The notes beneath the pieces are model-generated. The model made no database searches, was not told the DNA's origin, and saw nothing but the letters and a program-made list of their open reading frames with translations. Source: Candidatus Gottesmanbacteria bacterium RIFCSPHIGHO2_01_FULL_40_15 (lineage in GTDB: Bacteria; Patescibacteriota; Microgenomatia; 2-02-FULL-39-11). From it: a stretch of 64,000 nt of DNA. The stretch spans positions 76,922 to 140,921 of the forward strand of contig MFJF01000005.1 in the NCBI GenBank assembly GCA_001779115.1, in the 5' to 3' direction. Positions 1 to 64,000 of this stretch are shown one piece after another (within the stretch, counting starts at the first letter, position 1; every line of letters begins with the position of its first letter). The position numbers were made by a program, and so were the translations under genes.

Positions 1-457
1 CCTTTTTATGAGCATTTTTATCGACTTCGGTAACCAAATATGCTGCAAAATAAATTACATTTTCCAACGCTTTGGGGGTTATATCCAAAATCAAGGATAA
101 TTTTGAAGGTGTTCCTTTAAAAAACCAGACATGGGCTACCGGGGCTGCTAATTTTATACTGCCCATTCTCTCACGTCTAACTTTACTTTGAGTAACTTCA
201 ACACCGCATTTATCACAGACTATGCCCCGGTATCTGATTCTTTTATATTTTCCGCAATAGCATTCCCAATCCTTTGTCGGACCGAAAATTCTTTCATCGA
301 ATAAACCGTCCTTTTCGGGTTTTAAAGTGCGGTAATTTATTGTCTCGGGTTTGGTTACTTCACCGTATGACCAGGATATAATATCCTGAGGTGAAGCTAA
401 TTTAATCTGGAGTCCTTCAAAATCAACAATATTTCCGAAATTCCCTTTTTTATCCAT
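1..457 (-). CDS. rpoC: DNA-directed RNA polymerase subunit beta' (N-terminal 152 aa; gene continues beyond window start)
   Basis: The reverse-strand translation from the ATG at 455-457 reads [88 protein letters not shown]. This is the canonical beta' N-terminus with its Zn-finger Cys cluster. It starts 3 nt after the rpoB stop. Confidence 0.85.
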
Positions 458-460
458 TAT

Positions 461-3400
461 CTATTCCTCCTGTTGTAATTGTTCGTTTTTAACAACTTCT
501 TCCGATTTTCCGCTTTTATCTTCAACAATTTCTTCTCCGGCAGCCTTGGCCAATAATTTAGCCTCGACAATTTCTGATGCTTCGGTCACGTCAGATGGAG
601 GGGCCTGCTTCTTGGTAAATGTAACGGTACCGGTCGGCATCACATTTAATCCTAACGCCTGCAGTTCTTTTACCAGAACTTTAAAGGATTCCGGTATAGT
701 TGAAGCCGGTATATCTGTTCCTTTGACAATGGCTTCAAATGCACGGGCACGTCCGACAACATCATCTGATTTTATGGTTAACATTTCCTGTAAAGTGTGC
801 GCGGCCCGATGTGCTTCAAGCGCCCAGACTTCCATCTCTCCCAGTCTTTGACCTCCCATTTGAGCTTTACCTCCAAGCGGCTGTTGAGTAACAAGCGAGT
901 AAGGACCGGTCGAACGGGCATGAGTCTTATCTTCGACCATGTGGATTAATTTCATTATGTAGGCAATTCCGACAACGACGGTCTCTTTATACGGCTCACC
1001 TGTTCTACCGTCAAAAAGTATTGTTTTACCATCTACGGGTAAATTGTATTTTTTAAATTCTTCGATAATTTTATCTTCTTTTATAGTTTCAAAAACCGGC
1101 ACGCTAACTTTATAATTTGCGTGATTAGCCGCCCAGCCCAAATGAGCTTCAAGAAGCTGGCCAAGATTCATTCTGGAAAGAACTGACAAGGGTGAAATTA
1201 TGACATCAACCGGTGTGCCATCTTCAAGATAAGGCATATCAGATTGAGGAACAATTTTACTGATAACACCTTTATTTCCATGCCGTCCGGCCAGTTTATC
1301 CCCGACAACCACTTTCCGCACCTGAGCAACTTTGACGATGATTTTTTTTATCGTTCCCGGATGTAATTCATCACCCTTTTCACGGTCCAAAATTTTAACA
1401 TCGGTAACAACTCCTTTTTCTCCGTGAGGCATCCTTAATGAAGTATCTCTGACTTCCCTGGCCTTTTCACCGAAAATTGCCCTTAATAACCGTTCCTCTG
1501 CGGTTAATTCAGTCTCCCCCTTTGGAGCAATTTTTCCAACAAGAATATCATTTGGTCCAACTTCAGCGCCTACAATAACAATACCCTTATCATCAAGATT
1601 GGCTAAAGACTCTTCTCCGACGTTGGGAATATCCCGGGTAGTTTCTTCCGGCCCGAGTTTCGTATCAACAACTTCCGTATCATATTCTTCAATTGTGATT
1701 GACGTAAATATATCCTCTTTTACCAGCCTATCGGATATTACAATAGCATCTTCATAACCCATACCGTCGTAAGACGCATAAGCTATTATTAAGTTTTGGC
1801 CGAGAGCCAACTCGCCGAAATCACATGCCGGACCGTCAATAATCGATTGGTTTTTTTTAACTGAATCACCTAAAGAAACGAGAGGATTTTGTGAAAAACA
1901 AGTATTCTGACTGGTTCTGTTAAATTTTTCAATCTGGAAAGTGTGCTCTTTACCATTTGATTCTTTTAAGACTAATTTGACTGCATCAACATAGGTAATT
2001 TTGCCATCAACAGGAGCTTTGACGACTCTTTTTAAAGCCTGCGGAATTATCTCTTCCATTCCCGTACCTACAATCGGTGAACTAGGTTTTATCAGCGGCA
2101 CCGCCTGACATTGCATATGAGTGCCCATCAAAGCTCTATTGGCTTCATCATGGGCGATAAAGGGGATTAATGAAGCGGCTGTCCCAACGACCTGACGGGG
2201 TATTACATCAATATACCGGATGTTTTTTGCATCGGTTTCTAAAAAATCACCCCTATATCTGGCTGGCAGTCTTTCCGCAGTAATATATCCTTTATCATCA
2301 ATGGGTACTCCTGAGTGAGTAATATAAAAATCCTGTTCATCATCCGCCGTCAGGTAAACAATATGGTCCGAAATCTTCGGCTTTTTAGTTTTTTCGTCAA
2401 AATTTACTTCCCTATAGGGCGCTTCAAGAAAACCGTACTCATTAACGCGGGCATATAAAGCCATGTAAGTGACCAATCCGATATTAGGCCCTTCGGGACT
2501 TCTGACGGGACAAATTCTGGAATATTGGGATGAATTTATATCCCGAATTGAAAATGAAGCCCTTTCCCTGGAAATTCCACCTACTCCCATAACCGTTAAC
2601 CTTCTAAGATTATCAATTTCTGATAAGGGATTTGTTTGATCCAGAATTGTCGACAATTGGCTAGTTCTGAAAAAATCATTTATGGTCGCAATAATCGGAC
2701 GGGCGTTTACAATTTGGCTAGGTGTGATATCCATTTGAGTTTGTGCCAGGCTCATTCTTTCTTTTATGGATCTTTCAAGCCTCATCAAACCGATTTTAAA
2801 AGCATTATTGGCTACCAATTCGCCGACTCTTCTGATACGGCGATTACCTAAATGGTCAATATCATCAATCGTGCCAATATTATTTGTAAGTCCAATCAGG
2901 TATTTAATTATTCCGATAATATCTTCCTTTGTAAGGATCCAATTTTCAGGTATATTTTCAATATTGGCTATCTTTAATTTTTTATTAATCTTATACCGTC
3001 CGACTGATCCAAGATTATACCGTCTGGTATTGAAAAAAAGATTCCTGAAAAGATCCTGCGCGTTATCCAATACGGTGGGTTCTCCGGGTCGCATCTTCCG
3101 GTAAATTTCTATTACTGCTTCTTCCTGAGATTTAGTCGGATCTTTTAGTAAAGTATTTGATAAATAGTCTTTATCTTTATCGACTTCCTTAAATATGTTA
3201 AATAATTCTTCATCACTTGAAATCCCCATTGCCCTAAGAAAAGTTGTCGCGGCATATTTTCTCCGTCTGTCAATCCGAACAAGCAGAACATCATTTTTGG
3301 AAATAGAAAAATCCAACCAGGAGCCAAATAGAGGCCGAACTTCTGCAACATACAGAATTTTACCTGTGGTGGGATCGGAATCTCCGGTGAAATAAACTCC

Positions 3401-3859
3401 GGGAGAACGGACTATCTGATTAACAATACAACGTTCAACTCCGTTTATAATAAATGTGCCGTTCTCGGTCATTGAGGGAATATCACCTAAAAAAACATCC
3501 TGATGGATTTCTTTACCGGTCTGTTTATTCAAAAGAACTGTTTCAGCTTTAAGGGGTGAATCGTAAGTAAGACCTTTTTCAAGACATTCGCTTGGAGTAT
3601 AGCGAGGACTTTCAAAATAATGCTTACCAATTGTCAGGCTCCAATTTTTCCCGGTAAAATCTTCAACAGGAGAAATTTCTTTTAACAATTCTTCTATACC
3701 CTGATTTATAAACCAATCATATGAATTTTTTTGTACCTCAGTAAGATCGAGAATAGGAAGTATATCCGCTTTTTTACCCCAATTTTGTCTTTTGGGGTTC
3801 ATTTTTTGGGAATTACTTTTAGTTTTTGGCATTGGGAATAAAGAAGACAAAAACAACAA
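461..3859 (-). CDS. rpoB: DNA-directed RNA polymerase subunit beta
   Basis: The 1132-aa ORF carries conserved beta-subunit blocks (GDKLAGRHGNKGV, NLGQLLE, the rifampicin-cluster region) and sits directly upstream of rpoC. The true start could be the internal ATG at 3802 or 3832, and no clear SD is present at any candidate. Confidence 0.95.
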   Translation of the reverse strand: MLFLSSLFPMPKTKSNSQKMNPKRQNWGKKADILPILDLTEVQKNSYDWFINQGIEELLKEISPVEDFTGKNWSLTIGKHYFESPRYTPSECLEKGLTYDSPLKAETVLLNKQTGKEIHQDVFLGDIPSMTENGTFIINGVERCIVNQIVRSPGVYFTGDSDPTTGKILYVAEVRPLFGSWLDFSISKNDVLLVRIDRRRKYAATTFLRAMGISSDEELFNIFKEVDKDKDYLSNTLLKDPTKSQEEAVIEIYRKMRPGEPTVLDNAQDLFRNLFFNTRRYNLGSVGRYKINKKLKIANIENIPENWILTKEDIIGIIKYLIGLTNNIGTIDDIDHLGNRRIRRVGELVANNAFKIGLMRLERSIKERMSLAQTQMDITPSQIVNARPIIATINDFFRTSQLSTILDQTNPLSEIDNLRRLTVMGVGGISRERASFSIRDINSSQYSRICPVRSPEGPNIGLVTYMALYARVNEYGFLEAPYREVNFDEKTKKPKISDHIVYLTADDEQDFYITHSGVPIDDKGYITAERLPARYRGDFLETDAKNIRYIDVIPRQVVGTAASLIPFIAHDEANRALMGTHMQCQAVPLIKPSSPIVGTGMEEIIPQALKRVVKAPVDGKITYVDAVKLVLKESNGKEHTFQIEKFNRTSQNTCFSQNPLVSLGDSVKKNQSIIDGPACDFGELALGQNLIIAYASYDGMGYEDAIVISDRLVKEDIFTSITIEEYDTEVVDTKLGPEETTRDIPNVGEESLANLDDKGIVIVGAEVGPNDILVGKIAPKGETELTAEERLLRAIFGEKAREVRDTSLRMPHGEKGVVTDVKILDREKGDELHPGTIKKIIVKVAQVRKVVVGDKLAGRHGNKGVISKIVPQSDMPYLEDGTPVDVIISPLSVLSRMNLGQLLEAHLGWAANHANYKVSVPVFETIKEDKIIEEFKKYNLPVDGKTILFDGRTGEPYKETVVVGIAYIMKLIHMVEDKTHARSTGPYSLVTQQPLGGKAQMGGQRLGEMEVWALEAHRAAHTLQEMLTIKSDDVVGRARAFEAIVKGTDIPASTIPESFKVLVKELQALGLNVMPTGTVTFTKKQAPPSDVTEASEIVEAKLLAKAAGEEIVEDKSGKSEEVVKNEQLQQEE

Positions 3860-3911
3860 AATAAGCGTACTCCGGCAGACGTACGCCTCTAATTCTTCTT
3901 CAAGTATGATT

Positions 3912-3939
3912 ATTTTATCATCGGTTTAAATATTGTCAA
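3912..3939 (-). promoter_or_regulatory. sigma70-like promoter for rpoBC
   Basis: On the minus strand the sequence reads TTGACA, a 16-nt spacer, then TAAAAT. It lies about 50 nt upstream of the rpoB ORF start. Confidence 0.4.
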
Positions 3940-4010
3940 GAGGCAAGAGGTAAATATTTGCAGATAATTAATTATTATGATAAAATAGCGGCAAGTTAAG
4001 AAAGTTTCAG

Positions 4011-4040
4011 TTGGTGGGAATTACCCACCAATTTTTATAT
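4011..4040 (+). promoter_or_regulatory. leader hairpin plus T-tract (candidate attenuator) upstream of nusA
   Basis: TTGGTGGG-aatta-CCCACCAA forms a perfect 8-bp stem (4011-4031) followed by TTTTTATAT. It lies downstream of an extended -10 (TGaTAAAAT, 3978-3986) and immediately before the nusA ATG at 4047. The ORF-track TTG start at 4011 falls inside the stem. Confidence 0.4.
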
Positions 4041-4046
4041 AAAAAT

Positions 4047-5171
4047 ATGCCGGCGACAGTCAGAAGTGAATTTGCATTAGCATTAAATCAAGTAGCAACG
4101 GAAAGGGGCATTGATCCTGATGTGGTTTTAGAAACTATCAAAGCGGCAATCCTGGCAGCTTACCGGAAGGACTACGGAACAGAGGAGTTGGAAGAAATTG
4201 AAATAACCATTAATCCCAAAACAGGAGAAGCAATAGTTATTAAAGATAAAAAAAATATTACACCGGCCGGATTCGGCAGAATTGCAGCACAAACCGCAAA
4301 ACAGGTAATACTGCAGAGAATAAGAGAAGCTGAAAAAAAGGCGATTATTTCAGATTATTCCACCCGGATAGGCACAACAATAAACGGTATGGTTTTAAGA
4401 TTTGACGGTCCAAATGTAATTATAGATATTGGAAAAACAGAAGGCGTGATGCCTCCACAAGAACAAATTCCAAACGAGAGATACCGCTTAAATCAGAGAC
4501 TGACATTTTATATAGAATCCATAAAACAAACAATGCGCGGAAATGAAATCATTGTTTCACGCGCTCATAAAGGACTTGTTTCTGCCCTTTTTAAAAGAGA
4601 AGTGCCTGAAGTAAACAACGGAGCTGTTGTAGTCAAAGAGATAGCCAGAGAACCGGGTAATAGAACTAAAATTGCCGTCGCTTCAACTCAATCCGGTGTT
4701 GATCCGGTCGGCAGCTGTGTCGGACAAAAAGGTGTTCGGGTGCAGGCGGTTATTAATGAATTAGGCGGACTGGAAAAAATAGATATTATTCAGTGGCATG
4801 ATGACCCGAAGATTTTTATTCCGGCAGCACTTTCACCGGCAAAAGATATTGAAACAATCATTAATGAGAAAAAAAGGACTGCCATTGCTTATATTCCTGA
4901 TGACCAATTGTCACTGGCAATAGGAAAAGACGGCCAAAATGTACGTTTATCAGCAAAGCTTACCGGGTACAAAATAGATATAAAATCCAAATCAGAAGAA
5001 GGAAAAAAAGCTGATGAATTAAAAAGTGATAAAACAGCAGTTGCTGCAGATATTGAAAAAAAAGCTAAAAAAACTGTCAAGAAAAAAATTAGCGAGAAAA
5101 AAGACGCTAAAGAAAAAAAAGAGATAAAAAAAACTGAACCTAAAAAATCAAATAACACTAAAAGCCTTTAA
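4047..5171 (+). CDS. nusA: transcription termination/antitermination factor NusA
   Basis: N-terminal NusA domain, S1 and two KH regions (GSCVGQKGVRVQAV). There is also a lysine-rich C-terminal tail. Start is assigned to the ATG at 4047; the alternative is the TTG at 4011. Confidence 0.9.
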   Translation: MPATVRSEFALALNQVATERGIDPDVVLETIKAAILAAYRKDYGTEELEEIEITINPKTGEAIVIKDKKNITPAGFGRIAAQTAKQVILQRIREAEKKAIISDYSTRIGTTINGMVLRFDGPNVIIDIGKTEGVMPPQEQIPNERYRLNQRLTFYIESIKQTMRGNEIIVSRAHKGLVSALFKREVPEVNNGAVVVKEIAREPGNRTKIAVASTQSGVDPVGSCVGQKGVRVQAVINELGGLEKIDIIQWHDDPKIFIPAALSPAKDIETIINEKKRTAIAYIPDDQLSLAIGKDGQNVRLSAKLTGYKIDIKSKSEEGKKADELKSDKTAVAADIEKKAKKTVKKKISEKKDAKEKKEIKKTEPKKSNNTKSL

Positions 5172-5210
5172 AGTGAAGAAATATATATTATTTTTTCGAA
5201 AAGCTGATGT

Positions 5211-6710
5211 ATGGCAAAAAAAAATACTAATGAAATTAATGAAGCAAAAATTTCCATCCGTCCCCCTATTGTATCGGTTCTCGGACATGTAGATCACGGT
5301 AAGACAAGTCTCCTGGACCGAATCCGAAAAACCAATCTTGTTGTTCACGAGCACGGCGGTATAACACAACACATAGGAGCGTATCAAATTGAAGTTCCTC
5401 AAAATATTAAACTAAAAAATTCTGAATTTGCCCAAAAAATTACATTCATAGATACACCCGGTCATCATGCTTTTGCCAAAATGAGAAGCCAGGGGGCAAA
5501 TGCTTCCGATATTGCCATTCTCGTTATAGCCGCAAATGACGGAATAAAACCACAAACTTCAGAATCAATTGAACATATTAAAAATTCCGGCATCCCGACA
5601 ATTATCGCACTAAACAAAATTGATTTACCCGACATAAATATTGAAAAAATTAAAAAACAATTAAATAAGGAGGGCGTGAAATTGGAGCAATACGGCGGTG
5701 ACATCCCTCTGGTTCCGGTATCGGCAAAAACAGGTGAAGGAATGGATAAGTTATTGGAGACAATTCTTTTTTTAACTGATTTTTTTCAGATCAGATCTTT
5801 TTTGAACAAACCTTTTCAGGGAGTTGTCATTGAATCAAGCATTTCAAAATATAAGGGAATTACCGGTAGTGTAATTGTCAGAAACGGTGTTTTAAACGTA
5901 GGTGATGATATTGTTTATGATAATCAGATCTTCAGGGTAAGAGCGATTAATGACTGGCAAGGCAGATCTTTAAATAACTTGGGTCCAGGTGATCCGGGAG
6001 AAATTATAGGTTGGAAAACACTGCCTTCTGTCGGAACAATTCTCTACAAGAAAAATGAAACCGAAGTTATCGGACAACCAAAAACCGAAATTGAAAAAGT
6101 TAAGCCCGCTTCAATTATTCAAAGTCCACCGGTTGAAATTGAAACACAAAAAATCAATTTAATTATAAAAGCAGATACAGTCGGAACTTTAGAAGCCATT
6201 ACCCTTGGGCTTCCGGATGATATTGATCTTATCCTGAAGGGAGTCGGCCCGGTTAATGAATCGGATATTCTTCTGGGAAAAACGGTGAAAGCACTGGTAA
6301 TTGGATTCAATGTCCCTATATCGGATCAAGTAAAAAAATTAGCCCAGTCCGAAAAAGTACTCATAAAAAAATATGAAATTATTTATCAGCTTTTTGATGA
6401 AATCAAAGATGTTGTTGAAGCTATAAAAAAAGGTGATTTGGTGGATATTCTCGGAATTGCAAAAGTACTGGCTACTTTTGATATTAAAGGAGTTACGATT
6501 ATCGGAGCAAAAATTGTTTCCGGCAGGATGGCCAAAGGTGATCAGGTAAAAATATTAAGGGATGATAATGAAATAGGCCGCCGTAAAATAAAATCTCTAA
6601 AACATTTTAAGGAAGATATTACCAAGGCTGAACAGGGAAAGGAAGTAGGAATCGGATTATCAGACAGAATTGAACTATTGACAGGTGATAGTATAATAGC
6701 TATAGGCTAA
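5211..6710 (+). CDS. infB: translation initiation factor IF-2 (short form lacking N-terminal domains)
   Basis: Starts almost at the G domain (VLGHVDHGKTSLLD, DTPGH, NKID). The C-terminal beta-barrel domains are present. At 499 aa it is far shorter than the roughly 700-900 aa typical of IF-2. Confidence 0.9.
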   Translation: MAKKNTNEINEAKISIRPPIVSVLGHVDHGKTSLLDRIRKTNLVVHEHGGITQHIGAYQIEVPQNIKLKNSEFAQKITFIDTPGHHAFAKMRSQGANASDIAILVIAANDGIKPQTSESIEHIKNSGIPTIIALNKIDLPDINIEKIKKQLNKEGVKLEQYGGDIPLVPVSAKTGEGMDKLLETILFLTDFFQIRSFLNKPFQGVVIESSISKYKGITGSVIVRNGVLNVGDDIVYDNQIFRVRAINDWQGRSLNNLGPGDPGEIIGWKTLPSVGTILYKKNETEVIGQPKTEIEKVKPASIIQSPPVEIETQKINLIIKADTVGTLEAITLGLPDDIDLILKGVGPVNESDILLGKTVKALVIGFNVPISDQVKKLAQSEKVLIKKYEIIYQLFDEIKDVVEAIKKGDLVDILGIAKVLATFDIKGVTIIGAKIVSGRMAKGDQVKILRDDNEIGRRKIKSLKHFKEDITKAEQGKEVGIGLSDRIELLTGDSIIAIG

Positions 6711-6716
6711 AATCTA

Positions 6717-6739
6717 CCCCAATTGCTTGGGGTTTTTTT
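6717..6739 (+). terminator. intrinsic terminator after infB
   Basis: CCCCAA-ttgc-TTGGGG hairpin followed by TTTTTTT. Confidence 0.5.
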
Positions 6740-6756
6740 AAAAACTTTTATATAAT

Positions 6757-7806
6757 ATGGCGAATATAGATCCGGATAAAGTTAATCAAGCACAAAATAT
6801 ATTGGAAAATGCCCAGTCGATTGCGGTAACCCTGCCGGTTGATCCGAGTGTTGATAAAGTAGCTTCGGCACTATCCCTATATCTTTCACTATCAGCCGCC
6901 GGTAAACAAGTTACAGTTGCCTGTTCTACTCGGATGACAGTTCAATATAATGAACTAATAGGAGTTGATAAGATTTCAACTGTTCTTACCGGTTCATCCG
7001 GCAGAAATCTGGTTATTTCCTTTCCCTATCAGGAAGGATCGATTGAAAAGGTCAGCTACAACATTGAAAACGATAAATTTAACTTAGTCATCGAACCCCG
7101 CGAAGGATTTCCGACAATTACCCAGGAAATGATGAAATACAGCAGTTCAGGCGGAAATATTGACGCAATAGTAACGGTCGGGTGTTCACAGCTTGAGGAA
7201 TTGGGGAATCTTTATTCAAATAACCAGGATTTGTATAACGGAAAACAAATAATTAATCTGGATAATGCATCCAATAATAACAATTTCGCCAAAATCAATA
7301 TTGTAGATACTTCGGCAATATCAATTTCGGAACTTATGAATGATTTTATTAACCAGTTAGGGTTGAATATGGAACCGGATATTGCCACAAATTTACTGGC
7401 AGGGCTGACGAGTGCCACCGATAATTTTTCATCAGGTGAGGTGACAGCCTCAACTTTTGAAACAGCGGCTAATCTATTAAAACAGGGGGCCAGGAAAAAA
7501 CAAATCAGAAAAAGTTCACAGGCATTTGTGCCCCAAATGAAACAACCGGCTGCACCAACCGCACCAATAGCCAAAAGCCAAAAAACACCGTTCGGACTAA
7601 AAACATCCCCAACCCCACAAACAGATCAATCGCAACAGTCAGGACAGCGCGGAAAATTTCAACCGCCACAATTTCAGAGAACCCAACAACAACCCGGATC
7701 AGACTTTCAACAGCAAAAACCTCCGGTAAGAGAAGCAGGTAAATCTCCGGAAACACCACCGGACTGGTTAAAACCGAAAATATATAAAGGATCAACCCTG
7801 ATTTAA
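6757..7806 (+). CDS. DHH-family (NrnA-like) protein with catalytic motifs replaced; Q/P-rich disordered C-terminal tail
   Basis: Aligns to the NrnA DHH domain, for example IDHHPNEDPYGDLLWVDTSASSVSEMIYEL versus LDNASNNNNFAKINIVDTSAISISELMNDFI. The catalytic motifs are substituted: DHH becomes DNA, DPDAYGS becomes DPSVDKVAS, and GDTGRF becomes SATDNF. No DHHA1/GGGH domain is present; instead there is a roughly 110-aa Gln/Pro-rich tail. Confidence 0.55.
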   Translation: MANIDPDKVNQAQNILENAQSIAVTLPVDPSVDKVASALSLYLSLSAAGKQVTVACSTRMTVQYNELIGVDKISTVLTGSSGRNLVISFPYQEGSIEKVSYNIENDKFNLVIEPREGFPTITQEMMKYSSSGGNIDAIVTVGCSQLEELGNLYSNNQDLYNGKQIINLDNASNNNNFAKINIVDTSAISISELMNDFINQLGLNMEPDIATNLLAGLTSATDNFSSGEVTASTFETAANLLKQGARKKQIRKSSQAFVPQMKQPAAPTAPIAKSQKTPFGLKTSPTPQTDQSQQSGQRGKFQPPQFQRTQQQPGSDFQQQKPPVREAGKSPETPPDWLKPKIYKGSTLI

Positions 7807-7857
7807 CCCAAAAAGAGAGATACCACAGATTTTTGAAATTCCGAAATTTTTTCTCCG

Positions 7858-7886
7858 TTGAGATTTCATTAACAATAAGTTATAAT
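7858..7886 (+). promoter_or_regulatory. sigma70-like promoter for rpsO-pnp
   Basis: TTGAGA, a 17-nt spacer, then TATAAT. The 5'UTR hairpin TCCGCC-ggataag-GGCGGA (7916-7934) lies about 14 nt before the rpsO ATG. Confidence 0.45.
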
Positions 7887-7947
7887 AAGATTATCAGTAT
7901 AAGATTTATTCTTCTTCCGCCGGATAAGGGCGGATTGAATTTTATTT

Positions 7948-8217
7948 ATGGCGTTGGATCCTAATAACAAGAAAAAAATAATTACCGAGTATGCTACAAA
8001 AAAAGGTGATACAGGCAGTCCTGAGGTTCAAATCGCCTTATTAACCCACAAAATTGATAAACTTGTCGGACATTTAAAAGGTAATCCGAAAGATAACCAC
8101 TCCAGAAGGGGCTTATTGGGAATGATATCCAAAAGAAGAAGACTGATTAATTATTTATCCAATAAAAATAAAGACAGGTATAAGGAGATTGTCGATAAAC
8201 TGAAATTAAGCAAGTAA
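7948..8217 (+). CDS. rpsO: 30S ribosomal protein S15
   Basis: 89-aa protein with a full-length match to S15 ([14 protein letters not shown]...[16 protein letters not shown]). Confidence 0.95.
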
Positions 8218-8250
8218 AGATTCTTTCAATTCTGTGGAAAAAAGATCCTC

Positions 8251-10410
8251 ATGAAAAAAATTGTTAGCAAATCAACTGAAATCGGCGGACGGACTATAAC
8301 ATTAGAAGTCGGAAGATTCGCCGAACAGGCGACATCGGCAGTACTGGCACGGTTTGGAGACACCATGGTGATTGCGACAGTGGTGGCCTCTCCCAAAATA
8401 TCAAAACTGGATTATTTTCCATTAACTGTTGAATATGTGGAAAGGCTTTATGCAGGAGGAAGAATTAAGGGAAGCCGCTGGGTCAAGAGGGAAGGAAGAC
8501 CAAGCGACGATGCCATCCTGAAAGCACGACTTATAGACCGTTCAATAAGGCCATTATTTAACCAGAATTATAAGCATGATATCCAGATAATTATTACAGT
8601 ACTTTCAGTTGACGGGGAAAATGAACCTGATATTTTGGGAATTATTGCCACCAGTGCCGCTTTGGCAATATCCCCTATTCCCTGGAACGGACCCATCGGT
8701 TCGGTACGGGTCGGATATGTTCCTTCTCCCAACGGTGAAAGCGGTTTTTTCCTGAATCCGGGGCTTAAAGAACTCGCCTTTTCGGAGCTTGACCTGGTTG
8801 TTTCGGCGACAAAGGAAAAAGTGATTATGCTGGAAGCAGGAGCCAACCAAATAAAAGAAGAAACTTTCATTTCAGGGATTGCTTTTGCCAGGGAAGAAAC
8901 AAAAAAAATTATTTCATTAATCGATGACCTGGTTAAAGAGGTAGGCCGGGAAAAAATTGAAATCCGCGATAATGAAAAAATAAAGGAAATTAAAAAAATA
9001 ATCAATAAAGAATACAAAAAAGAAATCGGGAACCTGATATTAGCCAGAGTTTCCAAAGAACAGGAAGGAGACGAACTTACCGTATTATCAGACAGTATTG
9101 CACAAGTTTATGCTGAAAAATATGACAGAGGTGATATCGAAAAGGCAATCGATCAATTATTTAAGGAACAAATAAGACAAGATATTCTTAAAAATAAAAA
9201 AAGGGCTGATGGAAGGAAACCGGAGGATATCAGAGAAATTAGCGGGGAAGTAGGTCTATTACCGCGGACTCACGGATCGGCCATGTTCAGAAGGGGCCAA
9301 ACACAGGTGTTGACCGTAGCGACTTTAGGATCTCCTTCACTGGAACAGCTTATTGAAAGTCCTGAAGGGGAAACAGCAAAAAGATATATGCATCATTACA
9401 GCATGCCCCCCTATTCCGTCGGAGAAACCGGAAGAGTCGGCTTTCCGGCCAGAAGAGAGATCGGTCATGGAGCCCTGGCGGAAAGAGCCCTTTTACCTGT
9501 TATACCGCCACAAACTTCTTTTCCATATACCATAAGGCTTGTTTCAGAAGTGATGTCTTCAAACGGATCAACCTCCATGGCTTCTGCCTGCGGATCAACG
9601 CTGGCATTAATGGATGCCGGTGTTCCGATAAAAAATCCGGTGTCGGGAATTGCCATGGGTATGGTTGAGGAAAATAATAAATATGAACTGTTATCCGATA
9701 TTATAGGAATTGAAGATTTTTGCGGGGATATGGATTTTAAAGTGGCCGGAACAGAGGAAGGGATAACAGCAGTGCAACTGGATGTTAAAAATTCAGGATT
9801 AACCGATCAGGTAATCACAGAGTCTATAAAAAAGGCAAAGCAAGGACGGCTTCATATTCTTCAAAATATGCTCACAGTTATTCCCAAATACAGGGAAACA
9901 CTGTCAAAATTTGCCCCAAGAATTTCCGTGATTATAATTCCAAAAGAAAAAATCGGTGAAATAATCGGTCCGGGAGGAAAAATAATCCGGCAAATTATTG
10001 CCGAAACCGGCTGCGATATCAACGTTAACGATGACGGTCAGGTGACAATTGCCGGAATTGATCCGGTAAAAGTGGAAGTCGCCCTCAAATGGATAACCGG
10101 AATTATAAAGGAAGTTGTACCGGAAGAAGTATATCAGGGTTTAGTAAAAAGAATTCTACCGTTTGGAGCATTTGTGGAAATACTGCCCGGGCGTGAAGGA
10201 ATGGTTCACGTATCACAGATGGCGTCAGAATATATTTCCGATCCTTCGGAAGTCGTAAAAATCGGCCAGCAAGTGACAGTCAGAGTTATAGAAATAGATG
10301 ACCAGGGCAGAATTAATTTGTCAATGCTTTTCGGGGAGGATGCCAAGAAAAAAACTGTCAGACCACAAGGTAAAAGGGAACACTTCCAGAAGCGCAGATG
10401 GAATAAATAA
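8251..10410 (+). CDS. pnp: polynucleotide phosphorylase
   Basis: Two RNase PH domains, a KH domain and an S1 domain. The protein is 719 aa. Confidence 0.95.
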   Translation: MKKIVSKSTEIGGRTITLEVGRFAEQATSAVLARFGDTMVIATVVASPKISKLDYFPLTVEYVERLYAGGRIKGSRWVKREGRPSDDAILKARLIDRSIRPLFNQNYKHDIQIIITVLSVDGENEPDILGIIATSAALAISPIPWNGPIGSVRVGYVPSPNGESGFFLNPGLKELAFSELDLVVSATKEKVIMLEAGANQIKEETFISGIAFAREETKKIISLIDDLVKEVGREKIEIRDNEKIKEIKKIINKEYKKEIGNLILARVSKEQEGDELTVLSDSIAQVYAEKYDRGDIEKAIDQLFKEQIRQDILKNKKRADGRKPEDIREISGEVGLLPRTHGSAMFRRGQTQVLTVATLGSPSLEQLIESPEGETAKRYMHHYSMPPYSVGETGRVGFPARREIGHGALAERALLPVIPPQTSFPYTIRLVSEVMSSNGSTSMASACGSTLALMDAGVPIKNPVSGIAMGMVEENNKYELLSDIIGIEDFCGDMDFKVAGTEEGITAVQLDVKNSGLTDQVITESIKKAKQGRLHILQNMLTVIPKYRETLSKFAPRISVIIIPKEKIGEIIGPGGKIIRQIIAETGCDINVNDDGQVTIAGIDPVKVEVALKWITGIIKEVVPEEVYQGLVKRILPFGAFVEILPGREGMVHVSQMASEYISDPSEVVKIGQQVTVRVIEIDDQGRINLSMLFGEDAKKKTVRPQGKREHFQKRRWNK

Positions 10411-11564
10411 TGAAGTTTTCGACTACTTCAATCCACTCCGGCAACAAACCCAATCTTAAAGCAGGCGGCAGCGGTGATGTAATTATCCCTATTCATTTAT
10501 CAACAACTTTTGCCCGGAAAAAAATTGATAATCCTACAGCCGGATATGAATATTCACGGAGCGGAAATCCGACCAGATACGCTCTGGAAAAAAATCTTAC
10601 CAACTTGGAAGAGGGTAAATGGGCGTATGCTTTTTCCTCAGGCTTGTCAGCTATCACTGCAGTTTTATTGACTTTGCAAAAAGGTGATCATGTAGTTTCC
10701 ATTGATGATGTTTACGGCGGAACAAGACGACTATTCAACCAGGTATTTGCAAATTTCGGAATTGAATTCACTTATGGTGATTTTGCAAATAATAATGAAC
10801 TTCGGAGGCATGTTAAAACCAATACAAAATTAATCTGGATAGAATCCCCCACTAATCCTTTACTTAAAATTGTCGACATAGCTTCAGTATGCCAATTTGC
10901 CCGTGAGAAAAATATCATAACTGTTGTCGATAATACATTCGCATCGCCTTATTTCCAACGCCCATTGAAACTGGGAGCGACAATTTCATTGCATTCCATG
11001 ACAAAATACATAGGCGGACATTCAGATGTTATCGCCGGATGTATTATCGGTAATGATAAAATTTTAGGTGAAAAAATAAAATTTATACAGAATGCCGCCG
11101 GAGCCATTCTTTCTCCTTTTGACAGTTTTCAGATATTAAAAGGGATAAAAACACTTTCACTTAGAATGGAGAAACATGAAGAAAATGCCAAAAAAATCGT
11201 AACCTTCCTTTCAAAAAATGATAAGATCAAAAAAATATATTATCCGGGAATTCCAACACATAAAGGAAATAATATTGCCAGAAAACAAATGAGCGGATTT
11301 TCCGGCATGCTATCATTTGAACTTAAGGCATCGCTCCGGTCAACGTTGACTTTTTTAGAAAATCTGAAAATTATTTCCATTGCCGAAAGTTTAGGTGTTG
11401 TTGAATCTTTAATTGAACATCCGGCTTCAATGACTCATGCTTCAATTCCAAGACAAGACAGGGAAAAAATAGGCTTATCGGACGGTTTGATAAGATTATC
11501 TGTCGGAATTGAAGACGCTTATGATCTGATCAGGGATTTAAATCAGGCTTTGAAAATAATCTAA
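10410..11564 (+). CDS. PLP-dependent Cys/Met-metabolism enzyme (cystathionine gamma-synthase/beta-lyase/methionine gamma-lyase family)
   Basis: Trans-sulfuration family signature with the PLP lysine (SMTKYIGGHSDVIAGC). The start ATG overlaps the pnp stop (TAATG). Confidence 0.8.
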   Translation: MKFSTTSIHSGNKPNLKAGGSGDVIIPIHLSTTFARKKIDNPTAGYEYSRSGNPTRYALEKNLTNLEEGKWAYAFSSGLSAITAVLLTLQKGDHVVSIDDVYGGTRRLFNQVFANFGIEFTYGDFANNNELRRHVKTNTKLIWIESPTNPLLKIVDIASVCQFAREKNIITVVDNTFASPYFQRPLKLGATISLHSMTKYIGGHSDVIAGCIIGNDKILGEKIKFIQNAAGAILSPFDSFQILKGIKTLSLRMEKHEENAKKIVTFLSKNDKIKKIYYPGIPTHKGNNIARKQMSGFSGMLSFELKASLRSTLTFLENLKIISIAESLGVVESLIEHPASMTHASIPRQDREKIGLSDGLIRLSVGIEDAYDLIRDLNQALKII

Positions 11565-11600
11565 AGACTACCTTGAAAAAAATTAAGTTATAATTAAAGT

Positions 11601-12698
11601 ATGATAACAACTTCTTCTGATTCCCAGAATCAAAACGGTGAATTTTCCGAACTGATAAAACTCAGGCAAAAAATAACGGATAGTCATCTTCCTTCCGATC
11701 TTCGGGATAAAGTAAATACAATGATTGAACGGGCAGAGTTAAGTTTTAAATACCATACCCAATTTTCCCAATTCGATGCCGTTGCCGGTTATATTGATTG
11801 GATTACGGCCTTACCCTGGCAGACTTTCAGTCAGGATAATATGGAAATAGAACAGGCGAAAAAAATTCTGGATAAAAACCATTACGGTCTTAATGAATTG
11901 AAAGACAGAATTTTGGAGTATTTGTCAGTTATGAAATTAAATCTTGATCAGGCTAAAATTGATCCGTCAATTACCGATCATAATATTGCCAGGGCGCCGA
12001 TTTTATTTTTTGTCGGCTTAGTCGGGACAGGTAAAACCACAATTGCCATATCCATAGCCGAAGCATTGGGCAGAAAATTCATCCGCATTCCATTCGGAGG
12101 CATGGGATCAGCACTTGATTTAAGAGGTGAATCGAGAGTCCACCCGGATGCGGAAGTAGGCCATGTTATGAAAGCCTTAAGAAGAGCCGGAACAAAAAAT
12201 CCGGTAATTCTGCTTGATGAATTAGACAGGGTTGCCGAACATGCGCGGGCTGATATTATGGGTGTTTTGATCGAACTACTTGATCCTGAGCAAAATGTCT
12301 CTTTTACCGATCACTATATTGATTATCCGTTTGATTTGTCACATGTACTGTTTATTGCAACAGCCAATAACACCAATAATATTTCAACTGCGGTTATGGA
12401 CCGGTTGGAACCTATTCAAATGCCCTCATACAATGATGATGAAAAAATAATAATCGGTAAAGCTTATGTTTTTCCCAAAGTACTTAAATCGGCAGGTTTA
12501 AACGATAAACTATTAACAATAGACTCCAATGTCTGGCCTTTAATTGTCCGGCCGCTCGGATTTGATTCAGGTATAAGAACACTGGAGAGGACTATTGACG
12601 GAATATGCCGTAAAGTGGCCAGGCAGATAATTGAAAAAAAACATACCCAGGTTTTTATTTCAGCCGACAATGTCAAGCAATACCTGCCAACATGGTAA
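11601..12698 (+). CDS. Lon-like AAA+ ATPase module without LAN or S16 protease domains
   Basis: Collinear with the E. coli Lon region from about residue 300 to 585: YIDWITALPW, HYGLNELKDRILEYLSV, GLVGTGKTT (Walker A), LLDELD (Walker B), LLDPEQNVSFTDHY, and the alpha-helical lid. The ORF ends exactly where the Lon protease domain would begin. The RGHRRTY motif is degenerate (RGESRVH). Confidence 0.75.
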   Translation: MITTSSDSQNQNGEFSELIKLRQKITDSHLPSDLRDKVNTMIERAELSFKYHTQFSQFDAVAGYIDWITALPWQTFSQDNMEIEQAKKILDKNHYGLNELKDRILEYLSVMKLNLDQAKIDPSITDHNIARAPILFFVGLVGTGKTTIAISIAEALGRKFIRIPFGGMGSALDLRGESRVHPDAEVGHVMKALRRAGTKNPVILLDELDRVAEHARADIMGVLIELLDPEQNVSFTDHYIDYPFDLSHVLFIATANNTNNISTAVMDRLEPIQMPSYNDDEKIIIGKAYVFPKVLKSAGLNDKLLTIDSNVWPLIVRPLGFDSGIRTLERTIDGICRKVARQIIEKKHTQVFISADNVKQYLPTW

Positions 12699-12725
12699 AA
12701 TTAATCCCCGGTTTATAAATAAAAA

Positions 12726-14435
12726 ATGATCAACCCGATAAACAGGAATATCTTTGGCAATCCACAATCTATATTGCGGATTATCCCTTTGGGAGGAATA
12801 GGCAATGTGACGAAAAATTTATATGTTTACGAATACAGAAGCCGGCCTGATAACATTTCGGATATCCTAATTGTTGACTGCGGAGTAGGTTTTCCCGATG
12901 AGGCAATGTACGGAATTGATCTGGTTATTCCGGATATAACTTACTTGCGGGATAAAATAAATAAAATCAGGGGAATTATACTTACCCACGGGCATGAAGA
13001 TCATATAGGAGCGCTTCCTTATATTCTGCCGGTACTAAATGTTCCCGTATACGGAACGTTATTAACTGCCAAACTTGCCGAAGTCAAGTTACAGGACTCC
13101 GGTTTGCAAGTAAAGGTTAATGTAATAAACGAAAATATTCCGCTTAAAATAGGGCCGTTTTCGGTTGAATTTATCCATGTTACCCATTCAATTCCGGATG
13201 CTGCCAATCTTTTCATTAAAACTCCTGTTGGTAATTTTTACCACGGCAGTGATTTTAAATTTGACTGGACACCGATTGACGGCAAAAAAACAGAAGTTGA
13301 CAAAATTGCCAGGGCGGGAAAAGAGGGTATAACCTGTTTATTATCCGATTGCGTCAGGGTGGAAACAGAAGGATATACATTGTCTGAAAAAATAATTGAA
13401 GAAACTCTGGATAAGGAAATCAGGAATTGCCCGGGGAAATTTATATTCACTACCCAATCTTCAAATATTTCAAGAATCCAGCAAGCCATTGACGTCTCAA
13501 TCAGAAATAACAGAAAAATAGTCTTTTTAGGCCGGTCAATTGAAAGAAATGTCGGGGTTGCTTACAGATTAAAATATGTAAATTACAGCGAAATGTTTGT
13601 TGTAAGGGACAAAGATATCAGAAAATATAAAGACTCTGAATTAAGCCTCATTGTCACCGGCAGCCAAGCCCAGCCAAATTCGGCGCTTTCCAGAATTGCC
13701 GAAGGAATCCATAAATTCGTGAGAATTAAAGAAGGTGACGTGGTGGTTTTTTCAGCAGATCCGATTCCCGGATATGAAAATGCAGTTCATACTTTGATTG
13801 ATCTTCTGACGGTAAACGGGGCCAGAGTGGCTTATTCGGAGATACAAGACCAGCTTCATGTGTCCGGACACGGTGCGAGAAATGATTTGGCTTTAATGAT
13901 CGGTTTGACTCAGGCGTCAAATCTTTTACCCATAGGCGGAACCTACCGCCAGATGCGGCATTATTCCCAGATGGCCTTTGATATGGGGTATAAACATAAT
14001 CAGGTACTTTTACCGCTTGAAGGAGAAATTATTGAATTTTCAGCTTCCGGACAAGTTAGAATTGCAGAAAAATTAAGCCTGAAGAATGTAATGATCGACG
14101 GTTTGGGTGTCGGGGATATCGGAAATGTTGTTTTACGGGACAGGCAAACAATGGCCAGCGAAGGAATTGTGATTGTGGTTGTACCTTTGGACAAATCATC
14201 AGGAAGAGTAACTGCTGAGCCGGACATAATTTCCCGGGGATTTATCTATATGAAAGAATCTGTAGATTTAATCGATGAAGCAAAAAAAGTGATAATAAAA
14301 TCCTTAAGACTGAAAAAAGGGAGGATTACTGACTGGCAATTTGTCAGAAAACAGGTGGAAAAAAATCTGGAAGGATTCCTGTTTAAGGAAACACACAGAA
14401 GACCTCTTATTCTTGCCGTAGTAGTTCATGTATGA
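12726..14435 (+). CDS. rnj: ribonuclease J (metallo-beta-lactamase/beta-CASP)
   Basis: HGHEDHIGALPYIL motif, a beta-CASP region and a C-terminal domain. The protein is 569 aa. Confidence 0.9.
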   Translation: MINPINRNIFGNPQSILRIIPLGGIGNVTKNLYVYEYRSRPDNISDILIVDCGVGFPDEAMYGIDLVIPDITYLRDKINKIRGIILTHGHEDHIGALPYILPVLNVPVYGTLLTAKLAEVKLQDSGLQVKVNVINENIPLKIGPFSVEFIHVTHSIPDAANLFIKTPVGNFYHGSDFKFDWTPIDGKKTEVDKIARAGKEGITCLLSDCVRVETEGYTLSEKIIEETLDKEIRNCPGKFIFTTQSSNISRIQQAIDVSIRNNRKIVFLGRSIERNVGVAYRLKYVNYSEMFVVRDKDIRKYKDSELSLIVTGSQAQPNSALSRIAEGIHKFVRIKEGDVVVFSADPIPGYENAVHTLIDLLTVNGARVAYSEIQDQLHVSGHGARNDLALMIGLTQASNLLPIGGTYRQMRHYSQMAFDMGYKHNQVLLPLEGEIIEFSASGQVRIAEKLSLKNVMIDGLGVGDIGNVVLRDRQTMASEGIVIVVVPLDKSSGRVTAEPDIISRGFIYMKESVDLIDEAKKVIIKSLRLKKGRITDWQFVRKQVEKNLEGFLFKETHRRPLILAVVVHV

Positions 14436-15295
14436 GGAAAAAAAACCGGCGCAAAAAAATCGGCAAATTTAAACCGGCTCTTTTTATTATTACCTTCCTT
14501 CTCTTTCTGCCGTTTATCTATTCATACAAAATTTACAGCATAAATCCGCAACTTAAGTTTCCGAGAATCAGCAAGGTCAATCTTTCTTCTGATCCTTTGG
14601 TCCTTTCCAATATCCGTTTAAACGTTTTGGGTGCCCAGGCAATTGAACCCTTTGACATTGTCAAATACGTAAATACAGAGCGGAATAAAAAAGGGAGTCA
14701 GCCTCTTATCATTAATGAAAAACTGGTTAAAGCAGCCCGGATGCGGGCAGAAGTTATACTGAAATACCAGAACTTTTCACACCAGGATCCCTTTGAAAAC
14801 ATTGAACTTATAACAGTCATGCCAAAAGTCGGATACAGTTACTCTTATGCCACGGAAAATATCGGTATGGGCGGCTTGTCAGCGGAAGATTTCGTTTCCG
14901 GGTTTATGAACAGTACCAGTCACCGATTAAATCTGTTGGATCCCCAGCTTTATCACACCGGTACGGCAGTGGTAACGGGATCTTATAAACAGTATTTTGT
15001 CAATATCGCGGTACAATTGTTTGCCGTTCCTTCCAGCCGGGAAGAATATTTAGGTTATAACGACATTGACAGGAAAAATTACGGGGCAATACTTACAAGA
15101 CTTGATTATCAATTAAATCCCCTGATTCTGAATTTGCATAAGTTCATCAGTAATAAACAGATTAATGACGAAAAAATTCAAAAAATCAGAAAACAAAAAG
15201 AGATTCTGATGAAACTTCTGGAAATTATGAATGAGGATAAACCGTTTAAGGAAGAACATATTGCGCTTATTTCCGAATACAACGGTTATCTTTGA
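14432..15295 (+). CDS. membrane-anchored CAP/SCP (PR-1-like, YkwD-type) domain protein
   Basis: N-terminal TM helix. CAP motifs are present: ATENIGMGG...MNSTSHRLNLLDPQLYHTGTAV. The start overlaps the rnj stop (ATGA). Confidence 0.6.
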   Translation: MRKKNRRKKIGKFKPALFIITFLLFLPFIYSYKIYSINPQLKFPRISKVNLSSDPLVLSNIRLNVLGAQAIEPFDIVKYVNTERNKKGSQPLIINEKLVKAARMRAEVILKYQNFSHQDPFENIELITVMPKVGYSYSYATENIGMGGLSAEDFVSGFMNSTSHRLNLLDPQLYHTGTAVVTGSYKQYFVNIAVQLFAVPSSREEYLGYNDIDRKNYGAILTRLDYQLNPLILNLHKFISNKQINDEKIQKIRKQKEILMKLLEIMNEDKPFKEEHIALISEYNGYL

Positions 15296-15637
15296 GAAAA
15301 TCCCTGTATATGTTAAGCTGAATATATATTTAGGAAAGGGGGTGAGGTTATTGCAAAACGATTAACCTTATAACCCGGGTGGTGCTGGAGTGCCAGGAGC
15401 TGATCCTAATCCGACTCCTAACCCGCCGGCAGATATGCCACCTGTTATACCTAATCCGACCGTTCCTCCACCTCCGCCTGCAGTTGTGCCGACAGAAACA
15501 CCTGAGCGTGACGGTCAGGAACCGGTCAATCCGAACGGATCAGACGGTCCTGTCGGACAGTGAGAAACCCGATAGATAAAATCCTTCCCTTTGTTTTTTG
15601 ACAAGCGGGATGGATTTTTATATATTTCATTTCTAAA

Positions 15638-16165
15638 ATGAAATTATTCCCGATTCTGACTGTAGTTTTAGGATATACAATCTCATCCTATATTTATTCA
15701 AGTGCAATTTTTTCTAATAATAATTTTACACTTGAAAAATCCCCTTCCGGTTCAGCGTCCGCCACGGTGACACAACCGGTTTTGGAATATACAGTTATAT
15801 CGGAAACACCGGTTCCTACCGCAACCGGGACAGTAACTCCGACTCCGACTCCGACTGTTTATACCGTCGAAAACACACCAACTCAAATTAATGTACTTTT
15901 TGAGAAATACGCTTCAAAGGAATCTGTTGACATTAATATGTTAAGAAAAATTGCCCAATGTGAATCGGGATATAACTCTCAAGCGGTAAACGGGCCGTAT
16001 GCCGGTTTATTTCAATTTTCTTCCCAAACATGGATAACCAGCAGAAGAATGATGAATGCCGATACCAATCCGGATCTAAGATTCAATGCGGAAGAATCAA
16101 TCAAAACGGCTGCATTCAGAATAGCTTCGGGAAATACCGGCTTATGGTACACTTGCTTAAAATAA
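15638..16165 (+). CDS. secreted Rpf-like (transglycosylase-like domain) protein with Pro/Thr linker
   Basis: Signal or TM segment, a TPTPTPT linker, then AQCESGYNSQAVNGPYAGLFQFSSQTWITS...GLWYTC. This matches the transglycosylase-like (Rpf) domain. Confidence 0.6.
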   Translation: MKLFPILTVVLGYTISSYIYSSAIFSNNNFTLEKSPSGSASATVTQPVLEYTVISETPVPTATGTVTPTPTPTVYTVENTPTQINVLFEKYASKESVDINMLRKIAQCESGYNSQAVNGPYAGLFQFSSQTWITSRRMMNADTNPDLRFNAEESIKTAAFRIASGNTGLWYTCLK

Positions 16166-16166
16166 T

Positions 16167-16191
16167 AAACCCACCTTTTTGAGGTGGGTTT
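16167..16191. terminator. bidirectional intrinsic terminator hairpin
   Basis: AAACCCACCT-ttttg-AGGTGGGTTT is a perfect 10-bp stem. It starts 2 nt after the stop of the Rpf-like gene. Confidence 0.5.
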
Positions 16192-16365
16192 CAGGCGTTG
16201 TTAAAATGTGTTTACCGCTTAATTTAAGGAGGCAAACCGGATATTTTATACATGTTTGTAGCCCTATTTAGATAATAAAAAGATATTAGCCTATAAGTAT
16301 TAAAAGAGGGTATATCGGGAGTAATAGACAAGTAAGAGTACTTTAGTTTACTTAAATAACTATGC

Positions 16366-16791
16366 TTATGAAGTTTTTAACCTCTTTTTATGAAGATAAA
16401 AGGTAACACCTAAGAGAATGATTCCCAAAATTATCAAGACAAAGCCGAGCGGTCCTCCGGCTCTTTGGATAAAGTTAGGTTGAGGTGTCGGAGTCGGGGT
16501 CGGGGTGGCGGTCGGCAAAGGTGTCGGAGTCGGTGAATCGGTCGGTGATGCTGCGGGAGTTGGTGATCGTCTGACAGTCGGGGTTACTGCCCGGGTCGGT
16601 GCGGAAGTATTTGTAGGAGCCCCGGGAGTATTAGAAGCCTGCGCCGGAGCAACTGTCGCGGTTACAGTCGGCTCACCTGAAGTGGGTGATATTGCCGGAG
16701 TATCTGTTTGTCCATTTACGTTTAGCGGACGGAACAATACCAGACTAAGAATAAAAATTACCGCGGGGATCTTTAATAAACTCATTAACAT
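16366..16791 (-). CDS. Pro/Thr-rich secreted protein with C-terminal GG-TM-basic anchor (GlyGly-CTERM-like)
   Basis: N-terminal hydrophobic signal, a long P/T/A low-complexity region, and the C-terminus ...IQRAGGPLGFVLIILGIILLGVTFYLHKKRLKTS. No LPXTG motif is present. Confidence 0.6.
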   Translation of the reverse strand: MLMSLLKIPAVIFILSLVLFRPLNVNGQTDTPAISPTSGEPTVTATVAPAQASNTPGAPTNTSAPTRAVTPTVRRSPTPAASPTDSPTPTPLPTATPTPTPTPQPNFIQRAGGPLGFVLIILGIILLGVTFYLHKKRLKTS

Positions 16792-16843
16792 ACAGACGGA
16801 TTAAGTTGGTATTATAACAAATAAATATCTTTTGGCAACTGGA

Positions 16844-17527
16844 TCAAAAGAAGTCCGATTCATCTTCCTTACGGCTTATCCGGTTGTTTTTTCCTGAAAG
16901 TACAACAAAAAGATAACCGGCGGCAAATCCGCCGATATGCGCCCACCAGGCAACCCCTCCCCTGCCCATCAGACCAATAGTTCCTATTCCTGAAAACAAC
17001 TGGATTATAAACCAGTAACCCAACATGACACCGGCCGGGAGAGATACCTGTTGGAAAAATCCGAAAAAAGAAATGATGAGAGTATCAATTTTATGCTTGG
17101 GATACAGGACAAGATAAGCTCCCAAGACACCGCTTATAGCACCTGACGCTCCGACTGTAGGGATAGCTGAATTGGGTACAAAAAAGAATTGGGTTAAACC
17201 GGCAATAATACCGGTGGCTAAATAAAAAAAAGCATAACCAATATGTCCAAAATGTGCTTCAATATTGTCACCGAATATCCACAAAAACCACAAATTGGAT
17301 ATGACATGAAACCAACCACCGTGAAGAAAAATTGAGTAAATAAAGGGCAGAAGACTTACCGGATCGGTAAAATCAACCAATCGGGGGATCAGAGCAAAGC
17401 GCAATATAAATTCTTCAAAATCGGGAGCGGTAATCTGCAGGAAAAATACATATGAGGTAACAAGAATAACAATGATGTTTATAATGGGAAACTTATGGGA
17501 CGGATTGTGATCACGGATGGGAAACAT
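16844..17527 (-). CDS. rhomboid family intramembrane serine protease
   Basis: HGGWFHVISNLWFLWIFG, GASGAISGV (the GxSG serine) and AHIGGFAAG (the catalytic His). Six predicted TM helices. Confidence 0.85.
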   Translation of the reverse strand: MFPIRDHNPSHKFPIINIIVILVTSYVFFLQITAPDFEEFILRFALIPRLVDFTDPVSLLPFIYSIFLHGGWFHVISNLWFLWIFGDNIEAHFGHIGYAFFYLATGIIAGLTQFFFVPNSAIPTVGASGAISGVLGAYLVLYPKHKIDTLIISFFGFFQQVSLPAGVMLGYWFIIQLFSGIGTIGLMGRGGVAWWAHIGGFAAGYLFVVLSGKNNRISRKEDESDFF

Positions 17528-17530
17528 AAT

Positions 17531-18019
17531 TTACAGTTTGGATAATTCATAAAAAGTATATTTTAAATCTTTATACTGTCCCTGTCTTTTATAAAGAACT
17601 TTTTTGAATTCGTCATAATCCGGGAAAAAAGTATCAGCCTCAAATGATCCTTCGACTACAGTCAAATAGAGTTTATCGGCAAACTTGATTGCCTGGTGGT
17701 ATATTTCCCCCCCGCCGATAAAAAAGATTTCCTGCGTATCCCTGCTTTCACCCATAGAAATAGCTTCCTCTATGGTATGCGCCACAAGAACATTTTCGGC
17801 TTTGAAATCCCGGTCTTTGGTTAAAACTATATTGATTCTTCCCAAAAGCGGTTTGCCGATGGAATCAAATGTTTTTCTGCCCATTATGACAGGATGGCCC
17901 AGGGTTATAGTTTTAAAATGGTGCATATCTTCAGGGATATGCCAGAGCAGTTTATTATCAATGCCTATTTCGCGGTTTTCTCCGATGGCGGCAATAACGG
18001 AGATTTTAAACTGGATCAT
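17531..18019 (-). CDS. folA: dihydrofolate reductase
   Basis: ISVIAAIGENREIG...PVIMGRKTF. The protein is 162 aa. Confidence 0.9.
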   Translation of the reverse strand: MIQFKISVIAAIGENREIGIDNKLLWHIPEDMHHFKTITLGHPVIMGRKTFDSIGKPLLGRINIVLTKDRDFKAENVLVAHTIEEAISMGESRDTQEIFFIGGGEIYHQAIKFADKLYLTVVEGSFEADTFFPDYDEFKKVLYKRQGQYKDLKYTFYELSKL

Positions 18020-18021
18020 AA

Positions 18022-18981
18022 TCAGAAACCTCCCACAACCGTAATCTCGCCTTTAATGGGCGGATACGGATCATAGCCTTCCAGGCTGAAATGTTGGTAA
18101 CGGAAATCATCGATATTTTTTATACTTTTATCAATTTTCATGACAGGCCAGGGTTTCGGTTTTCTTTCCAGCTGTTCCCTGACCTGGTCAAAATGATTCT
18201 CATAAATATGGATATCGCCAAAGGTGTGGACAAAGTCCCCGGCTTTATACCCGGTTACCTGGGCCAGCATCATGGTCAGGAGCGCGTAACTGGCAATATT
18301 AAAAGGTACCCCCAAAAAGGAATCGGCGCTTCTTTGGTAGAGAAGAAGAGACAATTTATCGCCGGTAATATTTATGTGATAAAGGGTATGACAGGGAGCA
18401 ATCACCATGGAATTGGTCCGGCTGCCGCTCATTTCATAGATTGAGCCGGCATTCCAGGCGGAGATGACATAATGTTTTTTCTGGGGAAATTTTTTAATTT
18501 TTTCAATCGCCCATCCCAGCTGGTCGATTTCCTTTCCGTCTCCTGTCGGCCAGCGCCTCCACTGGACACCGTAAACCGGCCCGAGCTCGCCCCAGTCTTC
18601 CAGGAATTTTTTATCGGAGGTCATTTTTTGCATAAATTCCTCATACGGCAAAGGCTTTTCTTTTTTTGCATCCTTAACCCAGGTGTATTTTCTGTAAGCC
18701 CACTCGTCCCAGATATGGACATTGTTCTCAACCAGATATTTGATGTTGGAACTGCCTGATAAGAACCAAAGGAGTTCATGAATAATGCCTCTGACAAAGA
18801 CTTTTTTGGTGGTCAGGAGCGGAAATCCTTTGGATAAATCGAACCTTATTTGGCGGCCGAAGACGCTTTTTAATCTGACACCGGTTGAATGGCTGATCTT
18901 CATAGCGCCATTTTCCATGATGTCTTTTAAGAGGTTAAGATATTGATATTCCGGGTGGACAGTATTTTCCATATAAAACAA
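18022..18981 (-). CDS. thyA: thymidylate synthase (ThyA type)
   Basis: Conserved ThyA blocks: RGIIHELLWFLSGS, VIAPCHTLYH, DFVHTFGDIHIY. The gene sits 3 nt upstream of folA. Confidence 0.9.
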   Translation of the reverse strand: MFYMENTVHPEYQYLNLLKDIMENGAMKISHSTGVRLKSVFGRQIRFDLSKGFPLLTTKKVFVRGIIHELLWFLSGSSNIKYLVENNVHIWDEWAYRKYTWVKDAKKEKPLPYEEFMQKMTSDKKFLEDWGELGPVYGVQWRRWPTGDGKEIDQLGWAIEKIKKFPQKKHYVISAWNAGSIYEMSGSRTNSMVIAPCHTLYHINITGDKLSLLLYQRSADSFLGVPFNIASYALLTMMLAQVTGYKAGDFVHTFGDIHIYENHFDQVREQLERKPKPWPVMKIDKSIKNIDDFRYQHFSLEGYDPYPPIKGEITVVGGF

Positions 18982-19027
18982 TAGATCTATTTTACTATAA
19001 AAATAACTTTGCCTGAAGGCAACAATT

Positions 19028-19822
19028 TCAGTTCAATTTTATCAACTGGCCTTTGTCAAGGGCAATACGGTACATCCGTTTGAGAAAAAGGGCTGCCAGA
19101 ATCAGATAGATAAAATTTAAAAACATACTGGTTAAGAATTTCGGCCAATTAAAAATACCGGAAAAAAGGACTTCCCTCATATTTTCAAAGATATAGCTGG
19201 TCGGAGTTATCCGGGCAATCACTTGTGCCCACCGGGGCAGAATATCAACGGGATAGACGACAGCTGAAAAGGGGTAGATTACAAAAAGCATAGCCCAGGC
19301 AAAAGACTGGATTTTATAGCCGTAGCGAAGAATCAATCCGTCAATTATTAATCCGACACTCCAACCGGTAAGAATAAGACTGGCAAATGACGGAATGATC
19401 AGAAGACCGTATCTGAAAATATTAAAGTGGTAAAGCAGATATGCTAAAAAAGACAGGAAACTAATGGTTAAAATCAGCTTAATCATTCCTAATATTAAAG
19501 TGGCAATTACAAATTCGAAAATCCCGACCGGTGTTGTAAAGAGGTTGATAAGATTCCGGTTCCAAGCTTCATCAAGAAGGGGCATGTTAATCTCCCTCTG
19601 GCTACCCAAAACTACAGACCAGAAAATAATCCCTCCGATAAAAACAGCGACAATATCAAATCCCAGATTATACTGTTCTATATAAGATGAGGTCAGACCC
19701 CAGAAAATTAGATCCATGGTTGCCCACCAGAAGGCATCGACGATCCGGTCCAGATCCCTTCTCCAGGTGTACATATGCCTGATGATGATTCCTTTAACTC
19801 CTGACCAGTTTATTTTTTCCAT
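19028..19822 (-). CDS. ABC-2 type transporter permease
   Basis: Six predicted TM helices, about 264 aa, directly downstream of the ABC ATPase. Confidence 0.7.
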   Translation of the reverse strand: MEKINWSGVKGIIIRHMYTWRRDLDRIVDAFWWATMDLIFWGLTSSYIEQYNLGFDIVAVFIGGIIFWSVVLGSQREINMPLLDEAWNRNLINLFTTPVGIFEFVIATLILGMIKLILTISFLSFLAYLLYHFNIFRYGLLIIPSFASLILTGWSVGLIIDGLILRYGYKIQSFAWAMLFVIYPFSAVVYPVDILPRWAQVIARITPTSYIFENMREVLFSGIFNWPKFLTSMFLNFIYLILAALFLKRMYRIALDKGQLIKLN

Positions 19823-19829
19823 TTTAGCG

Positions 19830-20798
19830 TTATAAAGTTTTCCGTCTTTTTCGGGCTGTCAACAGAAAAAAATCTTCAAGAGTCGGTTTATCTATTGATA
19901 TCTCCCGGTAAGATATTCCTTTTTCGGCCAATAGGCTCAAAAATCGGGGAATTTCCTTTTCGGGTATTTCTACAGTTGTATACCGACCCTGAACCCGGGC
20001 GGACCAAAGATTATCGCGGACAACCGATAATAATCTTTTCAAACCGTCACCAACCATCAGGCTGATTCTTGAAATTTTAATCCTTCTGGCCAGACCCTCG
20101 GGAGTATCCTCAGCAATGATTTTTCCCTGATAAAGAAAAATAACCCGGTCACAGATTTGATCAACTTCAGCCATATTATGGGAGGTAAACAGGATGGTCG
20201 TCTTATACTTTTTTCTTAAATTAATAATTTCGGTCCTTATAGTGTCGGCACTTTCCGGATCCAGGGAAGAAGTCGGCTCGTCAAACAGAATAAAACGGGG
20301 AAAATTAAGAAATGATTTAGCCATATTCAATCTGGTTACCCAACCCGATGACAGCTCATTGACTTCCCTGTCTTTTTTTTCCTCAAGGGAAAATACTTTC
20401 ATTATTTCATTAACCCTTTTTCCCGGGTTTTCGACACCATAAAGCAGTGCCAGAACATTAAGATTTTCTCTGACAGTCAGATTCCAGGGCAAATGGGTAT
20501 AAGTTGAGGAAAAATTGGAATTTTTCAAAATTTCTTTACGGAATTTCCTTAAATCCCTGCCAAAAACTCTGATTGTACCCCGCGTCGGAGTAATTAAACC
20601 CAGTATCATCTGGATGGTGGTAGTTTTGCCGGCGCCGTTGGGCCCGAGAAGGCCAACAATCTCGCCTTCTTTTATGTCAAAAGAAATATCATCAACGGCA
20701 ATAACTTTTTTCCCGGTTTTCCGGATTTTCCAGAAAGGGCTTTTTTGGAAAAAAATTTTGGTAATATTTTTGACTTCGACAATCGGACGCACCCGCAT
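19830..20798 (-). CDS. ABC transporter ATP-binding protein
   Basis: GPNGAGKTT (Walker A), LSSGWVTRL (signature), ILFDEPTSSLD (Walker B). Confidence 0.9.
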   Translation of the reverse strand: MRVRPIVEVKNITKIFFQKSPFWKIRKTGKKVIAVDDISFDIKEGEIVGLLGPNGAGKTTTIQMILGLITPTRGTIRVFGRDLRKFRKEILKNSNFSSTYTHLPWNLTVRENLNVLALLYGVENPGKRVNEIMKVFSLEEKKDREVNELSSGWVTRLNMAKSFLNFPRFILFDEPTSSLDPESADTIRTEIINLRKKYKTTILFTSHNMAEVDQICDRVIFLYQGKIIAEDTPEGLARRIKISRISLMVGDGLKRLLSVVRDNLWSARVQGRYTTVEIPEKEIPRFLSLLAEKGISYREISIDKPTLEDFFLLTARKRRKTL

Positions 20799-20934
20799 AG
20801 GAGTATTTTACGCTTCCCTCATTGTTCTTGCCAATCCTTTGGACTACTTGACACAAACATAATAATACTATAGGATATTTGTTGTATAGCTTTTATATCA
20901 GTTTTTGTTTACCTGATATAATAAGCTACTGCCA

Positions 20935-23061
20935 ATGCCGAGAAAATACCGCCGCAGGCGGAAAAAATCCATCTTAAAACCGAAAAAGGGAACAATATTT
21001 TCAATTGTTGCCCTTATCCTGTTTTCAGGTTCAATTCTAACTTTTTTGTCTTTTTTCCAAAGAGGAACTGTTCTTGACCAGCTTAATTTCACCGCTGAGG
21101 AGTATTTCGGGCCGATGAAGTTTTTACTTCCTTTGGCAATTCTTTTATTTTCCCTGCTTTTGGCACGGCTTAAAATATTTTCCGTCAGACCAAATATACC
21201 AATCGGATTTTTTCTGGTTTTTATCTGTCTTATCGCCCTGTCGCAAAGCGGTTATGCCGGCAGTATCAGTTGGGCGATTATTGCCGATTCCGTTTCACCG
21301 GTCGGGGCTTTTCTTATTTTATCGGTAATGCTTCTTATCGGACTGATTGTTCTTTTTAACACATCAATTGAAGAAATAGTTAAAATAGCCGATTCATTTT
21401 ATACGGCAGCCAGCAAAATGCTTCAGCCTGTTTTGGATAAAAAGAAGCCGGTTTTTGTGGAAAAGCTGCCCATTAAAATACCGGCAGTTGGGGAGATAAA
21501 AGAACAGGAAAGGAATGAGGAAAAGAGAGAGACAACCGGGAAGAAAAAAACTGATTCGGTATCGGCTGATTCCTTCGGATCAAGTATTCTGACTAATTTA
21601 CCAGCCTCCGATCAGGTATGGGAATATCCGCCCTACAGTATTTTATCCGGATCGGCAGGTCAAAAGGCTGACCGGGGAGATATGAAACAGAACGCGGCTA
21701 CCATTGAACGGACTCTTGAGAGTTTCGGCATATCCGCCAAAGTGACTGAAGTTAATTTGGGGCCTGCGGTGACGCAATATTCACTTGATATTGCCCTGGG
21801 AACGAAACTGTCCAAAATAACCGCCCTGTCAAACGATCTGGCACTGGCACTGGCCGCGCCGACCGGGCAAATCAGAATTGAAGCTCCTATTCCGGGCAAA
21901 AGACTGGTCGGAATTGAAATACCGAACAGATCCCTGGAATTTGTCACTTTGAGACACATGCTCTCCCAGGACATACTTAAAAGAAGTAAAGACAAACTAT
22001 TGGTTGCCTTGGGACTTGATGTTTCGGGAAATCCTGTCATGGCCAATATTGCCAAGATGCCCCATGTTTTGATCGCCGGAACTACTGGAAGCGGAAAATC
22101 GGTTCTTATTAATTCCTGGATCGCTTCAATTCTTTTCAGAACATCTCCTTCTGAGGTAAGACTGATACTGGTTGATCCGAAAAGAGTTGAACTTAACCTG
22201 TATAGGGATATCCCCCATCTGATGGCGCCGGTTATTGTGGAACCTGACAAAATATTATCTTCCCTTAAATGGGCTATCGGGGAAATGGAAAGAAGATATA
22301 AACTTTTTGCCGAGGTCGGAGTCAGACATATTGACGGTTATAATGAACTGTCGGGTTTTCAGGCGATTCCTTACATTCTCATTTTTATTGACGAGCTGGC
22401 CGACCTGATGGCTTTTGCTCCGGTTGAAGTTGAGGATTCTATCTGCCGTCTGGCCCAAATGGCCAGAGCAACCGGCATACATCTGGTGGTGGCCACACAA
22501 AGGCCTTCCGTTGATGTTATAACGGGACTTATAAAAGCCAATATTCCCTCAAGGATCGCATTTAATGTTTCCTCAATGGTTGACTCCAGGGTTATTATAG
22601 ATATGCCGGGCGCGGAAAAACTTTTAGGCCGGGGAGACATGCTGTATATTCCGCCTGACCAGGCCAAACCGACGAGAATCCAGGGAACATATGTGGCTGA
22701 ACCTGAGTTGATCAGGCTGGTTGAATTTCTCAAGGATAAAAACAAGCCGGTTGAATATACCGAAGAGGTAATCACACAGCCCGTTACCTGGAAAAAAGGT
22801 ACCGGAGCCGGCCAGGGAGACAGCGAAACCAAAGATGATTTATTTGATTCGGCGGTCAGGGTGGTTTGCCAATATGACCGGGCATCAGCCTCACTTCTTC
22901 AAAGAAAATTATCAATCGGATACGCCCGGGCGGCCAGAATTTTAGACCAGCTTGAAGATGGCGGTATTGTCAGTCAGGGAGAAGGATCAAAACCAAGGGA
23001 TGTTCTGGTGAAAAATCCCGATGACTACTTTGCCAGCCGAGATGCCCAAATAACAATATAA
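20935..23061 (+). CDS. ftsK: DNA translocase FtsK/SpoIIIE
   Basis: N-terminal TM helices. Motor domain with GTTGSGKSV (Walker A). The gamma domain reads LLQRKLSIGYARAARILDQLEDGGIV. Confidence 0.9.
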   Translation: MPRKYRRRRKKSILKPKKGTIFSIVALILFSGSILTFLSFFQRGTVLDQLNFTAEEYFGPMKFLLPLAILLFSLLLARLKIFSVRPNIPIGFFLVFICLIALSQSGYAGSISWAIIADSVSPVGAFLILSVMLLIGLIVLFNTSIEEIVKIADSFYTAASKMLQPVLDKKKPVFVEKLPIKIPAVGEIKEQERNEEKRETTGKKKTDSVSADSFGSSILTNLPASDQVWEYPPYSILSGSAGQKADRGDMKQNAATIERTLESFGISAKVTEVNLGPAVTQYSLDIALGTKLSKITALSNDLALALAAPTGQIRIEAPIPGKRLVGIEIPNRSLEFVTLRHMLSQDILKRSKDKLLVALGLDVSGNPVMANIAKMPHVLIAGTTGSGKSVLINSWIASILFRTSPSEVRLILVDPKRVELNLYRDIPHLMAPVIVEPDKILSSLKWAIGEMERRYKLFAEVGVRHIDGYNELSGFQAIPYILIFIDELADLMAFAPVEVEDSICRLAQMARATGIHLVVATQRPSVDVITGLIKANIPSRIAFNVSSMVDSRVIIDMPGAEKLLGRGDMLYIPPDQAKPTRIQGTYVAEPELIRLVEFLKDKNKPVEYTEEVITQPVTWKKGTGAGQGDSETKDDLFDSAVRVVCQYDRASASLLQRKLSIGYARAARILDQLEDGGIVSQGEGSKPRDVLVKNPDDYFASRDAQITI

Positions 23062-23095
23062 CCTGCCCGGAAACTTTCAGGAAGCTTATTCCATT

Positions 23096-23749
23096 ATGAA
23101 GACAGTCGGAGAAATCTTAAGACGAGCCAGAGACGAAAAGGGGCTGACTTTGGATCATATCGAGGAAAAAATAAAAATCAGGAAAAAATTTCTTCAGGCG
23201 CTTGAAGAGAACGCCTGGAACAAACTTCCTTCACTTCCCTATATTAAAGGTTTTTTAAGAAACTACAGTTCATTTCTTAACCTTAATGCCGATGAAATGC
23301 TGGCAGTTTTCAGGAGGCAATATCTTTTTGAAGAGAAGGATGAGTTGATTCCCGAGAGCATTTCCAATCCTGTCAATAAACCCATCATCAGGCTGTCACC
23401 CCAAAGAATCTTCCTTTTGGTAACGGTCATTTTCCTCTTAATTTTTTTCATTAACCTGGCCCGCCAGTACCGGGCCATTTCCAACCCGCCCATGCTTTCC
23501 GTGAAACAGCCCAATGAGGGTGAAATATTAACATCTCAGGATCTGGAGGTTCGCGGAAAAACCGATCCCGACGCGGTTATTGAGATAAACAACAAAAAAA
23601 TTACAATTAATGACAAGGGTGAATTTTCTGCCACATTCCAGCTTCAGCCTGGAATCAATACAATCATAATCGAATCAGTCAGTAAACACGGGAAAAAAAG
23701 AACAGTCACCAGAACCGTCTCGGTTGAAAATCAAGGCTCGCAATTTTAA
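23096..23749 (+). CDS. RodZ-like protein (HTH_25 domain, TM helix, DUF4115-like C-terminal domain)
   Basis: GEILRRARDEKGLTLDHIEEKIKIRKKFLQALEE...LPYIKGFLRNYSSFLNL is typical of the RodZ N-terminus. A single TM helix and a beta-rich C-terminal domain follow. Confidence 0.65.
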   Translation: MKTVGEILRRARDEKGLTLDHIEEKIKIRKKFLQALEENAWNKLPSLPYIKGFLRNYSSFLNLNADEMLAVFRRQYLFEEKDELIPESISNPVNKPIIRLSPQRIFLLVTVIFLLIFFINLARQYRAISNPPMLSVKQPNEGEILTSQDLEVRGKTDPDAVIEINNKKITINDKGEFSATFQLQPGINTIIIESVSKHGKKRTVTRTVSVENQGSQF

Positions 23750-25194
23750 TGAAGCTGAAGCTTTTTTCCCTCATTCTTTTATATTTTCTGAGCCGGATTC
23801 CCTTTATCCGCAGTTACCCCGTTTATTATGATTCATTTGAATATGAAAGGATTGCCGATAAGATTAACCTTTCTAATTTCAGGCAAACAGCCCTCTTAAG
23901 CCACCAGCCGGTCCATACTTTTTACCTGGCAACAGCCGCTTTTTTCAAATCGTTTTTTCCCTATCTTAATTCCGGACAGGTGCTTTCCTTAATTTCATTT
24001 CTGTCCGGACTATTTACCGTTATCATTTTTTATTTGGCAATAAAAGATATTGACGGTGAAAACAGGGGGTTTTGGGCGGGACTTTTTCTTTTATCGTTTC
24101 CCTATTTTTTGGCAGTTAACAGTAATATTTTATACGAAGGAGAGCTTTTGATGTTTCTGGCTCTGGCCTTATTATTGGGGATTAAGCCCGGGAAAAAAAA
24201 CAATATGTACTTGACAGCGCTTTCCGGTGTCAGCTACGGGTTATCGGTTCTTATTTTTATCGGCAGTCTGTTTTTTCTGCCAATAATTCTTATTGTTAAT
24301 ATTGCCAAAAAGAAGAAACCGGTATTTAATCTTTTTATCTTTCTCCTGGCTTTTTCTTTAACCGCTATTCTGTCAGATTTAATATTGTTTTCCTCAATTA
24401 TTAATCTGGCTGATAAATATCTTTCCCATGCCTCGGATTTTACTTCAGCCCGGGGCGGGATTTTAATTTTTACGGCCAGGATTTTAAGAAATATTTTCCT
24501 TCAAACAAGCCTTAATCTTTCCGCTATCGGAGCGGCTATTTTCTTTGCGGCACTTATTTTTTTTCTTTATAAAAAACGAGTTTACCGGACATATTTTTTA
24601 GTTTTGGGAATACCGCTTATGATTTTGATGCAGTATTGGCATGCCGGTCTTTACGGAAGACTGGCTGTTATTATACTTTTTCCGGCCGCTTATGTTTTAT
24701 CCCAAATCGGCAAAAATTCACTTTCCAAATTATTAATTATTCTTCTAATCCTGACAACAACCGGAAAATACGCCAAAGCTTTTTTAAGCCGCCCGCCCTC
24801 ATACCACTATCTTAAACTTATTAATAATAATCCCGTTTTAAATGGGTCCGCCGTTGTTACATCAGATTACAACCGTTTTATTTATGAAAGATACGGGTCG
24901 CCTGTTTTTATCATCAGGGATACACCCGGAATATATGACCAACTGGATGTTTTTATCAGCAGGCAGCTTCAAAACAACAGAATTGTAGCGGTTGATTCGC
25001 AGGCAGTTTTTTTCCCAAATAGGCAATTTGACGGGGATTTTTACCATCCCTTAACATTTAAAAAAAGGGCAAATGAAAAAATTCAAACAATATTGAAAAA
25101 ATATCCGACAGTCAGTACAGTCAAAGACTCCGGAAATGAAGAGATTTACTTCCTGATTTTAAATCCCGGTGAATCTTTGGCAATTTATCATTGA
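23749..25194 (+). CDS. GT-C family glycosyltransferase (ArnT/PMT-like)
   Basis: More than 10 TM helices. The first-loop motif YYDSFEYERIADKI resembles the DExRYAxIAR signature of ArnT/PMT. Confidence 0.55.
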   Translation: MKLKLFSLILLYFLSRIPFIRSYPVYYDSFEYERIADKINLSNFRQTALLSHQPVHTFYLATAAFFKSFFPYLNSGQVLSLISFLSGLFTVIIFYLAIKDIDGENRGFWAGLFLLSFPYFLAVNSNILYEGELLMFLALALLLGIKPGKKNNMYLTALSGVSYGLSVLIFIGSLFFLPIILIVNIAKKKKPVFNLFIFLLAFSLTAILSDLILFSSIINLADKYLSHASDFTSARGGILIFTARILRNIFLQTSLNLSAIGAAIFFAALIFFLYKKRVYRTYFLVLGIPLMILMQYWHAGLYGRLAVIILFPAAYVLSQIGKNSLSKLLIILLILTTTGKYAKAFLSRPPSYHYLKLINNNPVLNGSAVVTSDYNRFIYERYGSPVFIIRDTPGIYDQLDVFISRQLQNNRIVAVDSQAVFFPNRQFDGDFYHPLTFKKRANEKIQTILKKYPTVSTVKDSGNEEIYFLILNPGESLAIYH

Positions 25195-25243
25195 CATAAA
25201 CTGAAGCTCTGGTTAGAATTAAACAAAGTTAAACAACTGCTCT

Positions 25244-25516
25244 ATGATAGAACCGACCCAGGTACTTCTTTTTTCAGTGGTAACTATTTTGACCGTAATA
25301 CTGGTTCTTATCGGCTGGCAAATTTTCCAGATTCTTTCGGAAATCCGCAAAATGATGATGAAATTCAATACCATGGTTGACGGCGCTGTTTCGGTTACCG
25401 GAAACCTGGGAAAATCATTTGAAAAACTGGGTGGCTTTTCGGAGGGAGTCCAGGCGGTATTTTCCCTATTTAGGTTATTTTCGGTTAAAAAGAGGGAAAA
25501 AAAAGAGGAAGACTGA
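25244..25516 (+). CDS. small membrane protein (hypothetical)
   Basis: 90 aa with one N-terminal TM helix. The stop overlaps the RBS and start of the next gene. Confidence 0.4.
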   Translation: MIEPTQVLLFSVVTILTVILVLIGWQIFQILSEIRKMMMKFNTMVDGAVSVTGNLGKSFEKLGGFSEGVQAVFSLFRLFSVKKREKKEED

Positions 25517-25517
25517 T

Positions 25518-25913
25518 ATGGAAGAAAAGAGCAATAAAGCCGGAAATTTCTGGTTGGGATTTTTCCTCGGCGGAATAGTCGGGGCTTTCGTCATTTTTGT
25601 ATTGGGCACAAAAGAAGGCAAGAAGCTGGCGGAAAAGATACGCGAAAACGGCGAGATATTGGAGGAAGATCTGGAAGAGAAAGTCGCCAAACTTCAAAAA
25701 AAGGGAGAAGATATTGTGAAACAGGCCAAAAAGGTTAAGGAGCAGGTGGTAAAGGAAATTGAAGAGAAAAAAGGAGCTACTTCTGACGCCCTTGTTACAA
25801 AAATGGATGAAGCGTTTACGAAAATTGAGGACCTGCAGAAAAAAGGGACAGCCCTGACGGAAGAGGTTCATCAACGCTACTTCAAAAAAGACGGCAAACC
25901 CCTGAATTCGTAA
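25518..25913 (+). CDS. YtxH-like membrane-anchored coiled-coil protein
   Basis: AGNFWLGFFLGGIVGAFVIFVLG followed by a K/E-rich coiled coil. An AGGAAG RBS lies before the ATG. The ORF-track N-terminal extension (25377) is rejected. Confidence 0.5.
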   Translation: MEEKSNKAGNFWLGFFLGGIVGAFVIFVLGTKEGKKLAEKIRENGEILEEDLEEKVAKLQKKGEDIVKQAKKVKEQVVKEIEEKKGATSDALVTKMDEAFTKIEDLQKKGTALTEEVHQRYFKKDGKPLNS

Positions 25914-25936
25914 AAATTCAAATTCTAAAGCGAAGC

Positions 25937-26647
25937 TTACTGGTTGGCCGGTTCGTTTTGACCGTCAGTTTCCACGTAGGACACGCAATCTCCCTGATTA
26001 TTAAAGACACCAAACTCTTCCCAGCCGTCTTTTTTACACTCTTCCTTATCAGCGGGCATGACCGTCTGGGGCGGAAGAGAAACGATTTCCTCAACGATTA
26101 CATTATCCAACGCCGGGCCGTATGCAGAGTCTACATTACTGGTAAAAGTTAAGACAGTAGTTCCAGCAGTTGCGGTGAATTCAAAATTTCTTGTCTCCCA
26201 ACCCATAGTTTCTTTAGTATTCTTGGTATGATTGGTTGTATCAAAACTAAATGGGGAGATTGGGTCACCACCGACATCCGCAGTCAAAGTTTTAATTCCA
26301 GATCCGCCCTCGGGATTACCGGCCATGTCAAATTTCACAATATAATTCTTTCCGGCTTCTGTGGGAAACGGCTGTCTGATTGAGCCTGCTACCAGTCCGC
26401 TTAAATCGATACTCCGGCTGCCTTCTGATGCCGGCCAATAAGTACCGATTATTTCCACGTTTCCAGAAACAACTTCCCAATTAACAATATCCGTATCCTC
26501 TGTATCAACCTGTAAGTACAGTCCCGGTTCGGTTCCGTATTCGAAACTGCCGTTTTGGACAATTGAAGCTGCCAAAGCAACGGTTGTAACACTAACGAGA
26601 ACCATACCGGCGACCGCACTTGTGAGTATCAGTTTTTTAATTTTCAT
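25937..26647 (-). CDS. secreted DUF642-like protein
   Basis: Signal peptide (AVAGMVLVSVTTVALAAS) then NGSFEYGTEPG...WEVVSGNVEII...SIDLSG, which resembles DUF642. A strong AAAGGAG RBS and an ACTTGACAAA -35 box lie upstream. Confidence 0.6.
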   Translation of the reverse strand: MKIKKLILTSAVAGMVLVSVTTVALAASIVQNGSFEYGTEPGLYLQVDTEDTDIVNWEVVSGNVEIIGTYWPASEGSRSIDLSGLVAGSIRQPFPTEAGKNYIVKFDMAGNPEGGSGIKTLTADVGGDPISPFSFDTTNHTKNTKETMGWETRNFEFTATAGTTVLTFTSNVDSAYGPALDNVIVEEIVSLPPQTVMPADKEECKKDGWEEFGVFNNQGDCVSYVETDGQNEPANQ

Positions 26648-26749
26648 ATATTTCTCCTTTCGTTAAGAGAAAATTATATTTTCCGTCAAGGACTGGATAA
26701 ACATATCAATCCATAAAGCTTTTGTCAAGTTTTGGAGCATAAAAACCGG

Positions 26750-26791
26750 CATTATAAAACAACCCGCAGGTATTATGCCTGCAGGTTGTTT
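26750..26791 (-). terminator. intrinsic terminator for gene 26829..27146
   Basis: AAACAACC(c/t)GCAGG-tattatg-CCTGCAGGTTGTTT stem, followed by TTTTATAAT on the minus strand. Confidence 0.5.
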
Positions 26792-26828
26792 GAAAAAAAG
26801 TTAAACTAATTTGCTTTATTAAACAAAT

Positions 26829-27146
26829 TTAGTTCTGCGGATTTCCGCAAAGATGGCTATTGTTAATGCCGGTCTGCTGACCATCAGCTCCCGGTCCGGG
26901 ATATGAGCCACCGGGATAATGTCCTGATTGTTCATTTCCAAGATTCCAGTCTTTACCGAAATAACCGAATGATCCGTGTCCCTGACATTCTGTATGACTT
27001 GCAGAAACATCGTGACCCGGTTGAGTTCCGTAACCGGAACCGTCACCTTCATTTCCGGCAAAAGCAGGTGCTACTAAACTTCCGTACATTAAAGCACCGG
27101 CTGCTGTTCCGATTAAAAATTTCTTAATATTCATAAAATTTTTCAC
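26829..27146 (-). CDS. small secreted Gly/His-rich protein (hypothetical)
   Basis: 105 aa with a signal peptide (...SLVAPAFA). The mature part is about 75 aa, Gly-rich with two Cys. It has a very strong RBS (AAAGGAGGTG), a TTGACA-N17-TATGGT promoter and its own terminator. Confidence 0.5.
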   Translation of the reverse strand: MKNFMNIKKFLIGTAAGALMYGSLVAPAFAGNEGDGSGYGTQPGHDVSASHTECQGHGSFGYFGKDWNLGNEQSGHYPGGSYPGPGADGQQTGINNSHLCGNPQN

Positions 27147-27397
27147 CTCCTTTCGGGTATTAAAAATCCGCCTCTGCTGCGGACTTGGGTTATTATTCGG
27201 AGTCTTTAATTATATAGATGCGGGTCAATATATTCACGGATTCCTAAACCATACCAGTCAATATTTTTTTTGTCAAGTTATAATCATCCAATTTTAGGGT
27301 TTCTTACTTATTTATTACTATGATGTAAGAAGTCTGCACTAGGTTGATAAAATAACCGTTATATTTTTTTAAAAAGTAATATATACTTACAAAACAT

Positions 27398-28090
27398 ATG
27401 AAAAAGTTGTTGGTAGTTTTTGTTGTTTTAATATTATTGGCGGGAGCGGGAATTATATATTTAGTACAGCCAAAAAATCTGGGTATAAAATATTCTGCCC
27501 AAGACCATCAGGCTTTTAATAATAAAATCAAAGTTTCACATGAAGAACTTCCGGCCGATTCCCCTTCCGGTAAAACCCTGATTGCCTCAGGCAACCATCC
27601 GGTAGACGAAACATTCTCCAGTGAAGAATTATCAGCCGCAGCTGACAACCGCCATAAAGACTATGTTTATTTTCCCTTTCATAAAGTTCAAATCAGGGTA
27701 AACAGTGACGGATCGGTTGAAGGCAGCGCTTCTGTTTCTTTTCAGGATGCGGTGAATTATCTTCTGGCTCTGGGGGTGAATTCCGCCGATATATCGGAGG
27801 GCACTAAAAAATTTAAGATCCCCAATGCCAGCCTTCCCGTTTATCTGAAAGTATCCGGATCGGTTGAAAATAATACGAGCCGAATCAGTGTCCAACAAGC
27901 CAAAATTGCCAATATAGGAGTTCCCCAGAATTTAATTGATGAGTACGGTCCGGGATTAAATGACTTGGTTAACTCTGTTATTTCAGACCGGCAGCCAAGT
28001 TATAATGTTGAAAAACTGGAAGCAGTCGGAGGTAAAGTCCACTTCAAAGGCACATCACCGGACCGCGAGCAGTCAGTCAGAAGCAAGTAA
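27398..28090 (+). CDS. N-terminally membrane-anchored extracytoplasmic protein (hypothetical)
   Basis: 230 aa with an N-terminal TM helix. The last 45 nt are duplicated at 29311-29355. Confidence 0.55.
   Translation: MKKLLVVFVVLILLAGAGIIYLVQPKNLGIKYSAQDHQAFNNKIKVSHEELPADSPSGKTLIASGNHPVDETFSSEELSAAADNRHKDYVYFPFHKVQIRVNSDGSVEGSASVSFQDAVNYLLALGVNSADISEGTKKFKIPNASLPVYLKVSGSVENNTSRISVQQAKIANIGVPQNLIDEYGPGLNDLVNSVISDRQPSYNVEKLEAVGGKVHFKGTSPDREQSVRSK
28046..28090 (+). repeat. 45-bp direct repeat, copy 1 (3' end of gene 27398..28090)
   Basis: aaaggcacatcaccggaccgcgagcagtcagtcagaagcaagtaa matches 29311-29355 at 42 of 45 positions. Confidence 0.8.
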
Positions 28091-28130
28091 AGGGATTAAA
28101 TATTATACGGAGCATGTTAAAATTAAAACA

Positions 28131-28343
28131 ATGGTAGAAACATTTACTCCATTCAGAGCGGGTCCAACAGGAGAAAAAGAAAATGGCGGGCCGGCTGTGC
28201 AACCCCTGGGAACAACTTTTACTGAGATCGATCAACTTGCGGCAGGATTAACTGATGAACAAGCCGAAGGAATGGATCCAAAAGATGTTGAAGCCCTGGC
28301 GGATTTTGAAAGTGAAACCAGCGATAGATTTGTCGGTTGCTGA
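28131..28343 (+). CDS. small acidic protein (hypothetical)
   Basis: 70 aa, starting MVETFTPFRAGPTGEKENGG. It lies inside the repeat-bracketed segment. The ORF-track extension from 27960 overlaps the upstream gene and is rejected. Confidence 0.35.
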   Translation: MVETFTPFRAGPTGEKENGGPAVQPLGTTFTEIDQLAAGLTDEQAEGMDPKDVEALADFESETSDRFVGC

Positions 28344-28441
28344 TTCCAATAATAAATAAAACACAAACTCTTCTCCGACTCTTCTCTGAATTTTTCTTTT
28401 TTTATTTTATACTATAGGACTATTATGCTATAATTCTCCTC

Positions 28442-29275
28442 ATGAAAATTGAGGCTTTAAAGCCGATGGAAGCTGCTACCTTATTGGAATTGCCGGAAAT
28501 AGAATCCGGTTTTAATAAACTGGTTGATGTCCGTAATCATTATTACAGTAATTTCGGGACTGAAAGTTCCGGAGAAAAAACTCTTGAAAGTATTTATCTT
28601 TGGTGGAAAGATTTTGAAAACACAAATGAAACCATGTCCCGTTTCCGCAGCGCAATTACCCGACCCCATATACCGCCCTTGGAACAGCAGCAAGTCAGGG
28701 AAGAATATTCTTCCAGTCAACAGACTGTAAATCAAATAGTCAGAGGTATAGTTTTATTAACTCTGACTGAAAAACCGACTGATGCGGATTGGGATAAAGC
28801 TTTAGAGATTAATACAATTATAGAAAATGTAAAGAGCTGGGAAAAATACGATAATCAGATTATTGCCTTTTGCGAAGCAGTTTTTGAAGCCGGTGAAGAA
28901 TTATCAGCAGTAGGAATCCGGCTAAGAGTCGCCCAGCACTCATGGGATGAATTGACCGCACTTTTCGGATACGCAAAGGCAATACGCGTAACTACCGTTG
29001 ATGATATAGACAGTGAAAAAAGAGAATTATCGGATGCGTTACGCGGTAACTTATGGTCTGAAGATGAATTGGTGATGAAGTCGAAAGTTTATAAAAATTA
29101 CCAAAAACAACTAAAAAGTTTTCCTGAAGATTTACGGAAAAAATTAAAGTTTCTCTGGAAATGTGCTCAGGGAAAAATTCCAAGAGGAACATCTGCCTTT
29201 GATATACTGCATACTCAGGAATCCATTCTCAAAGACCTCTATAAAGAAGGAGCATTTGACCCTGAAGAAAGTTGA
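28442..29275 (+). CDS. hypothetical protein (277 aa, no recognised domain)
   Basis: Long clean ORF inside the repeat-bracketed segment. I recognise no motif. Confidence 0.5.
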   Translation: MKIEALKPMEAATLLELPEIESGFNKLVDVRNHYYSNFGTESSGEKTLESIYLWWKDFENTNETMSRFRSAITRPHIPPLEQQQVREEYSSSQQTVNQIVRGIVLLTLTEKPTDADWDKALEINTIIENVKSWEKYDNQIIAFCEAVFEAGEELSAVGIRLRVAQHSWDELTALFGYAKAIRVTTVDDIDSEKRELSDALRGNLWSEDELVMKSKVYKNYQKQLKSFPEDLRKKLKFLWKCAQGKIPRGTSAFDILHTQESILKDLYKEGAFDPEES

Positions 29276-29310
29276 TATTACATTCCTGAGGAGAGATGCT
29301 TTTTTATTAT

Positions 29311-29355
29311 AAAGGCACAACACCGGACCGCGGGCAGTCAGTCAGAAGCAAGTGA
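29311..29355 (+). repeat. 45-bp direct repeat, copy 2 (orphan 3'-end fragment)
   Basis: aaaggcacaacaccggaccgcgggcagtcagtcagaagcaagtga encodes KGTTPDRGQSVRSK*. The terminator hairpin follows immediately. Confidence 0.8.
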
Positions 29356-29365
29356 TCATAAAATA

Positions 29366-29398
29366 AACAACCCACCGGTATTTCAGCGATGGGTTGTT
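29366..29398 (-). terminator. intrinsic terminator (for gene 29443..29943; possibly ancestral terminator of 27398..28090)
   Basis: AACAACCCACCG-gtatttca-CGATGGGTTGTT stem with a minus-strand T-tract (GTTTATTTTATG). Confidence 0.5.
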
Positions 29399-29442
29399 AT
29401 AAAAATGAGTTGTCAGTAATCTGCACTCATTTTGAATCTACT

Positions 29443-29943
29443 TTATTCAGGCCTGTTTGATCCAACTGCAACAAGTCCGGAACTATTCCAGGGAGCACTC
29501 GAAAGCGTAGTTAATTTTGCTGAATCAGCAACTCCATCACAAACTACTGTGTTTGGATTATCTAAACGAACATTAACACGCGGCTCAGGACCGGGTTTGG
29601 TCGGATCGATATCAGCAACTGAAAAACCGTTAGCATTAAGATGTCCGGTTCCGCCGGCAATTGCCACAAAACATCCAAGTGAATGAACATTACCATCGTA
29701 GAAAATTACTTCATAAGATACACCAGGAACCAAACCTTGAGCATTTACATTAACAACCCAGTTGTCTTTTCCGCTTCTATAATTTAATACTACTTTCCCT
29801 TTTGCACTATCATATTCATCCGCTTCACTTGAATCTTGAGATAATGAACCTTGCCAATTATCAAATTTACCAGCTGCTAACACACCATTTGCTGTCAGAA
29901 GCCATAATACGGCTACTGAAGTACCGATTAATTTTTTCATCAA
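29443..29943 (-). CDS. secreted protein (hypothetical)
   Basis: Signal peptide (AVLWLLTANGVLAAG), 166 aa, two Cys. A strong RBS (AAGGGGGTGA) lies upstream. Confidence 0.55.
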   Translation of the reverse strand: MMKKLIGTSVAVLWLLTANGVLAAGKFDNWQGSLSQDSSEADEYDSAKGKVVLNYRSGKDNWVVNVNAQGLVPGVSYEVIFYDGNVHSLGCFVAIAGGTGHLNANGFSVADIDPTKPGPEPRVNVRLDNPNTVVCDGVADSAKLTTLSSAPWNSSGLVAVGSNRPE

Positions 29944-30133
29944 TTTTCACCCCCTTTTTGGCAGGATATTGGAAGACAGATTTTTGGGCAGAGGAAAATT
30001 AAGCTTTGAGTACCGCAAAGACTATCATAACAACAAAACTCTTGTCAAACAAATTTATATTTCCCAAAAAAACAATCCGCGGGCAATATACCTACGGGTT
30101 GAATATATATAAATTATATATTTTTAAAAGGAT

Positions 30134-30319
30134 ATGCCTGACCAGGCGGGATGTGTGATTAAAGGAAATATGGATAATAACGGGAGAAACCGCATTTATT
30201 ATCTGCCGGGGTGCACACAGTATAAGTTTACCGTGGTTGAAAAGGATAAGGGAGAGGCATGGTTTTGTATGCAGAGGCAGGCGCAGCAGACGGGATTTGT
30301 TAAAGCTAAAACCTGTTAG
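30134..30319 (+). CDS. small ORF with a motif resembling the conserved C-terminal module of thermonuclease-family proteins
   Basis: 61 aa: IKGNMDNNGRNRIYYLPGCTQYKFTVVEKDKGEAWFCMQRQAQQTGF. This follows the KGN-x-NG-x-IYH-x-PG...WFC...AG-x-R pattern. It is convergent with the Fic gene. Confidence 0.3.
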   Translation: MPDQAGCVIKGNMDNNGRNRIYYLPGCTQYKFTVVEKDKGEAWFCMQRQAQQTGFVKAKTC

Positions 30320-30332
30320 AGGTTGAGAAAGA

Positions 30333-31358
30333 TTACTTATAATAGGTTGATCTTCCTTTGCCAAAGCGTTTGATTAAACCCATATTCTGAAGTTTTTTAA
30401 AATCAAGAATTCTGGTTGATTTTCCCCGGTCTGTCAGTTTGGCATATTCCCTATCGGTAATAAAACCATTTTTTTCGATATATTCCAACATCTTTTCATG
30501 ATAGGGCATCAGTTTAGTTTCCGGACTAACTGATATTTCCGGCAGCAGCTTTTTGACCCTTAACAGCTCATCAATAATACCGTCAGTAAAATATTCCAGC
30601 CAGGAGGTAAAATCGATCGAATCACGGGTTTCGTAGTAATTTCCGATTACTCCAACACTTTTGAAGTAGTTGGATACATTACGATTATAATAATTTTCAA
30701 AGCTGAAAAGATTAAAGGTATCAAGACCAAGATCTTTTAACAGAACTTTTGTTGCCAGTCTTGAAGTCCTGCCATTACCGTCCATAAAGGGATGAATAAT
30801 GACAAGCTGTTTATGAAATAAACCGGCTAAAATAAGAGGATCGAAATTGCCTTTTTTTATTTTAATAAACTCAATTAATTGACTCATAAGTATCGGGATA
30901 TCTTTTGCGTCCGGAGGCCAATAAATAGTTTGATTTTTCTTAGGATCATTGACAAAGACCGGTTTTAATCTGAATTTTCCTGATTCATGTATTGGCACTA
31001 ATTTTTCGGTTACCTGCTTTTGAATTGTACAAATTGATTCAACAGTCAGTGAAAAATGTCCTCTCAGGCTTAATTTTTTATTCAAATTTACAAGAGCTTT
31101 ATTGTAATTAATGACTTCCTGTTCGCTTGATCCCAGATTTTGCGGTGTTGATTTAAGAATTTGTTTGACATCAGTCAAAGGAAGCGGATTGCCCTCAATT
31201 GATGTTGAGGCAAAAGTGGAAATTTCGCGGGCAGATTTCTCCATTTTATGGAGTACGATTTTGGAAAACTTTTTCCGGTTGAGCTCATAAACCCGCTTAT
31301 TTATAGACTTTATGTTGGAAAGAAGTTTATGGGAAATCGCGTACTTAGGATTGAACAT
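30333..31358 (-). CDS. Fic-family protein (class II, N-terminal inhibitory motif, C-terminal wHTH)
   Basis: Fic active-site motif IIHPFMDGNGRTSRL. The inhibitory motif STSIEGNPL matches (S/T)xxxE(G/N). The C-terminus has a winged-HTH-like segment. Confidence 0.85.
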   Translation of the reverse strand: MFNPKYAISHKLLSNIKSINKRVYELNRKKFSKIVLHKMEKSAREISTFASTSIEGNPLPLTDVKQILKSTPQNLGSSEQEVINYNKALVNLNKKLSLRGHFSLTVESICTIQKQVTEKLVPIHESGKFRLKPVFVNDPKKNQTIYWPPDAKDIPILMSQLIEFIKIKKGNFDPLILAGLFHKQLVIIHPFMDGNGRTSRLATKVLLKDLGLDTFNLFSFENYYNRNVSNYFKSVGVIGNYYETRDSIDFTSWLEYFTDGIIDELLRVKKLLPEISVSPETKLMPYHEKMLEYIEKNGFITDREYAKLTDRGKSTRILDFKKLQNMGLIKRFGKGRSTYYK

Positions 31359-31400
31359 AATAGTCGAATTATAGTCGATTATTAGTCTATTAACAATTGT

Positions 31401-32339
31401 TTACCGAAAAACGGGCAAGTGGGAAGGATGATATTTGTCATCAAGGAGTGAAACCGAGAAGACTTGCCCGTGCTTTTTGAGGATTTTTTGCTTTTTCAGG
31501 AGGTCTTTTTCAGAAACGGTGTCTGCTTTGGTGAGAAGGATTATTTCTTCTTTTTTGGCCATGTCGGGGTTAAACTGTGTTAATTCTTTTCTGACAACAC
31601 GGTAATCTTTATCCGGATTGTCGGATTCTGCGGATATGCAGTGGAGTAGCAATTTTACTTTTTCAATGTGTTTTAAAAATTTTATTCCCAACCCCCGACC
31701 AGAGGATGCGCCTTCAATGAGTCCGGGGATATCCGCCAGGATAATGCTTCCCATGACGCCGAGATTGGGTTCAAGAGTGGTAAAAGGATAATCGGCGACT
31801 TTGACATTGGAATTGGTCAGTTCATTGAGGAGGCTGCTTTTGCCGGCATTGGGAAGACCGATTAACCCGAGGTCGGCTATTAATTTCAGGACAATTTTGA
31901 TTCTTTTTTCCTGTCCCGGTTTACCCGGCTGGGCAAATTTAGGAGTGGTGTTTGAGGGTGAGGCCAGGGCATTGGTGCCTTTTCCGCCCCTGCCGCCTTT
32001 GGCAATGAGGATTTTTTGTCCGATATCGTTTAATTCGATGGTCTCACCGGTATCCTGATCAATGAGGATTGACCCAAGCGGCAATACAATTGTCAGATCA
32101 TCGCCTTTTTTGCCGGTTTTATTGTATTTACCTCCCGTCTGGCCGTCTTGTGCTTTCCACAACTTTTTTCCCTGAAACCGGTTAAGAAGGGATAAATCAG
32201 AGCTTGTCTCAAGATAAATATTGCCTCCGTCACCCCCGTTGCCTCCGTCAGGGCCGGATTTAAACCCTGGATAAAATGAGGCTTTCCCGTCTCCGCCACG
32301 GCCGGCATGGAATATAACTTGTACTTCATCGACAAACAT
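31401..32339 (-). CDS. obg: GTPase Obg (short form without C-terminal domain)
   Basis: Gly-rich Obg-fold N-domain (GGDGGNGGDGGNIY) followed by a G domain (GLPNAGKSSLLN). Confidence 0.85.
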   Translation of the reverse strand: MFVDEVQVIFHAGRGGDGKASFYPGFKSGPDGGNGGDGGNIYLETSSDLSLLNRFQGKKLWKAQDGQTGGKYNKTGKKGDDLTIVLPLGSILIDQDTGETIELNDIGQKILIAKGGRGGKGTNALASPSNTTPKFAQPGKPGQEKRIKIVLKLIADLGLIGLPNAGKSSLLNELTNSNVKVADYPFTTLEPNLGVMGSIILADIPGLIEGASSGRGLGIKFLKHIEKVKLLLHCISAESDNPDKDYRVVRKELTQFNPDMAKKEEIILLTKADTVSEKDLLKKQKILKKHGQVFSVSLLDDKYHPSHLPVFR

Positions 32340-32422
32340 ATGAGAATTATAGAGGATTCGGGAAAGAAAAGTACGGAATTAGAATTTTTAAAAAACGCAA
32401 AAAAGAGTAGAATTAGATCGCT

Positions 32423-33232
32423 ATGACGGGCAGCAGAGAAAGACTCTTGTATGTTGATCCCAAATACCGGGTCAGAGATTCCATTGACAGAGGGTTGGAT
32501 TTTGTATTTTTAAGGGCTGTCCGGGAGATTGAAACTTCTGGGACTGAGGCAAATATTCCCCAAAAAGGCGGCTTGGTGGTCGGATTTGCTCCTCACAACG
32601 GATGGATAGAACCGATAGCCATTGATCATTTTTTAAGAAAAAAAAGAGCGGATAAACGCGGGGGTGTCTGGGTGACGCGGAAAGAAAATGCGCAAGAAAT
32701 TCCGGCCGTTCTGACAGGAGAACGGCGCTTTATCTATATAGACAGGGACTATCCCAAACCGAGTATATTCAGAAAAGTGGCCTCTGTATTGCAGAATCAA
32801 GGAGTGATTGCTTCGGCTTTTGAGGGAACCAGATACGGATCAGGAGACAGAGAGGGAGGTGATATTTTAACTTTGGGAAAGTTCAAACCGGGATTGGTTT
32901 TGTTTGCCCGACGGCATAATATTCCCATTTTGCCGGTGGTTGTATTGGGGGCTGAACGAATCATCCCTTCCCCTGAAAAAATCAAAGTTAAATACGGAAT
33001 ATTGGGGGTTGTCAGGGAATTGATAAAAGAGATAACCGCCGGAGATGATTTGCTGCAGGTGAGATTTTTGCCTTTATATGATGAACATTTATCTTCCGGA
33101 GATGAACTGCCGGACAGGGATGAGTTTTTAAATCATCACACCCGGCTATTGGCTGAGAAAATGGTTGGAGAAATCAGGAGACTGAGGACTGATTATCCTC
33201 TGGGATATTACCGGGAAGGCGGAAGTTTTTAA
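32423..33232 (+). CDS. lysophospholipid acyltransferase (PlsC/LPLAT family)-like protein
   Basis: FEGTR and PILPVVV blocks are present. The first motif is variant (APHNGWIEP, i.e. Hx4E instead of Hx4D). Confidence 0.5.
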   Translation: MTGSRERLLYVDPKYRVRDSIDRGLDFVFLRAVREIETSGTEANIPQKGGLVVGFAPHNGWIEPIAIDHFLRKKRADKRGGVWVTRKENAQEIPAVLTGERRFIYIDRDYPKPSIFRKVASVLQNQGVIASAFEGTRYGSGDREGGDILTLGKFKPGLVLFARRHNIPILPVVVLGAERIIPSPEKIKVKYGILGVVRELIKEITAGDDLLQVRFLPLYDEHLSSGDELPDRDEFLNHHTRLLAEKMVGEIRRLRTDYPLGYYREGGSF

Positions 33233-33594
33233 TAATAATATTTGTGCAGTATAATTAACGGCTATGGAGAAAATACCTAATTATCCCAGAGATATTATTG
33301 TTCCTGCCGAAACGGAGATAAACACAGGAAAACATGAAGATGGAGAGTCTTTTTTTACAAACCAACCTACAACTTTAAGAATTATTGGACCCATATCGGA
33401 CAATGCCTATCCCGTACTTATTGTCGAAAATGGAGAAGTGGGACAGGATCTATTCTTTTTTCATCAGCCGGAACCTTAACGAAATGTTATTTTATATGTA
33501 ACTTGATCATCACCTCCCTGCGTTTCAAACATTTTCAATAGCTTTGACTTTATAAAGAAGGATATAATAGAATTCGGTGGGTTTTTTTGCACTT

Positions 33595-35436
33595 ATGATA
33601 CATAAGGAAATCAGGGAAAAATATATCAGTTTTTTTACGACCAACCCCAGGAACCATAAGGAAATTCCGTCGTCTCCCCTTATTCCTGAGAATGACCCGA
33701 CGGTTCTTTTTATAACAGCCGGTATGCATCCGTTGGTTCCCTACCTGATGGGTGAACCCCATCCGTTGGGCAAACGCCTGGTTAATATCCAGAAGTCTTT
33801 CCGGACCGATGACATTGAAGAGGTTGGTGACCATTCGCATTTTACTTTTTTTGAAATGCTGGGAAACTGGTCTTTGGGTGATTATTTCAAAAAGGAAGCA
33901 ATCGAGTGGTCGTTTGATTTTCTGACATCAAAAGACTGGTTGTTCTATGACCCGAAAAAAATATACGTCTCCGTATTTGAAGGAGACCGGGACGCGCCCC
34001 GGGACGAGGATTCCATCAGGGTTTGGAAAGAAGTGTATAAGAATGCCGGGATAACGGCTGAGATTGGTGACAGTAAAAAGGGGGTCAGCGGCAACAGCCG
34101 GATATTCCCCTATCCAAAGACTAAAAACTGGTGGGGACCGGCAGGAACAACAGGACCGTGCGGGCCGGATTCGGAAATGTTTTATGATACAGAGCTTCCA
34201 TTGCATAAAAAAGAACTATACGGTCCGGTTTGCCATATAAACTGCGACTGCGGCAGGTATATTGAAGTGTGGAATGATGTTTTCATGGAATTTAATAAAA
34301 ATGCGGACGGAACCTATGAACCCCTGAAACAGAAAAATGTTGATACAGGCATGGGTATGGAGAGGGTAACGGCACTGACTTCCTGGTTAAGAAAAGCGAT
34401 TCCCGAACCGGATCCGTTTCTGACTGACTTGTTTGGCAAATCCCGGTATTTTATCCAGCAGATTTCCAACAAGGATTATGAAGAGCCTTTTAAGAAATCC
34501 ATCAGGATAATCCTGGACCATGTGCGGGCGGTAACATTTCTAATTGCCGACGGAGCGGAACCCGGCAATAAGGAAAGAGGCTATGTGACCAGAAGGCTCA
34601 TCAGAAGGGCAATCCGGCACGGGCAAATTTTGGGAATTCATGTAGATTTCATGTCCGATACGGCCGGGCAGATAATCAGTAATTACCGGGAAATTTATCC
34701 GGAAGTTAAAAACAAAGAGGAAATTATAAAATCCATACTTTCAACAGAAGAGGTAAATTTCCGTAAATTATTAAAAAAGGGCCTTGATTTCATTGAAAAA
34801 CAGGCGTCGCTCAACGGAAAAATAGCTTTTGATTTATACCAGAGTTTCGGCTTTCCGCCGGAGTTAACATTTGAGATTGCCAAAGAACGGGGAATTGAGA
34901 TGGACAGAAAAACTTATGAGGAAGAATTTGCCAAACACCAGGAAAAATCAAGAACGGCAACGAAGGGCGTTTTTAAGGGCGGGCTCCAGGACCATTCTGA
35001 GGAAACAAAAAAACTTCATACGGCAACCCATCTCCTGCAAAAAGCGCTTGTTGACGTCTTGGGACGCCATGTCAGGCAAAAAGGAAGCCATATTACGGCG
35101 GAAAGGTTGAGGTTTGATTTTTCCCATGACAGGAAAATGACCGGGGAGGAAATTGAGAAAACGGAGGAGCTTGTCAACCGGAAAATCAGGGAAAATCTGG
35201 CGGTAACCAAAGAGACAGTTAAAATTGAAGACGCACTTAAATCGGGAGCGTTAACAGTTCCGGGAGTTAAATATCCCGAAAAGGTGACCGTTTATAAAAT
35301 GGGAAATTTTTCCAGGGAAGTCTGCGGCGGACCCCATGTTGACTTTACAGGCTCGTTGGGAAAGTTTAAGATAATAAAAGAGGAAGCAGCCGGGAACCTG
35401 AACCGGCGGATCTACGCAATTCTTTCAAAAACTTAG
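33595..35436 (+). CDS. alaS: alanine--tRNA ligase (compact form lacking C-Ala domain)
   Basis: Class II catalytic core (FTTNPRNHKEIPSSPLIP...FFEMLGNWSLGDYFK). Minimal editing module with HTATH...CGGPH. The ATG at 33595 is chosen as start; the track's GTG at 33577 is the alternative. Confidence 0.85.
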   Translation: MIHKEIREKYISFFTTNPRNHKEIPSSPLIPENDPTVLFITAGMHPLVPYLMGEPHPLGKRLVNIQKSFRTDDIEEVGDHSHFTFFEMLGNWSLGDYFKKEAIEWSFDFLTSKDWLFYDPKKIYVSVFEGDRDAPRDEDSIRVWKEVYKNAGITAEIGDSKKGVSGNSRIFPYPKTKNWWGPAGTTGPCGPDSEMFYDTELPLHKKELYGPVCHINCDCGRYIEVWNDVFMEFNKNADGTYEPLKQKNVDTGMGMERVTALTSWLRKAIPEPDPFLTDLFGKSRYFIQQISNKDYEEPFKKSIRIILDHVRAVTFLIADGAEPGNKERGYVTRRLIRRAIRHGQILGIHVDFMSDTAGQIISNYREIYPEVKNKEEIIKSILSTEEVNFRKLLKKGLDFIEKQASLNGKIAFDLYQSFGFPPELTFEIAKERGIEMDRKTYEEEFAKHQEKSRTATKGVFKGGLQDHSEETKKLHTATHLLQKALVDVLGRHVRQKGSHITAERLRFDFSHDRKMTGEEIEKTEELVNRKIRENLAVTKETVKIEDALKSGALTVPGVKYPEKVTVYKMGNFSREVCGGPHVDFTGSLGKFKIIKEEAAGNLNRRIYAILSKT

Positions 35437-35453
35437 GTTTTTAAATTTTCTAA

Positions 35454-37625
35454 ATGTCATTACTTACCCAGATTTTGCCGAAAAAGGAAGGCACAAATTA
35501 TTTCATTCTTTTAGGTCTTGAGGAGAATATTGTCAGGGCGGCGGTTGGAGAAATTTCTGACAGCAAAGTCAGAATCCTGGGAACCGGTAAAAGCGAATTT
35601 GCCGACGAAAAGAATGAAACGGAGGCGGTTGATATGGCCATATCCATGGCCGAAAAATCCCTGCCTGAAGAAATACTTCCGGAAAATGTCATATTTGCCC
35701 TGCCCCAGTTTTATCTTGAAGGAACAAACGTCAAAGAAGAATATTTGAAAAGACTGAAAAAAATTTCCAAAGAGCTGAATTTGAAAGCGGAAGGCTTTGT
35801 CGATTATGCTTCTGCTATCAGCTATTACCTGGATAATGAAGAGGGCGCGCCGCCAACAGTATTGCTTTTTGACCTGACCAAAAACCACCTGACGATAACC
35901 CTTATCAGAATCGGAAAAATTTCCCAGCATGTTATCGTTGACAGAACAGATTCCATAGTATCTGATTTTTCCGGGGCTTTGCCCGAATTTAAGGCGGAAA
36001 TTCTGCCTTCAAGAATTATTCTTTATGACGGTGCGGAAAAAATTGACGAGATAAAAGAAGAACTTCTCAGATTCCCCTGGCACAAGCATTCCATATTCTT
36101 ACATACCCCCAAAATCGAAATTCTGTCAAATGATAAAATTCTGAAATCCATAATTGAGGCGGCATCGACGACATTTCTGCCTAAACCTGACGCATTAATC
36201 CAAATGAAACAGTCTTATAACCCGGAAGACACCGGTGAAAAAGAAACCGTAACTGAAAATCCGCCGAAAATTGGAGAAACACAAAAAATTGTAGGCGATG
36301 AGAATGACAAAGCGCCAGATACGGATAATGAAAATAAACAGAATTTCGGATTTGTCAGTGAAACACTGGCGGAAAAAGCGGAGAAATTTAAAAGAGAAAC
36401 ATCACCATATTCTGAAAGGTCCGGCAGGAAAAACGGACATGAGGCGCCAATTGATATAGGCGCAATTAGCGGTCAAATCATAACCAAATTTAATAATATC
36501 AAAGGAGTTTTTTACCTGGTACCATTGGTTTTATTAATTTTTGTTGCTTATCTTTTTATATTAAATTATCCCAGGGCGTCCGTTTCCTTAATAACTTACC
36601 CCAGACCGTATGATCAGACATTGGATATCGTATTTTCACAGGAAGCCGGGGCGGGAGACGATTTGCCTCTTATATTAACCAGAACTGTTAAAGGCGAGGC
36701 AGGCGGAGAAAAATCAGCCAAAACTACCGGAAAAAACCAGATCGGAGAAAAAGCCAAAGGTGAAATTTCAATTTACAATAAAACTTTATCCTCAAAACAA
36801 TTGCCTAAAGGAACAATTTTACAAACCGGACCGTTAAAATTTACTTTGGATGGTGATGTAAAAATTGCCTCAGCAACGGAAACCGGAGAAGGAATAAACT
36901 TCGGAAAAGCATCGGCTAAAGTAATTGCGGCAGTTATCGGACCGGAAGGAAATCTGGCGGCTAACAGTAATTTCACGGTGGTTGATTTTTCCGACTCTAC
37001 ACTGACTGCCAAAAACAGCCAGCCATTCTCAGGCGGAACAAGCCGGGAGATTGCCAGCATTTCAAGGGAAGACCGGGATAATCTGGAAGAAAAGTTAATG
37101 ACTGAGCTTGTCAATAAAGCCAAACAGAGTCTGGTAAAAGAATTATCATCAGGAGAAAGACTCCTCGAAACACCAATATCAACTGAGATTTCAGCCAAGA
37201 AATTCAGCGGTGAGGCGGGAAGTGAAGCTGAAAAACTTAATCTGTCCATGACATTAACAGTTGAAGCCCAGGTTTTTAAGCAAAACGAATTGGAAAAACT
37301 GGCAGAGGAAAACAAATTATCGGCAATAGCCGGTTATACTTTGGACAAGGATAAAGTGAGCTTCAGCGTTTTAGAGAGTGTGATTGAAAAAAACGGATCA
37401 ATCAAGGCAAAGGTTAAACTTGTTTCCTATTTTATTCCCGATCTTGACATGGGGAAAATCAAAAAAGACCTCAAAGGAAAAACCTATGACGGAGCCGTTT
37501 CATATCTGGAGAAAATCGAAAACATTGCCGGAGTTAAAATATCGGTAATAAGGAAACTGCCTCTTTTTAATAAACGCCTCCCGTATTTGCCGGATAATAT
37601 CAGTGTATCACTGGTATCCAGATAA
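35454..37625 (+). CDS. bitopic membrane protein: N-terminal FtsA/PilM-like (degenerate actin-fold) cytoplasmic region, TM helix, large extracytoplasmic domain
   Basis: The N-terminus YFILLGLEENIVRAAVGEISDSKVRILGTGKS resembles the first phosphate-binding strand of FtsA/PilM but lacks DxGT. A TM helix lies at about residue 345. The 3' end overlaps the sortase ORF. Confidence 0.45.
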   Translation: MSLLTQILPKKEGTNYFILLGLEENIVRAAVGEISDSKVRILGTGKSEFADEKNETEAVDMAISMAEKSLPEEILPENVIFALPQFYLEGTNVKEEYLKRLKKISKELNLKAEGFVDYASAISYYLDNEEGAPPTVLLFDLTKNHLTITLIRIGKISQHVIVDRTDSIVSDFSGALPEFKAEILPSRIILYDGAEKIDEIKEELLRFPWHKHSIFLHTPKIEILSNDKILKSIIEAASTTFLPKPDALIQMKQSYNPEDTGEKETVTENPPKIGETQKIVGDENDKAPDTDNENKQNFGFVSETLAEKAEKFKRETSPYSERSGRKNGHEAPIDIGAISGQIITKFNNIKGVFYLVPLVLLIFVAYLFILNYPRASVSLITYPRPYDQTLDIVFSQEAGAGDDLPLILTRTVKGEAGGEKSAKTTGKNQIGEKAKGEISIYNKTLSSKQLPKGTILQTGPLKFTLDGDVKIASATETGEGINFGKASAKVIAAVIGPEGNLAANSNFTVVDFSDSTLTAKNSQPFSGGTSREIASISREDRDNLEEKLMTELVNKAKQSLVKELSSGERLLETPISTEISAKKFSGEAGSEAEKLNLSMTLTVEAQVFKQNELEKLAEENKLSAIAGYTLDKDKVSFSVLESVIEKNGSIKAKVKLVSYFIPDLDMGKIKKDLKGKTYDGAVSYLEKIENIAGVKISVIRKLPLFNKRLPYLPDNISVSLVSR

Positions 37626-37632
37626 GGGAAAA

Positions 37633-38337
37633 ATGGCAATTTATTCCTACACCAAAACAAAAGCGCCGATATCAAAAAAACTTCTATCGGTAATATCAGT
37701 CGTTCTCATACTGACAGGACTGACTCTTTTAACTGCCGTCATCTACCCGATCGTTGCTTTTGAAATTTATTATTCTTCAAAATATGCCAATTTAATCAAG
37801 CCGATTCCTGATGACAATAAATCATTAACCGGAAATTTATCGGAGGTGCTGGGTACGGCCTTTACCGATTACACAAAAGCAAGCATCTGGTTTCCCAAGG
37901 CCAGCCGGGTTAATCTTGTCAGGAATTCTTCCCAATATCTGTTGTCGATTCCCAAATTAAAAGTAAATAAGGCAAATGTTATTGTCGGATCAGATGACCT
38001 GTCAAAATCGCTGATACACTTTACCGGACCGCTACCGGGAAGCCGCGGAAATCCGGTCATATTCGGGCATTCAACCATACTTCTTTTTTACAACCCTTCA
38101 GACTATAAAGCGATTTTTTCCAAACTTCCTGATCTTGAACTGGGAGATGAGATATTTATTGAACTGGATAATGTCACCTATACTTTCAGAGTTTATGATA
38201 TGTTTATAACATCACCTTCGGATCTGTCGGTGCTGGAGCAAAATACCGACGATGAAGAAATTACTTTGATAACTTGTGTTCCTCCGGGAACATATCTTAA
38301 GCGGTTTATAGTTAAAGCGAGACTGGAAAAAATATAA
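37633..38337 (+). CDS. sortase family transpeptidase
   Basis: N-terminal TM helix, catalytic His (IFGHS), TLITC (TLxTC Cys) and a conserved Arg (VKARL). The start is placed at the ATG with an AAGGGA RBS; the track start at 37603 is rejected. Confidence 0.8.
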   Translation: MAIYSYTKTKAPISKKLLSVISVVLILTGLTLLTAVIYPIVAFEIYYSSKYANLIKPIPDDNKSLTGNLSEVLGTAFTDYTKASIWFPKASRVNLVRNSSQYLLSIPKLKVNKANVIVGSDDLSKSLIHFTGPLPGSRGNPVIFGHSTILLFYNPSDYKAIFSKLPDLELGDEIFIELDNVTYTFRVYDMFITSPSDLSVLEQNTDDEEITLITCVPPGTYLKRFIVKARLEKI

Positions 38338-38342
38338 ACTTC

Positions 38343-39641
38343 ATGAAAAAAATAAAAGACGTCAATGTTACCCGGTCCTTTAATAATTATCAGGCCGTCT
38401 CGGCAATTAAAAAGAAATTACTCGGAAAAAGACTTAATTACCAGGAAATTTTCTCCTTAATGGATGAAGTAGCCCATGAACGGCTGGGACCTATTCTGAC
38501 AACTTATTTTGTCGCCGCCGGATTCAAGGAAGGATTTACCAAAACGGAACTTTTCTATTTGACAAAAGCCATGGCCGATACCGGCCAAAAACTGAATTTA
38601 AAAGGAACAGTGGCCGATAAGCATTCTACCGGGGGCCTGGCCGGAACCAGAACAACAATGATTTTGGTACCGATAGTTGCCTCGGCCGGTTTTAAAATAC
38701 CCAAGAATTCATCCCGGGCTATTACAACACCGGCCGGAACCGCCGATACCATGGAAGTTTTGGCACCGGTTACTTTTCCCTTGAAAAAAATAGAGCAAAT
38801 GGTCAATAAAACAGGAGGAGTAATTGTATGGGGCGGCCATTTAGGTCTGGCTCCGGCGGATGATGTGATTATCCAGGTAGAAACACCGTTATCTTTTGAG
38901 TCATTTGACAAAATAATCGTATCAATTATGGCTAAAAAAATTGCATCGGGAGCAACCCATCTGGTACTGGACATTCCGGTCGGGCCAACCGTTAAAATTA
39001 ATCATTTCAAAGACGCGGAATTAATTGCCGATAAATTCAAGTTTTTAGCCAAACGTTTCAAAATAAAAGTGACTGTTGATATTAACCAGGCGCTTGAACC
39101 GGCCGGGCACGGAGTTGGACCGGCTTTGGAGGCAAGAGACGTACTCAAAGTTTTGGAACAGAGACCGGACCGGCCTTTCATGCTTGAGGCTAAAGCATTA
39201 AGACTTGCCGGAAAGCTTCTTGATCTTTGTCTGTCAAACGGCAAAAACGGCAAAAAAAAACCGGCCGGCAGCAGCGGAGAGGAAATGGCCGTCAAAATTC
39301 TTAAAAGCGGAAAAGCTTTAAAAAAGATGAGGGAAATAATTAAAATCCAGGGAGGAAACAGCCAGATCAGCAGCGAATCAGTCAAACTCGGACAATACCG
39401 CTTCGATGTTCCTTCCATAACCAAAGGAACGATTACCGGCTTCAACAATAACGATCTGACGGTAATTGCCAAGATTCTGGGCTGCCCCCAAGATAAAACG
39501 GCCGGAATATACTTAAACCGCAGAATAGATGAAAAAGTGGACAAGAACGATATTTTGTGTATATTATATTCTGGCGACAAATGGAGGTTGGAAGAAGCAA
39601 AAGATACACTTTTGAATGTTCCTATTTACCGGATTGAATAG
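38343..39641 (+). CDS. pyrimidine-nucleoside (thymidine)/AMP phosphorylase family protein
   Basis: DKHSTGGLAG and ...TTPAGTADTMEVL match the thymidine phosphorylase signatures. The protein is 432 aa. Confidence 0.8.
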   Translation: MKKIKDVNVTRSFNNYQAVSAIKKKLLGKRLNYQEIFSLMDEVAHERLGPILTTYFVAAGFKEGFTKTELFYLTKAMADTGQKLNLKGTVADKHSTGGLAGTRTTMILVPIVASAGFKIPKNSSRAITTPAGTADTMEVLAPVTFPLKKIEQMVNKTGGVIVWGGHLGLAPADDVIIQVETPLSFESFDKIIVSIMAKKIASGATHLVLDIPVGPTVKINHFKDAELIADKFKFLAKRFKIKVTVDINQALEPAGHGVGPALEARDVLKVLEQRPDRPFMLEAKALRLAGKLLDLCLSNGKNGKKKPAGSSGEEMAVKILKSGKALKKMREIIKIQGGNSQISSESVKLGQYRFDVPSITKGTITGFNNNDLTVIAKILGCPQDKTAGIYLNRRIDEKVDKNDILCILYSGDKWRLEEAKDTLLNVPIYRIE

Positions 39642-39654
39642 AATATAAAGCAAA

Positions 39655-39861
39655 ATGTTTAAAAACGTAATTGCACCGGTTCAAGCCTGGCTTATTTCCC
39701 AGGGAAGATGCGTCGGTTGCGGCAAATCGTTGAAAAGCGGAAAAAGAGTCAAGGAAATCAGCCAAGAAGAAAGGGTTACCTGTAAATACTGCGGCAGGAT
39801 TTATCTTTTTGATGTAACAAAAAGAATTTACCGCCGGGCCCCGGTACCCGTTAAAAAATGA
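39655..39861 (+). CDS. small zinc-ribbon protein (hypothetical)
   Basis: CVGCG...CKYCG forms a four-Cys ribbon in a 68-aa protein. Confidence 0.4.
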   Translation: MFKNVIAPVQAWLISQGRCVGCGKSLKSGKRVKEISQEERVTCKYCGRIYLFDVTKRIYRRAPVPVKK

Positions 39862-40823
39862 AAAAAAAACTTTATGTTCTGGTCATTGTTTTGGTAATTA
39901 TCAGTCTGCCTTTATATCTATGGTATTTGCAGGCTGTTAAACCGGTAAATCCGTTAAACCGTGATTTTGAAACCTTCACAATAGAAAAGGGTGAAAATGT
40001 CAGAACAATCAGCCAAAGACTGGAGAGTGAGAAACTGGTCCGATCAGGTCTGGTTTTTTTTCTTGTGTCCCGATTCACGGATCTGGGCAAAAGTATTCAG
40101 GCCGGAGATTTTCTTTTAAGTCCCTCTATGAACTTAAACGAAATAGCCGAAGAACTTAAACACGGGACAACCGATATCCGGCTGACAATTCCTGAGGGCT
40201 GGCGCAAAGAGGAGATAGCCACAAAAGTTGCCGTTACATTTCAAATTCCGGAGAGCGAATTTCTTAAAACCTCAGAAGAAGGATATTTATTTCCGGACAC
40301 TTACTCCATGCCGAAAGAAATAATAGCCCAGGAAATTGTCCAAATCATGAAGGATAATTTTAATAAAAAAATGGGCACTATTGACTTGGGAGCTTTGGAT
40401 AAATTCGGATTGTCTTTGAACGATCTGGTTATTATCGCCTCCCTGGTTGAAAGAGAGGCAAAACTGCATGAAGACCGGCCGCTTATAGCCAGTGTGATTT
40501 TAAACCGGCTGAAAATTGGCATGAAACTGGATATTGATGCCACTGTCCAGTATATTTTGGGTTACCAGCCGAACGAAAAAAGCTGGTGGAAGAAAGATTT
40601 AACACTTGAAGATTTGGAGACTGACTCTTCTTATAACACTTATATTAACGCCGGACTGCCGCCGGCACCGATTGCCAACCCGGGTTATCTTTCACTTAAG
40701 GCTGTTTTGGAAGCTCCGGGGAATAATTATCTTTATTATGTGGCCGACAGTAACGGTAAATCACACTTTGCCGAAAGCTTTGAAGAACACGCTTCCAATA
40801 TCAGTAAATACTTAAGCAAGTAA
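39858..40823 (+). CDS. mltG: endolytic murein transglycosylase MltG (YceG-like)
   Basis: N-terminal TM helix. The catalytic block is IASLVEREAKLHEDRPLIASVILNRL. Confidence 0.85.
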   Translation: MKKKLYVLVIVLVIISLPLYLWYLQAVKPVNPLNRDFETFTIEKGENVRTISQRLESEKLVRSGLVFFLVSRFTDLGKSIQAGDFLLSPSMNLNEIAEELKHGTTDIRLTIPEGWRKEEIATKVAVTFQIPESEFLKTSEEGYLFPDTYSMPKEIIAQEIVQIMKDNFNKKMGTIDLGALDKFGLSLNDLVIIASLVEREAKLHEDRPLIASVILNRLKIGMKLDIDATVQYILGYQPNEKSWWKKDLTLEDLETDSSYNTYINAGLPPAPIANPGYLSLKAVLEAPGNNYLYYVADSNGKSHFAESFEEHASNISKYLSK

Positions 40824-40859
40824 TTAATTTGCCGTTTTTATGGTAAAATAAGGCAGAAT

Positions 40860-40970
40860 ATGGCCAATCAGGAACGGGAACCTAATCCAAATAAAGAGGC
40901 ACTGAAAAAAATCGGTAAAGCACTGGGTATTGCGGCTATTGCAGTTCTGGGCTTGGCTTTTATCTTATAA
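40860..40970 (+). CDS. possible 36-aa single-TM micro-protein
   Basis: MANQEREPNPNKEALKKIGKALGIAAIAVLGLAFIL. It has a weak RBS and is too short to trust. Confidence 0.2.
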   Translation: MANQEREPNPNKEALKKIGKALGIAAIAVLGLAFIL

Positions 40971-40991
40971 AATTTATCCCCTTTCAATAAT

Positions 40992-42119
40992 ATGCTGTCA
41001 AACGTTAAATGTCCCAATTGCGGCCATTCCATTGAATTAACCGAAGCCGTGAAAAAAGAATGGGAAGCGGAATTTACAAAAAAGGACGAGCAAAAGAGGA
41101 AGGAAGAACTCGCCCGAGCGGTAAAAAACGCGGAAGTGAAAGCGTTTGAAAAAGTAACACAAGATTTCAACATTAAGCTAAAACAATCAATTGAGGAAGC
41201 CAGTGAAGAAAAGGAGAGAAACAGGAAATTACTTACCGATTTAAGTGAGAATAACAAGCTAATAAGGGAGCTGAAAAGAAAAGATGAGGAAAGACAAATC
41301 GAAACGGAAAAGAAAATGATGGAAATGGAAGAAAAGATTAAGACTGAAGCCAGAAAACAGGCCGATTATGAGAATAAACTGAAACTTTTGGAGAAAGAAA
41401 AAAAACTGGCAGAGGCTTTGAAAATGAATGAGGAACTGACCCGGAAACTTAATCAGGGATCACAGCAAACCCAGGGGGAAGTTCTGGAACTGGAACTGGA
41501 AAAAATATTAAATACAGCTTTTCCGACTGATGAGATAAAACCCGTTGAAAAAGGCATAAGAGGCGCCGACATAGTTCAAAAAGTCTGGGACAGGCAGGGA
41601 AATTGCTGCGGAACAATTCTCTGGGAGACGAAAAATGCCAAATGGAACAGTGAATGGATTGATAAACTGAAAGCTGATTTGAGAACCGTCAAAGCTGAAA
41701 TCGCCATTCTGGTATCTGAAGAGATTCCCAAAGACATCAAATCAGCCGGTTTCAGGGACGGTGTTTGGATAACGGAACGCAGGTTTATTGTTGCTTTGGC
41801 AACGGCACTCCGGGCGGTTATTATCCAGAATTACCATGTGAAAAAATCAGTAAAGGGAAAAAATGAAAAGATGGAAACCATATACCAATATATATCGGGA
41901 GTGGAATTTAAACACCGGATAGAAACAATCGTTGATGCTTTTTCCCTTCTCCAGGATGAACTGGAAAAGGAAAAAAGGTTTTTCGCTTCCAAATGGTCCA
42001 GACAGGAAAAATATTTAAGGGGCATTATCGATCATACGCTGGGGATTCACGGGGATCTGAAAGGAATACTGGGTTCGTCACTTCCCGAACTGAAGGGACT
42101 GCAATTATCGCTTGAGTAA
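40992..42119 (+). CDS. DUF2130-type protein: N-terminal Zn-ribbon, long coiled coil, C-terminal PD-(D/E)xK-like domain
   Basis: Starts with a CPNCGH zinc ribbon, then roughly 130 aa of K/E-rich coiled coil. The C-terminal domain has nuclease-like motifs GEVLELELE...GADIVQKV...ILWETKN (an E...D...ExK arrangement). Confidence 0.55.
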   Translation: MLSNVKCPNCGHSIELTEAVKKEWEAEFTKKDEQKRKEELARAVKNAEVKAFEKVTQDFNIKLKQSIEEASEEKERNRKLLTDLSENNKLIRELKRKDEERQIETEKKMMEMEEKIKTEARKQADYENKLKLLEKEKKLAEALKMNEELTRKLNQGSQQTQGEVLELELEKILNTAFPTDEIKPVEKGIRGADIVQKVWDRQGNCCGTILWETKNAKWNSEWIDKLKADLRTVKAEIAILVSEEIPKDIKSAGFRDGVWITERRFIVALATALRAVIIQNYHVKKSVKGKNEKMETIYQYISGVEFKHRIETIVDAFSLLQDELEKEKRFFASKWSRQEKYLRGIIDHTLGIHGDLKGILGSSLPELKGLQLSLE

Positions 42120-42121
42120 GT

Positions 42122-42709
42122 ATGTTAAAACTCCGCTTATTTATAGCCATACCGCTTCCCGATAATCTTCTGGATAATATTATAAAATGCCAAAATTCCC
42201 TGAAAACTGAAAAAGCTTTGTCCAATTCGGGAGCTCGATTTACCAGTCGGGAAAATCTGCACATAACCGTATTATTTTTAGGATACCTTGAGGAGAAATC
42301 GGTTGACCAACTACTGGAAATTATCAGGCAAACCACCAATCGTGTCTCCCCTTTCAGTCTTACTCCGGTAAATTTTACTTTTGCTTCGCCCGGTGCCCCC
42401 CCGAGAATGGTTTGGCTAAATTTTCAGAAAAACGATGAGTATAATTGGCTTTACCGTAATTTAAGCCGGCCGGTTAAAGATTTTTTCAATAAATCCCAAC
42501 AGAAATTTGATTATGAGAAAAGGGAAAAATTAATCCATGTAACGGCTGCCAGATTTAAAAGCCCCCCAGTAAAAAATGAAACGGATAAAATTAAGTTACC
42601 GGCAATAAGTCATGAAGAATTTCTTTGCAGGGAAATCATCCTTTATAAATCAATCTTAAAAAAAGAAGGGGCACAATATGTCCAAATTTCCCGGTTTAAC
42701 TTAACTTAA
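42122..42709 (+). CDS. thpR: RNA 2',3'-cyclic phosphodiesterase (2H family, ThpR/LigT-like)
   Basis: Two H-x-T motifs (LHITVLFLG and IHVTAARF) in a 195-aa protein. Confidence 0.7.
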   Translation: MLKLRLFIAIPLPDNLLDNIIKCQNSLKTEKALSNSGARFTSRENLHITVLFLGYLEEKSVDQLLEIIRQTTNRVSPFSLTPVNFTFASPGAPPRMVWLNFQKNDEYNWLYRNLSRPVKDFFNKSQQKFDYEKREKLIHVTAARFKSPPVKNETDKIKLPAISHEEFLCREIILYKSILKKEGAQYVQISRFNLT

Positions 42710-42712
42710 GAT

Positions 42713-43024
42713 ATGACTCAAGAAGAAAAAGTATTCAGGTTTGTTTCAGCCATACCGGCAGGGAAAGTTACGACTTATAAAAACCTGGCCGGGGTTTGCG
42801 GTATTAAAAATCCAAGATTGGTGGGCAGAATCCTTCATAAAAACACCGATCCGCTAAATATCCCCTGCCACCGGGTGGTAAGAGCGGACGGATCCCTTTC
42901 AGCAGGCTACGCATACGGAGGCAAACGGGGTCAAAAGAAAAGGCTTATTGCCGAAGGGATTATCATCAACAATCATAAAATTGACTTAAACAAATTCTGC
43001 TTCTATTTTCCCCGATCGGGCTGA
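42713..43024 (+). CDS. MGMT-family DNA-binding domain protein (methylated-DNA-protein-cysteine methyltransferase-like)
   Basis: VTTYKNLAGVCG...IPCHRVVRADGSL carries the PCHRV active-site motif in a 103-aa single-domain protein. Confidence 0.7.
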   Translation: MTQEEKVFRFVSAIPAGKVTTYKNLAGVCGIKNPRLVGRILHKNTDPLNIPCHRVVRADGSLSAGYAYGGKRGQKKRLIAEGIIINNHKIDLNKFCFYFPRSG

Positions 43025-43039
43025 AACGGATTATTAATT

Positions 43040-43915
43040 CTATTCCAATTCTTCACCTAATTGTTTTAAGAGTTCCTTTTGCCGGTTATTCAGTTTCTGG
43101 GGGATATTGATTATTACCCTGACGTATAGGTCTCCGCGGCCGGAATCTCTGACATGAGGAACTCCTTTACCTCTTAATCTTATTAAAGTACCGGGTTGAG
43201 TTCCCGGTTGTATTTTTATATTTACCGGGCCGTCAACGGTCGGGACTGCGATGACATCTCCGAGAGCTGCCCGGACTATTGAGATATTCAGATCGGTTAT
43301 AAGGTCATAGCCGTCCCTTTTAAATCTTGAGTCAGGAGTAACATTAATGACAATATCATAATCCTTAAATCTGACGATAGATCCGGTATCGACTCCTTTG
43401 GGAATTTTTACGGTCACTTCTTTTGAATCCAGGGTAACTTTTTTCTCGGTACCCTTAACAGCTTCCATAAAATCAATGGTCAACCGGTAGGCCGGTCTTG
43501 AACGGTATCTGCCTCCGAAGGGAGACGCTCCACCGAAGAACTGTTCAAATATTTCAAACGGATCGGAAAAACCGCCGAAATCAATCCCTTCAAAAGGCGA
43601 GCCGCCGCCGGTTGAAGTATAGGTATAGGTGAACGGACCATATCTGCCCGTATGGCTTCCTTGCCCGGCCTGACCTTGACCGAAACCCGAACCGGGAGCA
43701 AAAGCTTGCGAACCGTACTGGTCATATACTTCCTTCTTTTTGGAGTCTGATAAAACTTCATAAGCCCTGGTAATTTCCTTAAATTTTTCAGCCGCTTTGG
43801 GGTCTTTATTCCGGTCAGGATGCCACTCCAATGCCAATTTACGGTAGGCTTTTTTTAAATCAGCCGGTGAGGCATTTTTTGATACACCGAGAATCTGGTA
43901 ATAATCCTGTGCCAT
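43040..43915 (-). CDS. dnaJ: DnaJ-family co-chaperone (CbpA-like, no Zn-finger domain)
   Basis: J domain with HPD (YYQILGV...EWHPDRNKD), a G/F region and C-terminal substrate-binding domains. No CxxCxGxG repeats. Confidence 0.85.
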
Positions 43916-43971
43916 ATTTATAAACCTAATTTAATAATTTTATTATGAATTGACAAGTAACGCCAATAATA

Positions 43972-43994
43972 GGGCGCGCTAAATTTGCGCGCCC
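43972..43994 (-). terminator. GC-rich perfect palindrome between dnaK and dnaJ (attenuator/partial terminator)
   Basis: GGGCGCGC-taaattt-GCGCGCCC, flanked by T-rich sequence on both strands. It stands out against the AT-rich surroundings. Confidence 0.45.
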
Positions 43995-44018
43995 GTTCTT
44001 TTTATTGTTAATAAGAAT

Positions 44019-45926
44019 TCAGCTTACTACTTCGCCTTCCTGAACTTCATCTTCTTTTTTCTTCCCGTCTTTTTTACCTTTAGATTCTTTTTCATCAACC
44101 TCTGGTTTTTCTTCAGAATGTTGTCCTTCTTTTTGACCCTGATACATAGCCTGGCCTATTTTTTGCAGGCTGTCTGACAGCTCCCGGGTTTTTGTTTCAA
44201 TTTCTGCCGAACCGGCCTTATCCAAGCTTGATTTCAGAGAAGAAATTTTTTCTTCAACTTCTTTTTTAACAGACGGGTCTACCTTTTCCCCGGTATCTTT
44301 TAAGGATTTTTCGGCTACATAAATCAGATTATCGGCTTTATTTCTGGCTTCAATTGTTTCTTTCTTTTCCCGGTCTTCGTCGGCATGTTTTTCAGCTTCT
44401 TTTGTCATCCGGTCAATCTCATCTTTAGCAAGTCCGGTCGTAGCCGTTATTTTTATGCTTTGGGACTTTCCGGTAGCTTTATCTTTGGCTGACACATTAA
44501 GAATGCCGTTGGCATCAATATCAAATGTAACTTCCACTTGGGGAACTCCTCTTTGAGCCGGAGGGATGCCGTCCAGAATAAAGCGGCCGAGTGATTTATT
44601 ATCAGCGGCCATGGGACGCTCACCCTGTAAAACATTTATTTCAACAGACGTCTGATTATCGGCGGCGGTTGAAAAAACTTCGGTTTTACTGGTAGGAATT
44701 GTCGTATTTCTGGAAATTAAGGGTGTTGTTACCGCTCCCAATGTTTCCAATCCCAGAGTCAGGGGTGTAACATCAAGAAGCACGACATCTTTAACGTCTC
44801 CCATAAGAATACCACCCTGGACTGCCGCTCCAACAGAAACCACCTCATCGGGATTGACGCTTTTATTAGGTTCTTTACCGAAAAACTTTTTAACCCTTTC
44901 CAAAACCTTGGGCATTCTGGTCATTCCTCCGACCAAAACAATTTCATCTATTTTATCTTTGCCGATTTTAGCGTCTTTTAAACAGGCTTCAATCGGCGGA
45001 ATTGTTTTTTCAATCAGATCCGATACGATTGATTCCAATTTCGCTCTGGTTAATTTCTGGACCAAATGGAGCGGTCCCTGATTTCCCTGGGTAATAAAGG
45101 GCAGATTAATTTCCGCTTCCATTGAAGTGGACAACTCAATTTTGGCTTTTTCGGCAGCGTCTCTTAATCTTTGAAGGGCCTGGGGGTCTTTTCTCAGATC
45201 GATATTGTTCTCCTTTTTGAATTCATCGGCAATATGATTCAAAATATCCTTGTCAAAATCGTCTCCTCCCAAATGGGTATCTCCATTGGTTGCTTTTACC
45301 TGATAAACACCTTCACCCAACTCCAAAACGGAGATGTCAAAGGTGCCTCCGCCCAGATCGTAAACGGCAACTGTATGGGCGTGTTTTTTATCAAGACCAT
45401 AAGCAAGTGCGGCAGCTGTGGGTTCATTAATTATCCTTTTTACTTCCAAACCGGCTATCTCACCTGCCTGTTTGGTTGCCTGTCTTTGTGAATCGTCAAA
45501 ATATGCCGGAACAGTTATAACCGCCTCCGTAACTTTTCCGCCGAGATAATTTTCGGCATCGGTTTTGATTTTTTGGAGAATTTGAGCTGATATCTCCTGC
45601 GGGGTAAAAGTTTTACCGTCAACCTCAACTACTGCCATTCCGTCCCTTCCGGCCTTAATGGTATAAGGCAACCATTTTAAATCGAATTGGATCGATTCAT
45701 CCTTAAAACGGCGGCCCATTAACCTTTTAACGGAAAAAATTGTGGTTTTGGGTTTCATAACCATTTGACGTTTAGCGACATCACCGACTATCCTTTTTAA
45801 AGGATCAACAACTGAAGGGATAACGTTTCTTCCTTCAGCCGAATGGATTACTTTCGGTTTGCCTCCCTCCATTACAGCAACGCAGCTGTTGGTTGTTCCC
45901 AAATCTATTCCGATTATTTTTGCCAT
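44019..45926 (-). CDS. dnaK: molecular chaperone DnaK (Hsp70)
   Basis: [22 protein letters not shown] and the rest of the canonical Hsp70 sequence in a 635-aa protein. A strong AAGGAGG RBS lies upstream. Confidence 0.95.
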
Positions 45927-45957
45927 TTTTCTATCCTCCTTTGAATTAAAAATTTAG

Positions 45958-46449
45958 TTAATGTCCGGCCTTCCGGTTAACAATTACCTGGGCCGGTCTT
46001 AAAACCTGATTATTCATCATATAAGCAGGTCTTATTTGCCCAATGACCTGATTGTCCGGTTTGCCCGGAGTTACGGAAACGCATTCCATAAACGTAGGAT
46101 CAAATTTACGGTCAAGACAATCAACTTTTTCCACATTTTCTTCCTGAAGCAGATTTATAAATTTATTCAATATCAGTTCAAGACCCTTATCAGGTAAGAG
46201 CTTGGCGGCTGTTTCCAAATCGTCAATTATCGGCAACAGTTTCAAAATAAAATCTTTATTGGCGAATTTTTTAACTTCGGCCGCTTTCTCGCTGACTCTT
46301 CTTTCCAAATTCCTGTAGTCAGCCAGCGCCCGGAGATATTTATCCTTCCATTCGTCGGAATTTAGTTCAGACTTTTTATCCTGATCCGGCTTTTTTCCTT
46401 TATTTGGTTCATTTTCCTGTACGGTTTTAGTATTGTTGCTTTTTTTCAT
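45958..46449 (-). CDS. grpE: nucleotide exchange factor GrpE
   Basis: The GrpE coiled-coil and beta-domain are present. The start is assigned to MKKSNNT at 46449; the track's upstream extension overlaps hrcA and is rejected. Confidence 0.85.
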   Translation of the reverse strand: MKKSNNTKTVQENEPNKGKKPDQDKKSELNSDEWKDKYLRALADYRNLERRVSEKAAEVKKFANKDFILKLLPIIDDLETAAKLLPDKGLELILNKFINLLQEENVEKVDCLDRKFDPTFMECVSVTPGKPDNQVIGQIRPAYMMNNQVLRPAQVIVNRKAGH

Positions 46450-46453
46450 TGGT

Positions 46454-47188
46454 TTACCAGGATTTAGCCAGATCATTAATGAGATCACCCATATACCTGA
46501 CAATCGGGACAATACGGGGATAATTGAGCCTGACCGGGCCGACAACACCGATTGCCCCCTGATGATGGGGTGAATTGAACTTGACGAATACCGTACCGCA
46601 TGAGCTTAATAATTGACCGCCCAATTCTTCACCGACCAGGATGCGGAGCGATTCTTCCTCTTTATTATCAAAAGCTGAAAATATTTTCCACCAGTAATCA
46701 TACTGATCCAGGGTATCAAGCAGATGTTTGGTGATATCGATATCGTAAAATTCAGGCATATCCAATATGTTTCCCAGCCCTGAGGTAAAAAAATCTCCCT
46801 CATTTGTAGCTGCCAATGACATGGCATTGGTTTGTTTGGCTAATGTTTTGGTCGCCTCTCTTAAAAGGCGGTCCATTTCATTACGGTAATCCCAAATCTT
46901 TTGCTTAACATTAACTTCTTCATTTACCGATAATTCCTTGGTTTTCATCAGTTTATCAACATAATATTTCAAAGCATGCGGAGTGGGTGTCCTTCCAGCA
47001 GAAGTGTGAGGCTGCTGGAGAAATCCGGCATCAGTTAATTTGACCATTTCGTTTCTGATTGTTGCCGGTGAGACACCCAAATCGTACTTCTTATCCAAAG
47101 TTTCCGAAGCCACCGGTTGGGCCGTATTAATAAATTCATCGATTATAGCCTTAAGTATTTGGAGCTGTCTATCAGTTAAATCAGCCAT
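46454..47188 (-). CDS. hrcA: heat-inducible transcriptional repressor HrcA (short form)
   Basis: N-terminal wHTH LQILKAIIDEFINTAQPVASETL. The protein is 244 aa. Confidence 0.85.
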   Translation of the reverse strand: MADLTDRQLQILKAIIDEFINTAQPVASETLDKKYDLGVSPATIRNEMVKLTDAGFLQQPHTSAGRTPTPHALKYYVDKLMKTKELSVNEEVNVKQKIWDYRNEMDRLLREATKTLAKQTNAMSLAATNEGDFFTSGLGNILDMPEFYDIDITKHLLDTLDQYDYWWKIFSAFDNKEEESLRILVGEELGGQLLSSCGTVFVKFNSPHHQGAIGVVGPVRLNYPRIVPIVRYMGDLINDLAKSW

Positions 47189-47192
47189 GGAA

Positions 47193-47229
47193 TTAGCACT
47201 AAAATATCATGACTGCTAAAGTTTGTCAA
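47193..47229 (-). promoter_or_regulatory. hrcA promoter with embedded CIRCE operator
   Basis: CIRCE-like inverted repeat TTAGCACT-N9-TGACTGCTAA (47193-47219), matching 8 of 9 positions in each half. On the minus strand, TTGACA (47224-47229), a 17-nt spacer and TATTTT (47201-47206) form the promoter. The repeat overlaps the spacer and -10, and the implied transcript start is only a few nt before the ATG. Confidence 0.6.
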
Positions 47230-47267
47230 GTGAGAACAGATACGTTACCATTTTTAAAGAAGAGTAT

Positions 47268-49184
47268 ATGAACCGACTCCGTAACAAACTGATAATTCTT
47301 ACTTTTGTTTTATTGACACTTCCCTTTTTTATTTATTCACAACAGTTTATTGTGACCATTTTGAGCCGCGCGATTGAAAAAAAAGCAAATATAGCGGTAG
47401 ATGTTAATAGCTACACAGGAGAAATAAAAAACGGTTGGCTTAATTTTGCCCAGGGAGGTGAAGAGCCGCCGCCCATGCTTCATAACAGTGTTACCAGAAT
47501 GAAACTTATTTCTCCTTACCTTATAAGACTTGATCATATTTTTGACTACTACGGAGTACTTTCTGATGACGGCAGTTACAATTTTCAAAACTTGGACGAA
47601 ACTGTTGAAGATATCATTAACATGGGAGCAATTCCTTTTTTCAGTCTCTCATATATGCCTAAGTCAATTAGCAGTGACGGAACGGTAACCGGTAAACCGC
47701 GAAATTGGCAATTATGGCAGGAACTTATCAAAAAAACGATTGAACATTACAGCGGAAAAAACAATAAGAATTTAACCGGTGTTTATTATGAAGTCTGGAA
47801 TGAACCGGAACTTGTCCAATTCGGATCTTATAAATTAAACGGCAATAAAAATTATAATGAACTCTATTATTTTGCTGCCAAAGGAGCGCAGGAAGCTGTT
47901 AATGTCAACAAATTTTATATCGGCGGACCGGCGGTTGGTTCCTATTATCCCCTGTGGGTTGACGGGTTTTTAACATATATTAATGAAAATAAACTCCGGC
48001 TGGATTTTTATTCATGGCACCGGTACCATACCGATCCCAGAAAATTTGCCGAAGATGCCCAAAACATCAGGAACAAACTTGCCAAATACAACGGATTTTC
48101 ACAATTGCCTCTGATTTTATCCGAATGGGGAATAGACTCCGGAAATAACGGAAACAACAATACGGCTAAAGCTGCTGCCTTCAGTATGGCTACTGTTTTT
48201 AAGACATACGGACTTATAGATCAACTATTTGCATTTGAGGTAAAAGACGGCCCCCCTCCCGGGGGAGGAAAATGGGGCTTAATGACGCATGAAAAAGATC
48301 AAAAACCGCTTTTTTTAAAACCGAGATTTAAAGCTTTTTCCGCCTCAACAAAACTGACCGGAACCGGGCTTAAGCTTGCCGGTGAGGGAACTTATATTTC
48401 GGGAATGGCAGTCAAAGCCGCGGATAATACCATTAATTTACTTCTTACTAATTATGACAAAAATGAGCGCAACTGGGAAAATGTTCCGGTAACATTTACC
48501 GGTATTAAGACAGGATCCTACCAATTGACCGCGAGAAATATAACAGTTAATTCATCCCAAGTTTCGGAGGTTATTTCAATAAACGGAGAAATTAAAAAAG
48601 AGATTCTGATGCTCCCGAATTCCGTTATTTATCTGGAATTAAAAGAAAAAGGAAAGCTTTCCGAATTCATCAAAGGAGCCGGCGGTACTTTTGATGACCG
48701 CGCTCTGGTTTTAGCCGGTACGGGAGACCTTCTTATTTCCCGACCGGAATCAGACTTTTCCCAAAGCCTTCAATTATCATTTAATATCCTACCTTTTTGG
48801 GAGAAAGATGAAAAAACGGATATTAGCATTGTGATGGCGCAATACCAAAATACTGACGGGGGCACCACTTCTTTAAGTTTGAAAAAAACCGCATCCAAGG
48901 GAATTGATTTTCTGCTTTTAACATTAAATGAAACCCCGGCGGAATTGAGACTATCATATCCGATTGAGAATTGGTCGAATGACGCCTGGCATGATATAAA
49001 TCTGAATCTTACCGAAAATAGAATCAGTTTATCGGTTGATGGAAATGAATTTTCCAAAGAAATCCTTTTTAAGAAGGATTTAAAGAAACTGGAAAGCGTT
49101 TATTTTTTTCCGTTTAACGGTGCTTTGGATAATGTAAAAATTTCAGCTGATGACAAGCTGATGGAATTTCGGAACTTTGATTAA
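47268..49184 (+). CDS. secreted glycoside hydrolase (clan GH-A, GH39-like) with C-terminal LamG/concanavalin-like domain
   Basis: Signal or TM segment (LIILTFVLLTLPFFIY). GVYYEVWNEPE supplies the NEP acid/base motif of clan A. The C-terminus LSVDGNEFSKEI...FNGALDNVKI is lectin-like. The track's TTG at 47223 is the alternative start. Confidence 0.55.
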   Translation: MNRLRNKLIILTFVLLTLPFFIYSQQFIVTILSRAIEKKANIAVDVNSYTGEIKNGWLNFAQGGEEPPPMLHNSVTRMKLISPYLIRLDHIFDYYGVLSDDGSYNFQNLDETVEDIINMGAIPFFSLSYMPKSISSDGTVTGKPRNWQLWQELIKKTIEHYSGKNNKNLTGVYYEVWNEPELVQFGSYKLNGNKNYNELYYFAAKGAQEAVNVNKFYIGGPAVGSYYPLWVDGFLTYINENKLRLDFYSWHRYHTDPRKFAEDAQNIRNKLAKYNGFSQLPLILSEWGIDSGNNGNNNTAKAAAFSMATVFKTYGLIDQLFAFEVKDGPPPGGGKWGLMTHEKDQKPLFLKPRFKAFSASTKLTGTGLKLAGEGTYISGMAVKAADNTINLLLTNYDKNERNWENVPVTFTGIKTGSYQLTARNITVNSSQVSEVISINGEIKKEILMLPNSVIYLELKEKGKLSEFIKGAGGTFDDRALVLAGTGDLLISRPESDFSQSLQLSFNILPFWEKDEKTDISIVMAQYQNTDGGTTSLSLKKTASKGIDFLLLTLNETPAELRLSYPIENWSNDAWHDINLNLTENRISLSVDGNEFSKEILFKKDLKKLESVYFFPFNGALDNVKISADDKLMEFRNFD

Positions 49185-49191
49185 ACTTAAA

Positions 49192-50850
49192 CTATTGTTC
49201 CTGGAGATTAACCACTTCCTGAGACGTATCAATTAAAACTTTGGGCCTTTTCACAGCATATTTTCTGAACAGTTTGAATAAAATCTCTATTTGCGGGACA
49301 TCCATAAACCAGGCAAAAAAAAGATAGACAAAAATGCCAAGCGCGGTGGAGATTCCTGTCAGAATTAAAAGATTAATGGTTCTGGTTGTATCAAAAACAA
49401 GCTGATCCAATAGTTTAATGGGGATATAAAGAGCAACAGCCGCCACAAACGAGGCTAAAAATATTTTTACCGAAGGAAGGATTATTTCTCCGGGAGTGAT
49501 ATTACCGATCTTTTTATAAAGCATTAATAGAAGAAGCAGCATGTTTAATATGCTGGCAATAGACGCGGATAATGCCAAAACCCAAACATCCAATTGGAAT
49601 ACCAAAACAAACAATAATGAAAGAATCGTGTTAGTGATGACAGAAACTGCTCCGATTATAACAGGAGTTTTACTGTCCTGAAGCGCATAAAAACTTCTGG
49701 CCAAAAGGTGTGCCAATGATTGGGCAAAAAGTGAAAGGGAAAAAAAGGCAAGAGTATGACCGGTAAGGACAGTTGATTGCCAGTCAAAAAGCGTTGAAGC
49801 ACCAAAAACCAACCGAACGACAGGAATCCGTAAAACTATGAGTATGGCGGAGAGAGGAACTATCAAAAACATAATCTGATGAAATGATGAAAGAAAAATC
49901 GTTTTAAATTTTTCAGTGTCCTTTTTGGCATAAAGTGACGATAAAGTTGGAAGACTGGCTTGGGCAATGGATACGCCAAACAGTCCGATCGGAAGCTGCT
50001 GAAGATGCTGGGCAAAATTAAAAACCGTCACTGATGAAGCTCCCAATAAACTGGATAAGGCAAGATCTATGGTTGTATCAATTTGGGAAACCGCCAAACC
50101 CAATGTTCTGGGAAGCATTAACCGGCCAACTGACCTGACACCCGGATTTTTATAGGAAAAATCAGCACTGTGTTTATAACCGTATGACAAAACAGGAGGA
50201 ATTTGTATTAAGGTGAACAAAAAAGCTCCTATAACAACTCCGATGACCGGAGCGTAAAGCCCTGCCGTGGGAGTTAAAAAAAGAATTCCGATAATTATTC
50301 CCAGGTTATAAATAACAGGGGCAAGAGAAGGTACCAGGAAATTGCGGAATGATTGGAGTATTCCGGTTAGAAAATTGCCGATGATAAGGGGAAAAACCTG
50401 GGCAATAATCATAATTCTGGTAAATGAAACCATTACTTCAATTTGTGAATCCGAAAAACCGGGAGCCATAAGTGCTGATATGTTACGGGCAAAAATATAT
50501 ATAGGTACGGCGGCAATAACGAATAGAACCATGCCGATATTAATAACGGCTGAAGCTAAACGAAAGGCATTTTCTTTACCTTTAGTATCCAGAAAAGCCG
50601 TAAAAACGGGTATAAAAGCAGAAGCCAAGGCGCCCATAACCAGGAGCTCAAAGATCATATTGGGAAGTCTGAAAGCGGCGTAATAAATACCCAATTCCTC
50701 AGGAGTGAAACGGCCGGCTAACAGCCTGTCCCGGAATAAACCGAGAATCCGTGACAGAAAAACCGCGGTCATAATGACTGACGCGGCTGAGAGTATATTC
50801 GTCTGCTGCCTGTTTAGAATATTGAATGTTTTTCTTAACAGCTTGACCAT
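49192..50850 (-). CDS. murJ: lipid II flippase MurJ (MviN)
   Basis: 14 predicted TM helices. The N-terminus AASVIMTAVFLSRILGLFRDRLLAGRFTPEELGIYYAAFRLPNMIFEL is typical of MurJ. Confidence 0.85.
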   Translation of the reverse strand: MVKLLRKTFNILNRQQTNILSAASVIMTAVFLSRILGLFRDRLLAGRFTPEELGIYYAAFRLPNMIFELLVMGALASAFIPVFTAFLDTKGKENAFRLASAVINIGMVLFVIAAVPIYIFARNISALMAPGFSDSQIEVMVSFTRIMIIAQVFPLIIGNFLTGILQSFRNFLVPSLAPVIYNLGIIIGILFLTPTAGLYAPVIGVVIGAFLFTLIQIPPVLSYGYKHSADFSYKNPGVRSVGRLMLPRTLGLAVSQIDTTIDLALSSLLGASSVTVFNFAQHLQQLPIGLFGVSIAQASLPTLSSLYAKKDTEKFKTIFLSSFHQIMFLIVPLSAILIVLRIPVVRLVFGASTLFDWQSTVLTGHTLAFFSLSLFAQSLAHLLARSFYALQDSKTPVIIGAVSVITNTILSLLFVLVFQLDVWVLALSASIASILNMLLLLLMLYKKIGNITPGEIILPSVKIFLASFVAAVALYIPIKLLDQLVFDTTRTINLLILTGISTALGIFVYLFFAWFMDVPQIEILFKLFRKYAVKRPKVLIDTSQEVVNLQEQ

Positions 50851-50879
50851 TTAAGTTCTCATTAGTATACTACTTCATT

Positions 50880-51146
50880 ATGCCAGTCACTAGTTCGGCA
50901 AAAAAGAAACTTAAGCAGGATAACAAAAGACATCAGATCAATCTGGCGGCAAAAAATGCCGTCAAAAACGCCGTTAAAAAATTCCGGCAGAAACCGTCCC
51001 CAAAATTATTGACCGAAGCATATTCAAAGCTTGACCTTTCCAGTAAAAAAAATATTTACCACGCCAACAAAGTTGCCAGAATGAAATCGGCACTGGCCAA
51101 ATTACTGAACGCTAAAAAGACATCTCCAAAACCTAAAAAGTCCTGA
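50880..51146 (+). CDS. rpsT: 30S ribosomal protein S20
   Basis: 88-aa basic protein. SAKKKLKQDNKRHQINLAAKNAVKNAVKKF matches S20. Confidence 0.9.
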   Translation: MPVTSSAKKKLKQDNKRHQINLAAKNAVKNAVKKFRQKPSPKLLTEAYSKLDLSSKKNIYHANKVARMKSALAKLLNAKKTSPKPKKS

Positions 51147-51276
51147 CCGGTTTTTCCATCTTTCCACTTCAGGAGTTGAATTCTCATGACAGTTTGGGAA
51201 CTGACTAGAACTGTTGTTTTTTGTGTATAATGAGAACAGTCCTTTATTGAGGTTTTTTTCATTATTGGTTTTTAGC

Positions 51277-51834
51277 ATGCCTGCCTCAAAACAGAAAACA
51301 AGCATAAATCTGGTTATTAAGCCGGAAGAACAGTTAAATCTGTCATCGCAATTCTTAAATTGGGCATTAACATACGGCAGGTATATTATTATCATTATTC
51401 AAATTGTAGTTTTATCCGTTTTTTTCATGAGATTTAAATTTGACCGTGATAGAACCGATCTTCGGGAAACCGTTTCACAAAAAAAGGCGTTAATTGAATC
51501 AATCACGGAAATGGAAAATGAAATAAGAAAAGTGCAAAAAAAATTGGCCGATATAAAACTCATTACAACAGAACAGGATATATATCTGCGACTGATCAAT
51601 TTCCTGGAAGATAATACACCGGTCGAAACTACTTTTTCCTTATTATCTTTTTCCAGTGATAAAGTCAGTTTTGTAGCGGTGGCGCAGGATTTAAAAACTT
51701 TCAATTATCTGCTAAAAAGAATCCAGGATGAGAAACTTTTTACTGATATCGCTCTTGAGGATTTAAAAAGACGGGCAGACGGAAAGGTTGAATTCCGGGT
51801 AATGACTAAATTAGTTACCAAATCATATGAATAA
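51277..51834 (+). CDS. type IV pilus assembly PilN-like protein
   Basis: N-terminal INLLP-like motif (SINLVIKPEE), a TM helix and a periplasmic coiled coil. The track's upstream extension from 51214 is rejected. Confidence 0.5.
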   Translation: MPASKQKTSINLVIKPEEQLNLSSQFLNWALTYGRYIIIIIQIVVLSVFFMRFKFDRDRTDLRETVSQKKALIESITEMENEIRKVQKKLADIKLITTEQDIYLRLINFLEDNTPVETTFSLLSFSSDKVSFVAVAQDLKTFNYLLKRIQDEKLFTDIALEDLKRRADGKVEFRVMTKLVTKSYE

Positions 51835-52453
51835 AGGTCCGCAATCGCTGTCGGCTATCAAAAACAGTCTGATATTAAAAACCCGCCGCAGGCTAAAACC
51901 GGTAATACAGAACCGTAGAACCGCCTCCTACTTTACTTTAACGCTGACTCTTTTTTCCCTTTCGTTTTTCGGGCTGTTTGCCATCAGACCGACGCTGATT
52001 ACGGCTATCACATTAATTAAAGAAGTAAATGATCTTAAAAAATTAAGCCTGGATTATGAAAATAAAATCAGTAATATAATTCTTGCCCAATCGGAATATG
52101 AAAGAATAAGAGAGTCGCTTCTTAATATTGAGGCGGCCCTGCCGGGAAAATCAGATTTTACAGGTTTTTCCAAAGCCATGGAAAAGTTAGCTTTTAATAA
52201 CGGAGTGGTAATTAACCAACTGCAAATTGATTCGGCACCAATATCAATCCCCCAAACGAACGGATTATTATCCCGCTTTAATTTTATTCTTATCGGTGTG
52301 GGCGCTTACGAAAATGTTAATTCTTATTTAGCCGACATTTATAATTATAAAAGAATTGTTACAATAAATTCGATGGATTTTACTCCTGAAGGAGGAACGG
52401 TAAGCGGTATACTGCGTATTTCCATGAAAGGCAAAGCATATTATGAACCGTAA
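51827..52453 (+). CDS. type IV pilus assembly PilO-like protein
   Basis: TM helix, coiled coil and a C-terminal alpha/beta domain. The gene is translationally coupled to the PilN-like gene. Confidence 0.45.
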   Translation: MNKGPQSLSAIKNSLILKTRRRLKPVIQNRRTASYFTLTLTLFSLSFFGLFAIRPTLITAITLIKEVNDLKKLSLDYENKISNIILAQSEYERIRESLLNIEAALPGKSDFTGFSKAMEKLAFNNGVVINQLQIDSAPISIPQTNGLLSRFNFILIGVGAYENVNSYLADIYNYKRIVTINSMDFTPEGGTVSGILRISMKGKAYYEP

Positions 52454-52634
52454 AGAATTGTATATTCTGGCGCTGATAACATTTATGACTGTTGTTGTCT
52501 GGATTATTTTTGGGATATCCGGCGCCCGAAAGATATCCAAAGTTGAAGATCAGACTTTAAAAACTATTGTTCCTTTAACTCCCACATTTGACAGTGACAT
52601 TATCAACCAACTCAACCGGCGGGAGGCAGAATAA
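52443..52634 (+). CDS. small single-TM protein (hypothetical)
   Basis: 63 aa with overlapping start and stop with its neighbours (operon-like). Confidence 0.35.
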   Translation: MNRKELYILALITFMTVVVWIIFGISGARKISKVEDQTLKTIVPLTPTFDSDIINQLNRREAE

Positions 52635-54064
52635 TGTACCGGAAAGTTAAAAAAATACCGACAATTCTGGCGCTTTTACTAATCATGTTCGGTTTGGGAG
52701 CGGGACTTTATCTGGACGGCACTTACCAACAATTTTTTACAAGCGCTTCACCACCGGTTGCTCCATCAGATATTCATTTAACCAATATTTCCGATAACTC
52801 AATCACAGTTTCCTATATTACGGAAAAACCGGAAACCGGAGCGGTCATATTAACTCTAAATGGAAAACAGACTACCCATCTTGACGACATTGATAACGAC
52901 TGGATAACAAAATCCCGGCTGACCCATATGTTTACTCTCAAAAATCTAATGCCAGATACTTTTTACAACATAAAAATCGTCAGCGGAAAATCATCATGCA
53001 GAAATACAGCTTGTCCCGAATTTACTCAAAAAACCGGCGTCAAACTGGATTCTCCTTTGGAATTACCGCCGATTACCGGCAGGTTAGTTGATAATAAAAA
53101 CGATCCGACCGAAGAGGGCCTTATTTATCTTCTTATAGGAAAGGCCAGTCCGCTGTCGGCCAGAACTGACGGAAAAGGAATATTTGCCATTCCGCTAAAT
53201 AATTTAAGAAGCCAGGATTTTCTGAAAAGACCGGATTTAGATGATAATTCACCTATTCAAATTACCTTTAAGAAAAGTCCATCGAGTTATGCTTCGGTAA
53301 TAAGCAGACTGGGTCTTGTTAAAAACGATCCTTCGCTTGAAGACATTGAACTTGGAAAAACTTATAATTTTCTAAACGCTGAAGAAAGTGGAGCTGAAAG
53401 CGGAAGACCGGCAGTATTGGGAAACAGATCATCGCGTTTAAATCCAACTGGCCCGACACCGACCATAATAAAAAAAGGCGTAGAACTTTTTTTCCCGGAA
53501 AAAAACCTGGATACGACAATTGATAATAATCCGAAATTCCGCGGAGCCGGAATTCCGGGAGACACCCTTAAAATAACAGTCAAATCCAAAATTCAGACGG
53601 CAAACATTATCGTCGGCAGTGACGGAACCTGGGAATTCCGGCCTAAAGAACCACTGGAACCGGGAAGTCATGAAATTACCGTTGAAGGAAAAGACATCAA
53701 CGGAAAAAAAGTCTCTGTAACCCGCAAATTCGTGGTTTTTAAAAGCGGAGAACAGATTCTGGGAGAATCAACTCCTTCGGGAGATTTGACCCCGACAGAA
53801 ACACCGGATATTACTCCGACGGAAACACCGGATATTTCCATAACAATCAGTCCCACCCCGCAATTATCTCCGACATATACTCCTACTCCAACGCCTTCGG
53901 AAACACCGACGCCCTCCCAAACACCGACACCGACAGATGAAGGAGAAGTTGCAGTGACGGATATCCCGCCGCGTGCAGGGACCACAGGCATGACCAATGC
54001 AATCCTTATAAGCAGTTTGGCAATATTGTTTTACGGAATACGAATGCTTTTGGTGAATTTATAA
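52634..54064 (+). CDS. surface protein: N-terminal TM helix, FN3-like and bacterial Ig-like domains, Pro/Thr linker, C-terminal RAG-TM anchor
   Basis: The FN3-like block reads SDIHLTNISDNSITVSYI...FYNIKIVSG. The Ig-like block reads GDTLKITVKS...GSHEITVEGKD. TPTETPDI tandem repeats follow, and the protein ends ...DIPPRAGTTGMTNAILISSLAILFYGIRMLLVNL. Confidence 0.6.
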   Translation: MYRKVKKIPTILALLLIMFGLGAGLYLDGTYQQFFTSASPPVAPSDIHLTNISDNSITVSYITEKPETGAVILTLNGKQTTHLDDIDNDWITKSRLTHMFTLKNLMPDTFYNIKIVSGKSSCRNTACPEFTQKTGVKLDSPLELPPITGRLVDNKNDPTEEGLIYLLIGKASPLSARTDGKGIFAIPLNNLRSQDFLKRPDLDDNSPIQITFKKSPSSYASVISRLGLVKNDPSLEDIELGKTYNFLNAEESGAESGRPAVLGNRSSRLNPTGPTPTIIKKGVELFFPEKNLDTTIDNNPKFRGAGIPGDTLKITVKSKIQTANIIVGSDGTWEFRPKEPLEPGSHEITVEGKDINGKKVSVTRKFVVFKSGEQILGESTPSGDLTPTETPDITPTETPDISITISPTPQLSPTYTPTPTPSETPTPSQTPTPTDEGEVAVTDIPPRAGTTGMTNAILISSLAILFYGIRMLLVNL

Positions 54065-55168
54065 ATCAGGTTGTTTTATTATCGAGCAACTGTCATTTTT
54101 GAGATTGCAGGAAATAAATTCATGAATCTCTTCAAAAGTTCCTGAACGGGGTGCCAAAACCCATATTCCATCATACTGCCATAAAGGCGGATTGACCAGA
54201 AGTCCAGGAATATCCTTTGAAAGATCTCCCGTATCAAGCACTAAATGTCTGGCACTTATGTCCTGATTGAAATAAAGAAATTTACCCAAAGACATCATTT
54301 CGGCAAACGACATATCCGTCGTTAACGAATCATAAACAGTAGAGTAGATTTTTTTAAAAAGTCCAATATTTTTCAGACTGACAGTACTTTTTATTTTTTT
54401 GGCAATTGCGGTAATGACAAGCTGCTGACGCTGTGAACGGGAAAAATCATTACCCTGACCATTATCCAGAGAACCCCGGCTGCGGACGAATTTTAATGCC
54501 AAGGTGCCATCCATATTTTGGACACCTTTTTCAAACCGGACAGTTTCATACCGGCAGGTAAATTCCGGATCACTGCCCCCGCAGTTGTCATTTTCTTTAC
54601 CGGCTATGGGAAAAAGCTTATCTTCAAAAGGAGCGTTGACATTAATTTCAATTCCGCCTATGAGATCAATGACCTTCCGGAAAGCCTCAAAATCAAGAAT
54701 AAATCCATAAGAAACCGGCTTACCGACAACTTCAGATACGGAAGATTTGGCCAAAATAAGACCGCCTCCTTTTTTCTTTTTTTCACCGTAATAAAAGGAA
54801 GAGTTAATTTTTGTTTTAAGAGACGGTAACCAGACATCCCGGGGAATTGAAACCAAAAGAACTTCTTTTTTTGTAAAATCAATACTGCCAAAAATAATTG
54901 AATCCGTCAGCGTAGATCCGGCATGATTACCTCCGGAAATTCCCAAAATGACAAAATTTGTCCGGTTATCCGTAATTTTTATCCGTGGGGTTTTTTCCAA
55001 AAGAAGAGAAACCAGAGTAAAAGGGCTTATTTTTGTTTCGGAAATAAAATTTACCGCCGGACGCATAAGACCGATGACAAATAACAGAAGAGACAAAAAA
55101 ATTACTGTTAAAACAGCAAGTAAAAGAGGCAAGCGGTATTTGAGGAATTTTCTTTTAACCGGCGGCAT
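54059..55168 (-). CDS. LytR-CpsA-Psr (LCP) family cell-wall polymer transferase
   Basis: N-terminal TM helix. LCP core with FVILGISGG...TDSIIFGSIDFTKKEVLLVSIPRD. Confidence 0.85.
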   Translation of the reverse strand: MPPVKRKFLKYRLPLLLAVLTVIFLSLLLFVIGLMRPAVNFISETKISPFTLVSLLLEKTPRIKITDNRTNFVILGISGGNHAGSTLTDSIIFGSIDFTKKEVLLVSIPRDVWLPSLKTKINSSFYYGEKKKKGGGLILAKSSVSEVVGKPVSYGFILDFEAFRKVIDLIGGIEINVNAPFEDKLFPIAGKENDNCGGSDPEFTCRYETVRFEKGVQNMDGTLALKFVRSRGSLDNGQGNDFSRSQRQQLVITAIAKKIKSTVSLKNIGLFKKIYSTVYDSLTTDMSFAEMMSLGKFLYFNQDISARHLVLDTGDLSKDIPGLLVNPPLWQYDGIWVLAPRSGTFEEIHEFISCNLKNDSCSIIKQPDL

Positions 55169-55841
55169 TTATCAGCATTTTATAAAATGAAATCGGGTCG
55201 AGACTTGATTTGCCGGGTAAGACTCCGTCAATATATTCCTTTTCCATAAAACTTTTTATATTTTCGGATGTAACACTTCCGCCATAGATAACCGGAGTGT
55301 TTATATAATTTTTTTTAATTACGCCAATTGTCCGATTAGCGTTTTCCGGTGTATCGGGTTTTCCGGTGCCGATGGCAAAAACGGGCTCATAAGCAATAAC
55401 GGCAACTCCGTCCGGAACCGGAATTTTACTGTCAGGCACACAGTAAATAACTTTAAGTCCGTTTGTTAAAGCGTTTTTTGCTTTATCGGCCAAAATTTTT
55501 TCATTTTCGGCAAAATTACTTCTTCTTTCCGAGTGTCCGATTATGACATATCTGACATATTCCTTCAATTGGGAAGCGCTGACTTCACCGGTAAACGCAC
55601 CCTCACCGTAAGGTGAAATATTCTGAGCGCCAAGTTCTACCGGTAAATTATATTTTTTTATAAGATCCCGACTTAAAGGCAAATGGATATATGACGGACA
55701 AATAACTATTTTGGGAATTTTTAAGGGTATTTTTTTTATGTTCTTACATTTGTGAGCAAATATTTTCAAAAATCCAGCAACATCAGTTGAGTTTTTATTG
55801 GATTTCCAGTTACCGATTAAATATTTTTCAGCGGCTGACAT
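55155..55841 (-). CDS. tpiA: triosephosphate isomerase
   Basis: IGNWKSN, GHSERR and AYEPVFAIGTG motifs. The start is placed at the ATG at 55841; the track start at 55868 is the alternative. Confidence 0.9.
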   Translation of the reverse strand: MSAAEKYLIGNWKSNKNSTDVAGFLKIFAHKCKNIKKIPLKIPKIVICPSYIHLPLSRDLIKKYNLPVELGAQNISPYGEGAFTGEVSASQLKEYVRYVIIGHSERRSNFAENEKILADKAKNALTNGLKVIYCVPDSKIPVPDGVAVIAYEPVFAIGTGKPDTPENANRTIGVIKKNYINTPVIYGGSVTSENIKSFMEKEYIDGVLPGKSSLDPISFYKMLINAAG

Positions 55842-55866
55842 GTTATTATATAAATTCAATTGTACC

Positions 55867-57678
55867 ATGCGTCAAAAAATACTTAATAGCTTAAACAAAG
55901 AACAAAATGAAGCTGTTTTTGAAACTGAAGGACCGGTTCTTATTCTGGCCGGCGCCGGTTCGGGAAAAACAAGAGTTTTAACTTATAAAGTTGCATACCT
56001 GATTTCAGAAAAAAATATACCTGCCGAAAATATTCTGATGGTAACTTTTACCAACAAGGCAGCCAGGGAAATGAAAGACAGATTGGAGAAACTGACCGGA
56101 ATCCAAAGGAGTAAAATCAAAAATAATTTACCGGTCACATCAACCTATCATTCCTTTTGCGCGAGAATATTAAGAAGGGAAGGAAAACACCTGGGAATCA
56201 GTGCCAATTTTGTGATTTATGATGATTTGGACACCAAAGAAGCCATTTCCCAGGCTATGGAAAAACTGTCCATTGATAAAAAATCAGTATCTCCCCAGGC
56301 TTTGGCAGCAACAATCGCGAACGCAAAAAATGAATTAATTTCTTATTCCGAGTACCAGCAAATGGCCAGGGGATTTTTCCAAGAAACAGCAGCCCGCGTT
56401 TATCCGGTTTACCAGAATATTTTAAGGGAAAATTCAGCGCTTGATTTTGAAGATCTTATCTACCTGACCGTGGAATTGTTCCGGAAACAGCCTCTTATTT
56501 TATCTTATTACCAACAGCAATTCCGGTATATTCTGGTTGATGAATTCCAGGATACTAACAGAGCACAATATATTCTGACTCAGATGCTTGCCCAAAAATC
56601 AAAAAATATTACGGTTGTCGGGGATGCTTCACAAAGCATATATGCCTGGAGAGGAGCAGATTTTCGAAATATTCTTAATTTCAAAAAAGACTATATGAAA
56701 GTCAAAATTTTCAATCTGGAAAAAAATTACCGGTCAACCCAAATTATTCTGGATGCGGCTAATGCGGTTATCTCCAAAAATAAAAGCCATCCCGTTTTAA
56801 ATCTTTGGACTGATAAAATTTCCGGTGAAAGGATTACTGTATATAATGCCGCCAATGAACACGACGAAGCAAATTTTATAATTAATAATCTGGATGACGA
56901 GAATCTCTCCGGAACGGCAATTTTATACAGAACCAATGCCCAAAGCCGGATTATTGAAGAAGGACTTCTGCATCAGGGAATTCCTTATGAACTAGTCGGC
57001 GGAACAAGATTTTATGAAAGAAAAGAAATAAAGGATGTTTTGGCATATATCAGGTTATATGTAAATACGGCCGATTCTGTTTCATTAAAAAGGGCGCGGA
57101 AAATCGGCAAAAGAAGAACGGAAGATTTTTTTAAATTAAAGGAAAGTCTTAACAATAAAAGTGAGCCTGTTGACACCCTTACCCTACTGGACAAAATAGT
57201 CGAATCGACCAAGTATCTGTCTTTATATGATAAAAATAATCCTGAAGAACTGGCCCGGTTGGAAAATATCAAAGAATTAAGATCAGTAGCGGATGAATTC
57301 CCGAAAATTAATGAATTTTTGGAAACGGTTGCCCTGATTGAAAAAGAATATTCACCAGATCATCCGGCTTTAAAAAAGAACAATCAGAAAGTGACTTTAA
57401 TGACACTCCATGCAGCCAAAGGACTGGAATTTGAAAGAGTATTTATTATCGGTATGGAAGAAGGGTTGTTCCCCCATTCAATGTCACTTTTTGACCAGTA
57501 TGAATTGGAGGAAGAACGCCGGCTCTGTTATGTCGGAATTACCCGTGCCAAAAATAAGCTTTTTTTAACCTATGCCAGAAGAAGACTTTATTTCGGTCAG
57601 AGAATGTCCAATATGATTTCAAGGTTTATCAATGAACTGCCCGAGAACTTAACGGAAACAATCAATAATTTTATTTAG
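55867..57678 (+). CDS. UvrD/PcrA/Rep-family DNA helicase (compact)
   Basis: LNKEQNEAV, GAGSGKT (Walker A), DEFQDTN, and VGDASQSIYAWRGA. The track's N-terminal extension from 55798 is rejected. Confidence 0.85.
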   Translation: MRQKILNSLNKEQNEAVFETEGPVLILAGAGSGKTRVLTYKVAYLISEKNIPAENILMVTFTNKAAREMKDRLEKLTGIQRSKIKNNLPVTSTYHSFCARILRREGKHLGISANFVIYDDLDTKEAISQAMEKLSIDKKSVSPQALAATIANAKNELISYSEYQQMARGFFQETAARVYPVYQNILRENSALDFEDLIYLTVELFRKQPLILSYYQQQFRYILVDEFQDTNRAQYILTQMLAQKSKNITVVGDASQSIYAWRGADFRNILNFKKDYMKVKIFNLEKNYRSTQIILDAANAVISKNKSHPVLNLWTDKISGERITVYNAANEHDEANFIINNLDDENLSGTAILYRTNAQSRIIEEGLLHQGIPYELVGGTRFYERKEIKDVLAYIRLYVNTADSVSLKRARKIGKRRTEDFFKLKESLNNKSEPVDTLTLLDKIVESTKYLSLYDKNNPEELARLENIKELRSVADEFPKINEFLETVALIEKEYSPDHPALKKNNQKVTLMTLHAAKGLEFERVFIIGMEEGLFPHSMSLFDQYELEEERRLCYVGITRAKNKLFLTYARRRLYFGQRMSNMISRFINELPENLTETINNFI

Positions 57679-58077
57679 ACCGGCGTGATAAATATAGTCG
57701 GATCCTTTGGCATTTAAATAGATCAGGAATCCGGGCGTTATTACCTGAATATAGAATTTGTTTTTTTGCGGACAACCCAGACTGGTATCATTGAAATTTA
57801 TTTTTTCGACGGATACAACTTTTATGTCATTTCTGGCAACATCTGTTTTTCCCGCCAGATCACCTATTGCCAAATCTACGTAATTTTCCGTATCGTCATT
57901 TCCCCAGGGAGCAACTTTCAGGGAAGCTTGGAAACTGTTATTATTAACAGGCGTTATTCCTTTAATTAAAATCAATTTATTAAAGAGAGCAAGAAGAAAA
58001 AAAGGGAAAACAAGTACGGTAAATACAGTTAACAGTAAAAAAGTTTTTGAATTATTTTTCCTATTTTTTCCGGACAT
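57649..58077 (-). CDS. membrane-anchored hypothetical protein
   Basis: 142 aa with an N-terminal TM helix. The 3' end overlaps the helicase stop by about 30 nt. Confidence 0.4.
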   Translation of the reverse strand: MSGKNRKNNSKTFLLLTVFTVLVFPFFLLALFNKLILIKGITPVNNNSFQASLKVAPWGNDDTENYVDLAIGDLAGKTDVARNDIKVVSVEKINFNDTSLGCPQKNKFYIQVITPGFLIYLNAKGSDYIYHAGLNKIIDCFR

Positions 58078-58107
58078 CTCTTATATAATACCATTTAAAA
58101 AATTACC

Positions 58108-59121
58108 ATGATCGCCACAGTTTTTAAAGAAAAAAAAGAGGGATTTAACAGACTGGCGAGTCACCCACTCCAATCCTGGGAGTGGGGTGAATTCCGGCTG
58201 AAAACCGGAATTGAGGTTTTGAGGCTTGGTTTATTTTCCAAAAATAAATTGGTAGAAACCGCCCAAATCAGCCTCCATCAGATTCCCTTTACAGGGTACC
58301 GCATCGGTTATTTTCCCAAAGGGAATTTTCCTTCAAAAGAAATGCTTGACGAATTTATGAAAATCGGGGCTTCGGAAAATCTGATATTTATTAAAATCGA
58401 ACCGAATATTGAGAAAAAAAATCTGGTTATTTCAGATTTGAAAAAAGATTTTCCGGTCAAGGAATCACCCCATCCCCTTTTTACCCGGTATACTTTCCGG
58501 CTTAACATGAACCGAAGTGAGGACGAACTTTTGTCCGTTATGCATCATAAAACCAGATACAATATAAAACTGGCCGAAAAAAAGGGTGTTTATGTTGTTG
58601 AGGATAACAGTGATGAGGCTTTTAATAAATATCTTGCACTTTTGGATGAGACAACAGTGCGGCAAAAATTTTACGCGCATACCCCAAAATATCACCGATT
58701 GATGTGGGAAACATTAAAACCGGCAAAAATTGCCAGACTGCTTCTTGCCAAATATAAAGACCAGGGAGGTGAAAAAACACTGGTTGCCTGGGTGTTATTT
58801 CTTTTTAATAACGTCATGTATTATCCTTACGGAGCTTCATCTGCGGAATTTCGCAATCTTATGCCTTCCAATCTGATAATGTGGAAAGCAATAACCTACG
58901 CTAAAAAACATAAAGCCGAAACTTTTGACATGTGGGGAGCCTTGGGACCTAATCCCGATCCCAATGATCCCTGGTACGGTTTTCATAAATTCAAGGAAGG
59001 ATTCGGGGCAGATCTTACTGAACTGGCCGGCAGTTATGATTTGGTGATTAATAAGAAGGCATACTTATCTTATAATTTATTGCATAACTTCAGGGAATTG
59101 TATTTGAAAATGAAAAGATAA
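58108..59121 (+). CDS. FemAB-family peptidoglycan aminoacyl-transferase (GNAT fold)
   Basis: HPLQSWEWGEFRL at the N-terminus and GFHKFKEGFGAD at the C-terminus are FemABX hallmarks. Confidence 0.7.
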   Translation: MIATVFKEKKEGFNRLASHPLQSWEWGEFRLKTGIEVLRLGLFSKNKLVETAQISLHQIPFTGYRIGYFPKGNFPSKEMLDEFMKIGASENLIFIKIEPNIEKKNLVISDLKKDFPVKESPHPLFTRYTFRLNMNRSEDELLSVMHHKTRYNIKLAEKKGVYVVEDNSDEAFNKYLALLDETTVRQKFYAHTPKYHRLMWETLKPAKIARLLLAKYKDQGGEKTLVAWVLFLFNNVMYYPYGASSAEFRNLMPSNLIMWKAITYAKKHKAETFDMWGALGPNPDPNDPWYGFHKFKEGFGADLTELAGSYDLVINKKAYLSYNLLHNFRELYLKMKR

Positions 59122-59124
59122 GGA

Positions 59125-59994
59125 ATGCCTACAACTTCTTCCGATATCAGACAATCTGCCGAATTTGCCTCTTTTATGTCGGATATCGGCTGGCAAACGC
59201 TTAAGTTAAACGGGCAAAACTGTTATCTGAAAAAAATTCCCCTGTTGGGATTTTTCGCCAAGTGTCCGCGACCGGACAGCGCTAAAATCAAAGATGATAT
59301 TAACAGCTTAATCCGGGAAAAAAATATTTTCAGATTTAAGATTTCACCTTTTATCAGAATCAACCAACAAAACTATAAAAGCATCAGAGATAATCTGTTA
59401 AAGAAAGGATTTAAAATTGACCGCGATCCTTTTAATCCGACAACTTCCATAACTTTAGATCTTAAAAAAAGCGAAGAAATACTTTTTGCCCATATGAAGG
59501 AAGCCAAAAGAAGAGGGGTTAGGCGGGCGATTAAAAACGGCATTAAAGTCTTTATATCTGATGATATATCCGCTTTTATTGCAATAAGAAAGAGACAGTT
59601 TAACCCAATGGGATTTATTGTTGAAAAAGAAATGAAAATGCTCTGGAAAAATTTTTATCCCGGAAAAGCCACCCTGCTAATGGCCACCGGCAATAAAAAA
59701 ACTCTTGCCGGAATACTGCTTCTTTTCCATAAAAAATATGCTTACTACTGGTATGCATCTTCCCTGAATGAGGGCAAAAAATTATTTGCCCCGACCATGC
59801 TGGTTTGGGAAGCAATCAGGGAAGCAAAGAAAAAAAACTGCGAAATATTTGATTTTGAGGGCGTATATGACGACAGATTTCCCAAAGCTTCGGAAAACTG
59901 GCGCGGGTTTACTAAATTCAAAGAAGGATTTTCCGGCCGGAAAGTGATTTATATGGAGAATTTTTTTCTGAAAAGACCTATCATCAGATTATGA
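59125..59994 (+). CDS. second FemAB-family paralog (shorter)
   Basis: Shares the AHMKEAKRRGVRRAIKNG and GFTKFKEGFSGR blocks with the upstream Fem gene. Confidence 0.6.
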   Translation: MPTTSSDIRQSAEFASFMSDIGWQTLKLNGQNCYLKKIPLLGFFAKCPRPDSAKIKDDINSLIREKNIFRFKISPFIRINQQNYKSIRDNLLKKGFKIDRDPFNPTTSITLDLKKSEEILFAHMKEAKRRGVRRAIKNGIKVFISDDISAFIAIRKRQFNPMGFIVEKEMKMLWKNFYPGKATLLMATGNKKTLAGILLLFHKKYAYYWYASSLNEGKKLFAPTMLVWEAIREAKKKNCEIFDFEGVYDDRFPKASENWRGFTKFKEGFSGRKVIYMENFFLKRPIIRL

Positions 59995-60593
59995 TTGATG
60001 AAAAATTTATTATTTTCGGAGCTGTTTTAAGCTTTATCGGGCAAATCAGTTATCTCACCAACACAATTGGGGGAAAAGTGAAACCCAATAAAGTCACCTG
60101 GTTTTTCTGGGCATTGATTCCGCTTGTTGCTTTTGCCGCGGAAATAAAACAGGGAGTCGGCCTGGTATCTTTAATGACTTTTATGGTCGGATTCGGACCG
60201 CTGACTATTTTTATTGCTTCATTTGTCAATAAAAAATCTTATTGGAAAATTCACCCTCTGGATATTTTTTGCGGTTTTTTGTCAGTATCGGGCTTGGTAA
60301 TGTGGTTTTTAACAAAAAATGCCAATCTGGCAATAATGTTCAGCATTTTTGCCGACGGGACAGCCGGTGTGCCGACAGTCATAAAAGCTTCTATTGCCCC
60401 TGAAACGGAAAGCAGTACTATTTTCTTTCTGTCAGGAATTAATGCCTTAATTACACTTTTGGCAATAACGATCTGGGATTTTGCCCACTATGCTTTTCCA
60501 TTATATATATTTTTTCTGTGTTTTCTGATGGTAATACTCATTAAATTTAAAGCAGGAAAAATTCTAAGCAGGATTATTTCGAAAAGTAAATAA
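59991..60593 (+). CDS. polytopic membrane protein (hypothetical; about 6 TM helices)
   Basis: 200-aa hydrophobic protein. Its start overlaps the Fem paralog stop. Confidence 0.45.
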   Translation: MIDEKFIIFGAVLSFIGQISYLTNTIGGKVKPNKVTWFFWALIPLVAFAAEIKQGVGLVSLMTFMVGFGPLTIFIASFVNKKSYWKIHPLDIFCGFLSVSGLVMWFLTKNANLAIMFSIFADGTAGVPTVIKASIAPETESSTIFFLSGINALITLLAITIWDFAHYAFPLYIFFLCFLMVILIKFKAGKILSRIISKSK

Positions 60594-60934
60594 AAAAAAT
60601 GTCTTTCAGTTAAGATTGTTCTCTTGGGTTTTTCCCTAATACCCTTCTTCTGAATATGATTCCTCCCGGCAAAGGCGTCGGTTCATTTTCCTGCCCGTAA
60701 GCTTTTCCGATTTCATCCCAAATATCGATCTCTCTTGGTCTTCTTGCCTGTCTGATAATTTTTTTTGTTGGATCTATTTTACCCGGGATGACCAAACTTT
60801 CCATATTATTTCCAAGCATACCGACAGAATAGACTGAAGTTATAAGAGTTTTATATTCAAATTTTAAGAAACATAAAATAATATAATTCGGGAAGGATAT
60901 TTTTTACCTGGGTAAAAGCAGTACTCTTCAGGAT

Positions 60935-61714
60935 TTATATTTCGTTATCCAGCTCCAACCAGACAGAGGTGATTTGGGGAAGATCTTTTTTCACTTTTGC
61001 CATTAAAGCTTTGATACCGAACATTTCGGTATGATAATGTCCGCCGGCAATAAAATTTATTCCTGTCTCACGGAATAGTTCCCTATTCCATTCATGGACT
61101 TCGCCGGTTATAAATAGATCAATATTTTCATTTATAAGATAAGTCATATCAGACGGGTGGGGCGCTCCCTTGCCGGAAACCGCGACAATTTTTTTTAAAT
61201 TTTTCGGGCCGAAATCATAAAAAACCGACCGCGGAGAAAGATAGGGTTTTAAAGTATTTTTAACCGTTGTCAAACTGACATTATTAGCTTTTCCCATATA
61301 CCCCCAGGGCTGTTGTAAATGAAGGTATGGTTTTTCGGGAGTAAATCCCACTGTTTTTAGAATTGAGGCATTATTGCCGATTTCCGGATGGGCATCCAAG
61401 AGAAAATGGTACCCAAAAAGTGTGATGTTATTTTTTACCAGAAACCCGATTCTATTCTGGAAAATAAAATCATAAGAATTAATTTTTGGCAGATTGAATA
61501 CATGATGAACAATTAAGGCCCGGCAATTATTCTTTTGGGCTAATTTAAAAATTTCAACGGAGGCAGAGACGGCAAAACCGATTTTTCCGATTTCCCCGTT
61601 ACCTTTTACCGTTAAGCCGTTGGCCATGAAGGGATCAATTTTCCCAATATCCAGTCCGGGATCAAAAACCAACAGTTTTTCTAAATAATCATTCAATCGC
61701 TTAAGAGGAATCAC
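60935..61714 (-). CDS. Nif3-family (YqfO/DUF34) dinuclear metal-binding protein
   Basis: LIVHHVF, a His/Glu-rich metal site and a C-terminal HYHTE motif. The protein is 259 aa. Confidence 0.75.
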   Translation of the reverse strand: MIPLKRLNDYLEKLLVFDPGLDIGKIDPFMANGLTVKGNGEIGKIGFAVSASVEIFKLAQKNNCRALIVHHVFNLPKINSYDFIFQNRIGFLVKNNITLFGYHFLLDAHPEIGNNASILKTVGFTPEKPYLHLQQPWGYMGKANNVSLTTVKNTLKPYLSPRSVFYDFGPKNLKKIVAVSGKGAPHPSDMTYLINENIDLFITGEVHEWNRELFRETGINFIAGGHYHTEMFGIKALMAKVKKDLPQITSVWLELDNEI

Positions 61715-61757
61715 AACTTTATTACTATAAACAAAAAACTAAAAACTGACAACTTCA

Positions 61758-64000
61758 TTACTGCCAGGCTTCGCAGATGAGGCGGAAATCACAGAAATCG
61801 CACCAGGGACCGACTTTGGGGAAAAATTGGCTTTTTTCAATATCACCGGCAATATTGACTATTTTAGTTTTGGCTTCAACCAGTTGTTGTTTTTCTCTTT
61901 TGGATGATATTTTTCGGGACTCTTCAAGAAAATAAAAAGAGAGAGTAACATTTTCAGGATCAGTATTATATATCCCCCTATCCGAGGCGGCCAGGGCGTA
62001 GACCGTCATCTGCAAATTCCCGGCAATATCCTTATCTGAAAGTATTTTTCCGGTTTTATAATCGATAATCTCGATCGAATTTGAATTCAATTTATCCACC
62101 CGGTCGATTTTTCCGCCAAGCTTGAGGCTGGGTGTCAATTTAATGGTGAACAGTTTCTCCAAGTCATCAATTTTTACATCTGAACTGTGACCTTTATCGT
62201 AATAGAGGGACAGCATACCTTCGGCCCTTTTTTTCATGACCGCTTCGTATTTTTTATTTTTGTATCCTAAGGGAATCCAAACCCGGTGAAGAAGATTTAA
62301 AAGAGTATTTTTGTCCGGATTTAGGCTTTTCCTGTAAAGTTGATAAAAGTTTTGGAGAGCCAGATGGACGGATGACCCGAAAGATGCCGCGGCTGAAGAT
62401 GGAACGGGAATTTTAAGAATATGGCGGTATTTATACTGGAGAGGACAAGTTAAAAAGGTTGAGATTTGTGAATAAGACAAATAATTAACATTCTGTCTTT
62501 TTGGTTCTTCTTCTTTTAAATCCTGCTTTTTCCAGGCAAGGAGTGTCAGTTGTTCATTATTTCCTGATTCAATTTCAATTCCGGGTAAGTCATTTTTACC
62601 AAGAATTTCATAAACAAAAGGTGAAATTTTTTTTACCCGTTTACCTTCACCGTAATAAAGAGCGGCCGTTAAAAATAACATGTCCCGGGCACGGGTTGCT
62701 CCGACATAAAATAACCGCCTTTCTTCCTGCTGGTGAAAGTCCCCAACAGGTAATATTTCTTTAATAAGTTCATCGGGGATTGGAATTTTTTCAGTCCTTT
62801 CCCTGGTCGGGAAACGGTCCGAAACAAGATTAACGAGATATACAACCGGAAATTCCAAACCTTTTGAACTGTGAACAGTCAAAATATTTACGGCATCATT
62901 TTTTATCCAGTCAGTATCGGTGGCTTGCGGACTTTCCCCCAGCTCCATACTCATATCCAGCCAGTCGGATACGGCATAAACCGTGGCATCCTCATGTTCG
63001 GCTTCAAAACCTTTCAGCTTGTCAAAGAATTTGGAAATATTTGATATTTCTTTTTCTTCTTTTATTGACTGGTAATCGGTAAATTTTTGCAGCATGCCCG
63101 ACTTTTCAAGGAAGGAATAAAGAATCTGTCCGGCAGAATCCGTTTTGGCTGATTTAAGATGATCTTCTATCATGGCGGCTATTTTCAGGAGAATTCCGGC
63201 TGAGCGGTCTGACAAATAAGGAAGATAGGGTTGGTAATTTAATTTTTTACTCCAGTGATCCATTTTTTTACCGATATCGGCCGTGAATATATCCAGAGCT
63301 TCATAAAGGGTTCTGCCTGTTTTTTTGGAAAAATTCAGAAGCGCTGACAGATCGCGTACGGAGATGTCAAATACCGGCAAACTGAGAACGCTGAATAGGG
63401 CAACGGAGTCATCAGGATTGGCCAGAAATTTGATATAAGCTAAAAGTTCCTTAACTTCCTTCTGCCTGAAAAGCATACCGGGACCCAGAAACTGAAATGG
63501 GATGTTTAACCTCCGGAAAGCACTGGTAAAAGGAACGGAATGCTGATTGGCTCTGACCAGAACGGCAAAGTCACTCCATTTATACTTTTTATCATCGCTT
63601 TCCTGTATTTCCGCTTGCTTTTTAATTTGCACAATTTTACGGGCAATACTTTCCGCCTCATCTTCAACCCGGTTTTTAAAGATAAATTCAGGCGGTTCTC
63701 CCTGGATACCGCGGACACTTATCAGTTTTTTGTTAATTTTCTCTTTTACTTCAAGCCGGTCAGGATTATTTTTTTGAATCAACCGGTAGACTGAATCAAG
63801 TATGGTCTGGGTTGAACGGTAATTTTTCTTCAAAACGATAATTTCAGCTTTTTTATAGCGCTTTCTGAATTGGATAATATTGGAAACAGCTGCGCCTCTC
63901 CAGCGGTAGATGGCCTGGTCATCATCACCGGTTGCAGTTATATCGGCTTTTACTCCGGCCAAAAGCATAGCCAGCTCATTTTGGGCAAAATTAGTATCCT
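61758..64000 (-). CDS. UvrD-like helicase fused to a RecB/Cas4-type Fe-S nuclease (AddA/AdnB-like); 5' end lies beyond the window
   Basis: Helicase motifs (TGDDDQAIYRWRGA, GTRARDML). The nuclease part has QMTVYALA and IEIIDYKTGK, plus a four-Cys cluster (CPLQYKY...CDFCDFRLIC). The reading frame stays open to nt 64000. Confidence 0.8.
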   Translation of the reverse strand, partial: DTNFAQNELAMLLAGVKADITATGDDDQAIYRWRGAAVSNIIQFRKRYKKAEIIVLKKNYRSTQTILDSVYRLIQKNNPDRLEVKEKINKKLISVRGIQGEPPEFIFKNRVEDEAESIARKIVQIKKQAEIQESDDKKYKWSDFAVLVRANQHSVPFTSAFRRLNIPFQFLGPGMLFRQKEVKELLAYIKFLANPDDSVALFSVLSLPVFDISVRDLSALLNFSKKTGRTLYEALDIFTADIGKKMDHWSKKLNYQPYLPYLSDRSAGILLKIAAMIEDHLKSAKTDSAGQILYSFLEKSGMLQKFTDYQSIKEEKEISNISKFFDKLKGFEAEHEDATVYAVSDWLDMSMELGESPQATDTDWIKNDAVNILTVHSSKGLEFPVVYLVNLVSDRFPTRERTEKIPIPDELIKEILPVGDFHQQEERRLFYVGATRARDMLFLTAALYYGEGKRVKKISPFVYEILGKNDLPGIEIESGNNEQLTLLAWKKQDLKEEEPKRQNVNYLSYSQISTFLTCPLQYKYRHILKIPVPSSAAASFGSSVHLALQNFYQLYRKSLNPDKNTLLNLLHRVWIPLGYKNKKYEAVMKKRAEGMLSLYYDKGHSSDVKIDDLEKLFTIKLTPSLKLGGKIDRVDKLNSNSIEIIDYKTGKILSDKDIAGNLQMTVYALAASDRGIYNTDPENVTLSFYFLEESRKISSKREKQQLVEAKTKIVNIAGDIEKSQFFPKVGPWCDFCDFRLICEAWQ

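Follow-up and report, generated by a model that had tools for sequence, protein, structure and literature searches.

A predicted non-catalytic DHH-fold protein encoded next to infB in Microgenomatia carries a near-invariant C-terminal peptide

We analyzed a stretch of 64,000 nucleotides (the window) from a Candidatus Gottesmanbacteria genome and focused on the product of one gene between infB and rpsO, which we refer to as X (Table 1). The genes of the window are those expected of a CPR/Patescibacteria genome from the Microgenomates group. A first reading of the sequence had placed a terminator after infB and a promoter before rpsO, and we found a predicted feature of each kind. The hairpin downstream of infB could equally be a 5' untranslated region or attenuator structure. 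A search of positions 3800 to 10500 against Rfam gave no match at an E value of 1 or less, and the spacer between X and rpsO folded no better than shuffled sequence (z, -0.59).

Table 1. Features of the X locus. Positions are those of the window, and residues are those of X.
Feature	Position	Strand	Remarks
rpoB	before nusA	-	
nusA	4011-5171		
infB	5211-6710	+	short IF2, 499 aa, begins at the G domain; Pfam GTP_EFTU, EF-G_D2, and IF-2, and synteny
Terminator-like hairpin and T run	6716-6733	+	between infB and X; 7-bp stem with 4 GC pairs
X coding sequence	6757-7806	+	349 aa, ATG start; catalytically degenerate NrnA'-like protein; ORF confirmed
DHH-fold body of X	6757-7506	+	residues 1-250
Family-specific all-beta insertion of X	7006-7149	+	residues 84-131, four strands, between beta2 and the motif II strand
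Disordered P/Q-rich linker of X	7507-7755	+	residues 251-333; 22% Q, 16% P; pLDDT 50-62
C-terminal peptide of X	7756-7803	+	residues 334-349, PPDWLKPKIYKGSTLI; core P-x-DWL-x-PKI-x-KG at least 90% across orders
Promoter-like site	7858-7886	+	TTGAGA-17-TATAAT, good sigma-70-like site 5' of rpsO
GC-rich hairpin in rpsO leader	7916-7934	+	without Rfam match
rpsO (S15)	7948-8217	+	
pnp (PNPase)	8251-10410	+	
Cys/Met PLP enzyme gene	between pnp and the Lon-type AAA+ module		
Lon-type AAA+ module	11601-12698		without protease domain
rnj (RNase J)	12726-14435		

We compared X with proteins of known structure. A phmmer search of the PDB with X matched NrnA' of Mycobacterium smegmatis (4ls9) and Rv2837c at an E value of 9e-9. 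With a profile of 120 homologues, the E values were 3e-18 for TM1595 and 7e-16 for 4ls9. Bacillus subtilis NrnA was a weaker match to the family profile (5e-6 versus 7e-16 for NrnA'), and a Deinococcus radiodurans RecJ-like protein was also nearer to X than B. subtilis NrnA was. The Pfam DHH model scored X at 22.5 bits, below its gathering threshold of 28.1, and the NCBIfam equivalog model for NrnA (NF053633) scored it at 19.3 bits against a cutoff of 350. Beyond these weak DHH and NrnA scores, no dedicated Pfam or NCBIfam model for the family was matched. The similarity to NrnA and DHH proteins reported in the first-pass annotation is thus significant in phmmer and family profile searches, although Pfam DHH alone is below threshold. 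At the level of fold, X has the alpha/beta fold of the DHH domain.

We found that the family is present throughout the class Microgenomatia. An exhaustive profile search returned 1,048 clusters (50% identity) at E values of 1e-30 or less, and searches seeded with three distant members returned about 1,000 clusters (90% identity) apiece. Among the matches listed, the nearest homologues of X bear Candidatus Gottesmanbacteria names. No names from outside Microgenomatia appeared among the best 120 to 150 matches listed in the searches from the three distant members, and X was not seen among the matches listed in WWE3, Dojkabacteria, or Saccharimonadia, which are classes of the CPR that lack RbfA. 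Public records name the members "hypothetical," "nanoRNase/pAp phosphatase (c-di-AMP/oligoRNAs hydrolase)," or "exopolyphosphatase-like/RecJ domain protein." We found no published description of the family in the searchable literature.

Previous work divided NrnA homologues into two clades. One of them, NrnA', contains MSMEG_2630 and Rv2837c; its genes have infB, rbfA, and nusA as defining neighbors and are cotranscribed with infB and rbfA (PMC4081065). The NrnA' proteins of M. smegmatis (MSMEG_2630; PDB 4ls9) and Mycobacterium tuberculosis (Rv2837c/CnpB; PDB 5jju) are among the best sequence matches to X and are encoded at a comparable place in the operon, 3' of nusA-infB(-rbfA) (PMC4081065). 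At the X locus, nusA-infB-X is conserved and rbfA is absent. The infB-(rbfA)-nrnA position that had been proposed for X is documented for the NrnA' clade, to which X is nearer than to B. subtilis NrnA. Given this closeness and the linkage of that clade to infB and rbfA, descent of X in place from an NrnA' gene would be the simplest history. The term "paralog" in the first-pass annotation lacks support, as no second DHH gene was seen in the 64-kb window and X resembles a positional descendant of NrnA'.

We examined gene order in related Microgenomatia. infB lies directly upstream of X in all of the approximately 37 loci in which both genes are readable, and nusA-infB-X is present wherever a related locus reaches far enough, also in Microgenomates outside the five groups that follow. 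The order nusA-infB-X-(rpsO-pnp) was found in about 40 loci from Gottesmanbacteria, Levybacteria, Woesebacteria, Shapirobacteria, and Chisholmbacteria. rpsO-pnp is usually 3' of X and is followed mostly by a gene for an AAA+ protein with a Lon lid and by rnj. A few loci have unrelated genes inserted between X and rpsO, and in one locus (L027) rpsO-pnp is not within 5.5 kb of X. The adjacency of infB and X persists where rpsO-pnp is displaced (L027 and L039).

For comparison, the order in Escherichia coli is rimP-nusA-infB-rbfA-truB-rpsO-pnp. We searched six-frame translations of the 64-kb window and of 38 related loci for RbfA, TruB, and RimP (phmmer --max; E value of 1 or less) and detected no homologue. 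None was concealed among the genes inserted between X and rpsO, which look like a MurD-like ligase, an IspE-like kinase, a GatB/YqeY-like protein, and others, as judged by reading the sequences rather than by a family search. The claim that rbfA and truB are missing thus holds for the window and the 38 related loci, with the absence of truB limited to the locus and window. Loss of rbfA in Microgenomatia has already been published (PMC12641178). rbfA, era, and der are lost in Dojkabacteria, WWE3, and Microgenomatia, and the CPR overall has almost no rimP or rimM (PMC12641178, PMC6744442).

The catalytic motifs of X are degenerate. In PDB and profile alignments, motif I (H-x3-D-x-D) reads P27...S31-V-D33, with only the second Asp retained, and the motif II Asp is G142. 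The DHH motif (motif III) is D169-N170-A171, and the motif IV Asp is A220 in the context GLTSATDNF. None of motifs I, II, III, and IV in X is that of a catalytically competent DHH phosphoesterase. The first-pass annotation had described the motifs as substituted; we confirmed the degeneracy, but its reading of motif I ("DPSVD") was slightly out of register.

We then compared 290 aligned members of the family, as had been proposed with the first reading, and found that they share the degeneracy and that the DHH column is not retained. Two of the eight canonical residues are kept in 180 members and five or six in 15, six being the maximum. The motif I His column is P, G, or S in 219/290 members, and the column of the first Asp is S, T, or N in 246/290. 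The second Asp (D33) is present in 289/290 and is the sole universal catalytic position across orders. At motif II, 204 members have Gly and 48 have Asp. The motif III Asp (D169) is held by 261/290 members and is replaced too in Woesebacteria-type members. Of the two His residues of DHH, 7 members retain the first and 69 the second, and the complete DHH is found in one (P0152). None of the 290 members has the motif IV Asp. Because the degeneracy is family-wide, the substitutions are not sequencing errors; together with a frame that is intact to the invariant C-terminal peptide, this also rules out a pseudogene. Judging from the alignment, the catalytic positions appear to vary freely, as expected after catalysis has been lost, with leftover ancestral residues in some branches. 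Since D33 is near-invariant, D169 is widely held, and a subset keeps five or six canonical residues, a reduced metal site is possible in some members.

The substrate-binding domain is missing as well. We obtained no Pfam match to DHHA1 in X at an E value of 10 or less, and no member checked has the DHHA1 domain with the GGGH motif of NrnA and NrnA'. Residues 251 to 349 of X are predicted to be disordered instead, as is the corresponding part of a homologue with a short linker (P0497). This agrees with the loss of DHHA1 proposed in the first reading. Because X has none of motifs I to IV in intact form and no DHHA1, which together make five defining features, it is predicted to lie outside the NrnA family in the functional sense and is a member of the DHH superfamily by fold. 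Unlike NrnA', X is without six of the eight canonical catalytic residues (up to seven are lost in some orders) and without the whole DHHA1/GGGH domain. The beta insertion of approximately 55 residues, the disordered leash, and the terminal peptide of X have no counterpart in NrnA'. X also differs from Thermotoga maritima TM1595 (PDB 5o1u and 5o4z), which is an active pApA/dinucleotide phosphodiesterase of the DHH/DHHA1 type and has the full motif set and DHHA1.

The insertion is evident in the alignment of the family profile with TM1595. Profile positions 10 to 77 and 138 to 258 match TM1595 residues 7 to 74 and 81 to 197, and positions 78 to 137 are skipped. This clean break leaves about 55 residues of X without a counterpart. 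In AF2 models of X and of P0497, the four-strand insertion was built with high confidence and with the same topology; DSSP placed the strands of X at residues 84 to 88, 96 to 104, 107 to 114, and 127 to 131. We found that the insertion core (residues 84 to 116, NLVISFPYQEGSIEKVSYNIENDKFNLVIEPRE) is the best conserved portion of the fold. On average, the commonest residue has a frequency of 0.78 in the insertion core, about 0.5 in the remaining fold, 0.20 in the linker, and 0.77 in the terminal peptide. The insertion has several near-invariant charged residues. Its conserved polar residues include E93, E97, K98, E104, E113, and R115; conservation of the last two does not extend across orders. 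Pfam searches with the isolated insertion and the isolated tail gave no match. The first reading had overlooked this conserved insertion.

The tail of X has two distinct parts. The first-pass annotation described a Q/P-rich low-complexity tail of roughly 110 residues. Residues 251 to 349 are indeed Q/P rich (18% Q and 16% P) and predicted to be disordered (pLDDT, 48 to 62), but they number 99 and end in an almost invariant peptide, so that the tail is not mere filler. The linker ranges from 23 to 230 residues in homologues, and its sequence is not conserved. The terminal peptide, also overlooked in the first reading, includes the 16-mer PPDWLKPKIYKGSTLL in X, and the C terminus of the family reads PPDWLKPKIYKGSTL(L/I). 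When three orders were sampled evenly, P334, D336, W337, L338, P340, K341, I342, K344, and G345 each proved to be conserved in at least 90% of sequences. This is the longest, and the only long, run at this level in the protein across the three orders. A relaxed form of the peptide, [DENS]W[LFMYT]xPx[IVLM][YFV], is present in 276/290 members and ends 6 residues before the C terminus in 224/290. The final residues are often [ST]-x-[LVI]-COOH, and the last four are not conserved beyond Gottesmanbacteria.

We scanned 185,579 bacterial and archaeal genomes (one per species) for back-translated DWLKPKIYKG and found 30 exact matches, against about 0.01 expected by chance. All 30 were in Microgenomates-type loci, and the carrier ORF encoded an X homologue in 26 of the 26 that were readable. 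A relaxed scan of viral contigs gave a single match; it has an in-frame stop, and we attribute it to chance. No other ORF of the 64-kb window has the peptide, and a phmmer search of the PDB with the last 35 residues of X gave no match at an E value of 10 or less. AF2 left the peptide undocked (pLDDT, 45 to 57) in both X, which has a long linker, and P0497, and thus did not predict intramolecular docking in either. This weakly suggests that the docking partner is another molecule rather than the body of X itself.

The C-terminal tip of SSB, the C-terminal peptide of FtsZ, and the XB peptide of SspB are short terminal peptides that follow a free linker and insert into a partner. X has the same three-part architecture as these proteins and as the PNPase-binding peptides of RNase E: a folded domain, a free linker, and a near-invariant terminal peptide. 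The X peptide is unrelated to theirs in sequence, and the likeness is one of logic, not homology. Because the architecture matches SSB, FtsZ, SspB, and the C-terminal scaffold of RNase E, we infer a docking function. X, a DHH fold that has lost metal- and substrate-binding residues and DHHA1 and has gained an insertion, a leash, and a terminal peptide, has probably descended from the infB/rbfA-linked NrnA' clade with loss of catalysis and now serves translation or RNA turnover as a tethered docking adaptor. By analogy, a highly conserved partner would receive the terminal peptide, and the insertion would let the folded body hold a second partner or self-associate. Recruitment of PNPase by the C-terminal peptides of RNase E is a precedent (PMC2723993, PMC12489471, PMC3964918).

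The first-pass annotation had suggested a scaffold or an RNA-binding protein. A scaffold role is plausible. We found no support for RNA binding: the folded part of X is acidic (27 D/E versus 16 K/R), and this speaks against a body that binds rRNA directly. Cdc45 and archaeal inactive RecJ/Cdc45 homologues are non-catalytic DHH-fold scaffolds of the CMG helicase, and Cdc45 is the nearest analogue of X in logic, as a DHH-fold protein turned scaffold. Unlike X, these proteins belong to the RecJ-like branch, keep a DHHA1-like domain, act in DNA replication, and have no terminal docking peptide.

We took the products of the conserved gene cluster as candidate partners of the adaptor and weighted them roughly. 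IF2 or the 30S subunit comes first, as a possibility well short of a probable one; it is slightly favored because no other link is as constant as that of infB and X and because X sits in the rbfA slot in a lineage without RbfA and Era. PNPase, or a degradosome-like assembly of RNase J and PNPase, is second and somewhat less likely, and the neighboring protease-less Lon-type AAA+ ATPase is third and improbable. Some other partner takes the remainder of the weight. The infB linkage was inherited from an enzymatic ancestor, so a physical interaction with IF2 need not follow from it.

One alternative is that X functionally replaces RbfA as a factor for small-subunit maturation or initiation specific to this lineage and docks on the 30S subunit or IF2 via its terminal peptide. 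X does lie between infB and rpsO, the slot of rbfA and truB in E. coli and of rbfA-nrnA' in mycobacteria (PMC4081065), in a class without rbfA, era, and der and within a CPR nearly devoid of rimP and rimM (PMC12641178, PMC6744442). The adjacency to infB survives displacement of rpsO-pnp in L027 and L039, and the extreme conservation of the peptide would fit a ribosomal target. We also found one IF2-X fusion protein (P0203); it may be an artefact rather than a natural fusion, because it is the sole such sequence and both proteins are truncated at the junction. However, the position of X was inherited from NrnA', and replacement of RbfA is thus not demonstrated by position. In addition, X is dissimilar to the KH fold of RbfA and was not seen, among the matches listed, in the other RbfA-less classes (WWE3, Dojkabacteria, and Saccharimonadia). 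We consider such a replacement of RbfA rather unlikely.

A further alternative is that X organizes a degradosome-like assembly independent of RNase E, with the peptide recruiting PNPase, RNase J, or the Lon-type ATPase and the P/Q-rich leash making the assembly multivalent or condensate-like. We regard this as unlikely. pnp, the gene for the Lon-lid AAA+ ATPase, and rnj are downstream of X in most loci. The ancestral enzyme, NrnA, processes what exonucleases of this kind leave as end products. Three RNase E lineages bind PNPase by unrelated short C-terminal peptides that end a disordered region (PMC2723993, PMC3964918, PMC3045602). E. coli RNase E residues 1027 to 1039 (DWQRPTFAFEGKG) are superficially like DWLKPKIYKG, but the mapped PNPase contacts are residues 1048 to 1061 (beta1) and 1005 to 1017 (beta2), with only residues 1039 to 1061 resolved (PMC2723993, PMC12489471). 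Because residues 1027 to 1039 are outside the mapped contact, we discarded the resemblance as evidence and treat it as a lead only. Also against this alternative, unrelated genes part rpsO-pnp from X in several loci, and in L027 no rpsO-pnp lies within 5.5 kb.

The main rival to a non-catalytic adaptor is that X is still an enzyme, a neofunctionalized hydrolase or phosphatase whose remodeled site is built from D33, D169, and the insertion residues E93, E97, K98, E104, E113, and R115, with a tail that merely localizes it. The near-universal D33, the widely held D169, the 15 members with five or six canonical residues, and the several near-invariant charged residues in the insertion would fit such a site. 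In contrast, free variation is seen at both His residues of DHH, at the His and first Asp of motif I, and at the Asp of motif II, and the motif IV Asp is found in no member. D169 is missing from Woesebacteria-type members, and E113 and R115 lack conservation between orders. DHHA1, which to our knowledge is the substrate-holding part in all NrnA-type enzymes, is absent. A remodeled active site is thus disfavored by the free variation at nearly all catalytic positions and by the absence of DHHA1, and we judge it very unlikely. Equally doubtful is that the peptide is a degron, marking X for regulated proteolysis or unfolding, or binds the insertion of another X so that X polymerizes: its fixed spacing from the C terminus, the frequent [ST]-x-[LVI]-COOH ending, the Lon-type AAA+ gene in the cluster, and the fact that insertion and peptide are the two most conserved elements would fit, but AF2 left the peptide undocked in long- and short-linker members, the last four residues are unconserved outside Gottesmanbacteria, and a pure degron leaves the conservation of the folded body unexplained.

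A bolder reading, which we hold to be less likely than not, is that X is a hitherto overlooked core component of information processing in Microgenomatia. It would act either on IF2 or the 30S subunit, as a stand-in for lost 30S maturation factors of the RbfA, Era, or RimP type, or as an RNase E-independent degradosome scaffold. In the scaffold version, the degradosome would consist of PNPase, RNase J, and the protease-less Lon ATPase. Under either role, the invariant DWLxPKIYKG would serve as the docking element. The terminal peptide of 12 residues can be synthesized as bait, which makes identification of the partner directly testable.

Taken together, the homologue comparisons suggest that the X family is large, undescribed, class-wide, and strongly constrained and that it is often misannotated as nanoRNase. 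Because its members lack the hallmarks of NrnA, the "nanoRNase/pAp phosphatase" labels appear to be mistaken, and metabolic reconstructions that count X as the NrnA of the CPR are probably wrong. As predicted here, X would be a bacterial DHH enzyme turned scaffold, in parallel to Cdc45. CPR bacteria have lost many ribosome biogenesis factors, and the way in which they make up for the loss has yet to be explained (PMC12641178). As a conserved, predicted non-enzymatic protein in the usual slot of rbfA within the nusA-infB-rpsO-pnp cluster, X provides a handle on this compensation.

We inspected the region between infB and the start of the gene for X, the degenerate DHH-fold protein. On the forward strand (region 6670-6754), the gap between the terminator-like hairpin that follows infB and the start of X is too short for a promoter, and promoter-like sites are found within the 3' end of infB. 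Because a promoter has no room 3' of the hairpin and the promoter-like sites sit inside infB, the hairpin may belong to the X 5' leader or act as an attenuator instead of being a full terminator. We also found a TATAAT 2 nt upstream of the X ATG and no Shine-Dalgarno sequence before the X start in region 6670-6754.

Coordinates of the features discussed
Feature	Position	Strand	Description
Hairpin at nusA start	4009-4047	+	10-bp hairpin, then T run
IF2 (infB)	5211-6710	+	499 aa
Promoter-like sites	6670-6697, 6685-6713	+	within infB 3' end
Hairpin between infB and X	6716-6733		terminator-like
rpsO leader hairpin	7916-7934	+	GC-rich; 6-bp stem, 5 GC pairs
PLP enzyme	10410-11564	+	Cys/Met-metabolism; Pfam E 1e-148
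Lon-type AAA+ module protein	11601-12698	+	365 aa; Pfam AAA 136-272 and Lon_lid 296-348

The IF2 upstream of X is short, starts straight at the G domain, and has no N-terminal region; its homologues in related loci have 472 to 494 aa. We found a single sequence that joins IF2 to X. In P0203, a 657-aa protein from the representative library that comes with no locus, the C-terminal two-thirds of IF2 is joined in frame to an X homologue, and both parts are truncated at the junction: approximately 20 aa are missing from the end of IF2 and 22 aa from the beginning of X. This fusion may reflect a deletion or an assembly artifact. Nonetheless, P0203 is the only "Rosetta stone" hint that we saw.

We found unrelated genes between X and rpsO in five related loci (L008, L012, L014, L031, and L039). 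The insertions comprise a BNR_4 protein (Pfam match) and, labeled from reading of the sequence only, a MurD-like ligase with a 461-aa protein, an IspE-like kinase, and a GatB/YqeY-like protein. Thus, the X-rpsO junction is a recurrent insertion point, unlike the infB-X junction. In the window, the rpsO leader hairpin lies 3' of a promoter-like site and 14 nt 5' of the rpsO start. It has no match in Rfam and may be a leader element through which S15 regulates its own synthesis.

Upstream, a hairpin and T run overlap the TTG start of nusA as mechanically called. Translation probably begins instead 12 codons further downstream, at the ATG of MPATVRSEF.... NusA ends in a lysine-rich C-terminal tail of ~50 aa.

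In the window, the inserted gene for the PLP enzyme, whose ATG overlaps the pnp stop codon, separates pnp from the gene for the Lon-type AAA+ protein; no such enzyme lies there in the related loci examined. The AAA+ module is the sole content of the Lon-type protein, and Pfam matched neither a Lon N domain nor an S16 protease domain. Genes of ~350 aa, known from their AAA and Lon_lid matches alone, occupy the pnp/RNase J interval in L003, L034, L035, L038, and L039, and this arrangement is found in Gottesman-, Levy-, and Woesebacteria loci. Since the S16 domain is missing and a similar gene is found in related loci, the cluster may hold, besides X, another enzyme that has lost its catalytic half, in this case a Lon-type AAA+ protein without the protease domain.

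Follow-up and report, generated by a model that had tools for sequence, protein, structure and literature searches.

A Lon-type AAA+ ATPase with neither protease nor substrate-binding domain, usually encoded between PNPase and RNase J genes in Microgenomates bacteria

In the HCLR clade of AAA+ proteins, to which Lon belongs, stand-alone unfoldases with separate peptidases are the rule. Two of them, ClpX and HslU, have aromatic pore loops and dock onto ClpP or HslV through dedicated elements. The review sections consulted describe all Lons as possessing both the ATPase and the protease domains (PMC9569914), and the consulted part of another source counts Lon as one of just two ATP-dependent proteases that are essential in minimal genomes such as that of Mycoplasma (PMC7737663). 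LonC of Meiothermus taiwanensis is presented in the excerpts consulted as a Lon-like protease without ATP-powered unfolding, and a chaperone role has been proposed for it (PMC3391209, PMC13069640). Among the ATPases that act with ribonucleases, the degradosome helicases are DEAD-box proteins; for the RNase J-RhpA pair of Helicobacter pylori a physical association has been shown, as stated in the consulted portions of the reports (PMC3592473, PMC7492731). Neither a protease-less Lon AAA+ protein nor Lon in CPR bacteria was found described in the literature searched.

The gene studied here lies in a 64-kb stretch of DNA, the whole of which was analysed (the window). A sequence-only reading had taken its product, here named LonAAA, for a stand-alone Lon AAA+ module devoid of the LAN and S16 domains. 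The gene and the two flanking parts of its ATPase module are the following:

11601..12698 (stop codon included), + strand: LonAAA gene, encoding a protease-less and N-domain-less Lon-type AAA+ ATPase; ATG start, 365 aa
11631..11810, + strand: three-helix bundle, residues 11-70 (AF2 helices H11-27, H32-51 and H56-70; E. coli Lon alignment from residue 253)
12426..12686, + strand: Lon-type alpha-helical lid, residues 276-362 (Pfam match, alignment and conservation)

Pfam identified AAA (PF00004) at residues 136-272 (E 2e-17) and Lon_lid (PF22667) at residues 296-348 (E 3.4e-10) and gave no match in LonAAA to Lon_C (PF05362, the S16 Ser-Lys protease) or LON_substr_bdg (PF02190), in agreement with that proposal. 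The NCBIfam model TIGR00763 ('lon') was matched at positions 253-572 of 795 only, and its 324.2 bits are below the curated equivalog cutoff of 608.05. The top PDB matches were the AAA+ module of E. coli Lon (6n2i, E 2.5e-71) and residues 253-579 of the full-length protein (6u5z). Identity with LonA was 35-44% (E about 1e-71 to PDB chains), collinear with LonA residues ~253-579. The AF2 model of LonAAA (pLDDT 87.9) superposed on 6n2i with TM scores of 0.86/0.92, and all the best PDB and Foldseek matches were Lon. Against LonA of the S16 family (E. coli 6n2i/6u5z, Bacillus subtilis 3m6a and M. taiwanensis), the bundle, the AAA+ alpha/beta subdomain and the lid are collinear, while the substrate-binding domain and the Ser-Lys protease domain are missing from LonAAA. 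The collinearity had been placed from the YIDW...LPW helix through the lid. It does extend through the lid, but it begins earlier, at about residue 11-20, and therefore the full three-helix bundle is present. This bundle, which contains YIDWITALPW, corresponds to the segment of LonA that immediately precedes its AAA+ module. At the other end the protein finishes 3 residues past the lid, where the S16 domain begins in LonA, exactly as had been read from the sequence. Some members of the family are longer (P0109, P0122, P0137, P0143, P0163 and P0269), and Pfam revealed AAA and Lon_lid alone in them, with no additional domains. There is very little doubt that LonAAA represents a CPR family that came from LonA by loss of the N-terminal substrate-binding and S16 domains and retention of the bundle, the AAA+ alpha/beta subdomain and the lid.

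The missing domains were also sought elsewhere with HMMs of the Lon protease and N domains custom-built from 57 full-length Lons, which do pick up canonical Lons in control loci. At E<=10 nothing was obtained in any of the six reading frames of the window, nor was any match found within +-8 kb of 98 short-form loci. A frame-shifted continuation or a nearby, separately encoded protease or N domain was consequently rejected. These searches bear on the possibility that the gene was cut short in assembly, is a lon with a frameshift or is a pseudogene free of selection, for which the unusual length of the product, and nothing further, could be adduced. However, the next gene starts 27 nt past the stop codon, no protease-like frame is present, the same ~360-aa form recurs in hundreds of independent assemblies, with orthologues in at least 80 species-level Microgenomates genomes, and the catalytic residues described below are 100% conserved. 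The orthologues, the conserved residues and the six-frame scan refute such an origin, the probability of which is practically nil, and the gene is genuine, as had been supposed.

They also bear on whether the LonAAA ring might associate with an S16 (or other) peptidase encoded elsewhere in the genome and supply it with substrates, in the manner of ClpX-ClpP or HslU-HslV. Separate unfoldase and peptidase partners are usual in this AAA+ clade, LonAAA is likewise a predicted single-ring AAA+ protein without fused peptidase, and a C-terminal aromatic (...LPxW/Y) is common in the family. However, no Lon protease ORF was detected in the window or within +-8 kb of any of the 98 loci, nor any partner peptidase nearby, and a ring deprived of its pore-loop aromatics (see below) should not translocate substrate into a chamber. 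The C-terminal aromatic was considered as an HbYX-like docking tail and discarded because this tail varies within the family and aligns with the beginning of the ordinary linker between lid and protease in Lon. We regard a split Lon of this kind as very improbable.

The ATPase site is complete in LonAAA and includes:

12015..12041, + strand: Walker A, GLVGTGKTT; K145 100% conserved
12207..12230, + strand: Walker B, ILLDELDR; D206 and E207 100% conserved
12366..12368, + strand: sensor-1 Asn256, 100% conserved
12402..12404, + strand: arginine finger Arg268 (trans-acting), 100% conserved
12576-12578, + strand: sensor-2 Arg326, in the lid, 100% conserved

These six residues are invariant in 236 family sequences whose overall identity is 40-79%. 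Walker A (GTGKT) and Walker B (LLDELD) had been reported as intact, and they are; as in LonA, sensor 1, the arginine finger, sensor 2 and the LDPEQN motif are also kept. The Walker A signature is nevertheless particular to the family, being L-V-G-T-GKTT (LVGTGKTT in LonAAA) versus the P-P-G-V-GKTS (PPGVGKTS) of canonical Lon. The invariance of Walker A and B, both sensors and the trans-acting finger leads us to predict an AAA+ ring that hydrolyses ATP, and the invariant Arg268 implies what should be a functional oligomeric ATPase. In this sense LonAAA and LonC are both Lon relatives with one half of the machine disabled and the other retained, but they are mirror images: LonC combines the protease with an inactive AAA-like module, whereas LonAAA is a predicted active ATPase from which the protease is absent.

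The pore loops, on the contrary, differ from those of LonA:

12117..12164, + strand: remodelled pore loop 1, DLRGESRVHPDAEVGH; His181 stands in place of the canonical Tyr, and D183 and E185 are conserved acidic residues
12231..12266, + strand: remodelled pore loop 2, VAEHARADIMGV; Ala215 occupies the position of the aromatic, and 'ADIM' stands where canonical Lons have 'GDP'

In the alignment, 'RGHRRTYIGSMPG' of E. coli Lon stands opposite 'RGESRVHPDAEVG' of LonAAA. The Tyr of this loop is present in 100% of 136 canonical Lons, and at its position the 236 members of the family have H (61%), F (8%) or S (8%), among others. The aromatic of pore loop 2 is A, S or T across the family. What replaces the canonical loop 1 is a conserved acidic motif, RG-x-S-R/K-x-H-P-D/E-A-E-x-G, in which E185 is 97% conserved. 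In MtaLonA the Tyr of pore loop 1 and the Trp of pore loop 2 touch the substrate and are needed for degradation (PMC8503904). Since both gripping aromatics are gone, hand-over-hand threading of polypeptides is not expected of LonAAA. The sequence-only reading had called the RGHRRTY segment degenerate and had offered an unfoldase as one possible function. With the aromatics lost family-wide and a conserved acidic motif in their place, the segment has been exchanged rather than degraded, and an unfoldase is unlikely. ClpX and HslU, with their aromatic loops, differ from LonAAA in the same respect.

The change in pore loop 1 takes its net charge from +2.9 in canonical Lons to -0.8 in LonAAA. The whole module is also more acidic (net charge -3.5 versus -0.8), and the pI of the alpha/beta subdomain is 5.6 versus 8.1. 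These values concern the other function that had been offered, an ATPase that binds or translocates along RNA or DNA, an activity that would derive from the reported DNA binding of Lon (in the PDB, the title of E. coli Lon is 'DNA-binding ATP-dependent protease La') and would fill the helicase role of other degradosomes. The location of the gene between those of two RNases, with ftsK and a uracil-DNA glycosylase (UDG) gene nearby, is consistent with it. Nevertheless, the acidic module and the acidic pore loop 1 argue against it, as does the sequence 'TFSQDNME' found in LonAAA where E. coli Lon has the basic stretch 'ARSKVKKD', which we take to be its DNA-binding site. A nucleic-acid-binding role did not fare well in this comparison and appears quite improbable.

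The neighbouring genes, all on the same strand, are:

7948..8217, + strand: rpsO (S15), with a promoter-like site upstream at 7858-7886
8251..10410, + strand: pnp (PNPase), with an Arg/Lys-rich C-terminal tail; conserved neighbour upstream of LonAAA
10410..11564, + strand: Cys/Met-metabolism PLP enzyme gene, between pnp and LonAAA
12726..14435, + strand: rnj (RNase J), conserved neighbour downstream of LonAAA
14432..15295, + strand: CAP-domain protein gene, overlapping the rnj stop

The coordinates agree with the spacing previously given: 36 nt separate the end of the PLP gene from the LonAAA start, 27 nt separate the LonAAA stop from rnj, and pnp and the PLP gene overlap by 1 nt. The promoter-like site at 7858-7886 is the probable start of an rpsO-pnp-PLP-LonAAA-rnj transcription unit. 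No terminator-like site was found between pnp and the CAP gene; the next promoter-like and terminator-like sites follow that gene. Judging from this arrangement and its conservation, pnp, LonAAA and rnj almost certainly share a transcript, which upholds the co-expression that had been suggested.

The order pnp-LonAAA-rnj was conserved in related genomes, with pnp preceding LonAAA in 51/66 loci and rnj following it in 57/70, and it also appears in the distant subfamily. The median gap between the pnp stop and the LonAAA start is 59 nt. Between the LonAAA stop and the rnj start it is at most 30 nt in 19 and at most 100 nt in 28 of 61 loci. Of the loci where the block is broken, 6 keep LonAAA beside rnj and 2 keep it beside pnp. 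The PLP gene, which had been counted as part of the run, intervenes in the window and in one other locus (L021) only, and is thus a lineage-specific insert outside the conserved arrangement. From this gene order we propose, with a probability of about 0.4, that LonAAA is an ATP-dependent accessory factor of the RNA-decay enzymes PNPase and RNase J. Like the degradosome helicases, it would be an ATPase linked genetically to the main RNases; it differs from them in being a Lon-derived AAA+ protein with no sign of RNA binding in its sequence, and in that its link is one of gene order. Several observations weigh on the other side. The entire block nusA-infB-DHH-rpsO-pnp-LonAAA-rnj-ftsK is syntenic in the lineage, and because of this the adjacency to pnp and rnj may be inherited and not selected. 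In addition, a family-4 UDG (DNA repair) gene separates LonAAA from rnj in 23 loci, and the greater acidity of the module does not favour contact with RNA.

A further objection comes from loci in which LonAAA lies divergently beside groES-groEL, with neither pnp nor rnj nearby (10/80 in Microgenomates and 2/18 in the distant subfamily). They point to a general proteostasis factor, that is, a Lon-derived chaperone or holdase-like protein that would bind proteins under ATP control without degrading them, its position between pnp and rnj being historical. Descent from Lon, the intact ATPase site, the conservation of the three-helix bundle, which sits at the ring entrance in Lon, and the non-RNA genes (UDG and ftsK) of the syntenic block fit this explanation. 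However, LonAAA has lost the aromatics with which Lon grips unfolded chains (PMC8503904) as well as the Lon N domain, the recogniser of damaged proteins, and LonAAA is found much more often beside pnp/rnj, a setting that reappears in the distant subfamily. Moreover, neither the surroundings of LonAAA nor the groES-LonAAA spacers showed a CIRCE operator, although the window does contain a single CIRCE-like site (47193-47219), upstream of hrcA-grpE-dnaK. Control of LonAAA by HrcA/CIRCE in heat shock was therefore rejected. A proteostasis role seems to us somewhat less probable than the accessory function, to which it is the main alternative.

Under the accessory-factor proposal, LonAAA would be made from the rpsO-pnp-(PLP)-LonAAA-rnj transcript and would assemble as an AAA+ ring that hydrolyses ATP, on the assumption that it oligomerises without a protease ring. 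Such a ring would not thread polypeptides hand-over-hand as Lon does, and its role would lie in the assembly, remodelling or regulation of PNPase and RNase J. The PNPase tails encoded near LonAAA have a mean net charge of +5.7 in their last 35 aa; speculatively, the acidic pore may engage basic segments such as this Arg-rich tail. A bolder version, which we hold to be rather unlikely, is that in Microgenomates and related CPR bacteria an ancestral Lon gave up proteolysis and became a dedicated ATPase subunit in an RNA-decay machine peculiar to the lineage, possibly in genomes without any Lon protease, its acidic-pored ring binding the Arg-rich PNPase tail (or RNase J) and ATP gating or assembling the RNases. 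As an energy-dependent part of a degradosome, such a ring would be without known counterpart. In the literature searched we found no degradosome-associated protein like LonAAA, as the sequence-only reading had surmised. If the link with PNPase and RNase J is real, LonAAA would represent a new type of accessory factor that makes RNA decay energy-dependent, and it would offer a tractable way into CPR RNA metabolism.

Anti-phage defence was considered as well. PADLOC gave only weak generic AAA matches (best E 5e-6 over ~135 residues) and the neighbourhood consists of housekeeping genes, so a Lon-like defence ATPase, e.g. of BrxL type, was rejected.

The Microgenomates with the ~360-aa orthologues comprise Gottesman-, Woese-, Shapiro-, Roizman-, Ames-, Curtiss-, Levy- and Daviesbacteria, and the more distant subfamily occurs in Dojkabacteria-like CPR. 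The best 120 database clusters matching LonAAA are all ~350-388 aa long with AAA and Lon_lid alone. LonAAA is a stripped-down Lon ATPase conserved in a large group of ultra-small CPR/Microgenomates bacteria and usually encoded between two RNA-degrading enzymes. In this clade of reduced genomes the Lon motor has stayed under strong purifying selection while the protease, the domain for recognition and the residues that grip the substrate have gone, from which it follows that the AAA+ module by itself performs a function on which selection can act. In databases, proteins of this type carry labels such as 'ATP-dependent Lon protease'. The consulted part of the Ch65 Microgenomates genome paper lists secreted peptidases only. 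Meheust et al. (2019) counted the Lon family in 911 CPR genomes and found the full architecture in only 56% of members. Large-scale surveys thus appear to have lumped LonAAA-type proteins with Lon, so that annotations may credit CPR bacteria with more proteolytic capacity than they have.

In a neighbour-joining tree the LonAAA family was monophyletic in 132/200 bootstraps (66%) and its core clade in 199/200. The nearest canonical Lons belonged to Chloroflexota and Firmicutes. Candidate canonical Lons of CPR bacteria were rejected, as the high-GC sequences L101-L103 are clearly not CPR and the low-GC L159 is Sulfurimonas. Extra Lon-type modules also exist in tandem-AAA Lons (e.g. P0121, Candidatus Dependentiae), which carry 2-3 Lon AAA+ modules and an S16 domain, have no Lon N domain and show degenerate pore loops or Walker B in some of the modules. 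Unlike LonAAA, these modules are fused before a canonical module and protease and belong to other phyla, and in the tree they do not group with the LonAAA family.

The coordinates bore out the LonAAA ORF, the gaps around it and the 1-base overlap upstream described by the sequence-only reading:

8251-10410, + strand: PNPase (pnp), overlapping the PLP gene by 1 base
10410-11564, + strand: PLP enzyme of Cys/Met metabolism (PF01053, E 1e-148), 36 nt before LonAAA
11601-12698, + strand: LonAAA, ATG start, 365 aa
12726-14435, + strand: RNase J (rnj), 27 nt after LonAAA

Pfam matched AAA at residues 136-272 of LonAAA and the Lon-specific lid at residues 296-348, and neither Lon_C nor LON_substr_bdg was found in the protein. 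The NCBIfam "lon" equivalog matched only at model positions 253-572 of 795, and the score, 324 bits, fell below the cutoff of 608. In addition, HMMs for the Lon protease and N domains, built by us from 57 full-length Lons and used at E<=10, detected every canonical Lon at the control loci; across the 64-kb window, translated in all six frames, they detected neither domain. The absence of LAN and S16 domains was thus confirmed, and no frame-shifted continuation of the protease was present in the window. The best solved-structure matches were all Lons instead of other AAA+ proteins, namely 6n2i (E. coli Lon AAA+ module, E 2.5e-71), 6u5z residues 253-579 (full-length E. coli Lon) and 3m6a (B. subtilis Lon). 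The AlphaFold2 model (pLDDT 87.9, pTM 0.82) superposed on 6n2i with a TM of 0.86/0.92 and consisted of a three-helix bundle (helices 11-27, 32-51 and 56-70) followed by the alpha/beta subdomain and the lid. The proposed collinearity with the Lon module therefore stood, except that LonAAA does not start at the YIDW...LPW helix; it begins earlier and includes the complete bundle.

The short form is a conserved family. The best 120 clusters of a 5.8-billion-protein collection were nearly all of 350-388 aa (one had 547 aa), shared 67-100% identity with LonAAA, contained only the AAA and Lon_lid domains and, where the organism was named, came from Candidatus Gottesmanbacteria. When 1.84 billion representatives were searched exhaustively, further short forms appeared at 41-56% identity, below which the canonical Lons of about 780 aa ranked (identity of 44% or less). 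Scanning one genome per GTDB species yielded at least 80 loci from Gottesman-, Woese-, Shapiro-, Roizman-, Ames-, Curtiss-, Levy- and Daviesbacteria, including a complete 819-kb Woesebacteria genome, and all those listed were short-form at 51-76% identity. Assembly truncation, which a full-length Lon at this locus in all relatives would have implied, was consequently ruled out, since the architecture of about 360 aa recurs in these loci and in the best 120 clusters. That the gene is an artefact or pseudogene has practically no probability and was refuted; LonAAA is under purifying selection and lies within the rpsO-pnp...rnj gene string. Candidatus Dojkabacteria and low-GC metagenome contigs carry a second subfamily, which is more divergent (Walker A LQGVGKT). 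All short forms together made up a monophyletic group in an NJ tree built from AAA+ modules (bootstrap 132/200; 199/200 for the Microgenomates core), and the nearest canonical Lons were those of Anaerolineales, Ktedonobacterales, Clostridiales and Veillonellaceae. Many species-representative MAGs with a typical Microgenomates locus (e.g., loci L007, L010-L012, L015, L019, L023 and L026) carry record titles such as "uncultured Gammaproteobacteria", "uncultured Pseudomonadales" or "Candidatus Bathyarchaeia archaeon", a taxonomy that seems either mistaken or a placeholder.

Residues were compared between 236 family members and 136 canonical Lons. Walker A Lys145, Walker B Asp206-Glu207, sensor-1 Asn256, the Arg finger Arg268 and sensor-2 Arg326 were each conserved in 100% of the members, so the claim of intact Walker motifs was correct. 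The Arg finger acts in trans, and its complete conservation argues for an ATP-hydrolysing oligomer. The pore loops had changed. The pore loop 1 Tyr, present in 100% of the canonical Lons, was replaced in the family by His (61%), Phe (8%), Ser (8%) or another residue, and the pore loop 2 aromatic position, Phe/Tyr in most canonical Lons, was Ala, Ser or Thr. The RGHRRTY segment had been called degenerate, which is the wrong word because the replacement motif, RG-[QE]-S-[RK]-x-H-P-[DE]-A-E-[VP]-G, is itself conserved (Ser178 90%, Asp/Glu183 94%, Glu185 97%); this indicates that the pore is re-modelled under selection. Pore loop 1 had a net charge of -0.8 in the family, against +2.9 in canonical Lons, the whole module was more acidic (-3.5 versus -0.8), and the pI of the alpha/beta subdomain was 5.6 versus 8.1. 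Because the aromatics are replaced and the loop and module are acidic, the roles of classical unfoldase or translocase and of nucleic-acid-threading motor both seem unlikely. The suggested unfoldase is contradicted by the family-wide loss of the aromatics that in M. taiwanensis LonA (Tyr397 and Trp431) contact the translocating polypeptide and are needed for degradation (PMC8503904). The other suggestion, a nucleic-acid-binding ATPase, is quite improbable, as the charge of the module and of pore loop 1 speaks against it.

LonAAA is hence a Lon-derived AAA+ module with its nucleotide site and Arg finger intact, and it has no protease domain, N domain or pore-loop aromatics. LonA is the closest family and shares its motor parts, but LonAAA fails four LonA-defining features (S16 domain, N domain, pore-loop aromatics and curated score); therefore, the annotation "ATP-dependent Lon protease" used by some sources should not apply to it. 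LonC is its mirror image, with the protease kept and the ATPase dead (PMC3391209, PMC13069640). Unlike ClpX/HslU, LonAAA lacks aromatic pore loops and no peptidase partner was found nearby; that it is half of a split Lon or of another two-component protease is thus very improbable, the pore also being apparently non-translocating. It differs in fold from the degradosome helicases and has no RNA-binding signature, and PADLOC gave no defence-system assignment. A review of Lon subfamilies reports both ATPase and protease domains in all Lons (PMC9569914). In our full-text literature search we found neither an account of a Lon AAA+ protein lacking the protease nor one of Lon in CPR bacteria, in agreement with the sequence-only reading, which knew of no such protein. 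Meheust et al. (2019), in their census of protein families, counted the Lon family in 911 CPR genomes, with the full three-domain architecture in just 56% of its members; this would fit a short form grouped together with Lon. LonAAA is a widespread and apparently undescribed LonA derivative of CPR bacteria that has no protease and has a remodelled pore, and its place in a pnp-x-rnj gene string is conserved; as an evolutionary finding this is solid and somewhat surprising.

The searches also found, outside the window, tandem-AAA Lons of about 900-1700 aa (P0121, from Candidatus Dependentiae, P0124-P0129, P0131, P0133-P0136, P0138-P0140 and P0144, among others), in which two or three Lon-type AAA+ modules precede one S16 domain. 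Most lack the Lon N domain, and their first modules often have a degenerate Walker B or pore loops. To our knowledge, no "double-ring" Lon has been described.

In the window, no terminator-like hairpin was found between pnp and the CAP-domain gene, and the best promoter-like site (11/12) was upstream of rpsO, which fits a putative single transcription unit rpsO-pnp-PLP-LonAAA-rnj-CAP. The usual order across genomes was nusA-infB-DHH-like-rpsO-pnp-LonAAA-rnj-ftsK. Among those of the at least 80 species-level loci with enough flank, pnp was upstream on the same strand in 51/66 (43 within 400 nt) and rnj downstream on the same strand in 57/70 (35 within 400 nt, 56 within 3 kb). When start codons were estimated, the gap from pnp to LonAAA had a median of 59 nt (100 nt or less in 33/55), and that from LonAAA to rnj was 30 nt or less in 19 loci and 100 nt or less in 28/61. 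Where the block was broken, LonAAA remained with rnj in 6 loci and with pnp in 2. The distant subfamily showed the same order (rnj downstream in 8/18 loci, pnp upstream in 4/18). The PLP gene occupied the pnp-LonAAA junction only in the window and in one other locus (L021) among those compared, and is read as a local, recent, lineage-specific insertion into the operon.

This gene order gives real support to the suggested co-expression with RNA-decay enzymes, within limits. The adjacency could be inherited because the whole block is syntenic in the lineage, and in 23 loci a uracil-DNA glycosylase (UDG) gene separates LonAAA from rnj. This UDG is a family-4 protein of about 195 aa (PF03167, E 2.8e-34; 11077-11664 in locus L001, and 22 other loci) whose stop and start codons often overlap the neighbouring genes. 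Moreover, in ten Roizmanbacteria-like Microgenomates loci (L016, L031, L032, L034, L037, L039, L041, L055, L062 and L067) and two of the distant subfamily (L093 and L097), neither pnp nor rnj adjoins LonAAA, which is divergent and adjoins groES-groEL, a second context recurrent in both subfamilies. This minority context would suit a Lon-derived chaperone or holdase whose genomic position is historical, a rather unlikely reading given that the N domain and the pore-loop aromatics are lost and that no CIRCE site was detected for LonAAA. Our tentative preference (probability about 0.4), based on gene order, is that LonAAA would form a ring hydrolysing ATP without threading substrates, and would act as an ATP-dependent accessory of PNPase/RNase J in their assembly, remodelling or regulation.

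The PNPases encoded beside LonAAA have Arg/Gly-rich, Arg-rich basic tails after the S1 domain, probably disordered, with a mean net charge of +5.7 over the last 35 residues (n=58 loci); many end in ...RRF, ...RRY or ...PRR, and that of the window ends in ...KKKTVRPQGKREHFQKRRWNK (tail at about 10330-10407). Such a tail is unusual for PNPase. It is a possible RNA- or partner-binding element and, in the accessory role proposed for LonAAA, a putative ligand of the acidic pore. Between infB and rpsO, an interval that is the usual place of rbfA, truB or nrnA, a 349-aa protein (6757-7806, + strand), kept at this position in most related loci, ends in a long Gln/Pro-rich tail and matches the DHH domain weakly, below the Pfam cutoff (E 1.4e-4). 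It may be a NrnA-like nano-RNase, in which case it would be a third RNA-decay gene in the string.

Elsewhere in the window (44019-47219), a CIRCE-like inverted repeat, TTAGCACTAAAATATCATGACTGCTAA, which differs from the consensus by 2 mismatches, lies at 47193-47219 ahead of an hrcA-grpE-dnaK operon:

46454-47188, - strand: hrcA
45958-46548, - strand: grpE
44019-45926, - strand: dnaK

Finally, a 723-aa ORF (35454-37625, + strand) with no Pfam match overlaps the sortase gene directly after it (37603-38337, + strand) and possibly encodes a sortase-anchored surface protein.

Follow-up and report, generated by a model that had tools for sequence, protein, structure and literature searches.

A gene for a rhomboid protease and a gene for a small, proline- and threonine-rich protein (here called X) lie side by side in the genome of a groundwater CPR bacterium, Candidatus Gottesmanbacteria. 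The first-pass annotation read the two as a pair akin to rhombosortase and its GlyGly-CTERM targets, a reading by which sorting of the rhombosortase type would have reached into CPR bacteria. The question raised by this locus is whether the protease and its neighbour form a dedicated enzyme-substrate system. The evidence from the 64,000-nucleotide stretch of DNA that was analysed (the window) and from related loci (numbered L091 and upwards) does not support that extension. Our preferred reading, held with somewhat less than even confidence, is that the rhomboid and X are neighbours only, that X is transcribed separately and that its tail most likely undergoes sortase-type processing. We know of no experiment on any CPR sortase or rhomboid, and our literature search turned up nothing on the motifs of sortases, or on the substrates of rhomboids, in CPR or Patescibacteria.

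Gene X and its antisense reading frame

Both open reading frames are found on the minus strand where the first-pass annotation had placed them (Table 1), and the spacer between them is 52 nucleotides by our count rather than 53. Residues 1-27 of X (MLMSLLKIPAVIFILSLVLFRPLNVNG) resemble a signal peptide and are followed by QTD. Cleavage is expected after VNG and before QTD, judging from the translation and from aligned orthologs in which the corresponding junctions read VNA/QE, SYA/QT and ASA/QS. P, T, S and A make up 75% of residues 28-106, and the match to the Pfam Mucin model (23.5 bits) is under threshold; this ectodomain is mucin-like and probably either extended or wall-spanning. The remaining residues, 107-141, are FIQRAGGPLGFVLIILGIILLGVTFYLHKKRLKTS. 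The original description of X as a signal peptide, a low-complexity P/T/A ectodomain and a GG-TM-basic tail is therefore correct.

Table 1. Coordinates of the features discussed, as positions in the 64,000-nucleotide window.
Feature	Position	Strand	Basis or context
Terminator-like hairpin, 10-bp stem and T run	16167-16191	-	3' of X, where the X and SLT genes converge
Gene X, 141-aa type-I surface protein (signal peptide, P/T-rich ectodomain, tripartite tail)	16366-16791	-	Unannotated in GenBank
C-terminal TM helix of X, aa 114-134 (PLGFVLIILGIILLGVTFYLH), and basic tail KKRLKTS, aa 135-141	16369-16452	-	Hydropathy
Juxtamembrane motif FIQRAGG of X, aa 107-113	16453-16473	-	Aligned ortholog tails
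Low-complexity ectodomain of X, aa 28-106 (79 residues)	16474-16710	-	Composition
Predicted Sec signal peptide of X, aa 1-27	16711-16791	-	Translation and ortholog alignment
Antisense ORF, 99 aa, G/V-rich	16505-16804	+	Annotated in GenBank (OGG08070.1 and others) where X lies
Predicted sigma-70-like promoter of X, TTGCCA – 16 nt – TG-n-TATAAT	16811-16838	-	In the rhomboid-X spacer
Rhomboid intramembrane serine protease, 227 aa, minimal six-helix form	16844-17527	-	PF01694, motifs, hydropathy
folA	17531-18019	-	Directly upstream of the rhomboid; in the syntenic block holding rhomboid and X
thyA	18022-18981	-	Upstream of folA; in the same syntenic block
PMT_2-family glycosyltransferase	23749-25194		Encoded near X
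Sortase, 244 aa, TLITC catalytic motif	37603-38337	+	PF04203, 83.8 bits
476-aa fn3/Big_13 surface protein	52634-54064	+	Downstream of PilN and PilO; C-terminal sortase-type signal
PPRAG of the 476-aa protein, followed by the hydrophobic tail	53966-53980	+	Coordinates checked

There are only about six true orthologs of X among 1.84 billion representative proteins. The conserved tail is found in at least six other lineages, and local phmmer comparisons score 121 bits with the L096 ortholog and 77 bits with the L091 ortholog. X is a fast-evolving, low-complexity protein (40-54% identity), and its highest conservation falls in the pentapeptide-GG stretch just before the helix. A search of a 5.8-billion-protein collection with a profile of the tail alone yielded two word-sharing candidates and zero matches, and a metagenome scan with the tail alignment confirmed two loci only, L095 (from the same organism) and L096. 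Across 11 near-identical contigs, the variation in X is too small for a dN/dS-type test. A resemblance of X to TrbC/VirB2 pilins was discarded because the match is weak (15.1 against 27.9).

The strand opposite X carries a 99-aa reading frame that is listed in NCBI records and in most public gene calls, and this raises the possibility that X is not a gene and that its tail is a chance reading of low-complexity DNA. We regard this as very improbable. The 141-aa frame, including its signal peptide, tail and stop, is kept in at least six divergent orthologs, and a conserved promoter precedes its start. By comparison, the antisense frame is featureless, and no antisense ORF of 60 aa or more is found over X in L096. 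Such conservation indicates that X is a real gene, and the antisense frame is probably no more than a shadow cast by P/T-rich coding sequence. Most likely, X is a small mucin-like surface protein specific to Gottesmanbacteria. GenBank lacks the X family because gene calling chose the opposite strand, and the family thus adds a small lineage-specific family of surface proteins to those already annotated.

Transcription of X

The spacer between the rhomboid and X contains a predicted promoter that, in the window, has an extended -10 element and 11 of 12 matches when the -35 element is counted. The window, L103, L096 and L091 all share the sequence TGnTATAAT without change, and it is always located 14-19 nucleotides 5' of the X start. 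These features suggest that X is most likely transcribed independently of the rhomboid. Operon coupling is ruled out as evidence for a functional link, given this promoter and the synteny that near relatives show across the entire FtsK-ABC-thyA-folA-rhomboid-X-RNaseJ block. Likewise, an apparent stop-start overlap between the two genes in L096 vanishes once the start of X is aligned with its orthologs (MTKK..., about 20 nucleotides downstream).

The rhomboid belongs to a widespread family

The first-pass annotation was right that a six-TM rhomboid with GxSG and AHxGG motifs lies upstream of X on the same strand. In the translation, the catalytic Ser128 is part of GASG (126-129) and His197 is part of AHIGG (196-200), the HxxxN motif of TM2 is present as HVISN (H74-N78), and hydropathy indicates about six hydrophobic segments. 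The protein scores 104.8 bits against Pfam Rhomboid PF01694 (gathering score 22.6), which is the sole model that it passes. It falls far below the cutoffs of both the rhombosortase model TIGR03902 (19.5 bits, E = 7.6e-4, cutoff 84) and the GlpG model TIGR04239 (18.1 bits, equivalog cutoff 250), and a PDB sequence search gave zero matches at E<=0.001, which leaves the enzyme with no close relative that has been solved or characterised.

As many as 6830 proteins match the rhomboid at E<=1e-30, and homologs with 38-54% identity occur in Acidobacteriota, Chloroflexota, Planctomycetota, Bacillota and other phyla. By these comparisons, the enzyme is a run-of-the-mill representative of a minimal six-helix family that occurs very widely, and its earlier assignment to the rhombosortase type does not hold. 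Processing of X as such cannot be the conserved role of this rhomboid.

One possibility is that the rhomboid nevertheless cuts X atop its TM helix, either after A111 (with Ile at P4 and Ala at P1) or after G113. Perhaps such a cut would release the P/T-rich ectodomain or pass it on, making the pair a functional analogue, in a monoderm CPR bacterium, of the single-target rhombosortase/GlyGly-CTERM systems. The catalytic dyad is intact, as this would need. We consider a true protease-substrate pair unlikely, since neither the rhombosortase model nor the GlyGly-CTERM model is passed, X is limited to one small lineage whereas the family of the enzyme is found everywhere, and X has its own conserved promoter.

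Rhomboid-X adjacency across relatives

Three lineages at species level, namely the window, L091/L092 and L096, have the two genes adjacent on the same strand with short spacers, and L093 is a possible further case. When 88 non-redundant loci that carry a rhomboid homolog were compared, an X-like gene lay beside it only in L091/L092 and L096. There is no X beside the rhomboid in L094, L097, L098, L099 or L100, whose rhomboids are 57-68% identical, and the pairing is missing at 80 more distant loci. The orthologs of X in L101 and L102 also have other neighbours, with Zincin_1 upstream in L101. The reverse loss is found in L103, where thyA-folA-X-SLT-RNaseJ is kept and X is intact, yet the rhomboid ORF is missing from the locus. 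There, the string ATGTTTCCC persists after the folA stop. The folA of L103 is 77.8% identical to that of the window, compared with 68.5% for L091.

The adjacency is confined to a narrow Gottesmanbacteria subclade. Measured against the criteria for refutation that the first-pass annotation gave, the rhomboid is of the generic kind and its pairing with X is conserved only locally, being kept in three lineages and lost in L094, L097-L100 and L101-L103. Among close relatives either partner can be without the other, and one locus has an intact X and no rhomboid, which argues against a protease-substrate pair. Furthermore, a single C-terminal hydrophobic tail is present in only two of about 60 genes in the window, and by our own estimate the chance that one such gene directly adjoins the rhomboid is roughly 1 in 15, so adjacency alone is not statistically compelling.

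The arrangement is reminiscent of proteobacterial genomes with a single GlyGly-CTERM protein, in which the target gene lies beside that for rhombosortase (Haft & Varghese, PMC3237569). The recurrence of a same-strand, short-spacer arrangement in three lineages counts against the neighbours-only reading.

The C-terminal tail of X

The seven aligned members of the X family have the consensus F-[ILVF]-x-[RKS]-[ASTV]-G-G, in which the GG is invariant (7/7). The pentapeptides are IQRAG, IQKAG, FQKTG, LARSG, VERSG and FSSVG, followed by a TM helix and a basic tail; none is a canonical L-P-x-T-G. Position 2 of the motif is Q, Q, Q, Q, A, E or S, and never Pro (0/7). Two glycines, a 21-residue helix and then KKR, KKK or RKQK form a tripartite layout at the extreme C terminus. 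This layout had been noticed from the outset and is confirmed, and it is common to GlyGly-CTERM, LPXTG and rhomboid-substrate-like tails.

Despite the two glycines, none of the seven tails matches the GlyGly-CTERM model TIGR03501, even at E<=10. This model is a 22-residue domain HMM with a cutoff of 15.5 bits, against which a synthetic GlyGly-CTERM control scored 27.0. Three of the seven tails exceed the cutoff (15.9 bits) of the LPXTG_anchor model TIGR01167, with orthologs at 19.4, 16.7 and 16.5 bits, although the matches span model positions 8-34 only and leave the LPXTG positions uncovered. Two further orthologs score just below it (15.3 and 14.8), one has no match, and the tail in the window scores 14.2 bits, matching only over the helix and basic part. 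The top non-orthologous phmmer matches to X are proteins with P/T linkers and LPXTG tails (LPETGD, LPGTGG, LPEAGG). Overall, the tail looks more like a Gram-positive cell-wall anchor than a dedicated rhomboid sorting signal.

Rhomboids recognise a motif with a large hydrophobic residue at P4, a small residue (A, C, S or G) at P1 and a hydrophobic residue at P2' (Strisovsky et al. 2009, PMC2941825). If X is cut before GG, P4 is I, I, I, F, L, V or F (hydrophobic in 7/7) and P1 is A, A, A, T, S, S or V (small in 5/7), which agrees with two of the three key positions. The third is broken by Gly at P2' in 7/7, and Thr or Val at P1 in 2/7 is a further departure. A cut after GG would place Pro at P1' in 4/7, a residue that is untolerated there in TatA (PMC2941825). 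In favour of such a cut, [AST]-G-G abuts the TM helix, as in VesB, which is cleaved right after the GG of ...SSGG (Gadwal et al. 2018, PMC6219818), and the start of the helix (GGPLG) is rich in Gly and Pro and thus helix-destabilising. It is because the GG is invariant and Pro never occupies position 2 that a link between rhomboid and X retains the small probability given to it above.

More doubtful still is a specific version of this idea, namely that a generic rhomboid was recruited within the Gottesmanbacteria subclade as the dedicated enzyme of one mucin-like mini-protein, recognising F-[ILVF]-x-[RK]-[AST]-G-G on the outer side of the helix. If true, the pair would represent a monoderm counterpart of rhombosortase/GlyGly-CTERM that evolved independently, and X would be the first natural substrate put forward for a rhomboid in CPR. 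We know of no pairing of a rhomboid with a P/T-rich mini-protein.

A sortase and a second tail in the window

The first-pass annotation also cited the 476-aa protein, whose C terminus is PPRAGTTGMTNAILISSLAILFYGIRMLLVNL, as a second example of an X-like tail. This protein matches Pfam Big_13 (45.2 bits) and falls slightly under the 25-bit cutoff for fn3 (23.2 bits). Its orthologs tell otherwise: 53 of 59 carry xPx[T/S/A/P]G before the tail, where the presence of Pro in all 53 follows from the pattern itself, and the position of PPRAG is occupied by LPPTG, IPKTG, IPETG, VPTTG or PPRSG. Judged by this family alignment, the 476-aa protein carries a degenerate LPXTG-type sortase signal, and the second tail that had been cited in support of a protease-substrate pair is thereby removed. 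Because PPRAG stands where orthologs have LPPTG, IPKTG or PPRSG, the protein has [RK]-[AS]-G in common with X. It is the only other protein in the 64 kb with such a C-terminal tail, and no X-type tail is found there on unrelated proteins.

The window also encodes a sortase that passes TIGR01076 (50.4 bits, cutoff 39.35) and none of the class-specific models (classes A-F). It is a candidate processing enzyme for the tails of both X and the 476-aa protein. Together with two FemAB genes, LCP, MurJ and YceG, its presence indicates an envelope that is Gram-positive in type.

Under our preferred reading, X would be exported by Sec and its signal peptide removed after VNG. The chain of roughly 80 P/T-rich residues would then span a Gram-positive-type wall, while the tripartite signal F-[ILVF]-x-[RK]-[AST]-G-G, the TM helix and the K/R tail would hold the protein. 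As its most likely fate, X would be cut by the sortase between A111 and G112 and transferred to peptidoglycan; failing this, the tail would simply remain a membrane anchor.

Three features of the tail count against sortase processing of X: the missing Pro at position 2 in 7/7, the invariant second Gly in 7/7, and the failure of the TIGR01167 matches to reach the LPXTG positions. The second glycine is not needed by a sortase signal, and it would be needed by GlyGly-type and rhomboid-type substrates.

Perhaps X is not processed at all. As an unprocessed bitopic membrane protein, it would use its helix to tether a brush, rich in P and T and possibly O-glycosylated, to the cytoplasmic membrane, and F-x-x-[RK]-[AST]-G-G-x-x-G would be a structural juxtamembrane or helix-packing feature without a cleavage site. 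This is somewhat unlikely, though it accounts for a motif that lacks the Pro of canonical LPXTG and, with Gly at P2', does not suit rhomboids either. A positive-inside basic tail and a 21-residue helix are what any type-I anchor needs, and the nearby PMT_2-family glycosyltransferase is consistent with a glycosylated brush. Against it, the pentapeptide-GG stretch is the most strongly conserved part of an otherwise fast-evolving protein, which is typical of a recognition site, and curated models of sorting signals match this layout with scores that reach or approach their thresholds.

Comparison with known sorting systems

The X locus shares two features with the rhombosortase (RrtA/RssP, TIGR03902)/GlyGly-CTERM (TIGR03501) system: a tripartite C-terminal tail with two glycines before a TM helix and basic cluster, and, as in single-target proteobacterial genomes, an adjoining rhomboid-family gene. 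These are the parts of the original proposal that stand, whereas membership in either model and a wider pairing do not. Rhombosortase hosts are Gram-negative and mainly proteobacterial, and their targets pass through type II secretion to outer-membrane display (PMC3237569, PMC6219818). The host of X is instead a CPR bacterium with a Gram-positive-type envelope, near relatives have not kept the pairing, and no many-to-one set of targets is found in the 64-kb window.

LPXTG sorting signals are known to vary, for example as LPXAG and LAXTG. X resembles the sortase/LPXTG system (TIGR01167) in the order of its parts (first a P/T-rich segment to span the wall, then a pentapeptide with G as its last residue, a run of hydrophobic residues and a K/R tail) and in the presence of sortase, FemAB, LCP and MurJ genes in the same 64 kb. 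Moreover, the clearer sortase substrate of this lineage, the 476-aa family, uses PPR[AS]G. X differs in lacking Pro or a consistent Ala at position 2, in having A, S, T or V at position 4, and in the invariant Gly after the pentapeptide. The sortase of the window is likewise atypical in fitting no class A-F model.

Generic rhomboids such as AarA (which acts on TatA), GlpG and YqgP (Strisovsky et al. 2009) are comparable to the enzyme in the window, which is an active-site-complete PF01694 rhomboid. X resembles their substrates in its type-I helix with a Gly/Pro-rich outer end, its hydrophobic P4 and its mostly small P1, and it is unlike them in always having the disfavoured Gly at P2'.

Some similarity also extends to archaeal tails, with Loki-CTERM (NF033507) scoring 17.2-17.7 bits against a cutoff of 19.9 and Heimdall-CTERM (NF045529) scoring 20.1 against 24. 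All of these scores are below the cutoffs, the similarity is confined to the helix and basic tail, and the signature motifs are not the same. The 64-kb window showed no gene of the archaeosortase type.

The two tail families point to a degeneracy of sortase signals in Microgenomates, with xPx[T/S/A/P]G in the 476-aa family and, in the X family, [ILVF]-x-[RK]-[AST]-G-G without a Pro, which bears on surface-proteome prediction for uncultured episymbiont-type bacteria. With one 141-aa protein and two candidate enzymes encoded within 64 kb, the locus also offers a well-defined test case for rhomboid versus sortase specificity.

A surface protein gene annotated on the opposite strand

The gene termed X is located directly downstream of a rhomboid protease gene in this member of Candidatus Gottesmanbacteria (Microgenomates, CPR; Rifle groundwater MAGs, e.g. 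GCA_001779385.1). Both ORFs are present and fit the first-pass description of their sequences, except that the short gap between them spans 52 rather than 53 nucleotides. Residues 1-27 of the predicted X translation resemble a Sec signal peptide, P, T, S and A make up 75% of residues 28-106, and the protein ends in FIQRAGG-PLGFVLIILGIILLGVTFYLH-KKRLKTS.

Features of the window considered in this analysis
Feature	Position	Strand	Remarks
CAP-domain protein	14432-15295	+	convergent with X
Candidate ORF	15390-15563	+	57 aa, Pro-rich (MPGADPNPTPNPPADMPPVIPNPTVPPPPPAVV...); between CAP and SLT genes
SLT-type lytic transglycosylase	15638-16165	+	secreted; convergent with X; own P/T-rich linker TPVPTATGTVTPTPTPT
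Hairpin terminator	16191-16167
X	16366-16791	-	141 aa
Antisense ORF	16505-16804	+	99 aa, G/V-rich
Predicted X promoter	16811-16838	-	TTGCCA, 16 nt, TG-n-TATAAT; 11/12 matches
Rhomboid	16844-17527	-	227 aa; PF01694, 104.8 bits
PMT_2-family membrane glycosyltransferase	23749-25194	+	protein O-mannosyltransferase-like
723-aa gene plus sortase	35454-38337	+	23-nt overlap
Sortase	37603-38337	+	PF04203, 83.8; TIGR01076, 50.4 vs 39.35
PilN-PilO-small TM protein cluster	51214-54064	+
476-aa protein	52634-54064	+	Big_13; sub-threshold fn3 match
LCP (LytR-CpsA-Psr)	54059-55168	-	convergent with 476-aa protein gene
Two FemAB-family genes	58108-59994	+	tandem

The antisense ORF, and not X, is the annotated gene in GenBank (OGG08070.1, OGG18196.1, OGG22866.1, OGG32519.1, OGG23480.1) and in most public gene calls; X is called in only a part of the JGI, Logan and ENA gene sets. 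Orthologs that keep the signal peptide, the P/T-rich stretch and the tail in alignment are found at L091/L092 (Gottesmanbacteria GW2011_GWA2_43_14) and L096, and as P0193, P0194, P0198 and P0254, which were recovered by searching 1.84 billion representative proteins. The antisense ORF is not conserved, as none of at least 60 aa lies over X in L096. Because of these observations X is judged to be the real gene, and annotation of the antisense ORF seems to reflect a systematic error of strand choice in P/T-rich coding DNA. X is best described as a small, lineage-specific, mis-annotated surface protein. Its best-conserved part is the tail, wherein the motif is always followed by a helix and then a K/R tail.

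Tail motifs of the seven X proteins compared
Source	Motif
Window	FIQRAGGPLGF
L096	FIQKAGGPLGF
P0193	FIQKAGGPLGL
P0194	IFQKTGGPLGL
L091	FLARSGGGAGF
P0198	FVERSGGFLGY
P0254	FFSSVGGKPLA

The rhomboid-X spacer carries a strong sigma-70-like promoter. Its extended -10 element (TGnTATAAT) does not vary between the window, L096, L091 and L103 (a Logan SRR22388270 contig), where it lies 14-19 nt ahead of the X start codon, and the surrounding DNA is poorly conserved across these four lineages. Since a good terminator is also predicted downstream, X is most likely transcribed on its own. The position of the -10 element implies a very short leader, and a Shine-Dalgarno sequence is not obvious.

Neither of the two convergent genes, SLT and CAP, is present at this position in L091/L092; L096 and L103 do have the SLT gene. 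The candidate ORF between the SLT and CAP genes is called by some public gene callers, with lengths of 57, 62 or 100 aa.

Distribution of the rhomboid and its pairing with X

The rhomboid carries the motifs H74xxxN78, G126-A-S128-G and A196-H197-I-G-G and has about six hydrophobic segments, which bears out its description as a canonical six-TM rhomboid with GxSG and AHxGG motifs. The proposal that it forms a rhombosortase/GlyGly-CTERM-like pair with X is over-reaching, given that both models fail, the rhomboid is generic and the pairing is local. The suggested comparison with the rhombosortase model TIGR03902 yields 19.5 bits (cutoff 84), and the GlpG model TIGR04239 yields 18.1 bits (cutoff 250). 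The GlyGly-CTERM model TIGR03501 finds none of the seven X tails at E<=10, although it does work on short inputs, since a synthetic control in GlyGly-CTERM style reaches 27.0 bits (cutoff 15.5). In addition, the rhombosortase system is known from Proteobacteria, where it is tied to type II secretion (PMC3237569, PMC6219818), whereas the CPR host examined here has an envelope of Gram-positive type, for which the window encodes a sortase, two FemAB proteins, LCP, MurJ and YceG.

The rhomboid is an ordinary member of its family, with 6830 proteins matching at E<=1e-30 and homologs of 38-54% identity in Acidobacteriota, Chloroflexota, Planctomycetota, Bacillota and others. This family is ubiquitous while true X orthologs number only about six among the 1.84 billion representative proteins, and therefore processing of X cannot be the conserved job of the enzyme.

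None of 80 GTDB loci with rhomboid homologs at 38-54% identity has an X-like neighbour, and when 88 non-redundant loci were screened more strictly, within 1.5 kb to either side, one turned up only in L091/L092 and L096. The 57-68% identical rhomboids of L094, L097, L098, L099 and L100 are located next to other genes (thyA, a PIN toxin-antitoxin pair, SelR, an HTH/Gp49 pair and a metallopeptidase), and the 63% identical rhomboid of L093 precedes a TM and P/T-rich ORF that is interrupted by the contig end. X itself follows a Zincin_1 gene in L101 (P0198) and lies beside unrelated genes in L102 (P0254).

In L103 (P0194) the order is thyA-folA-X-SLT-RNaseJ, wherein the rhomboid ORF is missing and X is intact. 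Positions 1150-1225 of this contig were compared with window positions 17500-17545 and 16775-16870. Right after the folA stop, ATGTTTCCC matches the rhomboid gene start, seems to represent its surviving first three codons, and leads directly into the promoter region of X. This arrangement suggests a clean deletion. The folA of L103 is closer to that of the window (77.8% identity) than is the folA of L091 (68.5%), which places L103 within the paired clade and indicates that the rhomboid was lost at this locus while X was kept.

Relatives that keep the pair are syntenic over the whole block FtsK-ABC-ABC2-thyA-folA-rhomboid-X-RNaseJ-Lon, and therefore adjacency at that phylogenetic depth says little. 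A lone C-terminal hydrophobic tail is found in only two of about 60 window genes, and we estimate that one of the two would adjoin the rhomboid by chance about 1 time in 15, such that adjacency alone is suggestive but not compelling. The pairing is local synteny in one Gottesmanbacteria subclade, and at least one close relative can do without it.

In L097, the slot downstream of the rhomboid (3688-4381) is taken up by a small ORF and then a PIN-domain toxin gene, which probably form a toxin-antitoxin pair, with RadC and a type I restriction-modification methylase beyond them. This suggests that the slot is an insertion hotspot. In two low-GC loci, labelled uncultured gammaproteobacterium (L001, 5071-5283) and Candidatus Levyibacteriota, a CPR phylum (L004, 855-1070), a two-helix protein of about 70 aa with GKLPGDI[YF][IV] directly adjoins the rhomboid homolog, upstream in one and downstream in the other.

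Possible fates of the X tail

The 476-aa protein, previously cited as a second example of an X-like tail, does end in PPRAGTTG and a hydrophobic tail. Its orthologs (24-52% identity) carry varied pentapeptides in place of PPRAG, including PPRSG (8), PPPTG, PPATG, IPVSG, VPVTG, LPPTG, IPKTG, IPETG and VPTTG/IPTTG/MPTTG, and 53 of 59 have xPx[T/S/A/P]G just ahead of the hydrophobic tail. This tail, a degenerate LPXTG-type sortase signal, is therefore no evidence for a GlyGly-type signal; with a sortase in the window (passing none of the class-specific models), a rival enzyme is indicated.

The X tail reads as a variant of the tripartite anchor known from Gram-positive bacteria, and we give its processing by a sortase slightly less than an even chance. 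The layout runs from a P/T-rich segment that would span the wall, through a pentapeptide with a final G, to a helix and a basic tail. Three of the seven tails pass the LPXTG model TIGR01167 and three more fall no more than 2 bits below its cutoff, with matches that span helix and tail only. Outside its orthologs, X is matched best in phmmer by P/T-linker plus LPXTG tails, and its [RK]-[AS]-G is shared with the PPR[AS]G motif of the lineage. However, Pro is found at motif position 2 in none of the seven tails, and the second Gly of GG is invariant. It is rather unlikely that X is instead an unprocessed membrane anchor.

Cleavage by the adjacent rhomboid seems improbable. A cut before GG would place a hydrophobic residue at P4 in all seven tails and a small residue at P1 in five, but also Gly at P2' in all seven, which the study of the recognition motif judged unacceptable for TatA and less than optimal for GlpG, and the Thr and Val at P1 break that motif (PMC2941825). 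If the cut instead followed GG, as it does in VesB (PMC6219818), Pro would stand at P1' in four of seven. The invariant Pro-less ...[AST]-G-G motif, which is of residual interest, could still mark a rhomboid substrate.

X lies 7 kb from the PMT_2-family gene. In Actinobacteria, enzymes of this type classically act on P/T-rich secreted proteins, and because of this X may be glycosylated. The tandem FemAB genes imply that the peptidoglycan contains an interpeptide bridge, and such bridges usually serve as the acceptor in sortase transpeptidation. The sortase gene overlaps the 3' end of the 723-aa gene, whose product gives a weak Baseplate_J-like match (21.5 bits) and is without a C-terminal sorting signal. 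The 476-aa protein is encoded by the last gene of the PilN-PilO cluster and may be a wall-anchored component of a CPR type IV pilus apparatus.
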